Assembly (NCBI RefSeq): GCF_964355755.1
Contig: NC_092671.1
Span: 10,106,001-10,170,000 of the forward strand
DNA: 64,000 bases
Reading direction: 5' to 3'
Source of the DNA: Antedon mediterranea
Taxonomy: Eukaryota > Animalia > Echinodermata
The notes under the pieces are model-generated. The model made no database searches and had not been told where the DNA came from. It saw only the letters and a program-made list of their open reading frames with translations. This document shows positions 1-64,000 of this stretch, piece after piece; within the stretch, counting starts at the first letter, position 1, and the number at the start of each line of letters is the position of its first letter. A program made the translations under genes and the position numbers.

Positions 1-18
1 TTTTGTGTTTTGTTTTAT

Positions 19-837
19 CAAAGAATATATATCACAAGAATGAGTAATCCGCAATTTTCCCTGTAACAGTAATATTGTCCATGTGGTAGGGCGCCGCCAT
101 AAGTGTGGATGTATCTGGGATGTATACAACTTTTTGTGACGCTTTCAATAATCAAAGGCTAGACCACCGGTAGTATTTTCATGACAAAAAATGTTATCAA
201 CTACATGCCAACATCATGTTAAATACTATTTGGATATTTAATTGTTCGTTTTATGCAATTTATTTAGTAAAAACTGCCGTATAAACAGTTTGCTTTATCA
301 ACCGGGCGCTACGATAGCGTGACCGGGCGTGTTCACAAAGGATAGTTTAATAATATTCCTATATCTAACTTCTTTCTGGTAAAACAAATAAATGTTAATG
401 ACATTTAACATTTTGTCCTATTAATAACATGTATTTTATACTAATTTATATCATAAAAACAATACTTAATTTACCGGGCGTAGAGTAGTACACGGCAATG
501 GTAAAGAATAGGCCGTGCTGAGTAACGATTCGTGATTTTTGGTGTTGCTGTGTTAGGCCTTTTTTGTGAACTAACTTAGCATGTTAGTAAATAATTGTCT
601 GTAAAAGTGAATGTACACTAGTTTGTTAATAAATAGTATTATAAAATAGTTTACAATTGCAAAAACTATTATCATAATTCTATTTAATGTGACATGTATA
701 ATATCTATTAAATCAAGTCTTATTTAGTATGTATACATCCGCCCTTATGAGGGCGGGCATCACTCACTGGAGCTCTCTGTTACAAATTTCTCATGCAAAA
801 ATCGCGGATTACTCATTCTTGTGATATATATTCTTTG
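19..837. mobile_element. Non-autonomous TIR element, P-element-like
   Basis: About 40-bp near-perfect TIR CAAAGAATATATATCACAAGAATGAGTAATCCGC at 19-58 and 798-837. A 7-bp direct repeat GTTTTAT flanks it (12-18, 838-844). No ORF. Confidence 0.8.
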
Positions 838-994
838 GTTTTATTCATAAATACTACACTAATAGTTCTATTTCCAACACACTGCATACACAAAGTGTTT
901 TTATATGCCACCCCAATCAGGTTACCAATGTTGAAATAATATTATTTAAGTTTCCATAGAGTTGTGAAATATATATATTTTGTTTTGTATTTAC

Positions 995-3900
995 TTTTTC
1001 AATTGCTTGAGCAACTGGTTCTGGCAGTGGACCTGAATTTCCAATACACGTCATACACCCATATCCAACCACATTAAAACTATAAAAGAAAATATTCATG
1101 CAAGAAAATTATTCATATTGTATTTTGAATGTATGTAGTAATATAGATAAAAGTCAGTATGGGATATCAAGGCTCTTATTTGGGAATTACTATGTTTATA
1201 GTGATATTTCAAGATGATAAATTTAATGGTGGCAGATTATGATTAAATGATAACATACCCAAGAGTTTCTAAATAAGGAATGACACCATTCTCCTTCAGG
1301 AAGTAAGTGACAACACCTGGAACTGGACTTACCCAAGAGTTTCTAAATAAGGAATGACACCACTCTCTTTCAGGTAGTAAGTGACAACACCGGAACCTGG
1401 ACTTAGACTCGTCTTAACAAATGGCTTCACTGTTAATCCTTTATTCACTGCATTTTTAGCAAGTAAACCTGAAATAAAATGTTGAAAATTTGTAAGGTTG
1501 ATTTTAGGAAAGTGTGCAGTCATAGATAAATATATACAGATAAAAGTTTAACACGAGTAATTTATTTATGTATAGATAAATATATACCAATGTTCCATAG
1601 ATAGACGATAAGAACTAGACATTCAACACAATCACAGCTCATAAAAATGTGATTCACAGATGTTCTATAAAGACATCAAAAGGGACCACACTACAGTATA
1701 TGGCAGCATCAAATCAGCCAATCAGATATGCCTTTTTGAAATTACAACATTAACACGAGGACATAATATTCTTATACGATCTTCATACACGAACATTTAA
1801 GAATATTATCAAAAATGTATTATTTTATCACCATTAACAATAGAGTTATATGTTATGATTTATGTGGTTTTTCATAATACTTTAGGTTATTTTTATATAC
1901 TTTATTTTATATACTATAGAAAACTATACTTGTTTTGTCTCTTGCCTTAGCCTAATTATCAAATTAAAAAGTCATTACAAATTTGAAAAATTCTACAAAC
2001 CTGCTCCTAGCATGACTGATGGATTACTGGTATTTGTGCAACTTGTGATGGCTGCTATGACAACAGAGCCATGTGACAAAACATACTCCTCATTTTCAAA
2101 GACGAAAGGAATGGATTTGCTTTGTTGATCTGGCGCGATCTTAAAACCTTTAAACCCGATTGGATTATCAAGACAGTTCTGAAAGTCTTTCTTCATGACG
2201 TTAACATCGACCTTATCATGAGGCCGCTTTGGACCACTGACGCAGGACATTACAGTTGAGAGGTCCAATTCAACAATCTAAGGGAAGAAAAGAATTTAAA
2301 AAAATTACAATATTGTAAAATATAGTCAACAGTGATTATTACCAGTAACAAAAGGTAGTTGAGGCCATAATTGCATTCTCATAATAATGGTTGTTAAAGA
2401 GCATAACACTGATGTTTCTAAGCATTTACACCTTTTAAAAGAAGCCATGAAACTAATAATGAGGATGATGCAATGAACCATTTTCACAGCTCCATTCTTT
2501 AACGCTTTGAAGCTCCCAAATGAGAACTTGTCGGCGAAATAGAAATCACAGGAAAGCAAATGAAAAAGGTGTCTAACAGAACTAAAGTTGAAATTTGGTA
2601 AATGGACTTAATAATGACATACCAATGACATAGCCATAAGAATGGGGCTGTTAAAAGTAATAACTTACCTCAGAATAAACAGGGTCTTGCTTGGAGTTAT
2701 CAAAATCTCGAAATAATCCATTTGCTTTCAAATATTTCTCAACCATTGATATCTTACTGTCCTGTCGCCCTGCAAAAGTAATAAAAAAAAAAAATACACA
2801 TTCTATTACATTATTTCACTATTGCCGTTATACAAATACTAACTCTATAAATGCAGGGATATGACTAGGTTAATAACAAAAACATTTACCTGTTTGTTTC
2901 ATATACTTAAGACTAATTTCATCAATAGCAAAGTATCCAATAGTTGCACCATACTCTGGACACATGTTGGCAATCGTAGCCCTATCAGCAATTGATAGTT
3001 GCGACACACCCGGCCCAAAGAACTCGACAAACTTGCCAACAACACCAATTTGACGTAAATGCTAGAAAAAGAGATCAATATGTTTAACTATGTACACTGT
3101 CACTGTCAACATAGGTACATCATTATACATTAATATTGTCACATTCCTTTATTTCAGATCACATTTATATCCAATAAAATAACAAAGGATCTTTAACAAA
3201 TGTACTGTAAACCTCAATAGAATTATCTTACACAGAGGGCTATCTATCCATCTATTATACATCTTTGTGTCTAAGAGCATACATAAATAGACACAAGTAC
3301 ATTGCCACTATTTAGCATATAAAGCTGCAAATTGTTTTTTGCAAATACTAATAAAACTATGGGACAATATTACCGTATCATATATATAGAGTGAGTGGTG
3401 ATTTTGCATACATGTTACCAACCTTCGTTATTGTGAGAACAACATCTGTAGAAGTGACTAATGCGTTCATCTTGCCTGTCAGCTTGTAACCTATGACCTT
3501 TGGTAGAACCATACTTATCGCTTGACCCAACATTACTGCTTCAGCTTCAATGCCTCCAACTCCTAAAAAAAACCAAATATTGAATGCTTATGTCTTTTTG
3601 CCAAAGAAAAGTTATCTCATTAATATGTACAGTTTTAAGGCAAAAGTTGTATATTTTATTATTTTATGTTTTGTTGTACTGTTTTCTTTTGTTTGTTTCA
3701 TAATTTGTTTCTCCACACTTCATTCAATATTTCAACAGAGTAATTATAAAGATAAAATAAAAAGTGTAGAGTTCAAGTAATTCCAACAAGCTTTAAGACT
3801 TGACCCCCTTAAGTTAAGGGTCCCCACTTAAGAGTAATGTAGTTCACTTTTTTTCATGTTCTTTGCTGTTATTTTTAATGGTCATTTGCTTTGTAGTACT

Positions 3901-6900
3901 GTTATTTTATACCGAGGTGAAAAAATGAGACAACAATTTTAAAACAAATACAATACCCCATCCAACAATTCCTAGGCCATTGATCATGGTAGTATGCGAG
4001 TCTGTTCCAACTAAGCTGTCAGGGTAGAGGATGTTATCACTGTCAAACACCACTCTAGCTAAGTATTCAAGATTTACTTGATGCACTATGCCAGAGCCTG
4101 GAGGCACTATCAACATGTTCTTTAAAGCTTTTGCACCCCACTGCAACGCAACGCAAGAAATCAGAATTAATTAATATTGTTTAGTCAAACGCCTATTAAC
4201 GGGACACTTTCAAGACTAAGAAAAGTGTCTCTTTAATAGGGGTAGTTTCTGAATAGGGGTTGGCCATAGTATTAAAACATGTATTTCCCTGTGTTCATTT
4301 CAAAGGAAAGTGGCCCCTTGATAGGGATAACCTAAAGAAGAGGTTCTGAAGTACAGTTAAATATTGCCGAAATAAAAAAAAAATAAAAATTGACCTTCAG
4401 AAAGAGAAATCGTTCTTTGTTGCGTTCAAATTCAATGTCTTGATTCTTCTGGAGAGCATCGGCGCTAAAAGTAGAAGAACTGATACAATCAAAGTTTCAA
4501 AATACATCATGTTTTATTTGAAAAAGCATTTGAAAAAGCAGGAATATAATAATGATACTATTAAACATTATATATTGGAATATTACGGCATCTGTGATAG
4601 CAATGTGTGTGTATATGTGTGACTACTACTAATGTACTGTTCATACAGGAATTATGATGTTTTGTCCAATGTCGTGTGTGTACCGTCAGTGTTTTAAACT
4701 CAACCGTTTTAGTGGAAAATGCTAATAGCCATAACTCAATCAGCGTTAACATGGCTTTAGTACCATAAGCTATATAAACAATAAAGTTACATGGTTCATC
4801 ATACCTTCTTGAGACATCTACTTGCACAGAGTGGTCAATGACAAGGTCAGCTGGTACCACTGGGTTTATCTTTTCAGGATCGCCACCAAGTCTTTTCACT
4901 GCATCTCGCATTGCTGCAAAGTCCACAACTGCTGGGACACCACTACAAACATTAATTAGCAATAATAATGTTGAACATTTTGTAGCAATAAATAAATATA
5001 TTTATATAGTGTATATACAATTAGTAAAACTTTAACAGTTTTGTATGAACGCAATAATTTTCATTTATTTGAAATATCAAATTTACACACTACATTTTTT
5101 TATACAGTATGCATTTAAAAGTGTGATATGGGAAACCTTTTCTGTCTGAAAAGTATATTTTTAATGCAAGATTCTGAACCATCAGTTATTGTCGTCATTT
5201 ATTAATAATTAATCAATTAGCATTAAAACAGAATAACAATATAGACAATTTACAATTTGGCATTTAAAATATTTATTCCTAAAGTAAACAACATAGCATA
5301 GTACACTATTAAAGTTTATGTGACAAAAAAATGTGATGTGTTTATATATGGACATGATGATGTCATATCACTACCATATTTAGGCACATCACACTTTTTT
5401 AAACTAGTTTGATAGTGTAGACAGAGCTATAATTATTTAAAAAACATACGTGAAGTCTTGAAGAATAACACGGGCTGGTTTAAATGGAACTTCAACACTC
5501 TTCAGTTGATTTTCTTTCCAATTTAAAATGTTTTCAATATCTTTAACCTTGATGTGAAAGTTGTCATAATTTCTGATTGCAGATTCGAGAAGCACTCTGA
5601 TTGAAAATGGAAGTTCATCTACAAGAGAAAAATGTGAACTTAAGTTGCTGAGCGGTTAAGACAGTGGCACAACATGAGATGGAAAATACAATTTTTCCGG
5701 TTAAATCAAGGATCGTTTATGCATAACAAGTCAAATTTGTAAACTTACCATATCGGGGGTCGTTTATGCCTAATAGGTCAAAGTATTTGAACGATTTTCC
5801 ATCAATATCAATGGATTTCTCACATCGGTATTTGCTACAATCTGTAAAAACAAATTTGGGGATTATAAAAAGGATAATATTATTGATATACTGTATGCAA
5901 AAACATTAATTATTAGTCTAAACAAAAAGTATACTCTCTGTTCTGTACTAAATACTTTACACTAAGAAATTAAAAACACATTATTTCTAAAGTGGCCATG
6001 TTTTTTAATACCAATATTCAAGATTTTTATCTACTTATATTGCATATTATTATTAGTAAGTAAACTTTTCTTTTACAAACAATGAGTGCAGGGAATTCTG
6101 GGTTAATAATTTAACAATAGATTCAACCTTGACAAATGTCAAAAGGTCATATCAGAGAATAATTTCGCCAGTGTAGCATAGCAAAAAGCTATACAAAACA
6201 ACCTTTTTGCTACACATTTCTACAATTGTGTAGCAAAAAATACAATACAAAACTATGTTTCTTGTCTAAAAAATCAGTTCGATTAGCAATTTTGCTAAAC
6301 AAAATTTTCAAATGAAATTTTTCCCTGCATATAGTTCATACATGTTATACTTTATCTCAGTTTGCCTTCTTTTCTTTCAAATATAAGAATCAAATATGCA
6401 CCTTACAATACCGTAGTTGATTGATAACAATAATACTGACTGATTCTTTAAACAAATTATTTTTTTTCCAAAATAATATTTTCACTTTCAATATTGTACA
6501 GTAAATATGTTTAATTTTTTGTACAATAGAAAATCAACACAATTACAGTATTCTTCTGCAAATATTATGAATGCTTCTTTAATTATAAGGTTTCACTATT
6601 GTAACATAATCAGTGTACTGTATGATATTCTAATTACATTGCCCTTTTCTATAGTATTTATTATTTGTAACCTTGATTTCAATCCAGGATATTGCTAGCC
6701 AAACACCTTGATTGCTAGATTATCAGGACAAGGCAAAATACTTCCTAGTCAATATCTTCATAGAAATTAAATGCGAATGTTATGAACATCAATTAAATCA
6801 AATGTGCAAAAGGATATTATTATGATGAAGGTTATTTATCGACTTATTCCAGACATTCACTGCGGTTGTGAGAAAAAAAGCATTGCAATATCATGATGGA

Positions 6901-7852
6901 TTATTATCATGTACTTTATGGTAACTGATAAATAGCGGTCATGCTAATCTTCGCCTGGTACGCCCGGAAGGGGCCTGGTATCGCCTAGATAGGGTTTATG
7001 ATATAAAATGATGTCAAGTACATTTTATTACTATATGCTTTAATTAAAGTCATAAATTTAACTTAGATATATTTTTCTTTCCACCAGAAACAAGTTAATT
7101 CAGTTAAAATATTGTTTAACATTTCAGTTTCGGAAAAAACATAATCAGTATTTTGACAGTTGTTATTAAAAAATGTACAAAACGTACAATTAGAATTAAT
7201 TAAATATCACAATAACATTAAATATTATGTTAGCATGTACTTGATAAAATTTTATGTTTAAACCCTACCGGGAGAAAAATTAGCATTACCCGATAATAGT
7301 CACAATGTAAAATATTATAAAGTTGAATGAACGAATTTAGGAAAATGAAGAGATTGTCCGCATTGTTATACTGTGCCGGAATTGGATTGGATGACGGGGA
7401 ACCTCTACTGTACCTAGCAAGCTTCAGTTTAGTTTCTAAAGACCAAATTTGTTTAAAACATCAAACATGTTATGTTATTGTTAATTGTTGGCAGGGCCTA
7501 TTAAATAAACTGAATGAAGGATAAATCTGAATTAACAGATCCAGTGCCTTAAATTATATATTATTATTAATATTATACACGCCTTTGGTTCCCCACACCT
7601 TTTTACACGAAAGTATAAACAGACACAAAGGCTGGGCTAGCTAGGCTAACGTGCCTACGTGAGTAATGATTCATCGACAATGGAGTCATATCACACAGCA
7701 TACATGTGAACATAAACAATCAACCATCCACACACCACGAAGGAAGAACCCGTGAGCCTAGGCCTAGATTAAATTTTCGCAGTTAAATAGACAATGAATA
7801 CAAGCAAATTAAAGATGAACATGACAATTAACTTACCGTCTGATAAAGCCAT
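995..7852 (-). CDS. ACO1: Cytosolic aconitate hydratase / iron regulatory protein 1, coding exons 1-12 (3' part lies beyond the left edge)
   Basis: GT-AG exons with consistent phases: 7852-7837, 5841-5749, 5618-5450, 4942-4805, 4464-4395, 4140-3957, 3562-3423, 3061-2890, 2769-2669, 2277-2001, 1468-1333, 1079-995. Translation MALSDDCSKY...[15 protein letters not shown]...[24 protein letters not shown]...[11 protein letters not shown]...[13 protein letters not shown]...[12 protein letters not shown] matches IRP1/AcnA. All three Fe-S cysteines are present and there is no mitochondrial presequence. Confidence 0.96.
1257..1404. repeat. 74-bp tandem duplication of the 3' end of ACO1 exon 11
   Basis: CCCAAGAGTTTCTAAATAAGGAATGACACCA...GTGACAACACC...TGGACTT occurs at about 1258-1330 and 1332-1404 with few differences. 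Confidence 0.9.
5303..5428. mobile_element. Truncated copy of the AGCTCTGTCTACAC MITE family
   Basis: Ends GTTTGATAGTGTAGACAGAGCT and shares its internal sequence with the copies at 21195 and 24118. Confidence 0.7.
6153..6327. mobile_element. Short putative MITE (CAG...CTG termini)
   Basis: Imperfect TIR CAGAGAATAATTTC / GAAATTTTTCCCTG with CATAT on both sides and internal TAGCAAAAA repeats. Confidence 0.4.
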
Positions 7853-8003
7853 TCCTACTTTCTGATTCGTCTGGGTTAACAGTGAATTTTGGCAGGTTTC
7901 TGCCGATCTCTCTCTACCACAACAACAAAAACAGCCGTCGTTCGTTCTCTGCTAGAGTGCTGAAGCTCTATTGTTGTTTCACACTCGAGCAGCGAGCTCT
8001 CAC

Positions 8004-8017
8004 ACGCCCTCTGTAGG
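8004..8017 (-). promoter_or_regulatory. CTCF-like motif in the putative ACO1 promoter region
   Basis: CCTACAGAGGGCGT resembles the CCRSYAGRKGGCR consensus and lies in a GC-richer patch about 150 bp upstream of the ATG. Motif match only. Confidence 0.2.
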
Positions 8018-9649
8018 TAGCTGAGTTCACGCGTTTTTTAAATTTACTATAATATTATTTATAAATTTAATATTTTTGTTTTATATTAACAATTGTTTTG
8101 TATGGTTATTTAACTTTGATCAATGTCACATAATATTTATCCACTTGACCAAAAACCTAGATCGAAAAAATGTATTTAACTAAAAAAAATGTAATTTAAA
8201 GCAATGAATGAAAAAATGGTACTTGGTGTCATGATTGATTCGGTGTCATGTGTTGATTTGTTTAATACAAGTAAATGATGTATTCATTTTACTTGTGGTA
8301 TAAAGATAAAAACAATTTTTGCAAAAAAGTTTTCCATTCATACTCAAGTGCATATTTTTACATTATAATAAACTCATGAAATCAGGAATATTCATAACTT
8401 ATTTATTAAACATTAAGTCCCATTTGAAGTATGACCAAATTAAATTAAACAAACAATGCTATATGTGGCATGCTTTGTATTTATTAAATATTTGTAGCAA
8501 TGTTAAACGCCTGTACAATGTAATATGCCTTAAAAGTTAATCTGCTTTCAGATTACAGTCTTGTTTACTTTTAAATATTATGAAAAAATCGTTGAATTAA
8601 GTTACTGAATTGTAATCATACTGGTATTCAGTAATATAATAGCTGCCTGTATCATATTAATAATATTATTATATAATATGACACTAGTACACTGCTCACC
8701 AGTATTTTTGTGTGCAAAATTAATGGTTTGATAAATTTCTATATTTAATATATCTAGGTATTTTCACTATAAAATAATGAAGTTCATGCTCAAATTAAAG
8801 ACAGTGTTTTTTGCTATTTGTTATTTTCAATTCTGATAATTTCAAAATATGGTATACTGCCCTCTACAGATGCAAATTGCATCATTCAAATTCAATAAAC
8901 ATGAAAAATAGTACCGTATTTCCTTATGTACACTATACAATTTTCACCTTTTTAAAATTTGTACATAAATGAAAATAATAATATGTATAATTTTATACAT
9001 ACTTTATAATATATAATTGGAAGCACTCTATTATACACAACAACATTATTGATCTGTATGTGGTTAACACATCTACATATAAAACAAAAATTATAAAACC
9101 TATAAATTTGACATATCTTGAACCTGAATTAAATACTTAAATTTATTCTACAATATTTCATTTCAAATTAAGACAGACAATTGCTTTTTTTTATTTTCTG
9201 TTCCATATATGGATATTTTATATCCATATCTATTATATCCATATTGTATATTCATATATTTATATCCATATTATTGGGAATAAAATGTTACACCTTTATA
9301 ATACCATGAATACACTAAAAATATTTTTTGAGGACAAAAATAGTGAAATCTTAATTGGAAATCTGGAAAATTGATCTGCATTGAATTGTCACAACAGAAT
9401 TATTCTCTCATATAAATTTTTTCGGAATGTCCACATATTACTGTTATACAAATTTTATAAAAGCATTGAGATGCTGAAAACTATAAATATAGATACACAT
9501 TCACATGGGGAAAATACACTGCTAAGAAGGTGATAATGATCGACCATTATTACCCATACTGAACACCTCCTAATGTTTATAATTGAAGAATAAATATCTA
9601 TATTATGTCAGTTATAGTTTATTTTAAACAGTCACATTTCTGGAGAAGA

Positions 9650-10386
9650 TTAGTAAAAAGCTGGGTTTGTGTGTTCAATGATACATTTGCGACAGGTTTT
9701 CTTGAATGCCTTATAAGCCTCGACAGACACCTGACATTCTTGTATATTCAGTTGTTGCAGTTCCTGACAATACTGGGCCATCATATTAATGCCCTCGTCT
9801 TTCACCAACACACATCCTTTCATGCTCAACTTGCGTAGATACATACACCCGATAGCCAACGCAGTCACGCCTTGATCAGTTACTTGCGAGCATTTACCGA
9901 TATCAAGTGATCGTAATCGTACACATCCACGTGCCAGATCAACCATAGCTTTGTCCGTTAAAAGTGCGCAACCTCTCACATTAAGGTAACGCAGTTTACT
10001 ACAGTATTTTGCGATTGAATGTATTCCTAAATCTGTAATACGGTCACATTTTGCGATGCTGAAATGTTTAAGCGATGCACCTAACTTAGATAACGACCTC
10101 ATGCCGTAGTCTGTGATTCTACGGCATTCTATTACGGAGATCTCTTTTAAAACGGAACAACTGTTGGCTATTTCTCGGAAGCCCTCATCCGTGATGCGTT
10201 GGCATCGTCTGATATAAAGGTTCTGAAGACCAGGACAGTTCAGAGCGACTGTTCGTAATCCTTTGTCATCGAGGGCGGCACAATTTGACATATCTAGATG
10301 GCGTAATCGTAAACTTTGACCTTGCAATTCACATGACTCCGCAGATGACTCGTCGGATACACTGAAACATGTGATCAATGGACAGC
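9650..10386 (-). CDS. FBXL7: FBXL7 last coding exon (leucine-rich repeats)
   Basis: Acceptor ttcatag|GC TGT CCA. Cysteine-containing LRRs ending HTNPAFY-stop. Confidence 0.95.
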
Positions 10387-13300
10387 CTATGAACAAAAAA
10401 AAAGTCAAGTTTAATATAAAGAACATTATGAAATATAACATTGAAGTTAAAATGTCAAGGATAGCATTGATTCCTCGATACTGTACTCCGTGAGAACATT
10501 TTAATAAAACAAAAAGGCATCATAAAACAGCTAAATATAGCATATTTTGCAATATTGCATGTACTGTATTTATTTGGCATACACTTTTTTTAGTACAGAA
10601 ATTTTACATGTCAATGAATTGATTATTACAGTACTTAATTCAGCCCTTAATTTGACTATAAAGAGGGACGGATACCTGAATATTTAAACCAGGGTGTCAC
10701 AAAGTGTCTGATCTTGCGATAAAACAATTACCTGTACATATTATACAAAACTAAAAAGAAATAGAATAATTGATTATTGAATTGAATTGATTGAATAATC
10801 GTCTCAATTGATGATGATCCTAAAAAAGTACAAACACTGTTTGGCAATCTATATAAGGTTGAATTAACAACCTAGATATAAGTACAGGTTACTGACATTT
10901 CAGAACAAACTTTAACAAACCATTGCCTTGTGAAATATAAACACTTGAACTTAAAGATCAAATAATTGCGAACTTATTTGTTTATAGCTATTAAACTTTT
11001 GTTGGAAAGATGCGCTTTGTATGGTAGTACTGACTAAGATTTATATTAGAAACTTTATTAGTCTGAGTAAAGTCTGTTAATAAAGGGATTTGAGCAATTA
11101 ACCGCCATTTCAAAGTTTACATTATTGTAAATGAGGACCATTTAATATGTGCAATGTATTGTCCAAAGAAATTCACGAGTGAATTGGGTAATAATGATAT
11201 ACTGTGTTATCATAAACGTTTTTAAAATCTAGTTTTGTAGATTAACCTAGACCTACATACTAAATGTATAGTTTTCTTGCGATCTTATTTACATAATAAT
11301 TTTTATACAGAACTTTGAAAATGAAATGAATCTCTACTAAATCTATTTGACACTAGGTAGTTTCAAACTTTATTCTTTTAACTTAGACACGTTCGATTTT
11401 TTTCATAAAAAAAAATATCCACACATAACTAAAAATTAAATATAGGCCTATGTTAGACATCAGATATTCACTTTTCTGTAACTGTCTTGTTATCGTACCA
11501 ACAATACCAAAGCAACAGTATGTCAATATTTCTATATCCTTTATGCTAGATGTCAAAAATCTAATCTATACCAATACAGACAACAACAAAACTGTGTCAC
11601 CACTACAATGGCTTTTGTACAATTACATTGTTTCTTGAGGGCGATTCTATTACTACAGAGCCTAATTGGGGCATATCAGTTACAGTGGGTCTCACTGAGT
11701 GACATAAGAAGGTTCCTGCTAACAATCAAACTAGAATATTTGCTTGTATGCAAACCCCATTGGAATTTGTAAATTTATAAAAGTTGGGGGACCTCTGTTT
11801 TGTGATATTAACAAAAAGTAACAGCACACCCATATCCTGGACAGCAGCCAATATTTTACAGTGTGATGACAGACACTGTATTTTCAATGTACAGTACATA
11901 CTGTATGTCATGACGTTAAGGATGCTATCAAATATGATACTACAGATCCTTTTGGGTCCTGCCTAAAATAAATTTAAAAAGTTTGTTCACCCAAAAAGAC
12001 TATTTAAATCAGTACTTCTTAAGACAGACTTTTTTCTCCTTTTTTCTCCTCTACCATGCCACCTAGATTGTTTTAGATCTAGTTTAAGTAGGGCAGGAGG
12101 TGCCTGAGTCTGGGATGGCCGAGACACAACTGGTACTGACCGGGGTTCAATTAGACCAATCCCTGGTTGGCGACGAAGGCGTATCCCCTTACTTCGGTTT
12201 GGTTTTTTTTTTGCATGGTTGGAATCCCGTTTAACGTATTAGTTTTATGTACAGCGCTTAGAGGTTTCACAACATTAGGCACTATATAAATCCAGGATAC
12301 TATTATTATTACGTTTAATACTTAAAGCTATTAAAACCAGTAATTTGTTCTGTTTCGTGTCAGAAAATTAGATATCATTTTTCACTGCTGTACTGTAATT
12401 TTTTAATTGTCTACAAGATTGACTGATAAATTGACAGTTCGTTCAGCAACTTGTTTTTCCATCAAGCCACCATTTAAGCCTCATTTCACAAACCTGTCCA
12501 AATATTGTTACTTTCGGTTTTAGCTAGGCCCAGGTGCACTCAATCAACTATCAATTCATACACACGCAGCATGCCTATGATTACCCAATTGGACAAACTA
12601 CCTACAGCATATCGGCCTAGATTGTACATCGAATACTAACATTTAAAATTAAATATTTTGATATTATACTGTACATACAAAATTATTAATAGTCCTTTTC
12701 ATCTAACTTACAATGTTTCTTTTTCTTATCAAAATTTTATTTTTATGAATAAAAAATAAATTGAATTCCAACAATGCAATAATTAATAAATCAATTTTTT
12801 CACGATAAGTTTTGGATGTTATACAGAAATTCAAATTAATTTTCAAATACTTATAGCATTTTTATTGTTCTTATAGCTTCGTAATTAATTGTTATTAATA
12901 TCCTGAACTCCAGCCTTCAGTTAATTTGGGATTATTATTGAATATTTACTGAACGTGCAGAAAAACTTCAGGTGGTAACGATCACTAAAGGCATTCACCC
13001 TCCTCGTATGCAAAGTTTCTTTGTTAGTTGGTCATTTTGTCCCTTTGTAACCACAGCTAAAAACCGTCTATTCCACCCTATTGGTCTTTGAGATCATACC
13101 TTACATAGTTTTGGTTACAATAGCCCCTCAAGGGTCTCGTCTTGAACGCTTAATGCTGTAATTCATTTATAACTAGGTTTGGAAAAAAAATAAATATGGC
13201 AATGATAAATCTTGCATTATGTATTTAATACTAAACTAAATTAAAACATTTAATGTTGTTGAATTATAAATAAAATATAGTGTAAAGAATAAGATGTGGC

Positions 13301-16300
13301 CTATTGGTAGTTTAATATTTATCTTCATAATCTGCCTTGGAAACACACACTTAATTCATTTGAAGAATGAAATTTGGTGAATACAACTTGACTATATTTT
13401 GCTTATTACAATTTTTGTGCCAGTCCAATTTTTGGTCAAGTGAATAATTATGGCATATTAGAAACAAAAATATTTAAACAAAAGAAAATTTCATTTAATT
13501 ACACAAATTTACTTAATTTAAAAGTATAAATATGAGTGATTTTTTCAATCTTGCCTGTGTACTATATAAGTAGTAAATTTCCACACAGAAATTCATCAAA
13601 TTCAATCTTACTGTAATAATACTACGTTCCATTCCTAGCTATAACTATTATAGGGTGTCAACAAGTATTTTGTAACATTGTAAAATACTGTAAATACAGC
13701 TAAATTGAGGTTCATCATATCAATAACAAGCCCTGGGCAAAAAACCAATTTACTTCCGAAATTCTTTCAATTTGGAACCACTTTAAGTTCTCTACCTGCA
13801 GCTTGAAATCAAAATAGCCAGAATACATGAATTTGACCTATTTCTTACAGACTGTGAATACAAACTTACCCATGTCAAAGCACGACTCAACTAGAAATGT
13901 CAATAGTGTCGCATGCTTGCATAACTTTGTACATATTATTATAAATTTTTTTTTTATAAAGAAAATAATTGTGTGAAACATTTAAAATAGATACTTCATG
14001 TGTGTAACTGGGTATCTGCTCAGAGAGTAACTAAGTTCAGGAGAAAGAGTGGAGCACGCTACAGTGTGCAGTGGCAGATCCAGGATTTCGGGCTCAGGGC
14101 CTAAAAATGGCAAATTTTAGGTGCCAAACTGAAATTAGTGTCATCTTTTTTGCATGAATACAATTTGCAAAATTGAATCAGTCTATGGTGTGATAAGTTG
14201 CATGGCTCAGACGAAACTGGGGAACAAGCACAACACTCTTTAAAAATCTTGGATCAAATTAGATTAAAAAAAAAGTTTTTTACAATAATATAGCTGTATG
14301 GATCTGTTTTCCTCCAATAATATAGTGGCTAAAAGATGAGTCATACATTATGTATTTCGAAGCAACTCAACAACAGATTGAAAAAAAAACATAATTAACT
14401 TATAATCATCAACAACTTGTGTACCAATCTACCACCACAGAAACTTCCTCAATTAATCTTCCACATTAAAAATAATTAGGCCATCTTTCAACCACACAAC
14501 AACCCCATCAAACCAAACAATAACTTTTTCCAACTAATCAGGATCTAAACTAAGAAATGTTTGTCAGGGGTTCTCAATCATCACCATCCACTGGTGACGA
14601 ATCTGCAAAAAATGCTTTCCTGGTTGACACTCCTAAACAAACATTTGGTCAAAATTGTTCTACAATCAAGCTCAAGATCGGACTTTATAATAAAACTTTC
14701 ATCAAGTCGGCAAAACAGCTTAGAAGTAGTGCATGCGGTGCCAGTGATGAAGGTACCGCTAGCAATAAGGTCGAGGAAAGGTTTATGATGAGGTATTGCC
14801 ATTTAATGGTCAATAGCTCCTAATTAGGGCTAAAGGACATCTATTAGGTTCTGCCATAAAAAAGAAAATTTGACCATGGCGGGAGAGGTCAACAGAACAG
14901 AGGAACACAGAGAAAGAAAAATTACCAATTTGGCCAGACACACAAAATTAAATTCCATTAATTAAAATGATTTTCACATAAACTAAATGTCTTTTCAGAA
15001 AAAAAAAATGAATAGATCAATATGGTAATTTGGATTATTAATTAATAAAAAGTTTTAAAACGAGTATAAAAATAAAGTCTAACAAATATGTATCTAAATT
15101 ATTAAATAATGATCCTAAAATATTATAAAAAAAAAATCATGACAGCAACGTCTCAAGAAAAGTTAATAAACCACATTCCTAAGTTGATTTGTTTGTTGTT
15201 ATGCATAGAATATTTAATAACACATCTGACAATGTTGTTACAGAGTAGCTGGGAGGTCCATGGAGTATTGAGCTAATTGATTTAACTTGTCAGAATTGAA
15301 TTCATTAACTCCACAAGAAGAGAGTGAGTGTAACTAATACAGACATTTTGATACAAACGATTTGGTCTGGCAAATGGAGTTCATAGCATGTTTTACCTTG
15401 AAATCAACGTTAAAACATTGTATTCTATCAGCATACAATATTGATTATGTTTCATTTAATTTAAGAAAATGAAAGTACTGTACTACTATGAAAAATAAGA
15501 CAATCAGGATATCTGTAATGCTAATACTAATTAGTGCTTGCAATATGTCAAGAAATATGATACAGTAGTAATATGCATCCATATTCTATCATTTTGTGAT
15601 ACCATATTATCCCAGGGGGGGGGGGGGTCACTTGTATATAAACCAAACGGGGAGTGCAGCAGCCACTTCAAGACATGAGGCACTTGCGCTACCGGTTTTA
15701 CTGAAAAATACTACGGACTTGAACTACCATTTACCAAATAAAAAACCAGTTTTCTCTAAAAAGACGGCAAAAACAAGGCCACGCCAGAGAGGGGGCAATA
15801 TTTGTACTGGTTCCCGGCATGATCTGCGCATGGCCGGCCAAAGAGACCGTTCATGGCAAAATCACGAACGTGTTTTGACAAATTGACAAGTTTATCGCTC
15901 GTCCGCGCGGTACATGACGACGATATCATCAAGAGTCAAGAGTGGTCACAGTTGAATGATTTTGTCCTAGGCTATGTTTCGTGTTCTTTCTGCCGATGCG
16001 AAAACTCTAGGCCTATTCAAAGGTATTTAGCGATGGGCTTATATAGCCGGGCTTATAGCATCCATTATGCTAAAATACCTGCAAAATTTGGCGATAAATC
16101 GTGACATTTTGACACGGGTGAGCGGGCCAGGGACTTAAACTACTAATTTCACCCTGTCATTTCCCACACTTGTGCTACCAACTCTCCATAATTTCCCATA
16201 CTTGTGCTACCAGGCCCTCGAAAATATACCCGTAAATGCGGCACCTCCCCGTATGGAAATATTTAAGAGTGACCCCCCGGGCATATTATAAATAAAGTTA

Positions 16301-19300
16301 AAAATACATTTACAATGAATTCTTAAATTGTAACCTTCTCCAATAGTTAAATGGTTCAATAGGAAGTTTTGATTTGAGACGACCTACTGTAGGAACTAGT
16401 ACCGTCATGTTAATTTATTGTGGGCATACGGAGAAATTGAGTTGTACGTTTGATTTCTCATCACAATTTTGGATTCTAGATACAGAAACGAAGCAAAATC
16501 TCTTACAGTACAGTACACACTTTCTGTGTATTGTAATACAAAGTAAAAAGAAAAATACGTACCTGATATGTCAAGATAATCCAATTGAATACACTTGGAG
16601 ACAATTTCAAAAAGAGCTTGATTTGTTAAATTTATGCAGCCAGATAATTCTAAGTGCTGTAATTCTGGATATCTTTGAGCGATTAAAGTAAGTCCCTTTT
16701 CACTTAACAGTTCACATCCACTTAACACAAGCTTTTGTACTGAAAGACATACATACGGCGTCTCCTGACATAACCGTCTGGTGAGAACCTTCATTGCTCT
16801 GTCAACGTCCGTGTTCTCACCAGTTATTCTAATGTTCGTCCACAAAACTGGTTGCCAGGATAATTTATAAAATCTACGACAAACTCCAGCAGTTCTACAT
16901 AACTGTCTACTCGATAAATAAGATAATATTTTGATTATTAAATCGTCTGAAAGCAAATCAAACAATGGTTTCAGATTTTTGGTTCTCTTTTTCAAGGCAC
17001 TCTTATGGACAGTAACTTCACCAGAAGACCGTGAAGGAGGTCTTTGTGAATCTGATTTGGAACTCTTTTGACTGGTCTGTGAGGTTGGAGTTCCTCTATC
17101 AGGATCAAGATCGATTGTAGGAGACACTCTTTGCGTACTGCTCGCTGGTGAGCTGTACGTTGGAGATGCGCTGCCGTAACTTGAATCTCCTTGATGACGA
17201 CCTGTTGGTGTTATGTAGCCATTGGTCATAATTCTGACAGTCTTCTTAGGACCATCTTTATACTTGTTCATTTGAAACGACTCTGAAAAAAATAATTTCA
17301 AATAAGTTACTGATAGAATAGATTTACTACTCGTATATCTACATAAATTTTCAGAATGTCAAGTTTTCAACAGGGGCATGACATGCAAAATGAAATATGA
17401 ATGCAAGGTAATACAGATCAATGGGCTATATTATTCTTTTTCTTTCAGACATAAAAGCCAGATCAGATCACTCTGTCATTTATCATGTCATATACAACTG
17501 TACAACTGGTATACCAAAAAAATATCACTATTATAAAACACAAAAATTCAATTTTATTAAACATATGAAATAGTAGTAGAAATATTTTTTGACCATAATA
17601 ATAATTAATAGGTTCTTTATTCTTTGCAAACTTGAATAAAATAATATAGCATATAAAAACAAAACTTATAGTTACAGGAGGTATTTTGGTTTGAACCAAA
17701 CACTACTAAGTCATATCATGGTATTGAAAACATCTAAATTGAAAAGTTTTTAGGAGGACGAATATTCCAGCTTTCATAGGTCAATGACCGTGCATACTCC
17801 CACATATGGAATTGGATATTACAGTAACTACTCCAAACTAAAATGTATTCTACCTCTTACAATCTAAGGTGTTACAATAACAACATAATTAAAGAGGAGT
17901 AGTGGGCGTTAAAATGAGATGGCTTCAGGTAACAAAAATACAAGAAAAATGCAGATTAAAAAAAAAAACTACCAAAATTATACAGCACTGATTGATTGAT
18001 TGAAATTGATTGAAATAGATTGATTGATTGAAATATATATTTATACTGGGTAACCTCTTCAGTCAAAGACTGGTCTCCCAGAGGGCCCAGTTGGTGATCA
18101 GTGGCTGTGATGTACTAATACACCGGGGTAACCCCCTACTCGTCTCGAAAGATGTACTAGGTTCTTTAAAGTGCACACGAGCAAGTTGTGTACACTGGAC
18201 CTACGGTTTATAGTCCTTATCCGAGAAGACTCGTTCTACCACCAGAACCATGGAGTGAGTGAGCCTCGAACCCCTGCCGATGTTATGGCTACGTGATTAC
18301 GGTTCCACTGTCTTAACCGCTCGGCCACTCACCCACTAATTATTGACCCAATTATTACTATTTCTCTATAGATATATTTCTGTGAAGTTTACATTTATTA
18401 TGCTGAAGGTTCAGTTAATATATTATATATACAGTATACTCTACATATATCAATTAAATTTATGCAAGACACCTAATTTTTACAAATAAATCATACTGTA
18501 AATTATAGAAACAGTGCTCATATTCGGAACATGATCTCATAATCGCGTCGAGCATAGCTCATTGGCGAAGGTTCCGTATTTTTTAGAATGTCAAAATATA
18601 CATTTGGTATTTAAGTGGTGAAATCATAAAATAAAAAAAATTATATTCATTTTTGCATGACAATGACATGCAGCATCTACTATTGAAAAGAGAATGAACA
18701 AAACTGCCTAATGTTTGAAATATACAACAAACCTGAGTCTACTAAATCACTATTGCCGACTAAAATTCCATCTTTCTCTACCACAGGAGCATTTCCATTA
18801 TTGTTCAGATCAGTGTGATTTCTGTCCTTGTAAACAACAAACTTTAACATGATGGCTTGTAACTCAAACAATTCTCGATTTGAACATGCATATGTACGAA
18901 GCTTATGATACAGTTCAAAACATGTAAATCTTCGTTCCATTATGAAAATTCATCCCTGTGTGTCCCATAAATAATGGTTACAAGATACAGTTTTGAGTCA
19001 CAAACGCAAAGGCATACAGCCTTTTTGGGCTGACAAAACTTGTTGAAGAATTTCACTGTTTGTTGTTGTCTGGAATTTTGATAATTCGGTCAGAATTGCT
19101 TCAAAGTCGATGAAGAAAGATTTGTAAAATTTTACACAATATTTCATGAAACGCATTTGACAAAACAATGAACTTGAATTCACCAAAAGAGCAAATAACT
19201 TGATAGAGAATGCCAAGGAAGCTTAAAAATCCTTGCTTTATTTTCCCCTACTTAAAATGAAAGTAGATCAAATTTAAGTTCTGAACTTTAGCAAAACATT

Positions 19301-22300
19301 GCAACTGGAAAGCACGCAAATGTAAAACCACCAACATCTACAACGTTCAGCAAAAGTTCAGCTGTAGTCTGGATTGCCTTTTATCGGGGAGTAGGAAGAA
19401 AAAATTGAATAGTCATATTTCAACGAGGTAATCCATCAAATGTAAAGGGTTGGTATTGCATCTCTGGTAGTGATAAACTTTTCAACTGAACAGATGCTGT
19501 GCGTGTAGGCAAGCTCGTGGGAATGAATTGAAGTCCTAGCTTTGTAACTCGGCAATCATCTGATGACTGGAGCAACCAACATGTGCATTAATTGAGAAGG
19601 TTTAATCAAGCAAGTAAAAATTACCATAGCTTCAACATCCACTCAGACTACGATTATCTAATCTAGCATATGATTGGTCAATTTATGAGCCCTTGTTAAA
19701 GACTAATTGATGAGAAAAAAATCAAATAAAGTACCAATATTGAACTGGTCATTTATCATTACGTATGTAACAAGTGATTAATTATAAATGAAAAATAGTA
19801 TTATCTGATATGTAAAGAATCCTCAAGTTAAAAGAAAACCATCTGCAGTGACTTCCGTTAAACTACTCTTCTGTAAACTCCATCTCTTCTAATTTGTTGA
19901 AACTGTAGACAAGATCGTTAGAAAGATCACTTAAAATAAAAACAAATGATGTAACATGCGACCAAGTTCCAAAAAAAGAGAAAATAGTCTGTAGAAAATT
20001 CCTTTAGTAATCTTGAAATCAATATATTAGTGCAATTACAATACACAGTTTAGATTGGTCAACAAATAAATCACTATGTATACAGGTGGATCTTATGTAA
20101 ATGTGTTCATTATCAGCTGCATGATGATTTTCTTATCTCAGCTCATCCAAGTTCAGTAACAATCTACCAAGCAGTCTACTTATGAACTAGGCCTACACTG
20201 CTATTTCCAAAGTATTGTAACCCTATTGACTCAGCTTTACAAAAGTTTGAAGATCAAGGGCAATTTCAACAAGTGCTCAATTTGGTTGAGTGTATGGTAG
20301 TAACTAATCTAGGAGCTTAGTATGTGATGTTTATAAATCACCAGGTAAGCCACAGTAAAGGCATACCACAGCAATTAAACCACCAGGAAACATGCACCTC
20401 CTGCATTCTTAGGAACAAACTCAACTAGGAATACATTTTTACAGTATACACTCAATTTGAACTTAAATTTATGACATCATCAGACCTACGTCATTGTATA
20501 TATAAACTTGGACTAATGTTCAGCAGTTTATTCAACCAAAGGGAACAATAAACCTAATGAATCACTTATAGGTACACCTGTCAGCTATGTAAATACAATT
20601 ATATCAGGTATTTATTGGTGATATGAAATTAAAAATGACATTTAATGAGATTGTCATATTTTAAGAGCATTTCAAGACAATGAAATAGTCATCAGTCATT
20701 ACATTGAATATTATTTGTAACGTTATTATTTAACAATTTATGATTCAGTATGAAGTCTGTCCGTAAATCTTAACATTTATTACATTAATGTTTCCTAATC
20801 AATATCATTAAGAATGTAATTCAATCAATGTCAAGGAAAAGCAGCTCAAACTGACTGGCGTCTTTTATGATTCTATCTTTTGAAATCAATCAACGGTACA
20901 TAAGTATCTTTTATATTTACGGTCGAGACAGTTTTGATTAAAACAGCAAAATTAACAATGAAAACAATAAACAATACCCTTAAGCCAATATTATTACCAC
21001 AATTCTCTTTAGACTATAATTTGTTTGTATTGATAAATTATTAACACTCAGCACTTGTTATGTGGGATAGTGTCTAACTTTCTTTCCCAGCAATTATGAG
21101 ATAATACAGACAAGCAACAATACAATGTGTTTGTTTAAAATACCCTTAATTTTAAAATGTATTTTCTTTTTTCCATTTTAATGTCATCTTCTAAAGCTCG
21201 GTCTACAGTGTCAAAAAGTTTTGACAAAAAAAGTGTGATGTACCAAAATACGGTAGTGATATGCCCAAATATGATGATGATAATGACATCATGATGTCTA
21301 TATATGGGCACATCACATTTTTTTGTCAAATAAAGTTTGATAGTGTAGACAGAGCTTAAGAAAAAACAACAACGTGCTGCTCATCTTTCAAGAAGCATGA
21401 TTGATGGATTGATGAACCAAGAATGATTCTATTGATAAGTTAATAAGCGCCACAAGCAATGATCGTTGGAATGGCGCTAAAAATTGGAACAACAACAAAG
21501 ATAAAACTGCCTTTTTCTACTGCAGGATAAAACTGCCTTTTTCTACTGCAGGATTTTTTGTTTGTTTTATCAATATTTTATTTTCTTATAGTTTAATTCT
21601 TTAAATTCAACAAATTCTTTTAACAAAATAAAAAAATACAATATTATTATACTTTTGTTTTGTTTTTCTGTCTATTTTTTTAAATTTACTTTACTTGTCG
21701 CACATCTCATTGAGACTGTGGCTCTGATATAAAAGAGATACGGTAGGCCTATAACAAAGTTCAGTTCAGTACATACACAGTATAATTGGATAGTGGTTAT
21801 TGATCAAGACACGTCAGACAACCGAATTTGTCTGACATAAAGTTTGAATTGAAGTAGTTAAGCTGGTTTGTCAGTAGGAAAAAGCTGTAAAAAGCGCCAC
21901 AATGTTCAAAACTCAAGGGTCAAAGTCTTTATGCAATTTAATATCTAAAAAAGCAATAAAAGTCTTGCAGAACACCTGAGAAATATATATTTATGACCTT
22001 TTGTTTTAAATACTATTGGGGTTAAGGGTCTTATTACAAATGCTATAAATTATAGAAAAGCAATTGTGTGTTAATTTTAATAAATTTAACATTGAATCCT
22101 GAAAATTAAATCAGACTTAAATTTCAAATCACAAATTCTCATGTTGGGTATTCTAATTCATCCAGGGAATTTTAATTTGATTTTAATACTACTGTACCTT
22201 TGATTTGGAAGATAAGTCATCAAATTTATTCAGTTTGATATTCTCTTTGTTTTGCATTACTGGCATAAGAAAATAACAATAAAATACATCATTTAGCAAA

Positions 22301-25300
22301 AATGCGGTGAGGGATGAAAAGGTGACAAGCACTAATAGATCTACAATTAGTACATAAGGAAGAAGTATCTCTGGGTAAGTTAAATTTTGCTAAAAAAAAT
22401 GGCACATCAAAATATTATTTTTAGAAAGGCCTGTTTATTTTAAGAATAAATAAGTTTTTAATACAAAAATTGAAACAATACCAAAAGGGAAAGTAAAGAT
22501 TTTGGGTTCAAAAGCACCAAAAACTTAACAGTTATCCACGGCAGCTGATACATTTTCTTAAAATAATGAATGTCATTTTCAAATATTGCATACAGTTATA
22601 CATAAAGATAGTAATATTTCAAATAAAGCGTAGAGTATTAAAACAAGCGAGTGTGATATTTATGAACGCTGTTTTATTAGGACATTTTCCAGCATATTTC
22701 AATATTCCTGCATAATAAAATTGAAATGCATTAGTCAATCATTAGCTCCTATTTGAACTTGCTGATTACCACACACTGACAGAATGCTACCCTCATTCAT
22801 CAAATAAATCATATCGAATCTGATATTTGATACTTTATTTCAATCAATAGCAACTTGTAATTAGTTTCAAGACAAGTAACTACTTAAATCAGGACAAGGA
22901 ACGAAGATTTTTATTGCATTACTCATAAGATATTAAAAATGCAATTAGGCACATCAAATACTACATGCTAAGAAAAGGAATGTTAAGACGACCACCATAG
23001 AAGTACTACTTTATTAAATTCTATTAAATACATAATAAAGAACAAATACTAGAAATATAAAAACAAATTAATCACCATCAAACTATTCTGTTAGTTTATT
23101 TACTATCAAACTGATATTAGCAATAACTATGGAGAAATAATCCATGTTACATTATAACATACAGTACTATGATTGAATAATATCTATATTATAAATGTTT
23201 TTTACACAAAGGATTATAAAAGCATTATAAATCTTTTTTTAAATAGAACACTTCAAAATTGTTTTCAATTTCTAATTAGAATATATTAAAAGATAGAGAT
23301 TACTGTATGGTTAAAAATAGGACTGGGTTCATACATTACAAAAGGCTGTATTGTAACCAAGACAACATGACACAATGTTGATAGATTATTAGACTATTTC
23401 AAGCCATAGGCATTGTAGAATAGAGTACCGGTATGTCATTTTCTCAAACTGCTCACCTTGGTAAAATGTCGATAATGTAGAACTACTGGATATTATTATC
23501 AAATCAAATTTTATTGGTTGAGTTTATGATGTACAATATAAAACTTTGCTTTATTATTATATAAAATACATTTAAATCCTTGTTTTTAAAATACCTTGTT
23601 TTTGTATTAATATAAAAAAATCAAATATGGTGTATCAATGTTTTATATCAAAAACAAAATTCCTTTAAGGCACAATCCATTTTCGTCTCCAACAGACTAA
23701 ACTTTAACCTTTCAATTTCATATCTCCTTTTATGGAACCTACAAAGAAAAGGCCAAGAATCAATAAAAAAAAACTTGTTGATAACAATCTTAAAGAGATT
23801 GAAAGGAATAAAGAAACATACTACTTTGTGATATGTTTGGAATCTAGTGTATGTAATTCAGAAATATGTAGCACTAATACATGCATTATCAATTTACCAA
23901 AACATCATCTTGTGTCTTTTGGGAACCCAGGTATAAAGCTAAAACTAGGCTGGATCCTGATTAAGTAAAATCATGTACAGTACTGTATAGGTATTAAAAC
24001 ATTGATAACTAGTACCATAGCATTGGCATATGACAGTATTCCATTTGGAATTGTTTTACAAATTATTTCTATTTAATAACAAATGTTAAATAATGTAAAT
24101 GTAATGACTTTATGTCAAGCCCTGTCTACACTATCAACTTTATGTGAACAAAAAAGTGATGTGCCTGTATATATGATGATGTCATATCACTACCAAATTT
24201 GGGAATATCACTATCATATTTGGGTACATCACACTTTTTTGGTCAAACTAGTTTTAGTGTAGACAGAGCTTTAAGATTAAGAATAAATCATTCGAAGAAA
24301 CGGCATCTGGTCACTTTGCTGTGTTAATTGACAGTGATCACAAATGAAGTTCTAATAAATCAAGTAAAATCTGTCAAATTTCTAATTTATAAATGTATAA
24401 CCTTGGATGAAACATACATTACAAATGGAGTTGTTTTTAATTATACAATTGAACATTCACTGGGAACCTATATATAATTAATTGTATATGACACTGTAGG
24501 TAAACATAATTTACACCTATTTTCTAAGAATTATTAATAATAGAATTGCTAATTATTGGCATACATAAATCTTTTTACCAGATGTTGCAAAAGGTGAACT
24601 TGAAAAATGTAATTATATGGTACAATTCTTTCAAGGAAATTACTTAAACTTTATAATGTCACCTTGAATTTATAGAACTACCTCCACCAACTTATCGCAG
24701 ACTGGGTAAAATGGTGCTTTATACTGTGTGTTTATAGTGCAACAAGGTTCAAATAAAAATTGGTTATGATATGCGCTATGGCGTATCCAAAGAGGGGGTA
24801 CAAACTTTAGTAACCTTCAGAAAATGTGATACATAAAACTGATGTCAGGCCCAGTTGATAAGTTGATGAAGTATATAGTGAACATTTCTATTTAAATCCA
24901 AACACTGTACATTATAACAATATTAAGGGCCCAAGGAAGTGTCCCCTGGATAGGGGTGGGCCATGGTGTTAAAACTCATATTTCTCCTTGATCATTTTTT
25001 GTGTCCCCTCAATAAGGTGTGTCCAAAATAAAGGGGTTCTGCTATATAGTCACTTTTATTTTCTGCAATCTCTAGATAATGTAGACAAGTATTTAATTTA
25101 TCTTTATACCAATTGTACTTATACATCTTTATACCAATTGTACTTATACATCTTTATACCAATTGTACTTATACATCTTTATACCAATTGTACTTATACA
25201 TCTTTATACCAATTGTACTTATACATCTTTACTATCTAATTAAACACATATGTTTCCATAAATATTATTGTTGTTTTTTAATAGTGAATTAGTATTGGAA

Positions 25301-28300
25301 TCTGTTTAATTACTAAAACATATAATTGATCAAAAATACATTAATAGTTCTTTGACATGTAAGTGTACTGTAAGTGTAAGTTGTTAAATACCACATATAT
25401 AAACTGCCAAAACAATTACCTCTCAACTATATCTTTGGCATGCCGGTAAAAATCAAACAACAACTTAATGAGCATCATTACTTTAGAAATTACAGCAATT
25501 TGAATTATTTTTCAAAGTTAAAGTTCTGACTATGTACATATGAGTTTGCATTACACCAATTTGTCATACAATAAATTTGTAAGTATGCAGTACGGATTTG
25601 CACTTAGGCCTACTTCTTGGTGGTCTGGAGTCTTTTAATGTTGTTTTTGGCAATAACATTTTCTATGGACTTTTCAATATTAATTTTCAATTCACAAAAA
25701 TGACTTTTTTAAATGGGTAAATGTATCACAAAAAATTAATATTTATATAAATAAATAATAATAAAATAATTTTTATTTAAATTCTTTTACATAAACATAG
25801 ATATATATGTTTTTTAGATCATAAATAGTGAACAAACTACTAAACAAAATGTTAAAATCCTGTCTACTAGCCTACACAATCCAGTTTTCTTCTTTTATTT
25901 TTTTTTTTATAGAAAAATACCCTTACAAGAAAATGAAATGTGTCACATCTTCAAAACCAAATCTCATAATCCATCAACACAAATTGATAAATCTTAATGT
26001 ATAAAATATTGTTATTCGCTGAAGACAGCAGGTGTAAAGTAGAAAGGTCATATATGTAAAAGTTCATTTTTGCATTCATGAAGTCTCAAAAAAGAAATCA
26101 TTCAAACATTATTTTTCTGAAAATGATGAAAAAAGAATTTGAATGGCAAACAATGTTTTTGGAAATGAAATAATTATATAAATGTATACATTCAAATTAC
26201 AATTAATAGAATCAAATTTAGTTGATGACATTTAAAAACTGCTCAAAATCAATTTTCAAACTTCAAAAGAAAGCCGCCTATAAAAATAAATTTCCATGAG
26301 AAGTGAATAATAAATATTATTAAGTGTAAGTAGGTTTATTTGTAACCTTTAAGACATTACTATGGTGGTATGATAAATACATTCAATATTTAACATTTGC
26401 TGTACTTTATATAGTTGATCATTAAATAAGATGAACACAAAAGCATAAATAATGTTATGCTCCAGATATAGCTGAACATCCTTATGATGTACTTTAATGG
26501 TTAAATTTCACAGATATTGCAATAATATTTTACAGAACAGTAGGTAATAGGTACCGTTTCTACAGTATTTATTATTTCATAACCCGTGGGTCATCACAAA
26601 AAGAGAACGAACGATGTTAGGAGAAAGTTGGCGCCAGAAGAGCTTTGTTTGGGAGCTCATTTTTTTTAATGTGAAGGAAAAGGTGTATAAAGAGAGGAAA
26701 ATAGTAGTGAAATACATTAGTATGGATCTAAATGCAAGTATTTGTTTACTATACCATACATACACGCAAGATTTACTGATACATAATAAACACTGGTAGG
26801 CCACAACTGGCCATAAAAATCAGAAGTTATATTTTGTCAATTGTATTTATAAAATTCAATATATTTGATATTTTTGTATTTAAATTTCATATATAAGTAC
26901 GCATAGGATGTGGTTCCTCACTTCTTTAATTGTCTGAAATTTAAGTTGGAAGAACACGGATTTACAGTAGGCCTACGAATATTTTTCTATATTTTCTATA
27001 TTTTCGGTATACAGATTAAATTTGAAAATGTATCAAATGATGGTGATTTTTCTTTCATTTTAGAAATAACTTGAAAGAAAAATGACTTATGTTTTTTTTA
27101 GTCATGATTCTTTTTTTTAACCAAGTAAAATTTATTACCAACATGTCATTCAATCACAATAGTTGGGGTTTTATTACACAAAAAGTTTCACTCTTCATAA
27201 CAACATATATTGTGTATATAGCTTTGGTGATATAATAGTTTTGAACTAGTTCCGTATGAACCTAGAGATGGTACCTATAGTTATCTAATGTATTGAATCA
27301 TACAATTTTTCTATTTCAACGACATGGTTAGTTTTGTACAATTCACTGTGATAGTTACTAACCATTTAAAAAATGGGTCAATATACATCTTGGAGGGAGT
27401 CATAAAGCCTTTTCACACAGAACTTTGGCAATATTGCGGTAAGCAAGCCGGCGTTATTGCCGGCCTAGACCCATTCACACAGAAGGTAATATTACGGTAA
27501 TTTTACCGTTTTCTGTGTGAAAGGCCACGTGAAAAGGCGCAATATTTAAAGATTACTGTCTTCATAAAATAGAAGTCGCACTTTTTTTAAAAAATATGGC
27601 GGGCACCGCCGACAAAACATGGCATGCGCGCAGATGTTTGCTGATGTTGTTGTGTGTCCGTCGTTTAGTTTTATTGGTTTTTATTTACGATGCATAAAAC
27701 CTATATTTTTGCCCAACACCACTCCGTGCTAATAACTGCCCGATCGTGATGGCCATTCTACAGAAACAAAATCTATTAGGCCTACAAATAGACGCGAATT
27801 TAATTATCAGAAGCTGTTATGAGCTAGCACCAGGCACGCGCACCGGAGGATGTTCCTGCTAGAAGTATGCTAACTGGGGCCTAGGCTTACGTATGTTACA
27901 GCAAGTTAAATAATCTTTGGACCAACATCTGTTATATTTTTATTATTATTGGCGTATTCTTCCATTGTATTATTTACAAACTAACCTAAATATATATAAT
28001 AATATTACCGCAATTTTACTAGGTCCAGAGGCGGTCTAACGGAAGCCGGCATTAAGGGGTTTTTACCCTTTGACACATATGCCGGCGTTCGCGAATTACC
28101 GCAATATTACCGTCTTACAGCTCTGTGTGAAAGGGGCTATAGTGAAAGGGCCTATAGAGAAAAGAATAGGTTTGGGGAACAAATCAAGTTTTACTTTTAG
28201 GGAGTAATTTGCTGAGCTTCGGGTGAAACTGAATAGAAGGTCTATGCAGAAAAAAAAATATAACAAATTACACACTTATTTTTTATAGTATTGAAATGGT

Positions 28301-31300
28301 AATTAGCCTATTTACGTGATATAAATCTCATCTATAATACAGTGACATAAATAAACCAAGTTAGATCAAGCAGTTAAGAAATTATAACACACACCAAAGA
28401 AATCAATCACATTCAATTTAGGTATTCATTCATATTCAGAAATTACAATAACATCATGAGGAATTGGATAAGTTTTTAAAATGATTGTTAATAATGTTTA
28501 AAGTAGGCTAGTTGAAAAATAAAGGTATGATAAATTACTCTCTCATTACATGGGGAAAAAACACAAACCTGAAACTTCAAGTGAACTTTCATTATTCAAA
28601 ATTCTTAACAACATTTTATTTGCTTAGTCTCAGTAGAACAAAATGCCATAAAAGTTAATGACTTAGGGTTATAAACAAAAGAGTTATTATTGAGTCAATA
28701 CAATAAAATATAAGGGTACATATGACTGTTCAAGGAAAAAATCAGATAAAGTTAGCACAAGTTCTACATATGTTTTTTTTGGACACAAATTTCATATACA
28801 CTACAATGAATACGAACAACTAAAATCAAAAAGCCCACTGGAGAAATAATAAACAATGTAAAAAGAAATAAAAGGCATGATAAATCCTGATCTACATGGC
28901 TTCACCTTTCAATTCAACCTAAAAATGATCTCTCTTTCGTAGGACTATCTAAATAATATTTATACTATCATGATTACGGTAATCTAATTATATAACCAAA
29001 AAAAAAAAACTTCTATGATGCTTTAAACAACATTGAAACTATACCTTTTTTGGTCTTCTCAACGGCAAGCATTTGTGAAACATGGTCCACATAACAACAA
29101 GAACACAATGGCCACTAACATTGCCCAGATTTCAACATTATGTCAAATAATAAATCTTGAGAAATTAAAACTTTCACCGACTTGCTTTTGGTTTATAAAC
29201 TTAGCCACAATGTCGGAGATTTTTCCTGAAATATGTTTCAATGATGGACTTATCAGGTACCTTGAATGGTACTAATTCACTTCAAACTGTTTTTAGTTTT
29301 GAACAAAAAGAAAATCACTGAAGCAAGGGAAAATTATGTTTAGAAGTAATTCTAAAGGCAAAAAACAACAAAGATCATTGTAACAAAGGGATTCATAGAG
29401 CATAATATAAGAAGATGAGCAGGCATTAAAATAACAACAGTGTAAAAACCTGAAGGTGGCATGTATAAAACTTTAACCCTAGTGTATGGAATAATTATTG
29501 AATTTTATGTTACACAAAGCTAAACAAGTATTTATTATTGAATAGAGTAAACCAACCATTTGGCATGTTTTAGTTTAAAACGTAACATTTTCAATAAACT
29601 TTATAAAAATGATTGACAGAGGTTTAGCCAATTTGTGAATAACACATTGAAGACAAAGCTTATTTGCACCAGAGGAATGTTAAATATTAATGTAATATAT
29701 CTAAATATAGATATGAAATAAAACAAAAATATCATAAACAAATACTCCTACAATTTCAGTTATTGGACCTTAATCTATTTTGAACAAACTTTTTTAATGT
29801 CTCCTTATTGATTTTTTTTTTCTTTAAATTTGGTCATCTTGTTAATTCAGTGGCCATGCTTACTAATCCCCACAAATATGTTAATTATCCTTCAGCTTTT
29901 AGAAAATGTAACAAGAAATAAACAAAAGGGAGAAGTTAAAATTGATACGATGGGAAATCAATGAGTTAATTTGAGCGCTAATGGGATCATTTTAACAAGG
30001 AAAAATGCAAACTCTATGTAACAAACAACTTAATCTCTCGCTAATCAACTAAAGCCCTTAATCCTACATGATTAAGTCCTTTAAACTTAACACAAGATAA
30101 ATAAAACAAATTTGAACAAATTGTCATTCTCATCATTGATAATTGTAAACATGGTTGACCTTATAATGATCTTTTCTTTTTTACAAGAGACAGTATGATT
30201 TATAGTTTTTTTAGAAAGCATATGTTTCATCAAGGAAGTTTTGGCATTTCTTTGGCACTTTCCATTTTTTTCTGTTGTTGATTTATGTGATTGTGTAGCT
30301 GAAACTTTGCTTATGGTATCATTCTATTCCATAAGGATTCAATTTGTAAGCAAAAGTTCAAAACTGCAAGTTCAAAATTCAATTTGTGAAAATATATCAA
30401 AATAATAATAAAAGTTGTTCATGAAGAACCAGTCAAATAGGAATCTTTTATATTTTAAGTATAATAAACCAATTCTGTAGCTGAAACTCTGCTTATGGTA
30501 TCATTTTATTCCATAAGGATTCAAATTGTAAGCAAAAGTTCAAAACTGCAAGTTCAAAATTCAATTTGTGAAAATATATCAAAATAATTGTTCATGAAGA
30601 AATCGTCAAATAGGAATCTTTTTACATTTTAAGTATAATAAACCTTGCATTGTATAGAGTATACTTTGTGGGGAAAACCTGTATGGAGGGGAAAACCTGT
30701 ATGGAGGGGAAAACCCTATAAATAAAGGGACACTTTGTTGGGTCCCAAAGGTGTCATCTTCCCCTTAAAATATATCAATGGTAACATTTTAAAAATGAAT
30801 GCATAATTTATAAAATCAAGTACAGTACTATGAGAATTATTGAAATGTGTTTACATATCTCATTTTAATTGATTTTATGCTCCATCTAACTTCTTTTGTT
30901 TTTCATATAATACAGTCTTTTCACCTGACCAGCCAATGATCATCACCAGGTAGATGTGTGACACTACCTTAACAACTTACCTGGAGATAACCTTGATCAA
31001 ACTAATATTGAGGGCAGTATTGAGATTATAGAATTTCATAGAAATATATAACTGGACAATTTAATAGTAACCATGAATATCTATATTGATTTGTTATTAA
31101 TAATGGTGATAATTTGTACTTATAATGTGTTATATTGGAGACAAAAAATATATAAAAATTTGTTTTTGTCAAAAGGCAAATTACTGGAAAAAAGACAATG
31201 ATGTGGGTATCAAGTATATATATATATATATGTTTTACATTTCACCTGAAGAATGCGGCCAGCTACATGCTGGTCGTACGAAACAAATTTGTAGTGATTA

Positions 31301-34300
31301 AAACCATGAAGTAACCAAGTTTTCTGCTGTTATTTTATTTATTTATTTATATATATATATATAAACCAATCAGGCAAAGAACATTATATATATATATATG
31401 TTTTTTATTATTAATGTTTCTTGGATTTACCTCTATTTCTTGGAGTGTGCCACTGTAATAAAGGTGTAGTAGTAGCAACAACAAAAAAACAAACTTATTA
31501 TTTTTAATTATTTTGAATACCGGTAGATATTTTTAACTAACTTTTCAGAAAATCGTTACTGCATCCAATCAAAGCAAACAAATGTCTGAATATAATTGAT
31601 GAAAATGATATAACATACATTTCTTATTTTAAAAATCATCTAAATAATATACGTCACCATTTAGATAATGTACGATTTACAGTAAATTGATTTAGTATTT
31701 TTTCAGATTGGGAGAAAATATTCATACAATTTTGTAATCAAAAATGTATACAACAGTTAAATATTGAAACTGTAATTGTACTTACCACAAAATTTCAACA
31801 TTGTTGTGATTTTACTTGTACAGTGGTTCATTAAACACATTCCAAATGTCTTCAACATCAAACAACTCTCAAAATACTACCATTTTCATGTTTCATAATC
31901 AAGAAACACTGTGAACTTTCAAAATAAATCCATCAACTAAACCACTCTATAGTTATTCCATGTTCAAAAGTCATCGGAACAAAGCCATGAAACTGGTCAA
32001 CATCATTATACTTGGTTTGTAAAGTTTTGGACACAATTTTTGCGATACCATCAGATGAAGTTGAAGGACAATAGTTAATGAGCGAGATGCTACAGAATCT
32101 TCAAAAGCATGAACAAGCAGGCGGCTCTTTCAATTACCGTCTATCGCTGATGCGTATTAAACATCAAAGAGCATGAGAAAATACAGTCACCTCTCATGGG
32201 TTTAAAAAAATCAGTTGAGAATATTATAATGAACTAACACAGAGATAATAGTTTTTAAATTGAGAAGGTTACCTTTTGGTAGTATGGTTTTTGTTGTTGC
32301 TCGTCCACAATAGAATTCTATTCAAAGGTATACGCAATTATTTAAAATTAGTTTTTAAAATTATCATGGGAATCACCTTGTATTCATACACATTTTCTGT
32401 AAAAACTGGATACAAGATAAAAGTTAATATTTTAAAAATATGTATCCTAATCTTCAGGCAAGTTAGTCAAGATTATCAAAGTAAACCTCTGACGATCAAA
32501 TCCCTGCTTCAACAGTGAAGGAATGCATTCATCAAACCATATCAAACTGGATGGTTTACATTTTTCCAATCCTACTTAAACAAATGACCAAGTCTCTTCC
32601 TCAGATGAAAGAAATATTCAGAAAAAAAATACACACAGAACATTAATAATCACAAGAAATACATTTATCTGCTCTCATAAATAATCGCACACACCTAGAC
32701 CAGTAGCTGTGTAAATGTCAAATGACTGAATAGCCTGTTTCCATTGATCTCCATCTGCCCAATCAGGCTGGGATTAGTTACGCATGAGTGAGTACTCTCC
32801 AGATGTCACGAATACATGAGATAGCCTAGGGGGATGGGATCATTCCTAATCTGCGAGCTTACTTAAACATGGGGTGACTCTACAAAATAGACTTGTTGAG
32901 TCAATGTGTAACAATTAAGCTTTGTTAAGATGAATGGTATATGAATAATAAGTAGAGTAAAAAATTGGAAGAAATCAGCTGTAGGCCTACTAAACGATTA
33001 AATAATTTCAGCTGTCTATGGCCATGGAGTTTATTGCTACATATGACCAGGCTTATTGGAACAAAAAGCTGTACCATAGTGATCCATAATTATCCATAAT
33101 GGCTTTCTTTAACAATAAATGTCATCAATTTTTTTTTATTTTTAGTTTTTTCAATAAAATCTTCTAGGTCTGTTTCTGCTGAAAAAATCAAAATAATCGA
33201 TTTGTTTCAGTCACCGCAAACCACAAAAATAATCACGTTGCAATTGAAAAATGCTACGACTTTAATCGGTTATTCAGGTAATCGGTTTTTAAAATCACGT
33301 CATCATTCCCCCACAGCGCAGTTCAAGTTATGAAAGGCCGATGAGAGTTGGTTTGTTTACATCCTATTGCTGACTAAAACTCTCACATGTAGGATTAAAA
33401 ATTACTCTTACTTAAAGTTATATTATTTGTAAAATAAACATCTAGGCCTACTACCATACCACATAAAACAGAATAATGATGTTATATTAATAAGGACACG
33501 TCGGCAAGAAAAGTTTGTTTCGCCGTTCGTTGGTTCTATCTTTGGCCTGCTAGGCCTATAAATAGGCTATATATTTCTACCGAAACAAGTCAACAGACAA
33601 CAGGTCTAAAAAAGGACATGTAAAACATCGTTAGCCTGGACTGGTGGGATGTAACAGTGCACTTGTAACACCTGGAGTCTCTCGGTATAATTCTCCCCCA
33701 CAAAATAATAAAAATCAAATGTTTAACATTTGATTGTTATTCGGTCTACATCGTGATCATTGTTTTGCTGATCGTCGTCGATATCGTGCAAATAAACAGC
33801 ATGCTTTGTGACGTGAATGAGTTTGCCATACTCTAGAGGTCAAAGTGGGGTCAATAATCGCTATTTGTGTTGCAGCTCAAAACTGCTCCGCAATAATCGG
33901 TTAAAACAAGAAATATTCGATTAAAACACGCAATGGATTGAGTGTTTTTAATCGGTTATTTTTAATCGGTTATTTTATTTTGCGCCGTTTCTGCTGCCCA
34001 AAAATAATCGATTAAAAAAATAAACGGTTAATAATCGATTATTTCTGGTCAGCAGAAACAGGCCGATTTATGTTGAAACCTAATATAAGTAACAAGAGAT
34101 GGTAAATAGACCAACCTTGTAACACTTTCTAGTAAGGGTATGAATAAATCTACTATTAAAATCAATTATGAAATACAAAAACGTCAAAACCTGTTGCTAT
34201 TTTAGTTTTAAACTCACTGTTCTTCAATTTCTGTTTGAGCTATATGTATTATCATGGAGGTATACCTCCATGGTATTCTATTATGAACCACACTGACTGT

Positions 34301-37300
34301 AGGACATGGTAGAGTTGATTCCATTTAATTTTCAACTTATTTTTTCCGAAAATTTTAAATTAATTTGTTACTATGTAAAAATGTATGTGCATTATATAGC
34401 ATTTTCAAAAGCCAAGTTAGAACAAATAATACCAAACAAATTCCATAATTGCTACAATAATTTTAGCTACACATTGATATTCAATATTGTCATTGACAAA
34501 GAAATGAACATGTAGAGTCAATATAATTATATAAAACATCAATGAATAAAGTCAATATTTACCACTTGTCTTCCCACGGAATTTAACCTTACTTACACAT
34601 CAACCGTAAATAAATTATTCAGAAATATATATATGTATAAATACAGTAAGGCCCAGTGGTCTAATGGTTAGGATACCTGCATATCAAGCAAAAGGTTCCG
34701 AGTTCGAATCTTGGTTGGGGCGACATTTTTTCATTCTCACCGATTTTCTTATCTTTATCGTTTCAAATTAACTAATTAAATTTCAGTATATCACCGGGTG
34801 ATTAAGAATATATTTTGTGCCTGATGATATATATGCATAAAGCTATATATGTGTTTCTCCAAATCTAAAATATCTACTGTTTTTTTATATTTTTTTCTAA
34901 ATTTATATTTAGAATGCTAAACTGAGACTGAGAGAAAAATATGCATTTTGAAAAACAATGCCTTTCTGTTAAAGATTTGAGATGAGAATTATGTAGAGTT
35001 TGATTACAGAAAATGCTATTACAACACTAGTCAGTAAGATTATGTTGCGATACATAACAAGGAGCCATTGAGGGAGCCAGACATATTGACGGTAAACATA
35101 CCAAATGATGTCATAAACTCTCTGTTGTTTTTCAGCTCAGACTTAGATTTCTATAAAGGGTCTGAGATTAAGTTTCTAACCATTAATCTCAATCAAAGTT
35201 TCACTCAAAACTATTATTACTGTGCGGTTGGTAAATTACGAGGTAAAAATGAATTTAATATAATTTTTTCATTTCTAATATTAATTATGCAATACTTTAT
35301 CAATAAAATAAATTTAAAAAAAACCATATTGTAGATTTAAATAAGATCAGAATTCATTTTCTAAAAATAGAAAAAATATGGTTTTTGATAATAATATAAC
35401 AATAATCATGTTCTGTATTTCCACATCTGTTTATCTTGCCTTCAACAATATTTACAAATACAATATCATCAACGTAGCAGGGAGCTGTTCTCATAAAATG
35501 TAACACGTTGAGTTAATTTATTGTCAATCTAAATTAAATACTAATTGTTCTAATTACACACAAATTATCATTTAAATAAATCTATTCTGTATCTATTTCT
35601 CTACATGTTTATTTTACCTCCAAAAATATTTTCATTTGCAAGAAATATGATTTGTAAATCAGTGATGCGCACACAGGTGTAATGAGATGGTTGTGTCAAT
35701 CACGGATTTGTTATCTTAGTTATTATGCTTGAATGGTTGCAAAAAGGAAACAGAATTTGTCCTCAAAACAGTTACAATAAATCAAGCATAAATAAATAAT
35801 TAAAAATATGAAACAAAAATAATTGAAAAATGAATTGCATTTAATGAATTTGTATATTCTCATCAAATCATGGTTCTTACATGAATAATTTATCTTCTAT
35901 TAATTTCATAAACTTATAACCAATCTATCAATTACTCTTTAAATAAAAGACTACAGCTTAGTATATCCAAGGAGCAAACATGGTTGGGGAGATCGGACTT
36001 TCAGTGTTGCTGGACCTAGGCTCTGGAACCACCTACCCTTGAACATTAAACACACATCATTATTGAGTCACTTTAAGTCACTACTCAAAACTCACCTTTT
36101 CTGATTTTTTTTTTTTACAGCGCCATGAGCAATGAATGTTGGAATGGTGCTATATAAATCGAACGATTGATTGATTGATTGATATTAACTTTTTTTTTAC
36201 TACGCAAATGTATCCAAAAACTATACAAAAATTAAGAAAAAAAATTATTCGTTTAGCAAAATGCAGAGTAACAGAGGGTGTGCTATTTAATATTTCAGCT
36301 ACTACTGTATTGAAGATGCAGGTATATTCAAGATTTTTTATATTCACTAAGCTTTTGTGACGTAATTAGAAATTTTGCAATAACACGAAAGACAAAAAAA
36401 TGCCTGAAGAAAACAGAAAATATCCTTGATCAATATTAATAATAATATTCAACAATTTCAACAGATTTACTGTCAACACAAAAAATGTTATCAATAACTT
36501 GAAATATTATGATGCAACTGCCATGGCTATTGCATAGAATAGCAGCACCAAGCCTAGCATTTAACACAACCATCGATATTACAATTTGAATGAAATTTAA
36601 TTTACTTACAATTTGATAAAGCTTCAACACTCTCCCTAAACCTTCTAAGAAACTGTAAAAATAATATTAATATAGTGTTCTTCTCTTCTTCCAGTCAAAT
36701 TGTTTGCGTATTTTTATTAGTTACACAACTACCTGAGGCAGCACGTACATAGACTATTTCCTCACATTAGGTTTATAGCTTCAGGATGGCTTTTCACACC
36801 ACATCGTTTATTTTTCTAGTTGTCACCCTTTCTGATAGGGTTAATCTCACTCAGATCTGTGTACAGTTTGCATCTATAGTTCAACCTTTCTATTTGCTAT
36901 TGTAGTCAATGCAATATACAACTATTGATCTGAGTCTACTGGAATTGTAATGGTAAAATCAAGTACTGTAGATGTAAATGTATTTCTGTTGCACCTTAAA
37001 CAATGAAAAAACATTGCGTACACGAGGTATTGCAAATTAAAACTACATGCTTCTCTTTTACGTAAAATGTCCTTATGTACAGTCAGTGGTTGCATGGACT
37101 AATTTGAGATTATGATATACAATATCTAAAGTATTTCTTCATTCAAGATTTTTAGTCATTTTGATTGAAATTTGTAAAAATTTAACATCACCATTAGGTC
37201 TAATGGTATAGTTTACAATTCATTACAAGACATATAAATGTTACGTCTACTTAAACTAAATCAAAACCGTCACTGACAACTCAATCCTCACCTCGATTCT

Positions 37301-40300
37301 AACGGAAAAGTAAAATAAATGTACAAACACCAATAGTTAGGACATTTTTAACATAAAAAAATGGTATTATTAAATTTTGTTCTGACTACTAAAAACATGA
37401 AAATATAGATATCATATGTGATACAATACTAAATATTTTTAATAGCACCTGATGATATTGGATGTATCGTGACAATCAAGTCAATAAAAAAAAAAATCTT
37501 AGAATTTATAGGAGTTGAACTTATCACCCAATTGTATAAAGCAAGAACGCTATTGCCTAACAAATCAACTGATTTGACGCCAACCTTTCATTTTCATTCT
37601 CAGTTCTTTAGTCTGTAAGCACTCACTTTATGAATCAAGCTGCATAATTACCATAATAAATTTTGTATCATTTGATAAATTTTTATTCCTTATTTATTAT
37701 CGTAGTCTATTTGCACGCTTTTTATTCACATGTTTTATTTTTTATATCTTTTATGGAAAAAGAGAAGGAAATGAATTCTGTATCTTTTGATAAATATCAA
37801 AGGATTAGCATCAAAAATATGTTTGTAATCCTTTATATTAAAAATAGAAACTGACTGCTAATGTATTTTGAGCAATCACAGACCTATTCACGGTCAATCA
37901 AAGTGTAAAATGCATTGATTGAGGCGTCACTAATAACAATTCAAACCAAACAGATTTTCCGCGCTGTTTACTTTGAAAGGGCTCTTGCTAATAAACGTGA
38001 AACTGAACCGTTGTATTCAGGTTCAACTTCTTTGTGACTGTAAACCACGCAAACAAAAGCATGGGGATGGGAAAAGTGGAGCGCGTTTGACTCCCAGAGA
38101 ACTGAATTTATCAGACAGGTGACGAACCAGTGGTAGTGCCTATGAGAACCACGGAAAAACATGGATATTGACACCCTCATCAAATGTCCCATAACTCCCT
38201 GATCAATATTACAGTTATTACTACTGTACTGATACAGGTGTACTGTAGCTCAGATATTAGCCCACTCTCATGAATATACTTCTCTCAGATTTAAGCCCAC
38301 TATCATACTTTAACCAGAGTATCTAGAACAATTAATTTTTAACAAAATAATGAATTGTTGGCTTAATGAAATGGTCATTATAAATTATTAACGATGAATA
38401 TCACTATTTGAAATTCTAGAGGGTGCTACACAGTTTTTGTAAACATTATAAATAATACACAATAGAGCTTAGTAACATCAAAGTAAAACAATTTTAATAA
38501 TTATTTTTTAATTTAGATTAATAAGACCTAAAAAAGTTTACTTTATAAACAAATACAAAATATTCAGTCTTTGTTTATTTACCAATAACAATTGATTACA
38601 TAACTTTGCAATTAGTAATTAATCCTAGATTATTATTCATTGATATTAATCTTCATAAAAAATCAATTTTAACAAAAGTAATAGAATTCAAAAGCTGTAA
38701 AATGTAACATATGTGTTATCCCACTATCATCACACATTGTAACAATTTTATCTTTGTGTTATGTGCTCTTTTCATAGTTGAGAGAGAAGTGCTATTAACA
38801 AAATCTATTGTTAAAGCCTTGATCTATCCTTTATAATCTCTGTATTGGAGTTGTAAGTTAACTGTTAATTTATTGATGATTTAATCCAACCGCTTGATCT
38901 GTACAATAGTACATGGAAGACAAACATGTATGCACTGTGATAACAATATCTAACTTTCAATAGACGGACATCGTCAACCAGCCAAGAAATTGATTACTTA
39001 GAAATGTTTCCACGTTAATACTATTTACATGTATAAGATACTTGGAATAGGATTTTGTTGATCAAACAAATAGAGGGCGTGATATAATATTTCATTTCAT
39101 CATCAATATCAATTTTTCTAAAAATATATAGACATTGTCTATTGTTATACAACTATTTGCACCAAAAAATAAAAATATCAGGATTGCAACTCGAAAATTA
39201 AATTTTAAAAAAAATAAAATTATACTTTTTTTTCTCCTCCCAAAAATAAACGCTTCTGTTATACATTGTTGGAGATATAAACAACAAAAATAACCCAACT
39301 TAAAAACTGAACTGGTAGCTATAATAAAACAAAACTTTTTATAGACAAAAACCTAAAGTATGAGGCAAAATTAAGAGGTGGGGTTGAATTAGGAGGTGGG
39401 TAGAATTAGGAGGTGGGGTAGAATTAAGAGGTGGGGTTGAGCCAAGAGATTGGTAATCAAAGAAAGATGGTACATTATTAATGAGTTCTTAATTCAACTT
39501 TGGTGTTAAGACAATTTAATGAATTGTCTGTCCTTCAGTGTATTTGGATACAATAGTTATTCAATTAAATTGCGATCAGATAGTAGTGAACAAAATAAAG
39601 TAACTGACCCTAGGCATTATTAAGTATAAGGGTATACTGTACTTCAGTTTAAAAACACTAAACAAGTACACTTGTGTAGAATCAATATGATACTTATTTA
39701 TCTCTATTTCCATTGCATACTCTCAGAATATGAATTTTTTTATTTGTTAAAGATGTTATTCTATTTTTTATTTAGAGAGGCGTAGGTGTGAATTTACAGT
39801 ACAGTACAGTATAAAATACTACACAATATACAAATAGACACTGATATACATTTTGATCAGTGATTAGTGAATTTTTATTATAAGACCTTAAAAATGGAAG
39901 TCATTCTGTAAATAGTGCTGAAATATTTCAGATTATATGTTTTAACCAGTGTCCCCTAGGTCTAAATTATGAAAAGATGTTTAATATTATTTGAAAAGTC
40001 ATTCTGTAAATATGGCTAAAATATTCCTGCCCACTGTCCCCGAGGTCCTGCATTCTTCACAGGTATATCTTATTGTGAATGCCCAGTGAAACTGAACACC
40101 TCCGCAAATAAACTTCACTTTTCTTACATTGTTGACACTCTGGTAGCTTGGAAATCTTTACCTGAGGTCCACTAACTGCAAACAGATGAATGTGTGAACA
40201 AACCAAAACGCGAGAGTTTTATTGCAATAAATAATCAGATTTTGAATATTCTAAAAATTATAAAACTTAAATTAGTTTTCAGATTAACTTCTTAATGTAT

Positions 40301-42949
40301 TATTTAACTTTACAATTTAGAAAACATGCAAAAAGTATTAATAAATAATATAATATATATAATATAAAAAAATAAATATTTAAAAATTTCAAAATCATAC
40401 TTTATTCTTCAAAAGGATTTAAACCTTTAAACACACTGTAGTACATCTATTACTATTCAACTTGACTTCCTAAGATTCAGTAAAAAGAGAACTTTGCCAC
40501 CAGTGAAAACTCTGGAACAAAATGCGACTCATTTAATGGTACGGCGGCGACGATCTTACAATACCCACGAGTGGAAAGGAGCACGGTTTCACTTGCATTG
40601 CATATTTACACCATCTAATTCAGGTCAACCACGATCAATAAGACAAACATGTGTATAGGCAGGCACATGATTTGTTGATTCTTGTCTTACCTTGGTACTC
40701 GGTAGTTGGCAACGTCAATTAATAAGTTCTTGTACATGATATTTGACACCCTATACAACCAATCCCTTTATGAAAAGCTAACACTATGAAATACTATACT
40801 AAAATTAGTTTAGATGAAAACTTAATTTCTTTTTAACCATTTCACCCCTATAAGCGCTTAATTAGTATCAATTATGAATTCAATTTTTTAATATAATTTA
40901 ATATCATAGTTATTAAATATGAATTTTCTCATATTAAAATGATTTATTCGTATCAAACAAATAGTTTTGAAAGTTTAGGTTAACAACCCATTCTATCATT
41001 GTTTGTAGAAGGTTACCTAGATAGCATTACAACCTATAAGGCTCATCATGTGACATGAATGTGGACAAATTTGTAAACTGTTTTGGTAACCGTGACAATT
41101 ATTGCATAAACATTTTCAAACATGTCTTTTGAACATTATACAGTAGCATTCTTAAATCCAGGATTTTGAAATAGACATTCTATACAACCCCAGGGCCTAA
41201 AATTAAATGCTAAACTATGTTCTATCTTTTGTTTAGAATAATATAAATTAGAGGGCTAGCCCTGTCCAAGTGAACTCTCATTTACTGTCACCACCTCAGA
41301 CTAAAACAGAGTATACCAGGGTTATGATATTCATTTTATATACTGCTTTACAAATTGTAATAAGTTCACTTCTAACAAGTGCAAAGCATACAATTCATAA
41401 AACACAAAGACATGATAATGTCTTTCAATATAACACACAAAGACATGATAATGTCTTTCAATATAACCAAGGTGAATAAACCTAGTATAACAATTCACAA
41501 CATTAGCCTACAGTAGCTTTATATCGATTTAAAAATTGAAATTCAAAATCAAAGTTCAACTCCCGGGTTCAACATATAACCTGTTCAAAATAATAATGAT
41601 TTGGACTTACCAACACTGGAAGCTGTGTTTGTTGGAGTAAATGTAAGATCTGCATTTGAACTCATATCTGACTGTGAAAGACTTGAGCTGTATGTAGTGT
41701 GCCCTGTAAAAGAAAGTTAACTAGGCCTATTTATTTGAGAAATTTATTGCACTGAAACACAGCATACTTTTGTATGTTATACCTTGTTGATGATCATGTA
41801 ACCGTGAATGATTTGTTTACATCCATTTCCCCCCAAAAAATAGTTGATGAGGAAAGAAACATGAAAATAACATTTATTTATTTGGCGTAAGTTAAAAACT
41901 TCATATCAATAGTATACAATACTGTAAGTACATTTCTAACTTAGATCTGATATTGTCCTTTTTAGACAATCTAATTCCATCGCTGCATGTCTCACTCATA
42001 CAGTGGTAAGAAAACAAACAAGTTTGTGTACATATGCTTTGATATGTACAAACATTACTATAGCAGCTAATATAAATGATCTATAGACCTTACTCCATGT
42101 ATAGACAGACTGATAGTAATCAAGGGAATACAGTAGGAATGAAACAAACACAGCTAAAGTGTATTACCTAATTAACTGATTGCGTAGTGATAACATGACT
42201 AGTATTTGTCACTAGTGATACTTTACTACATGATTTACATTTTAGCTACAATTTCCAATATAAAAGCAGAATTAAATAAAATTGAAGATTCACTTTATAA
42301 AAATAAAATAAAATTGCACCAGTGTTAACTTCTGTAAGCCATTCATTCTATGTGTACAAGGTACTGCAGAGTATGTATTGTATAAAAGGAAAAGGTAGGC
42401 CCTCATCTCGGAGGCGTAGAGGGCCAAATCCCTGAGCATGTACAGGGCCTACTGTATATCCTGAGTCATAAGCATAAGGATAAATAGTGTACAGTACATA
42501 ATTAAATACAATCTTTAATAGTATTTGCTTAAAGCTAAACAGTAGACTAATATCAGATAAAAACAGGAAATAATTGAAATGTACAATATGGTAATTGACA
42601 TATGCAGGAAGAAATTGAACTAATATTAATTACAAGTTAATTGTGCCATTTTTATCATTAAAATATTATTAACATTTTTGTATGACCATACAGATATTAT
42701 AGTAAACTATAATATTAAAAATAATATGGTATGACCTACTTTATGAAATTATGAAAGGAACCAACCACTAGGATATTATTATAAACTGAAGATATCAATC
42801 AAAATTTTAAATTAAATCTTTACTACTAAAGACAGAGCACCTTGGGATTGATTCTAATATGAATAAAATGTAAACAATTTTGACTTACTGTCCAACGAAT
42901 CGTGTCGCTGTGCAGAAGGCAGGTGAACTTTACCGGATGAGTTTCCCAT
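9650..42949 (-). CDS. FBXL7: F-box/LRR-repeat protein 7, complete 4-exon CDS (536 aa)
   Basis: Exons 42949-42889 (MGNSSGKVHLPSAQRHDSLD), 41703-41611 (Ser/Thr-rich), 17282-16563 (F-box LSDDLIIKILSYL...VCRRFYKLSWQPVLW; VDRAMKVLTRRLCQETPYVC) and 10386-9650 (LRRs, ending IEHTNPAFY). All introns are phase 1 GT-AG and the total is 1611 nt. The motifs match vertebrate FBXL7 (MGANNGK, VDRALKVLTRRLCQDTP, IEHTNPAFF). Confidence 0.93.
12085..12311 (+). mobile_element. SINE/LINE remnant with L2/CR1-type 3' tail
   Basis: GC-richer body ending GTACAGCGCTTAGAG...GGCACTATATAAAT...(TAT)n. Confidence 0.4.
15611..16281. mobile_element. Non-autonomous DNA transposon with CCC...GGG termini and 8-bp TSD
   Basis: TIR CCCAGGGG(G)nTCACT / AGTGACCCCCCGGG. 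Exact 8-bp flanking duplication CATATTAT (15603-15610, 16282-16289). GC-rich interior. Confidence 0.8.
16563..17282 (-). CDS. FBXL7: FBXL7 exon 3 (Ser-rich linker, F-box, first LRRs)
   Basis: Acceptor tttttcag|AG TCG, donor TCA G|gtacgt, 720 nt. Confidence 0.95.
17991..18334 (-). mobile_element. tRNA-derived SINE with Deu/Nin-type central domain
   Basis: Head GGGTGAGTGGCCGAGCGGTTAAG (A box) ... GGTTCGAGGC (B box). Core CTCGGATAAGGACTATAAACCGTAGGTCC...GAGTAGGGGGTTACCCCGGTGT resembles the Deu domain. (CAAT)n tail. A head fragment recurs near 5647-5667. Confidence 0.8.
21195..21356. mobile_element. Harbinger-like MITE (about 160 bp)
   Basis: TIR AGCTC(G/T)GTCTACA(G/C)T with TAA on both flanks. 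Three copies occur in the window. Confidence 0.75.
24118..24270. mobile_element. Harbinger-like MITE, same family as 21195-21356
   Basis: AGCCCTGTCTACACTA...TAGTGTAGACAGAGCT. Confidence 0.75.
25100..25231. repeat. 25-bp perfect minisatellite, about 5.3 copies
   Basis: Unit ATCTTTATACCAATTGTACTTATAC. Confidence 0.95.
27406..28138. mobile_element. Harbinger-like non-autonomous element
   Basis: Imperfect TIR AGCC(T/C)..TTTCACACAGA, subterminal AATATTGCGGTAA repeats, and an internal palindrome at about 27474-27525. Confidence 0.65.
30294..30644. repeat. About 180-bp tandem duplication (2 copies)
   Basis: TGTAGCTGAAACT...TAAGTATAATAAACC at about 30294-30470 and 30477-30644. Confidence 0.9.
31242..31297 (+). 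ncRNA. Minimal type I hammerhead ribozyme motif (Penelope-like element type)
   Basis: TCAC-CTGAAGA-A-[TGCGGCCAGC-TACAT-GCTGGTCGTA]-C-GAA-ACAAATTTGT-A-GTGA. It has both core boxes, a 10-bp stem II, a palindromic stem III, a GUA cleavage triplet and stem I TCAC/GTGA, and is flanked by (TA)n. Confidence 0.7.
33167..34064. mobile_element. Non-autonomous TIR element (Harbinger-like)
   Basis: TIR GG(T/C)CTGTTTCTGCTGA...AAATAATCGATT with repeated subterminal AATCGGTTA motifs. Confidence 0.7.
34253..34272. mobile_element. TIR-only palindrome, probable transposon excision footprint
   Basis: Perfect 20-bp palindrome CATGGAGGTATACCTCCATG flanked by GTATTAT / GTATTCT. Confidence 0.6.
34650..34722 (+). 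pseudogene. tRNA-like sequence (tRNA pseudogene or SINE head)
   Basis: A box TGGTCTAATGG, T arm CCGAG-TTCGAAT-CTTGG and a downstream T run. The anticodon stem and acceptor stem are mismatched. The downstream body recurs at about 52335-52390. Confidence 0.65.
35952..36183 (+). mobile_element. 5'-truncated L2/CR1-type LINE 3' end
   Basis: Translates with one frameshift to WGDRTFSVAGPR/LWNHLPLNIK...FKSLLKTHLF-stop, the typical L2 ORF2 C-terminus. It is followed by CAGCGCCATGAGC...GGTGCTATATAAAT and a (GATT)n tail. Confidence 0.8.
41401..41468. repeat. About 33-bp tandem duplication
   Basis: ACACAAAGACATGATAATGTCTTTCAATATAAC occurs twice. Confidence 0.85.
41611..41703 (-). CDS. FBXL7: FBXL7 coding exon 2
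   Basis: cttttacag|...|gtaagt, 93 nt, phase 1-1. Encodes HTTYSSSLSQSDMSSNADLTFTPTNTASSV, resembling vertebrate SSSISSDVSSSTDHTPT. Confidence 0.8.
42889..42949 (-). CDS. FBXL7: FBXL7 first coding exon with N-myristoylation-type start
   Basis: ATG GGA AAC TCA TCC GGT AAA (MGNSSGK), donor A|gtaagt in phase 1. Confidence 0.82.
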
Positions 42950-45673
42950 TGTAACCGAGAACTTGAGCATCCCAAGGGAAAGTTGCACCCCGTGGTGAGG
43001 TGCAATGGTCCGTGTTCAGCAACCAGGCAACATCTAGCTGGCCTACTATCCTATACAACTCTTCAATCTTAAATGCAGTACATCTGTTTTTTAGACAGCG
43101 ACTTACATAGCCACTGGCGAATGTATTGAAATTATAATCAGTGTTTGATTAACAAGTAATAGCTACATCTAGATAATTGCTAGGAATGTTAAAATTCTTA
43201 TACTTGCACTTGGATTATGCACTCAGTATACTAGAGATCACATACATGTCTTGGTGTAGATTTTAGGTAAATAGATCACATACTTGTCCTTTGATGTCTT
43301 GGTGTAGATTTAATTGTTGTTGTGATAATATTACAATAAGGAATGTTAATATTCATATCACATTGAAGATAATGGGTTATCCATTTTATCTGAAAAAACA
43401 AATAAAAAATGTATATAAACTTCTCACATCAGAATACAATAAGATATTTGCTACATATTTGTAAATATTTCTTTATAAATCCCACCCACAAACTGTTGAG
43501 GAAAGAGAACAAATTTGTTCTTCATCATCTAGTACAAGGTTTCTCGTCAGGCTTTTAGCTATTTACTAATCCAGCAAATTTGTTTGCGCATAATATTTTT
43601 TTTCGGTGCTTCGAATGAAGGACCATCTTATACCATAAAGGTATTTATATCTCCATGTGAGCAATCAGAATTAAGTGTGGACTATGTTTTCTTGGTGTCA
43701 AAGGCTCACTGCCTCAATTTATATCAATCACATCCAATAAACGTTCTGACTGTTTGATGCACTAATAAGTGATATTTTGGAGTGTAATACATGGTGATCG
43801 TTAAACAGCTAATAGCCCAATGTTATTCACAATCATTGTTCTATGGTACACAACACAAAACAAAGCATAGGGATTGACAATGAGTCAAATGCAATACTGT
43901 ATTTACACAGTATGTCATTGTTAAACTTGACCATCAGATGTGGTAGTTCCAAGGCACACTATAATTATACACTGTAACTGAACAACAGGGTTTTTAAATT
44001 GATAAATTATTATTGTTCAACAATAAATTCTATACTACTTATTTTCTAAAGTAAGCTTAAATATATTTTTCTTTAAACAAGATTAGTATAAAAACAATGC
44101 AACTTATGCTACTTAGCTAATAAATTAATTTGTTTCTTGTTATTTCTGATAGGACTTCCATATAACAATACATAACATTCCAATACACAAATGTTACATG
44201 GTTTCAAAAAGTACAGAAACAACAAAATACCTATCACAAAGTTGTTTATGTATAGAGTAAAACATAGTGCAGTTCACTGAATTATCCATTAAATTCAATA
44301 AGTGATATAGCAGTATTATGATTTGAATTTAATACAACTGTTCTGTTCACTTATTTTTCCTTCAAGTTAACATATCTAAATTCACTACTGTATCCATCAT
44401 TTCTACAACAACTCCCTGGTTGATACTTGAACCATATTTCCACTTGTTAGGCCAGGCCAGACATTGTGTATAACAGGGATGACACGTAACCACTAAGGAC
44501 TTCCCACTAATAACATGATTGTGGAAAGACTTATTGTCATTCTGATAACTGATGACAGCTTTATGTTTGTTGATGTTTTTGCATTGAGATGCAAATCTGA
44601 CAAAAATATTCTTTCTATATGAATATCAACTCTACAAAGTACAAGTTCAAAACCTTCTCAAATTACAAGTAACTTTTGAATCCATAAATCTATACTTTAA
44701 AACCATTCACATAAATCCCCTTGAATTTTAATCATTTTTTCTCTTTTTTTGTGAATTTTAATAATAGAATTATTATTACTTAACCAAATATAAAACGATA
44801 TGGCAGGGGATAGAGCATGTCTTTTTCACTGGATGTAAGGTATGGTATTGAGAAGATTGGGCCTCCAACCCTTGAAACATAAGAAAAAAAACATCCCTCT
44901 AGGCAATGGTGTGAAAAAGATGATAATGAGTACAAGAGAAAATGGGAAGAAAAAAAATAAAACTACTGATGAGTTTCGACTCGCAGCTTCAACATCGTTA
45001 AGTTCACCCAGTATAATGTTAAACCTTTCGGCCAGGCAGTTGGCTTGCAGAGTACAATTGCTATAACCTATTTGATTTACATCTATTTTTGCATCAACTA
45101 TTACATTACATACCGTACCTTTTTATACCGTAAATAAAGAAATGTTTATTTTATATTTGTGAAATTGCCCTGAAAAAAAAGGCGGGGGAGTGGGGGCGGG
45201 GGGCTAACTCCTTTATTCTATTTCTTTATTAATTTCTATTTTTTTCAAATATTAATTGTATTCTTAGCGACACCTTTTGTAACAAGTTAGAGTACTAGGC
45301 CTTTTATTGTAGTACAGTCAGTCACCTGGAAACGAGCCGGGCAGTAAGCACCTTGCTCCTCCGAGATGTTCACGTACTTAGACAGGGCCTGAGAGGTCAG
45401 ACACTCCGTCTTTTAGATCAACGACATTGAACCTACAGAAACATTATGGATTAGTATTAAACAGAATAATTTCATATACTATACCTTGTTTATGATATTT
45501 TGTGTACGTAGACATGACGTAAGCCGACAGGTTAAACCAGTACCTCGTCTGCTGATAAATTATCGATTTGTTTTTTGTAGCGGGACGAACTTAAATATAG
45601 AGGGCGACATTTGCTTTAAAGGTTCTTCTGCCAGATTAAAGTATTTATAATGTTTTATTTATAACCTCTATTG

Positions 45674-46495
45674 TTTTTAGTCGCGTGGAAGCGACTCTAT
45701 AGTTCACTATGTCGGTCGGTCGGTCTGTCTGTCTGTCTGTCTGTCTGTCGGTCTGTCTGTCGGTCTGTCTGTCTGTCTGTCTGTCGGTCCGGTATCACTA
45801 TGCGTTTTATCGCTTTATGACCTTATCTTGATATCAGTTTAATCTAGCTAAGTCAATTTTTCACAGAATATTCCTTATGGCCAGGAATCGATGTGGTTAT
45901 GTTTTCACGGTGCGCAATAAAAAATTACGCGGTCTACGCACGATTTAACGAAATCACGTTTGTAATCATATCTTAACAACCATGAATCACAATTAAATAA
46001 AATTTGGTACTCATAAATTTCAGGGCATAAATCATCATATGGCAGTACAATTACGTGCGTAGCGCATGTAACGCATGCGTACGCGCGCTTAAAATTTTCA
46101 AAATTTATTTTCGATGAAATAAGAGTACGTTTCAGGCAATTTTAAGCGTTTACAAAATTGCCATGAGTGCGCAGATTTTTGCGCGCGCACTGCGCGTTAA
46201 ATGTTATTGCGCACTCTTTTTACCCGATTTCTGTTTTCTTGACTTACTTTTCAACTCGAAATTACGTTATACGAGCACGTCAAAAGTGACAGGCTACGCA
46301 CGTGTAAATTAAAAAAATATAAATGTTTTTAAACATTTCAACATTTTTAAACATGTTCAGTAATTTCGGTCAGTATAGTTCACTATGTCGGTCGGTCCGT
46401 CTGTCTGTCGGTCTGTCTGTCTGTCGGTCTGTTTGTCTGTCGGTCCGGTATCACTATGCATTGTAGCACGCGACTTAATGGCTGTTGGCCTTGTT
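45674..46495 (+). mobile_element. DINE-1-like / Helentron-associated non-autonomous element (HINE)
   Basis: Starts in a T run. Subterminal inverted repeat AGTCGCGTG ... CACGCGACT, 5' palindrome AGTCGC-GTGGAA-GCGACT, two (GTCT/GTCG)n blocks, and a short 3' hairpin followed by CTTGTT. Confidence 0.75.
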
Positions 46496-47412
46496 AATTA
46501 TCATGGCCAGTTCACAGAAATCAGAAAAAGACACTGAATTTCATCATTAGTTGTTGTTTAATTGTCGTTTACTCTTTATCAGTCTGTAATCTATGAAATA
46601 CAACAGTAGTTATATTTGTTTATTGTAGCTATAAGTTAGAGGTAGATTTTGTAGAAGTGATTCCCTGAAAATGCTAGCATTTTAAATATACCTGATGAGT
46701 CTGAGGTATTGTAAAGAGTTAAAAGTAGCATCTAATCTTGAAGAATTTATATATAGATATTTCTTTAAAAGCCAATTAATGCGACTTTTTACAACATTGA
46801 TTTGAAGCACAAAGGGTCATGCTATGCGCATTATGTATTAAATATCCACAATTGTATATGTCTATGATTGATAATCAATCGTTCTACTAACATCATAATT
46901 AAAATTAAGATATTTTCAAAATTGCTGTACTATTTATCATCAAGTATAAGCAATACACGCTTTAATTTAAAACGGTTAACTTATTGACTACTAAACTCAG
47001 CTGCAGATTAAAATGCATTTACTTAATATTAATATATCTTATATACCCTGTTTTTGGTTTTGTGAACGTAACAATTTTAGGTGAATTACACCCTTAAACT
47101 TTTACATTAAAATTTACAAACAATTTATTCACGAAATATCGCACAAACCATCAAGGCCCACGTCTGAGACGCCTCGGGTAGGCCAGCATAAAGTTTAAGC
47201 CAAACGTTTCAAACGCACATTTAAAGTCTTGCAACAAACGCACTGTGTGATGGGTATGCCTACTTTGGGTCTATCCTAGTTCAATAGGCAAATATTTGGG
47301 ATATGGAAGACATTCGACATGGATAGCTGCGCTCACAAATCTGTAGGCCTAAATATATATTTTAAGAATACATAAATAACCAAACTGCGTATAGGCAAGT
47401 CTGATTTTGGGA

Positions 47413-50400
47413 TCAGTACTCCATTTCTGCATCATCCAGTTCATCCGAATCAACTCCAACAGACTCGTACTGATGATATTCTGACACAAGATCATTCAGA
47501 TTTGATTCCGTTTCTAAAAACTCCAGTTCGTCCATTCCTTCGTTCTTGTACGAGTGCAAGTACACTCTTCGTTTCAACATCATGGTGAATTGTTCCGATA
47601 CTCTTCTGATAATTTCCGATATAGCGGTATTATTTCCCATAAAAGTTGCCGTTTTCTTGTAATTTGGTGGCGGTATATTACACACAGCAGTTTTGATGTT
47701 ATCTGGTATCCAGTCTACAAAGTCATTACTACTTTTATTTTGAATGTTTTTAACTTCTCGGTCTACTTCACAAACGGACATGTTTCCGCGGTAAACGACG
47801 GCGGCGCTAAGGTAACGACCGTGTCTAGGGTCACAAGCCGTCATCATGTTTTTTGCATGAAACACTTGTTTCGTCAACTGCGAGACTGTATCTTCGTTAT
47901 AGATACGATTGTCTGTACTCACCATAGGAGCAAAGCCGGTCATAAAGAAATGAAGACGCGGGAAAGGAATCATATTAACGGCAAGTTTACGTAACCCAGC
48001 ATTTAGCTGACCTGGGAATCGTAAACAAGTGGTAACTCCACACATTGTGTTAGCTACCAACTGGTTCATTTGAGAGTAGGTTGGTGCCGTCAGTTTCAAA
48101 GTCCGTGAACAGATGGCAGCAAGAGCCTGGTTGTCGATACAGAACGTCATTTCTGAATGGTCTATAAGTTGGTTCATTGCTAGACCACTGTTGTACGGTT
48201 CTACAATAGTAGCTGAAACACCGGGCGATGGCAACACGCTGTACGATGCCAATATTCGATCTGGATACTCTTCATGCAGTTTACTCATCAGCAGAGTGCC
48301 TAACCCGGAACCAGTTCCTCCTCCTAGAGAGTGTATTAATTGGAATCCTTGTAAACAATCACATTCCTCGGCTTCTTTTTGGACAACCTCCATGATCTCT
48401 TCAATAAGTTCTGCCCCATCTGTGTAATATCCTTTAGCCCAGTTGTTTCCAGCCCCACTCTGGGCATAAATGAAGTTATCTGGTTTAAACAGACGGCCAT
48501 AGTCTCCCGATCTAGCAGCATCCATGGTGCCTGGTTCAAGGTCAACTAGGACGGCTCTTGGAGTGTATATGCCACGTGACTCTTGGTTGAAGTAAACATT
48601 AGCTCGACGAAGTTCTAGATCAGAGTTCCCTTCATACGTTCCTGTTGAACTAATTCCATGCTCCTTGGTTACTTGTTCCCAGAACTACAATAAACAAAAT
48701 TACAATGTATATTGGTTAATCTTTCCTTTATTGTTTTAAATGTTATAATTGAAAGAAAGGAACGTGGGTTGAAAAAACCCCAATCCACAATTATCAGACA
48801 CTGAAATTCTAAAATTTATTGCAGAAAAAAGTTAATCAACATATACAGACTTATAAGATGCTATTACAAAGAATGTCAGCATATTTCAACTCATAAGGAT
48901 AGTTTCCCAAACCACCATGTACAATCTATTACGTAAAGATAGTTCTTTTATTATTAAAATTGGAAATGTGAATGAAACACTCGAGGCTAGTGTGGATAAA
49001 TTATAATGTCTCATACAAAAAGTGTCGAGTTTTTTTTATAGAATGTCTGTTATTAGTGTTAATGCAACATAGTATTTTTAACTATGGCTAATATTGAGGT
49101 TCTGTGAGACCCCCGGTCGCACCATTGGTTTTCGTTTAAAAATTAATACTGTAAAGATCGATCCAACATATCATGAAATCTATAGGATGTTGTTAAATGA
49201 GTTGATTTGCAGATATAAATAATTCCTATTAATTCATAATGCAACATATACAGGGAAACAGAATAAAATATTAACTTTGACACATTTCTTGAAAGGAAAT
49301 TTCATTTCTATAATGAACTATCTAAATAATGCAGAGCTAGTTAGTTGAAGCAATGGATTATGCAATAATTGACAAAATACATCAGCGTTATATATATCTC
49401 CACGAACGTGGTAAGTTGGTAAGCTGTAAAAGAACCGGAGAATGGAGATACGGTTTGACTTTTCTTACTTAAAACCATTTCTAAATGTTTTTGAATACCG
49501 AAAAGTAAGAAAATCCAATTTAACAAAAGCAATTATTTATAATTAGGCCAGGATTCCGGGATTCCAAAGTTAAGAGATAATTAATTAATAAATAAAAAAA
49601 TGAATGAATTAAATATTTATTTCATATATTATATTATCAAAAATATATTCTGATTTTAACCCACCTGTGGTACAGTTTTTACCCTTTCACTACACTGCTC
49701 AATATGATCTATTTTACAATATTTCCCGGCACCAGCCGATTAAAACTATAAATAATGTCACCTTTGTGTTTACGTTATATAATAATTATACATACTGTAT
49801 AGCATCATTATACGTATTCATCTTTACCGCTAATGAAAACATACCGGTACCACCTCTTGCCGTACCTGAATTCGTTATAGGCCTACAGTGAAACCTCTTA
49901 ATTTAAGGGACACCTTCGGGACCAAAGTGTCCCTTAATTGGGTCATAGAGGTATTATACCTCCATGATTGGGTTGTCCCCAGAATAGGGGTGTCACGAAA
50001 GAAGGCTTAATAACTGTCTCTAATATTATAACCGGATCGATAGTATCCAAAAGATAAAGACTGACTTACACATTTTATATGATTTTACTAAAAACTAAAT
50101 CATAACAGATTTAAAAAAAAAATAATATGAAACGTCGATGTTTACTTACAAAAATCCATCCAGTCATCCATTAACACAACCATTAATATTGTATATTATA
50201 TATATATACAGGCCTACCCGTACTATAGGCCTACTAGGTGCTTTATACATAGGATTTATACAAAGTTTATTGTTTTACATCTAAAATCATCCTATTTTGA
50301 AAAATAAGTCCGTAATCCAAGTACTGTACATAACTGTTACGTATTCTAATCTATGATGCAATTTGTGACAGAAGATATTCTGAGATACATTTACAATTAG

Positions 50401-51498
50401 CTAGAAATACGCAATGATCTAAGAAAACCGTTGCAACAGTTATCCCCGTGTAACCCTTTGCAAAGAATTACCGAGTTAGTATAAAATATATTATGTATGT
50501 GGATGGAATATCCACTTACTTTATAATTAGGACTTTTTTTGCTATAATAATGATTATGAAAATTCCACTTTATAATATTGACTGATCGTTACTTGTAAAC
50601 AAACATGTTATTTATTAACGTTGAAATGTTTTTTTTTTATGAATTTTTTTTAAACATTTGGTTGCGATTGTTTACTGCAAAATGTATGCAGCGAATACAT
50701 TATTTTAACTTAGATTCGCGAAAAAAAAAATGAATACGGAAGAATGAGATGTCGAAAGAAATGAGAGAGGGAGATGAGTGACTCCATTATGCCTCCGGAC
50801 ACGCTGCAACATCAGAATACCTTATTCAGTTTATACTGAAATCTGCACTGTAAACCATTTCCTTATTATGTTATATACATTTCCTTCAAGCCTAAAGTAT
50901 GTCTATATTCATTAACATTTTACCTCTGAAAAAACACTGAACGTCATTTTCGGTTTTCCTTCAATAGAGACGAGCTCAAAATGTTTTGAGAATATTGAAT
51001 AACCATTATAAGTGGTGTTGTCAAACAACTTAGCCTTTCTCTTTCTTATGGTGCAACGCTCTATAAATGTAGGCCTAGTTAAGATGGTTTGGGTCTGAGC
51101 AACTGAATTTCAGAAAACAAGATTTTTTTTTCTGTTTCTAATGCAACATGTCAATAAAAGGTTGACATCTTTAATACAACTTTGCCCGTAATACATTTGT
51201 AAGGCAAAGGATAATAACTTATCAATTCGTTTACGATCTTAAACGCGCAGATACTACGAATAATAATGTATAAGATAATGAAATTCATGCATCAATAATC
51301 ATTAATACTATCACTGCTTCATCCTCCTAGTTATACTAAGCAACATTTTCATTCAACATTGATGACGTATGCAGAAGAACAGCAGTTCATTCTATAACCC
51401 GAGTTTTATATTATAAATAAAAGGAAAAACATTATAATTACCTGAGTTCCAACCTGATTTCCACATTGTCCTATCTGCAGATGAATAATCTCGCCCAT
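47413..51498 (-). CDS. TUBB: Divergent beta-tubulin (442 aa, 2 coding exons)
   Basis: Exon 1 51498-51442 ([19 protein letters not shown]), with an intron after codon 19 as usual for beta-tubulins. Exon 2 48684-47413 contains [29 protein letters not shown] and the beta-type LRKLAVN. The frame is intact. Confidence 0.95.
49886..50016. mobile_element. Short Tc1/pogo-like MITE (CAGT...ACTG) interrupted by a 23-bp palindrome
   Basis: TACAGTGAAACCTC...GGGACAC...GTGTCCC...AATAGGGG. Related fragments lie near 4190-4350, 24925-25045 and 30720-30770. Confidence 0.45.
49944..49966. mobile_element. TIR-only palindrome with perfect 7-bp TSD, probable excision footprint
   Basis: CATAGAGGTATTATACCTCCATG flanked by ATTGGGT on both sides. 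Confidence 0.7.
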
Positions 51499-52942
51499 GT
51501 TAAGTTTGCTCTGGTCTGCATAAGATGTATACACAGACGTTTACAATCGGTGTTAGCGCGTAAATTATTGTTTTTGACGGAGGTAGTATGCGCACGCATC
51601 TAATGATAGGGAACTCGATGTTGATTCGTTGAGCAGTGTAATAAGTATGGGGTTCCGACATGTTGTAGGGGTTCGAAAATCACCACGCTTATAATACAAA
51701 CATGTTCATATGATTTTGATTATGCAATAGTGTTACCGAACGATATCTTGTTCTTCTTTAGATAATTAAATTCGCCAAGTAGGCATTTTTTACTGAATTC
51801 TTGATAACTTTCGGAATGTCGGAATTTTGACTTTTGATAATAATTGATACATCGTGAAAAAAGTAGGGTCTTCGTACCTTTATCATTGTTCAACACACAA
51901 TAAACAAATGTGTGAAGTCTGGCAGTAAATGTAATGTCATATATCCCAGCCATATGTATAGCATTGCTTAATAGATATACAGCATTTTGTACAGGTCAAC
52001 ATGATATTAAATTTACATAAATCATAACTCTACAATTGATTACACTATGCATAATACATACACTAGTTCAGCATCGACGCTTTTTGTAAAATATCGATGT
52101 TTGCCCGACAGTGTAACTATTGAAATAAATAAAATGTACACGTTAAAAGCAGATTGATGCCTTACTGCATTTTAGCAATACAGAATACAGTAGATCAAAG
52201 GCTATTAATTCTACTCTTATTAGCAAGAAACAAATATGAAACCGTTTTGTTAGCAATATATGTCAATTAATCAAACATTATGCTAAATATTTACAATTTT
52301 ATTGTATTCTTCAATAGTATATTATGATTAACATTAATTAATTAATTTCCAATATATCACCGGGCGGTTTAGATTTTCTCTATGCCTGTAAACTTACAGT
52401 ATACAGTATAATCATATTTTCATAATTTAGGTAGGTTAGAGCAAAACCAGATTGGAGCATTGGTACTAATATTGTCATTAAAATGTCAAATATAGTGATG
52501 GTTATAAAGTGCTAGACTACTTTAGATTTTAAATGTTTGTCAGTGCAAACTATTATTAATATTGTAAAATAATTAACATTTTGTTTAGTTTAAAAATAAT
52601 AGTAATACTTACGTAATTGTGGGCCTCAGTACGCGTTCGACAAGGCCAATGGGGGTTTCTCCTTTATGTTCACTGACATAAAGGTTGTCGAGGAACATTG
52701 TGAATTAAAACGGTAATATGCCTACCTGCATTACACTGGTTAGGAAGACATTGACATCATAAAAACACATTTTAAAACTAATTATTAACTCAATGAATTC
52801 TCAATTGCATTAACCTAATTTTATTAAGTGATTAACTATTATATTACATTAAAAAAAAAATTGATAATCAAACAATACAAGATTTCATTTGATTTGCGTG
52901 TTTGATCGAGAAGACGCGCGAGGAAGCGACGTACCGTTACTT

Positions 52943-53090
52943 AACTTTGTTCCCACTAGGACGTAACGCAACGACGTAAGCAATTTAACCAATCACAAGC
53001 AATAGATTATCCGATTTTTTGCTTGTGATTGGTCAACATGCTTGCGTTGCGCTTACGTCCTTGCGTTGCGTCCTAGTGGGAACCAAGATT
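52943..53090. mobile_element. Palindromic MITE (about 150 bp)
   Basis: Long inverted repeat TTCCCACTAGGACG(T/C)AACGCAA...ACCAATCACAAGC / GCTTGTGATTGGT...CGTCCTAGTGGGAA. Confidence 0.8.
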
Positions 53091-53448
53091 TAGATGAACG
53101 TTAACGTTTTGAAAATCCTTCCTTCAAGAGCCGTTTAATATTATATCACTCAACAGCACGGGCTATAAAAAAAAACAATTTTTATCAATATTTATATATA
53201 TTACAATTATATTTCATAATAAACATGATATACTAATGAGGACGAAGGCCCTCCGTTGATCCTAACCCTTAACCTTAGTAGGGAGCTCAGGCACGCGGAG
53301 GATTTATCGAAAGTGAGTGAAGTTATCTGGCCTATTATTGTCCTGCTATTTCAAACAATATGTGAAAATAATCCTGACATCTATTGGTTTGTCTTATATA
53401 TTACAATGTTTGTATGCTTCTGCATAGCATAACAGTGTTTGTATACAC

Positions 53449-56400
53449 CTAAGGACAACGTCCAGTCGACATAGAGACGGTGTTCGAAACTGGTCCCCAT
53501 CCTTTACTCGTCCGCCCCTTCATCTTAAAGTAATACCTAGTGCTGCTAACCAATCCATGTATCGTACGTGTCAAGTCACCTCCGTCGGCTACCTCAACAA
53601 CCCAATCGCTGTCACCAAGGTCAGAGTTGATGCTGTACATTATCATGTATGCTGCAACAAATTTATGCGAAAATGCCTTTTTTAAAGTGATGTGGAAATG
53701 TTAACACTCGTTCTTTACTAATGCCACGGTCTTGTCTTACCAGTGGCTTAAAACAGTGCTCTATCTGACGTATTCAGAAACAACCTCATTTTCAAAGGTG
53801 CACTTTGTTGATATTTTTAGTTTACCGTTATTATATAATTTTCCATTTTGCATATTTTCGCAATTATAAAATCATCAGATAAGTAAGATAAACTTAATGT
53901 AAAACACATAAAGCTCAAAATGCACACAAACACGTATGGAACATTAGGTCTACATTGGACGATATCCTTTCTGTCTGTCCCTCTATTATCATCATATTAT
54001 TATTACCCCTACTTACCATTAATAATGCCGTTTGGCTTGGCAGGTGGAAGCCAATTCACAATAATGGCTCCGCAACTGTATTCAGATAAAACTAACGTTG
54101 GATCACTTGGCGGGGAACTTGGAGCTGAAACGAATATAAACAACAGTATAAAAAACTTATTTTCATCATCATCGTCATCATCATCGTCATCATCATCATC
54201 ATCGTTCTCATCATCATCATCGTCCTCATCATCATCATCGTCATCATCATCGTCATCATCATAATCTTCATCATCGTCCTCCCTATCGTTCTCATCATCA
54301 TCATCGTCCTCCTCATCATCATCGTCCTCCTCATCATCATCGCCATCGTCATCATCATCATCATCATCATCATCGTCCTCCTCCTCATCATCATCGTCCT
54401 CCTCATCATCATCGCCATCATCATCATCATCATCATCGTCCTCCTCATCATCATCGTCCTCCTCATCATCATCATCGTCCTCCTCATCATCATCGCCATC
54501 ATCATCATCGCCATCATCATCATCATCGTCCTCATCGTCATCGTCATCATCATAATCTTCATCATCGTCCTCCCTATCGTTCTCATCATCATCGTCCTCC
54601 TCATCATCATCGCCATCATCATCATCATCATCTTCGTCCTCATATTTCTCTCAAATATTTAAATATTTCACTTAGATGAGAGAATTTATTAAAGTTTTAA
54701 GTAGAAGTGTTTGCCTTTATATAAGTGTGATTGGTGAACACGGTCACTGGTCAAATTGAACATTTATATTGGTATACATACCATCTTCAAACGTTTTGTT
54801 AAAAGACACAATGCTGTAGCGACTTGAACCCTCGATTGTTGTTCTTTTAACACTCACTTCGTACACTGTATATGGCTTTAAGTTTGTCAAAGTTAACGTG
54901 GTTTCAGTTGTATTTATTAATCTAAACAAATAAACACATGTCAGAGAATGATGGTAATTAATAATTTTAATCACATCGTAATTGTACGACACCGGCTTCA
55001 CATTCATTTAAACTAGACAAAAAGTAGTGAGCCCTCTAGCGGTCATTTGTGATTTCTGAGATTCATCGAAGCGCGACAACATCACCCGGAAATGATGTGA
55101 ATTTAAAATTTTAATAGGGTTAAACTCTTTTAACCAATTGAAAGCCTTAAATTATAGTTCCTTATGAATAATTCATGAGAATAATTAAAGCAAGGGTTGA
55201 AGAAGCACGTGACTTGGTTTTTGGAACAGGATAGCAGTTATGATCGTGTCAGGTAATCATTGAATTTGCCCTTCTTTTTGTTAGATTTTATACGATTTTT
55301 ATCAATAATAATATTGTACATTTTTTCGAGACCATAAAAAAATTCCTCAATTTTTGAGTAAACGAGTGACTAAATAAAAAGTTACTATGTAATGTAAATA
55401 TTCGTTTGACAAAAAATGGGCATGTTGATATTTTCAGGTATTTTTTAAATGGCGATTGAAATAGGTAAACAAATCACATGTATAACGGTGGTTTGTGCGA
55501 AGCTGGGCCTAGCCTTGATGGTCCAACGCGTACTGCGTGTTAATCAATGCGTATAAGATACACACGTAGTCGTTTAGGCCAATTTTTTTACATGTTTATT
55601 TATTAATATTAGGCCCCATTCTCATTTATTTTAATTAATGTACTGAATGTACCAAACTTTACAACTCTATATAAATTAGATTTTGTACTTGTATTAAATT
55701 CAAACGTTTTATGGGATTTAAAACATTAAGCTAGGCCTTGTAGTAGGCCTAGGACCACATGCTAGGTTTTTCAGCCTAATTTATCATGCAGTATACCTCT
55801 AGCCCATCTTTCAAATACATATTTAAATTAACATACTTTTTATATTTCTATATTTTTTATAGGATCTGACTCCAGAAAACATTTGCATCACTTGAAAGCG
55901 GCTATTTATGGACAGCATGTTGACATTCAAAAAAATTTGACCAGCTCTTATTAATTAAATGTCTTTTAAATTAAAGGTTTTCATTATAATGAAATGTACG
56001 GTGACAGAAATTTAAATGATTCTCATAATTGAGGTTTCTCATAGATTTAATATTGAAGGTAAATAAATAAAGCTGTTTGTTATTCTTGCCTTTAGAAATA
56101 AACTTGTTGTTAGTACTATATTATTAGGCCTAGGCCATTATACAAATTAAAACTAAAAAATACAGTAATCATATTTAAGGCCTACACAGCAGTACCTTGC
56201 TTGATTTGATTTTTTTCAAATATTTAATTGATGAAATAAATGAGTTTGACTTTTCAATTAGTTGCCATTTTATTAGTTTCTGTGTGTTTTTATTTATATT
56301 CTTAAAATAATTGTATTGTATACAACAACTTTAAAGTATTGCGCAGAAGTGATCAAATTATAGTAGGCCTATTTTTATGTTATTTTCGCTTAAAATTATG

Positions 56401-59400
56401 CAGTTAAAGTATTGATTTTAAGGTGACAGAAACGGTTAGGCAAGAAAAGAAATAAATTTGGGAATTTTGTTATGCGGTAAAAACAATTAAACATAATTTA
56501 CCCCTAATGCATGTAAATGTAGAAAACATTGCTTATGTTAGCGCGACCGAAACTCGCTACAGGCTCAGGCTCACTATACCAACACGAATATGAAAAACCA
56601 ATGTCGCCTATATTTACTGTGTTATATATTTAAAACTATGGACAAAAAGTGTGATTTAAAGCGTTATGACGGTACAGGAAACGTTATTCTTTGTATTGGC
56701 CAAGTTTCATTTTGAAAATCCTTGCCCTTAAAAAATAATGTCACTTTAAACTTCATGATATGACACAAAACCGCCTGTCGCCGGCCAATTTCATAATATT
56801 CACTAGTGTAAAAATTAAATATAATCCCATTTATCATTGTAAATACTGTATATTTTGGAGCCTTACCTATACGTTTAATGCATGTAAGTGAAATTTTGAC
56901 AAAAAATGAGTTTTATTTAAAAAAATTCTTCAATTAAATATGTCGCACAAATGACGTAACTTACGTTACAGACTTTAAAAAATGCATTAAATATCAATTA
57001 ATAATTACCTATAAAAGTGTTTTTCTTCGTATTATATGTGATTTGTACTCTTGATAAGGATTATATTGCTTGCACGGATGAAATATAATGTAAATACGTT
57101 ATAAAATTGCCTGGAAAGTGTTAATGAAAAACGATTGGTTAAGCGATGTAACCTACGTTACCCCATTTCTTCTTAGGATCCGGTTTGTGTACACACATGT
57201 TATAATAATTTATAAGATTAGTTACGTCAAGTTTAATTTTAAACTGATTATTTTGTTGTTGTTTTAAGATTTAATTATTTGAGCCTTTGAAGTTCATTTG
57301 AAATTTACGTTATGGTAACTTACGTTACCATATATATTGTTACTGATGAGTTTTAATATTGTGGACATTTCTAAGGAATACAGATATTCTTATGATCAAG
57401 AAAACGCCCTCTGATACAATAAAAAGTTTTAACCACGTGATTCGGCAGACAGCGGCAATTTTGACCACGTTTTTATAAATACTTCTTCACAATTTCATAG
57501 TTTATTCGTCATATATCAGATTTTCGAGTATATTTTAGTAAGTATTCAAATGCTTAATTCACTAAAGATCATTTAGAACAACTTTCCTAATGTTTATAAT
57601 TTAGGAAATTAGACAGATATGCAAGTATGTTATTACATTGTACAATTTACACTAGTAAGCTAGCACAGGCAACAACGTAACGTAAATTACACTACATGTA
57701 ACGTAGGTTACCATTTTATATACCTCATTTCTAAGACGTCTTGTTTTTTTTCTAATCAGTATATTCAAATAATTTAAGTTATATTATACAGGCAATAATG
57801 AACATTACCTCCAACCGGAGTTGATTTTATTTATGGTTATTTTATGGGAAGTTTCTTTGCCCTTGATACTATGGTAACGTAAGTTTCACATTGATGTTGT
57901 ATGTCTATGTTGTTGTAACATTACCGAACATAGCAATGATATTAAGATAATATCTGTGTATATATGTTTATGAATATTCATTGTCAAACGTATGTCATGT
58001 ACCTGGATACATCTTGTTTCATTGTAATATCGATACTCACAAGTATTAATAGTAAGTTCATGGTAACGTAAGTTACATAATTTACTACATACAAAGTCAA
58101 TGTATTTTTTTACATTATGGTTATTTAAAATGTAAAAATATAGTTTAATATTTGTTTATTTCGATTTAATACTAATACATTTTGTTAAACACTAGGTGAC
58201 ACTGGTGATAATGGTAAAGTCACGAGCCGAGATTCAGGCAGCGTATCGGGAACGACAAAAAGAGAAGCGAGGAGCAGAGTACTTGCAAGCAGAAGCAAGA
58301 CGTGTAATGAAATACTTTGTTCCGTCAGCAGAACTTACAACAAAAGATAGAAATGCACGGACAGCGACGGTGAAAAGAAGAGTACAGAAACATTGAAGGT
58401 ACGTGAAGCAAGTTCAAGCCCAACTACAAGTACAACACCCAGAAGAAGCTGACGAACCTAGTAGTAGTAATGATGATTCAGCCATATCTTCCGATGTGGT
58501 TTCACCAACTTCTCCTCTACGCATCAAGATGTCGTTTAAGAGACGTATTTCTACTCGAAAACGTGTTGGCAGAGCACTAAGTCGAGCCCATCGTCGCATC
58601 GAAAAATTAAATCTGGAGTTACAGAAAATGACCATACAAAAAAAAACCATAAACAAGCGCTATGAAAGAGCTTTGAAGAAAGTAAATAAGAATTGCATCC
58701 CATCTACCAGTCATGACTCGTCCATGAGTAGTACTGACTCTCCAAGATCGAAAGCAAATCAGGATTTACGAAATGCAGGTAGGTCACGAATGAATGTACT
58801 GTTTTATTCACGCATAATTATTATTAATAATGATAATATTGGCTATTTATAATATAGAGCAAATATCCACAAAATGTACTCAATGCCTTATAATTGATAA
58901 CTTGTTCCATGTCGTGTATGGTGATGTGAATATACGTATTTTCTTTTTCTGCCCATTACATGCCGCTTAAACCATTATCTTCCTGAACATATCAATTGAG
59001 ATAATATTTAAATATTCTAAACCATACTTAATTTAGTATTGATGTAATTTCCAATTTTCTAGGTATGTCACCAAGATCAGTACCCAAAGGGTTGAAAAAA
59101 CAACTCCTGCTTTCACATGCACTGCTCGATGAAATAAGAGAGAGCACAGAGATAAATCAAGGGCAGAAGGCCAGAAGAATGATTAGCAATGTTCTATCTG
59201 GAAAGATAATCAAGAAATACAGGTTAATCGCGCGTGTTTCAAGGGAGTCGGGCCTTGGTCAACGTAACCTATCCAAGACGAAAAAGCAAGGAATCACAGC
59301 TGCGAAGTATGTAAAAAAGGCGTGGGGAGTTCTTCATAATGAAGTATTAGGCTTCATGGAAAGAGATGACAACTCCAGGATGATGCCAGGAAAACGAGAT

Positions 59401-62400
59401 GCCTGCAAAACATCTTCTACCAAAGAAAAACGCCAGATAAGATACCTCAATGATTACATGATGAACTTGTTTGCCAAGTACAAAAGTGAAAATCCCGAGC
59501 AACGGAAGGTTTCTTTTTCCTCGTTTAAGAAAATCCGACAAAGAAATGCTAATATTAAACTTGTCAAATTCACAGCAAGAAACACAAGTCTTTGCCAAAA
59601 ACATCAGAACTTTGCCCTTAAAAGTTAAACGTATTAAAATCTCTAGGTGTGATCACAATCACAAGCCCCGATGAAGCAATCAAATCAATTAATTGAAACA
59701 TTAAAGGAAATGTAACTTACGTTACTAAGAAAGTTGAGACTGATATAAGCATTAGGCCAAGCAACTGTAAAGTTCACAGAATTATAATAAATAATAATAA
59801 TCATATTAACCAAAACAATAGTATGTACACTAGCATTATAAAACTCACTAATTTACATTTTCATATGGGAGTTTTTATGAATAAATATATATTATACATA
59901 TAAAATATGCATTGAATTAATAGAAAATAAAAAAAGGATGATTTAATGAAACATATAATCTGTTTGCCTTCTCTAAAGTGATGGCAATGATCTAAAATAC
60001 CAATGAGGTTTATTGTTAAAAGTTACAAATGTTGTTTTTATTTAACTATTTTGATGACGAATTCATCTTTCAATTCAGTAATTTACGTTACTGAATACGT
60101 AATTTACGTTACTCAATTGTAACACAGTATACATTTTCTAAGAAAGATAACACCAGTTTTGTCATATGACTATTTAATAGAGTACAGTAATGAGTGTTAT
60201 TTTATGTGAATTTAAGACAGGAATGTATGCGGACATACAAGAAATCAACAACAACCTTTGATTGACGACTCATGTTATTATGGATGTTAATAAAGTATAA
60301 ACTATAAAATACAATATGTATTAGTGAATGTAACAATATGTAAGTTATTATACATGTTTTTGTTTGATTACATACACTATTTTATAGTTTCATATTCATA
60401 GAAATATAATATTGTTGCCTTTATAATCGTTTACATTGAAAGTCGAAAATAAAACATGTAACGTAGGTTACAACCACGATTCCAGTTGCGATCATTCATT
60501 TTGTTGACAATTTTACATTGATAAATATTATGTGAGGAAAATAACAGAGAAGTAAATATAGATGTTGCACTTTAGTTTAGTAACAATTATAAAATGTTTC
60601 GTCAACATTTGTTTTTGAGAATTTTCATTTCCTAATGTTGCTAATATACTGAGCCCGAGCCTACAGGGAATAGAGCCTGCAAAAGCGACGCGTACACACC
60701 TACTCGGGCACCGGCGGAGCGCGATCGATAGTAAATATACCCGATTTCAAATGATCATAAAATTCTTTTAAAAAATATCAACATTTTGATTTTTTGAGGA
60801 TTAAAAGTAAAGATATTGAAATTTAACATAATATTTACAAATATGTATTTAAAAATTCGGAAACAATTTTAGCGTGATATTAAAACAAACTTTTTAGAGT
60901 TCCGCGATTTTCTACGCAGGATTTGTTTGTTTTCATTGTTAATGGGCGAATGTTACCTAAACTAGAATCGTTATAAATCTTTTAAATTTGTATTATAAGT
61001 AATTTCTGTAGTATTCTTAGTAACATCGAATGTCTCTAATTAACTAGCAGTTATTTATACTAACTATTGTTCAATAATAAGCGTGTATGAAGTGAAAATC
61101 TATAGTAATAATGTTCTTAGTCAGTTCGTCTCGCTCGCGTGAAGTCTTCGGGTTTCTCAATACAATTCTCAGCGGTAAAGATAGGCTCGCGCTAATGTTT
61201 AAATCAAAAGCGCTCTCAAAACACTTTTTGTCCAAAATTCGCAATATGACGTGAGTGTGGCTTCGCAACGTATGGTGCAATTGGCGTGTGTGGCCTGGCC
61301 GCATCGTCCTACACACTTAATTAGACATACTAAAAACAAATAGTTTGGTTTCTTTTCCTGTTGTGTTGGGTTGGGGACTGAGATTACATGCATCGTGGGG
61401 TCAACTACTTTTTAAATTTGAATATGATACCTATATCTATATTGAGAATGACATCTATGTATGGGACTCAACAAAGTTTCAACATAATAGAGGTGTCCCG
61501 TGTGTTTCTGTAGTAAAAACATTAATTCCTCCTCGTTGGTTTTACGGGAAATTGTCCCAAAGCATGTCCAAAAGGAGAGGTTTTACTGTAATTCTCTATC
61601 GAGGCTTTCCAGTCATTCATCGTAATGTCATTAATGATAATCTTAAACAATTTTAGAAACATTATAGTTATAATTCGCAAAGAGTTTAATGTACGAAGTA
61701 AGTGGCCATTTGGAATTATTACACTTTCTGTATAATGGACGTATGTCTAGATTATATATAATATTTCAAAATGCATCTTTTTTTTTAAATATTGGATTTC
61801 TAACGAAAGCGAAACAACTCACGAACTTACTTCACATTCAGAGGATAAGATGGTGTATATCTAACTGTATACATCACTTTACCGTCAGCCCCATCGGGTG
61901 CCATAAAGGCCACAATCATCGTTGTTGGGCCTGTGGTCTGGAGTTTCACGGCGAATGGTGGGTCAAGTGGTCTACTATCAACTAATAAAATAAAATATAT
62001 GAAAGATAAAAATACGATAAGCTATAACAACTATTGATTAGTTGTTGACTTGTTAAACTTTTTTAAAGCGCCACCAGCGGCGAATAACTCAAGCAAAGTT
62101 TCATGTCCAGATCTTTTACGAACATTGGATCATCAACAAGAAACTTTTACCAAATCAAGAAAAGTCTTCAATATAAATATAAATACCTGTATCAGTATCT
62201 GGTATCTCAACAATTTTATACACAGGTGCGCCCTCTCCAGCTTGGTTGAACGCTCTCAACTTGATGACGTAACTCGCGGATGGTCTCACATTAACATAAG
62301 TATACGATAACTTGTTGCTGTCCAATTCTTTGATAACGACGTCAGGAAGATTCTTGCCAATACCAAGTATATATCCACGTACTATAGTGCCTTGCTCGCT

Positions 62401-64000
62401 ATCTGGAGGTTCCCACATGATGTGTATGGCGTCTGATCGTGGGATAACCGTCAAAGATTCCACTTGAGGAGGTACTCGTGATTCGTCTACGAAATATATT
62501 ATTATATACCGTTGATTTTTATCAAGAATTTTTGTTATTGTCACCTTTGTAAGTAACAAGTTTGTAAGTCTAATACAAGTGTTCTACCTACCTTATCATA
62601 GTAGACCATTGGACAAAAAGAATTAAAACCATTGATAGCTTCTTAAACAAATATAACTTGTAAATCAGAGTTTATAATTAGGCTAATTATTAACATCATT
62701 TCACATGGCAGTATATAAAAAAAACTTGGGTAATCAAAAGCAAAAGATGAATTACGTCTTACCTGGCACTCTTGTCACTTCTAGTTTTGCTCTGGCAAAC
62801 TCGGGTCGAAAACTCGTGTCCATCGGACTATTTATCTCACAGATGTAAGTAGAAGAATCATCCTTGTTAACGTTATTAATTGTCAAAATTTCACCACCCT
62901 CGCTCAACAAATATTTATCATTTGGTACAATGTCATATTTCAGTTTCTTCCATTTTATCTCCGGTTTAGGAACACCGTCTGCGCGGCATCTAAGAGTGAC
63001 GTCATTCCCCTCTGTCGTTTCAATGTCTTCTGGTTTTTCAATGAATGTCGGTGGAACTAGAACGGTTAATACAGCATCTGCTGTTATGCGACCTGCCCAA
63101 TTCTCTGCAACACACGTGTAGGTCCCGGCGTCTTCTTTCACTGTACTGCTGATAAAGAATACGCCTTCCATTAGAGTTTCCAGAAGACGTCCTTCTATGA
63201 CTGCCGCCACTGAACTATTGCCATCTATAAGGAAAATGGGAACAATCCATGTTGATATACAAATTGGGGAATTCTCTCTGTAAAAACCTATGTAATTTAA
63301 ACAAATCACAATGACAAATACACAGTTTCAGCAATAACAATTTGCATTACCTTTCAACCACGAAATAACAGGTTTTGGATATCCATAAACCGAACACACC
63401 AAGAACGACGGACTGCCAGATTGTGCGGAAGCATTCCTCGGTTTAGACAGGAACTCTGGTGCCTCTAACAAAACATAAATTCATTGTTGGTATCGTGAAA
63501 TAACGCGTTAAAACTAAAATTATACAGCCCTATTGTAACCAACATTTCTCTAATTCACATAACTAAGGCGATCGCCCTTCAAATTTCTTCTAATCAAAAA
63601 ATTGAAATAATATTAAAAATTAGATTGAGAATGAATAATAACTTAACTAATTCATATTTTTATTTAAAAAAACACACAATTATATTATTATCACACTAAT
63701 TTCTGAATGACAATAGCATACTCTTTGTAATCTCGTGGTGTTGGTATGAAACGTTTTCCGGTAACTCAAACTGATAGTGAACCAAAAAGTGACCAGACAC
63801 CGTACTTGGTCCTGTATAAAACACATTGAGTTGCTGCTGTGTTGACGTGACAATCAATGGTAGATCTAAACCATCCCGACTGGAGATAGAAGCCATTTTC
63901 CTTGTCTTTTGGTCTCTATCAGTAAACGTCTGAAATACCATCGATTCACGAATCAAAAACTTTGTTGGCACGGACTCGTTATTGGTCTCTGGTAAGAAGT
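53449..64000 (-). CDS. DCC/neogenin-related Ig/FN3 protein, 3' part (CUB-like, 2 Ig, 3 FN3, no transmembrane segment); 5' end beyond the right edge
   Basis: Phase-consistent exons: >=64000-63722, 63464-63351, 63224-62763, 62486-62187, 61981-61831, 54921-54782, 54124-54017, 53651-53449 (TAG). The Ig junction LTVLVPP and the FN3 motifs ESRVPPQ...IVRGYILG...YVIKLRAFNQAGEG, LKPYTVYEVSV, APSSPPSD...IVNWLPPAKPNG and YYFKMKGRTSKGWGP resemble DCC Ig3-Ig4 and FN4-FN6. Confidence 0.88.
54163..54643. repeat. Compound (CAT/CGT/CCT)n trinucleotide microsatellite with higher-order duplication
   Basis: About 480 bp of CAT-based triplets. The block ATAATCTTCATCATCGTCCTCCCTATCGTTCTC occurs twice. Confidence 0.95.
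56562..60661 (+). mobile_element. Decayed DNA transposon (Sola2-like), internal deletion derivative
   Basis: Imperfect TIR GGCTC(A/G)GGCTCA(C/G)TATA, 4-bp flanking TACA on both sides, about 10 copies of a quasi-palindromic GTAACNTANGTTAC motif, and a transposase-like remnant inside. The superfamily call rests on recalled motifs only. Confidence 0.6.
58211..59690 (+). pseudogene. Transposase N-terminal half, pseudogenised
   Basis: MVKSRAEIQAAYRERQK..., premature TGA at 58394-58396, intron 58779-59062 (GCAG|gtaggt...ttctag|GT), then RDDNSRMMPGKRD...KRQIRYLND...SFSSF...LCQKHQNFALK. A frameshift follows and the frame is truncated before any catalytic DDE/D core. Confidence 0.65.

Follow-up and report, generated by a model that had tools for sequence, protein, structure and literature searches.

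Gene structure and transcript evidence

We analysed a window of 64,000 nucleotides of Antedon mediterranea DNA (contig NC_092671.1, positions 10,106,001 to 10,170,000) and found a gene on its minus strand whose eight exons (Table 1) join into a single frame of 584 residues with one stop codon only, the terminal TAG. Every donor is GT and every acceptor is AG, the intron phases are 1, 1, 1, 1, 2, 1 and 1, and the frame is identical, letter for letter, to the last 584 residues of database protein P0001, the 847-residue model of this gene whose N-terminal 263 residues are encoded outside the window. The first exon of a tubulin gene lies 1,951 bases downstream of the TAG.

Table 1. Features of the gene within the window, in order of transcription.
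Feature	Position	Strand	Content
Exon 1	63722..64000 (63998-63722 as read)	-	continues beyond the edge of the window; CUB-type domain, C-terminal two-thirds (residues 264-355 of P0001)
Exon 2	63351..63464	-	first half of Ig domain A (Ig3-like)
Exon 3	62763..63224	-	remainder of Ig A and Ig B (Ig4-like; position assignment weak)
Exon 4	62187..62486	-	FN4 of neogenin/DCC type; V621 and G633 kept
Exon 5	61831..61981	-	short FN4-FN5 linker and first half of the diverged FN5
Exon 6	54782..54921	-	second half of FN5
Exon 7	54017..54124	-	first part of FN6, including Cys762
Exon 8 (last coding)	53449..53651	-	remaining FN6, Cys846, TAG at 53451-53449
Start of 3' UTR	53167..53448	-	read without splicing in the contig with the joint between exons 7 and 8

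The gene is transcribed and spliced, and its stop codon is real and conserved. All seven predicted introns are joined exactly in contigs of run X1, as expected from the eight phase-consistent exons that had been proposed from the sequence-only reading. One X1 contig, which bears the exon 7-8 joint, extends 282 nt beyond the TAG into the 3' UTR with no further joint, and the GT that directly follows the stop is unused in it. The end of the protein at STGRCP-stop, first read from the letters of the window, is thus the end seen in X1, and the A. japonica orthologue shares its last four residues. We took X1 to be RNA by guess, as no listed run is recorded as RNA; we read it in this way because it contains spliced joints and leaves the intron bin 61332-61715, which the DNA runs cover, at a depth of zero. 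The splicing data come from this one run of one study with tissue unspecified, and contig depth (347 over exons 7-8 and 68 upstream) was not taken as a rank of expression.

Domain architecture of the full-length protein

In P0001, the order of domains is a signal-like peptide, a degenerate FN5'-FN6' pair, CUB, Ig, Ig, FN4-FN5-FN6 and the stop. The list originally drawn up from the window (CUB-Ig-Ig-FN4-5-6) stands for this part of the protein; however, it was incomplete, as the signal-like start and the second FN5-FN6 pair lie upstream. With Pfam, exons 2 and 3 gave Ig domains and exons 4, 6 and 8 gave fn3 domains (exon 8 under the curated cut-off), with no match in exon 1 and no FN-like match in exons 5 and 7 taken singly. 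Both P0001 and its A. japonica orthologue, P0003, carry two I-set domains, as compared to four in the DCC/neogenin receptor. The FN3 set consists of FN4, FN5 and FN6 and of two N-terminal FN3 domains that are nearest to FN5 and FN6. For this N-terminal pair the best profile score is 39.9 bits, and an IGDCC3 cluster placed below a neogenin cluster. The signal-like N-terminus (residues 1-19, mean hydropathy 1.79) was judged by hydropathy only and in P0001 only.

The CUB-like segment of the sequence-only reading appears to have a CUB-type fold. The ESM Atlas gave this segment a TM of 0.70 to a CUB domain, with a feature score of 0.89 (a lead-level score), and eight of the ten structure rows belong to clusters that include CUB or CRF-BP families. 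Cys218 and Cys243, which correspond to the N-terminal cysteine pair of the CUB fold, are conserved; there is no second pair, and the Pfam CUB profile (PF00431) has no match in P0001 at E values up to 1. The fold assignment comes from the ESM Atlas, as both of our own models of P0001 are unusable in the CUB region: a fold from two sequences had a mean pLDDT of 31.9 and was unusable throughout, and a fold from 15 sequences stayed below 50 at residues 1-353 and was confident over most of the Ig and FN4-6 part. When the CUB exon was searched against 1.84 billion representatives, we found two matches, one of which is the A. japonica orthologue; the other, 35 residues in an unrelated FN3-repeat protein of 5,112 residues, was dismissed as chance. 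These data support the presence of a predicted CUB-type domain in the exon 1 region. With the 15-sequence model, Foldseek ranked Robo2 and PTP-delta at the top, which we did not take as kinship because the leaders are longer multi-domain ectodomains at 19-24% identity.

The FN4-FN5-FN6 unit and the Ig pair

Residues 549-843 match neogenin FN4-6 in one unbroken alignment (E 1e-52) with an ungapped FN4-FN5 linker. In profiles built without crinoid sequences, and with comparison sets that included no protogenin, IGDCC3 or IGDCC4 sequence, FN4 scored 94.6 bits (runner-up 34.5) and FN6 scored 97.8 bits (runner-up 41.0). Identity to neogenin structure chains is 37-38%, as compared to at most 24% for the other listed structures; identity to the full neogenin receptor of A. 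japonica (XP_033096450, P0046) is 46% in FN4, 31% in FN5 and 41% in FN6. The proposal that the three C-terminal FN3 domains are FN4, FN5 and FN6 is therefore borne out by the profiles and the alignment: on sequence grounds FN4 and FN6 are clearly of neogenin type, and a neogenin/DCC origin of FN5 is supported more weakly.

FN5 is the most diverged of the three, keeping 13 of 23 family-conserved columns as compared to 18/23 in FN4 and 22/27 in FN6; it has lost a conserved Trp and has Phe at the position of DCC V848. The second netrin site lies in FN5, as does part of the RGM site. Four netrin positions named in the literature were compared, of which two are kept in FN4 and two are changed in FN5, and one of the changed positions, H857, is unconserved in invertebrates anyway. 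The two kept positions, V621 and G633, are the equivalents of DCC V793 and G805, positions at which mutation is described as abolishing netrin binding (PMC8116049). As these equivalents are present in nearly all family members, their conservation may reflect the fold rather than binding.

For the Ig pair, the six highest-scoring stretches are all neogenin Ig3-4 (78.6-92.1 bits; best other protein 70.2), and the crinoid receptor's own Ig domains are absent from the best 25 stretches. In single-domain profiles, Ig B ties Ig3 with Ig4, and single-domain Ig scores are ambiguous. Hence the earlier assignment to Ig3-4 is favoured by the pair scores but left ambiguous by the single domains, and a derivation of the pair from Ig3-4 is moderately supported.

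Absence of a membrane anchor and cytoplasmic tail

To look for a membrane segment, we scanned the minus strand from 45.2 kb to the stop and found no 19-residue stretch with a mean hydropathy of at least 2.2. The hydropathy peak in either paralog is at most 1.92 and lies inside an FN3 domain, whereas three canonical receptors reach 3.0-3.7 in their membrane segments. A hydrophobic frame at 45122-44826 was considered as a membrane exon and ruled out, having no Pfam match and lying beyond the tubulin gene. The Neogenin_C cytoplasmic tail (PF06583) is present in P0046 and was found by Pfam in neither P0001 nor P0003, and when eight canonical stalk-membrane-tail regions were compared with the window by tblastn, the matches listed were low-complexity only. 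No domain of P0001 scores as FN1, FN2 or FN3 in position-specific profiles. Thus, as read initially, no hydrophobic exon precedes the tubulin gene, and FN1-3, the membrane segment and the tail are absent. With neither a membrane segment nor a cytoplasmic tail, the predicted product is likely secreted.

Relatives and origin

The A. japonica orthologue (XP_033124237, P0003) is 73% identical to P0001, with 64-86% identity in every domain, the same domain order from the first FN3 onward and the same last four residues. The P0003 model, whose name 'neogenin-like' was assigned automatically, begins 71 residues later and the signal-like peptide is missing there. A separate canonical receptor, which the sequence-only reading had proposed to seek in this genome, was found in A. 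japonica only: P0046, with a membrane segment and Neogenin_C, lies on a different contig from the orthologue. The shared end together with this separate full receptor indicates a conserved second gene and not a broken receptor, and our best reading is that the gene is a neogenin/DCC duplicate which both feather stars have kept. We found no orthologue outside crinoids, these two species being the range so far, and no description of the gene in the literature. We infer that neogenin duplicated, possibly in the crinoid or echinoderm line. The duplicate would have dropped FN1-3 along with the membrane segment and tail, acquired a CUB domain, and come to have a second, now degenerate FN5-FN6 pair at its front.

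Proposed function and alternatives

We propose, with roughly even chances of being right, that the gene encodes a likely secreted protein that caps the LamN site of netrin through FN4 and does not signal. The FN4-LamN contact is described as the high-affinity netrin-DCC site, the strongest in vertebrates (PMC8063088), UNC5 is described as not competing for it (PMC10871540), and an isolated DCC fibronectin domain is reported to work as a netrin trap (PMC2715117). By capping LamN, FN4 would rival the membrane receptor at the site on which that receptor's clustering depends, while the UNC5 site on netrin would stay free; the CUB domain, together with the N-terminal FN3 pair, would anchor the complex in the matrix or on a partner, and the protein would damp or reposition netrin locally. 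The protein may either trap netrin or present it. As FN5 is the most diverged domain, a netrin decoy acting via FN4 is plausible and an RGM decoy is unsupported.

The protein could also be a matrix or adhesion component that is secreted and assembled from pieces of neogenin, with a crinoid-specific structural or attachment role and no netrin binding; this is possible although somewhat unlikely. This reading would account for the diverged FN5, the degenerate N-terminal pair and the long stem branch leading to the two paralogs (1.32 changes per column), and conservation between the crinoids is not focused on FN4 (71%), with Ig A (86%) and FN6 (82%) higher. However, it is precisely the ligand-binding FN4-6 unit that is retained in order, with its linker ungapped and most family-conserved columns of FN4 and FN6 in place. 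The protein might instead mainly bind RGM through FN5-FN6, modulating RGM-neogenin or BMP signalling and not netrin, as FN5-FN6 is described as the RGM-binding unit (PMC8063088), is present twice here, and has a well-conserved FN6. We consider this unlikely: the two FN5 copies have diverged, scoring 35.7 and 37.6 bits as compared to 56.7 for the FN5 of the crinoid receptor, and homology is no predictor of RGM binding, as RGMB binding by DCC is reported to be about 1,000-fold weaker than that by NEO1 although the two are highly similar (PMC8063088).

A membrane-tethered or receptor form could arise if an N-terminal anchor stayed uncleaved, if the terminal cysteine formed a disulfide with a partner in the membrane, or if a minor isoform included a membrane exon, and the GT directly after the stop, a signal peptide judged by hydropathy and the dropping of rare variants from contigs all leave room for it. 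Nevertheless, the spliced X1 contig continues through that GT, the tubulin gene follows the stop closely with no hydrophobic frame up to 45.2 kb, and the A. japonica orthologue ends identically. Moreover, Cys762 and Cys846 are both conserved (the Cys846 column being read from the domain alignment, as the global alignment there is an end artefact) and from FN3 topology they are presumably disulfide partners, and we regard a tethered form as very unlikely. Least probable, and to our minds barely credible, is a decaying duplicate (a transcribed pseudogene) or a gene model that fuses separate genes. Although the branch is long, the N-terminal domains are degenerate and intron 5 holds a large polymorphic insertion, the frame is open across all exons, X1 contigs contain every joint between the CUB exon and exon 8, and the orthologue is intact in each domain.

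The proposed netrin-capping protein may, in a fuller form, be a crinoid-evolved soluble netrin-receptor decoy gene in which FN4 caps the strongest site, the UNC5 site stays free and CUB and FN5-FN6 tether; this form is tentative and we think it rather improbable. If true, the decoy could convert netrin from an attractant into a repellent, or immobilise it, and candidate tissues would include regenerating arm nerves.

Comparison with known systems

Compared to DCC, neogenin, Frazzled and UNC-40 (nearest P0046), this protein shares the FN4-FN5-FN6 order, the Ig3-4-like pair and the V793/G805 equivalents, lacks Ig1-2, FN1-3, the membrane segment and the Neogenin_C tail, and adds a CUB domain and an N-terminal FN5'-FN6'-like pair. 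The FN4-FN5 linker is short here, whereas P0046 has a thyroglobulin type-1 insert at this place. Draxin, a secreted netrin antagonist, is not known to be related to this protein in sequence. Draxin and the engineered trap DCC-5Fbn bind netrin in soluble form and have no signalling tail (PMC2715117, PMC10871540), as is predicted for this protein; draxin is described as using the EGF3 site of netrin and DCC-5Fbn is a laboratory fragment (FN5), whereas here a separate gene is predicted to place FN4 on LamN. Protogenin, PUNC (IGDCC3) and Nope (IGDCC4), which we compared by description, are also DCC-like Ig and FN3 proteins; they are reported to have two or five FN3 domains and to bind WFIKKN proteins (PMC10084454).

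We found no natural gene for a secreted DCC/neogenin ligand-binding module in the literature, and DCC-fragment netrin traps have so far been laboratory tools. The weight of the finding is limited by a narrow known range (two crinoids) and a function predicted from sequence. The gene is an example of domain shuffling in a guidance receptor that is otherwise described as having the same architecture conserved across animals (PMC10084454). If the protein binds netrin, it would offer a natural test of whether LamN occupancy alone shifts the balance between DCC/neogenin and UNC5 signalling.

Gene structure and transcription

The eight exons at the right edge of the window carry GT donors and AG acceptors throughout (phases 1,1,1,1,2,1,1), and they join into a single 584-aa frame whose sole stop is a TAG at 53451-53449. 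With Pfam recognizing Ig and fn3 domains in this frame, the eight-exon anatomy proposed in the sequence-only reading is borne out.

Five sequencing runs cover this stretch, 0 of 5 recorded as RNA; we compared three and then analyzed separately X1, a run whose kind we take to be RNA. In the X1 contigs we found 10 joints, seven of which reproduce all 7 predicted introns at their exact coordinates with GT-AG borders, while three fall within the intron 5 repeat. The DNA runs X2 and X5, which come from one sample that is possibly the source of the assembly, span introns unspliced and carry 0 and 2 other letters relative to the window over 53063-54154. The X1 contig with the exon 7-8 joint continues gap-free to 53167, 282 nt beyond the stop. 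This contig differs from the window by one letter, whose position is not among the rows listed, and given the contig depth of 347 a differing letter at the stop would probably have been listed. Another X1 contig, 2,538 nt long, extends 2,218 nt upstream of exon 5, where P0001, the 847-aa database model of the gene, requires 1,942 nt of coding sequence; in length, this contig fits the model. Downstream of the stop we found no hydrophobic frame as far as 45.2 kb; a beta-tubulin gene starts, with its first exon, 1,951 bases past the stop. The earlier reading of a C-terminus without a membrane anchor is supported.

A short repeat with inverted arms and very high copy number, at a depth far above single-copy, lies in or beside the 3' UTR. 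X1 also covers single-copy sequence at 52500-52883, hinting at a longer UTR.

Features of the window with their Pfam results or other remarks
Feature	Coordinates	Strand	Remark
Exon 1	window edge/63998-63722	minus	no Pfam match
Exon 2	63464-63351	minus	Pfam Ig (exons 2-3)
Exon 3	63224-62763	minus	Pfam Ig (exons 2-3)
Exon 4	62486-62187	minus	Pfam fn3
Exon 5	61981-61831	minus	alone: nothing FN-like in Pfam
Exon 6	54921-54782	minus	Pfam fn3
Exon 7	54124-54017	minus	alone: nothing FN-like in Pfam
Exon 8	53651-53449	minus	Pfam fn3, below curated cut-off
Intron 5 insertion	54993-61259		6,265 bases
Nested piece of insertion	56556-60661		4,104 bases
Interrupted frames in insertion	58196-59628	plus	no convincing Pfam match
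Intron 6 triplet repeat	54155-54646		GAT/GAG-type
Short inverted-arm repeat	52935-53093		
Beta-tubulin gene, two exons	51498-51442, 48684-47413	minus	divergent
Presumed F-box/LRR-like exons	17358-16405, 10519-9650	minus	
Presumed cytosolic aconitase/IRP-like exons	about 5900-1300	minus	

Neighbouring features

The insertion in intron 5 is polymorphic, since contigs of X2 and X5 (one sample) skip it. It is multi-copy by depth, and we found no clear terminal inverted repeat. The long triplet repeat takes up the greater part of intron 6, where it creates spurious frames of poly-Asp, poly-Ser and poly-His. The first beta-tubulin exon opens MGEI, where the usual beta-tubulin start is MREI. The exons that we take to be F-box/LRR-like and aconitase/IRP-like fall in window 1-17400.

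Domain identity of the encoded protein

A protein search with exon 3 returned 13 proteins from 485 candidates, two of them relevant: P0001, whose final 584 aa are the window frame, and P0003 (XP_033124237), a 781-aa 'neogenin-like' protein of Anneissia japonica that carries only an automatic name in RefSeq. The two are 73% identical overall (64-86% by domain), with identical last four residues, which points to a feather star as the origin of the window. P0001 residues 1-19 are hydrophobic (mean hydropathy 1.79) and signal-peptide-like; the P0003 model begins 71 residues later and has no signal-like stretch. Hydropathy maxima of both proteins are at most 1.92, compared to 3.0-3.7 for three canonical receptors in their membrane segments, and neither C-terminus carries a hydrophobic GPI-type tail.

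An uninterrupted alignment to neogenin FN4-6 spans residues 549-843 (E 1e-52) and leaves the FN4-FN5 linker ungapped. Against position-specific profiles (6-11 non-crinoid receptors each, picks on the wrong domain removed), the first of the three C-terminal FN3 domains scores 94.6 bits with FN4 (runner-up 34.5), the third 97.8 bits with FN6 (runner-up 41.0) and the middle one 37.6 bits with FN5 (runner-up 25.7), where the crinoid receptor's own FN5 reaches 56.7. Their earlier assignment as FN4, FN5 and FN6 is supported, FN5 at a much lower score. The Ig domains may correspond to Ig3-4. Ig A, the first, scores 72.3 bits on the Ig3 profile and 61.2 on Ig4, and a profile of the pair places six neogenin Ig3-4 stretches on top (78.6-92.1 bits; best other protein 70.2); however, Ig B is level between the two (51.8 and 51.6 bits) and the crinoid receptor lies outside the top 25. 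The CUB-like segment is also supported: residues 215-347 have no Pfam CUB match, although their model in the ESM Atlas aligns with CUB domains at TM 0.70 (feature search 0.89, a lead-level score).

Residues 27-216 are FN3-type. A profile of this N-terminal pair was scored on 273 stretches of 71 proteins, including 12 neogenins, a set gathered by searches with the query protein itself; the seven highest scores (39.9-16.1 bits) all belong to neogenin FN5 or FN5-6, while the best stretch of any other kind reaches 12.0. With low scores and a target set found through the query, the pair is likely, though not proven, to be a degenerate FN5'-FN6' copy. Taken together, the profile, Pfam and Atlas identities give the likely full order: signal-like peptide, FN5', FN6', CUB, Ig, Ig, FN4, FN5, FN6, stop.

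Cys762 and Cys846 of P0001 FN6 (window 54017-54124 and 53449-53651) are both kept in P0003, and a disulfide between them may close the C-terminus. The terminal Cys846 aligns with a Cys just past FN6 in the canonical crinoid receptor.

Relationship to the canonical receptor

Searching longer proteins with FN4-6 of P0003 gave 33 matches from 1,353 candidates, among them the A. japonica neogenin P0046 (XP_033096450; 1,931 aa, seven isoforms). P0046 lies on a contig of different length from that of P0003 and has a membrane segment and Neogenin_C. A canonical receptor thus exists beside P0003 in A. japonica, and we read the window gene likewise as an additional neogenin-type gene and not as a damaged receptor. 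In an FN4-6 tree of 12 rows, with the P0046 insert and three of eleven non-crinoid receptors left out and with no other echinoderm and no protogenin, P0001 and P0003 group with P0046 at support 90/95, which falls short of a firm branch, and both branches are long. A duplication at the crinoid or echinoderm level would be consistent with these sequences. We found no orthologue outside crinoids among 28 full-length-search matches (best 7,993 candidates scored) or in a CUB-exon search of 1.84 billion representatives; rapid divergence could conceal one.

P0046 itself has a thyroglobulin type-1 repeat (residues 821-867) between FN4 and FN5, at the linker that in DCC isoforms governs the binding of netrin; past its membrane segment it also has a cysteine-rich stretch.

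Predicted ligand binding

In vertebrates, FN4 contacts netrin LamN with high affinity, FN5 contacts netrin EGF3, and FN5-FN6 form the binding unit for RGM (PMC8063088, PMC5563286; excerpts). LamN is the strongest of the netrin sites and meets no competition from UNC5 or draxin; binding at the EGF3 site is lost when the FN4-FN5 linker is short (PMC10871540, excerpt). DCC V793G and G805E abolish binding (PMC8116049, excerpt); located through primer context in that excerpt, the equivalent residues are retained in P0001 as V621 and G633. Family-conserved columns are retained at 18/23 in FN4, 22/27 in FN6 and 13/23 in FN5, which has lost the conserved Trp and has Phe at the DCC V848 position. The FN4-FN5 linker equals in length that of the neogenin construct of 7NDG, whose two contacts form between different molecules; because that construct still makes both, the short linker does not exclude use of FN5. 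An isolated DCC domain is able to trap netrin (PMC2715117, excerpt).

Because the LamN-FN4 site is the strongest, V621 and G633 are kept, FN4 is well conserved and FN5 has diverged, we predict that the protein, likely secreted, would cap the netrin LamN site through FN4 and compete with the membrane receptor, with the CUB and N-terminal domains as a tether. Against FN4 capping, the V621 and G633 positions are near-invariant in the family and so may be structural, and conservation between the two crinoids is not concentrated on FN4. We give even chances to action by netrin binding, and capping could either damp or present netrin, outcomes that sequence does not tell apart. The proposed role in RGM binding finds no support, since both FN5 copies have diverged and DCC itself binds RGMB ~1,000-fold more weakly than NEO1 does (PMC8063088, excerpt).

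Comparison with known family members

The window protein descends from the DCC/neogenin family, yet it lacks the four features that define the receptors in the excerpted text of PMC10084454: four Ig domains, six FN3 domains, a membrane helix and a P1-P3 tail. A truncated DCC isoform, as excerpted (PMC3995063), is without the netrin-binding part. Among the matches listed in searches of mostly open-access main texts, we found no published description of a P0001-type protein or of any naturally occurring secreted paralog of DCC/neogenin. Netrin and Unc-5 occur in sea urchins along with DCC homologues, the last described as unstudied (PMC7555569, excerpt). The window very probably holds a functional gene that lacks a membrane segment. 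We regard this gene as real, expressed and conserved between the two crinoids, and its product as a neogenin derivative that is likely secreted.
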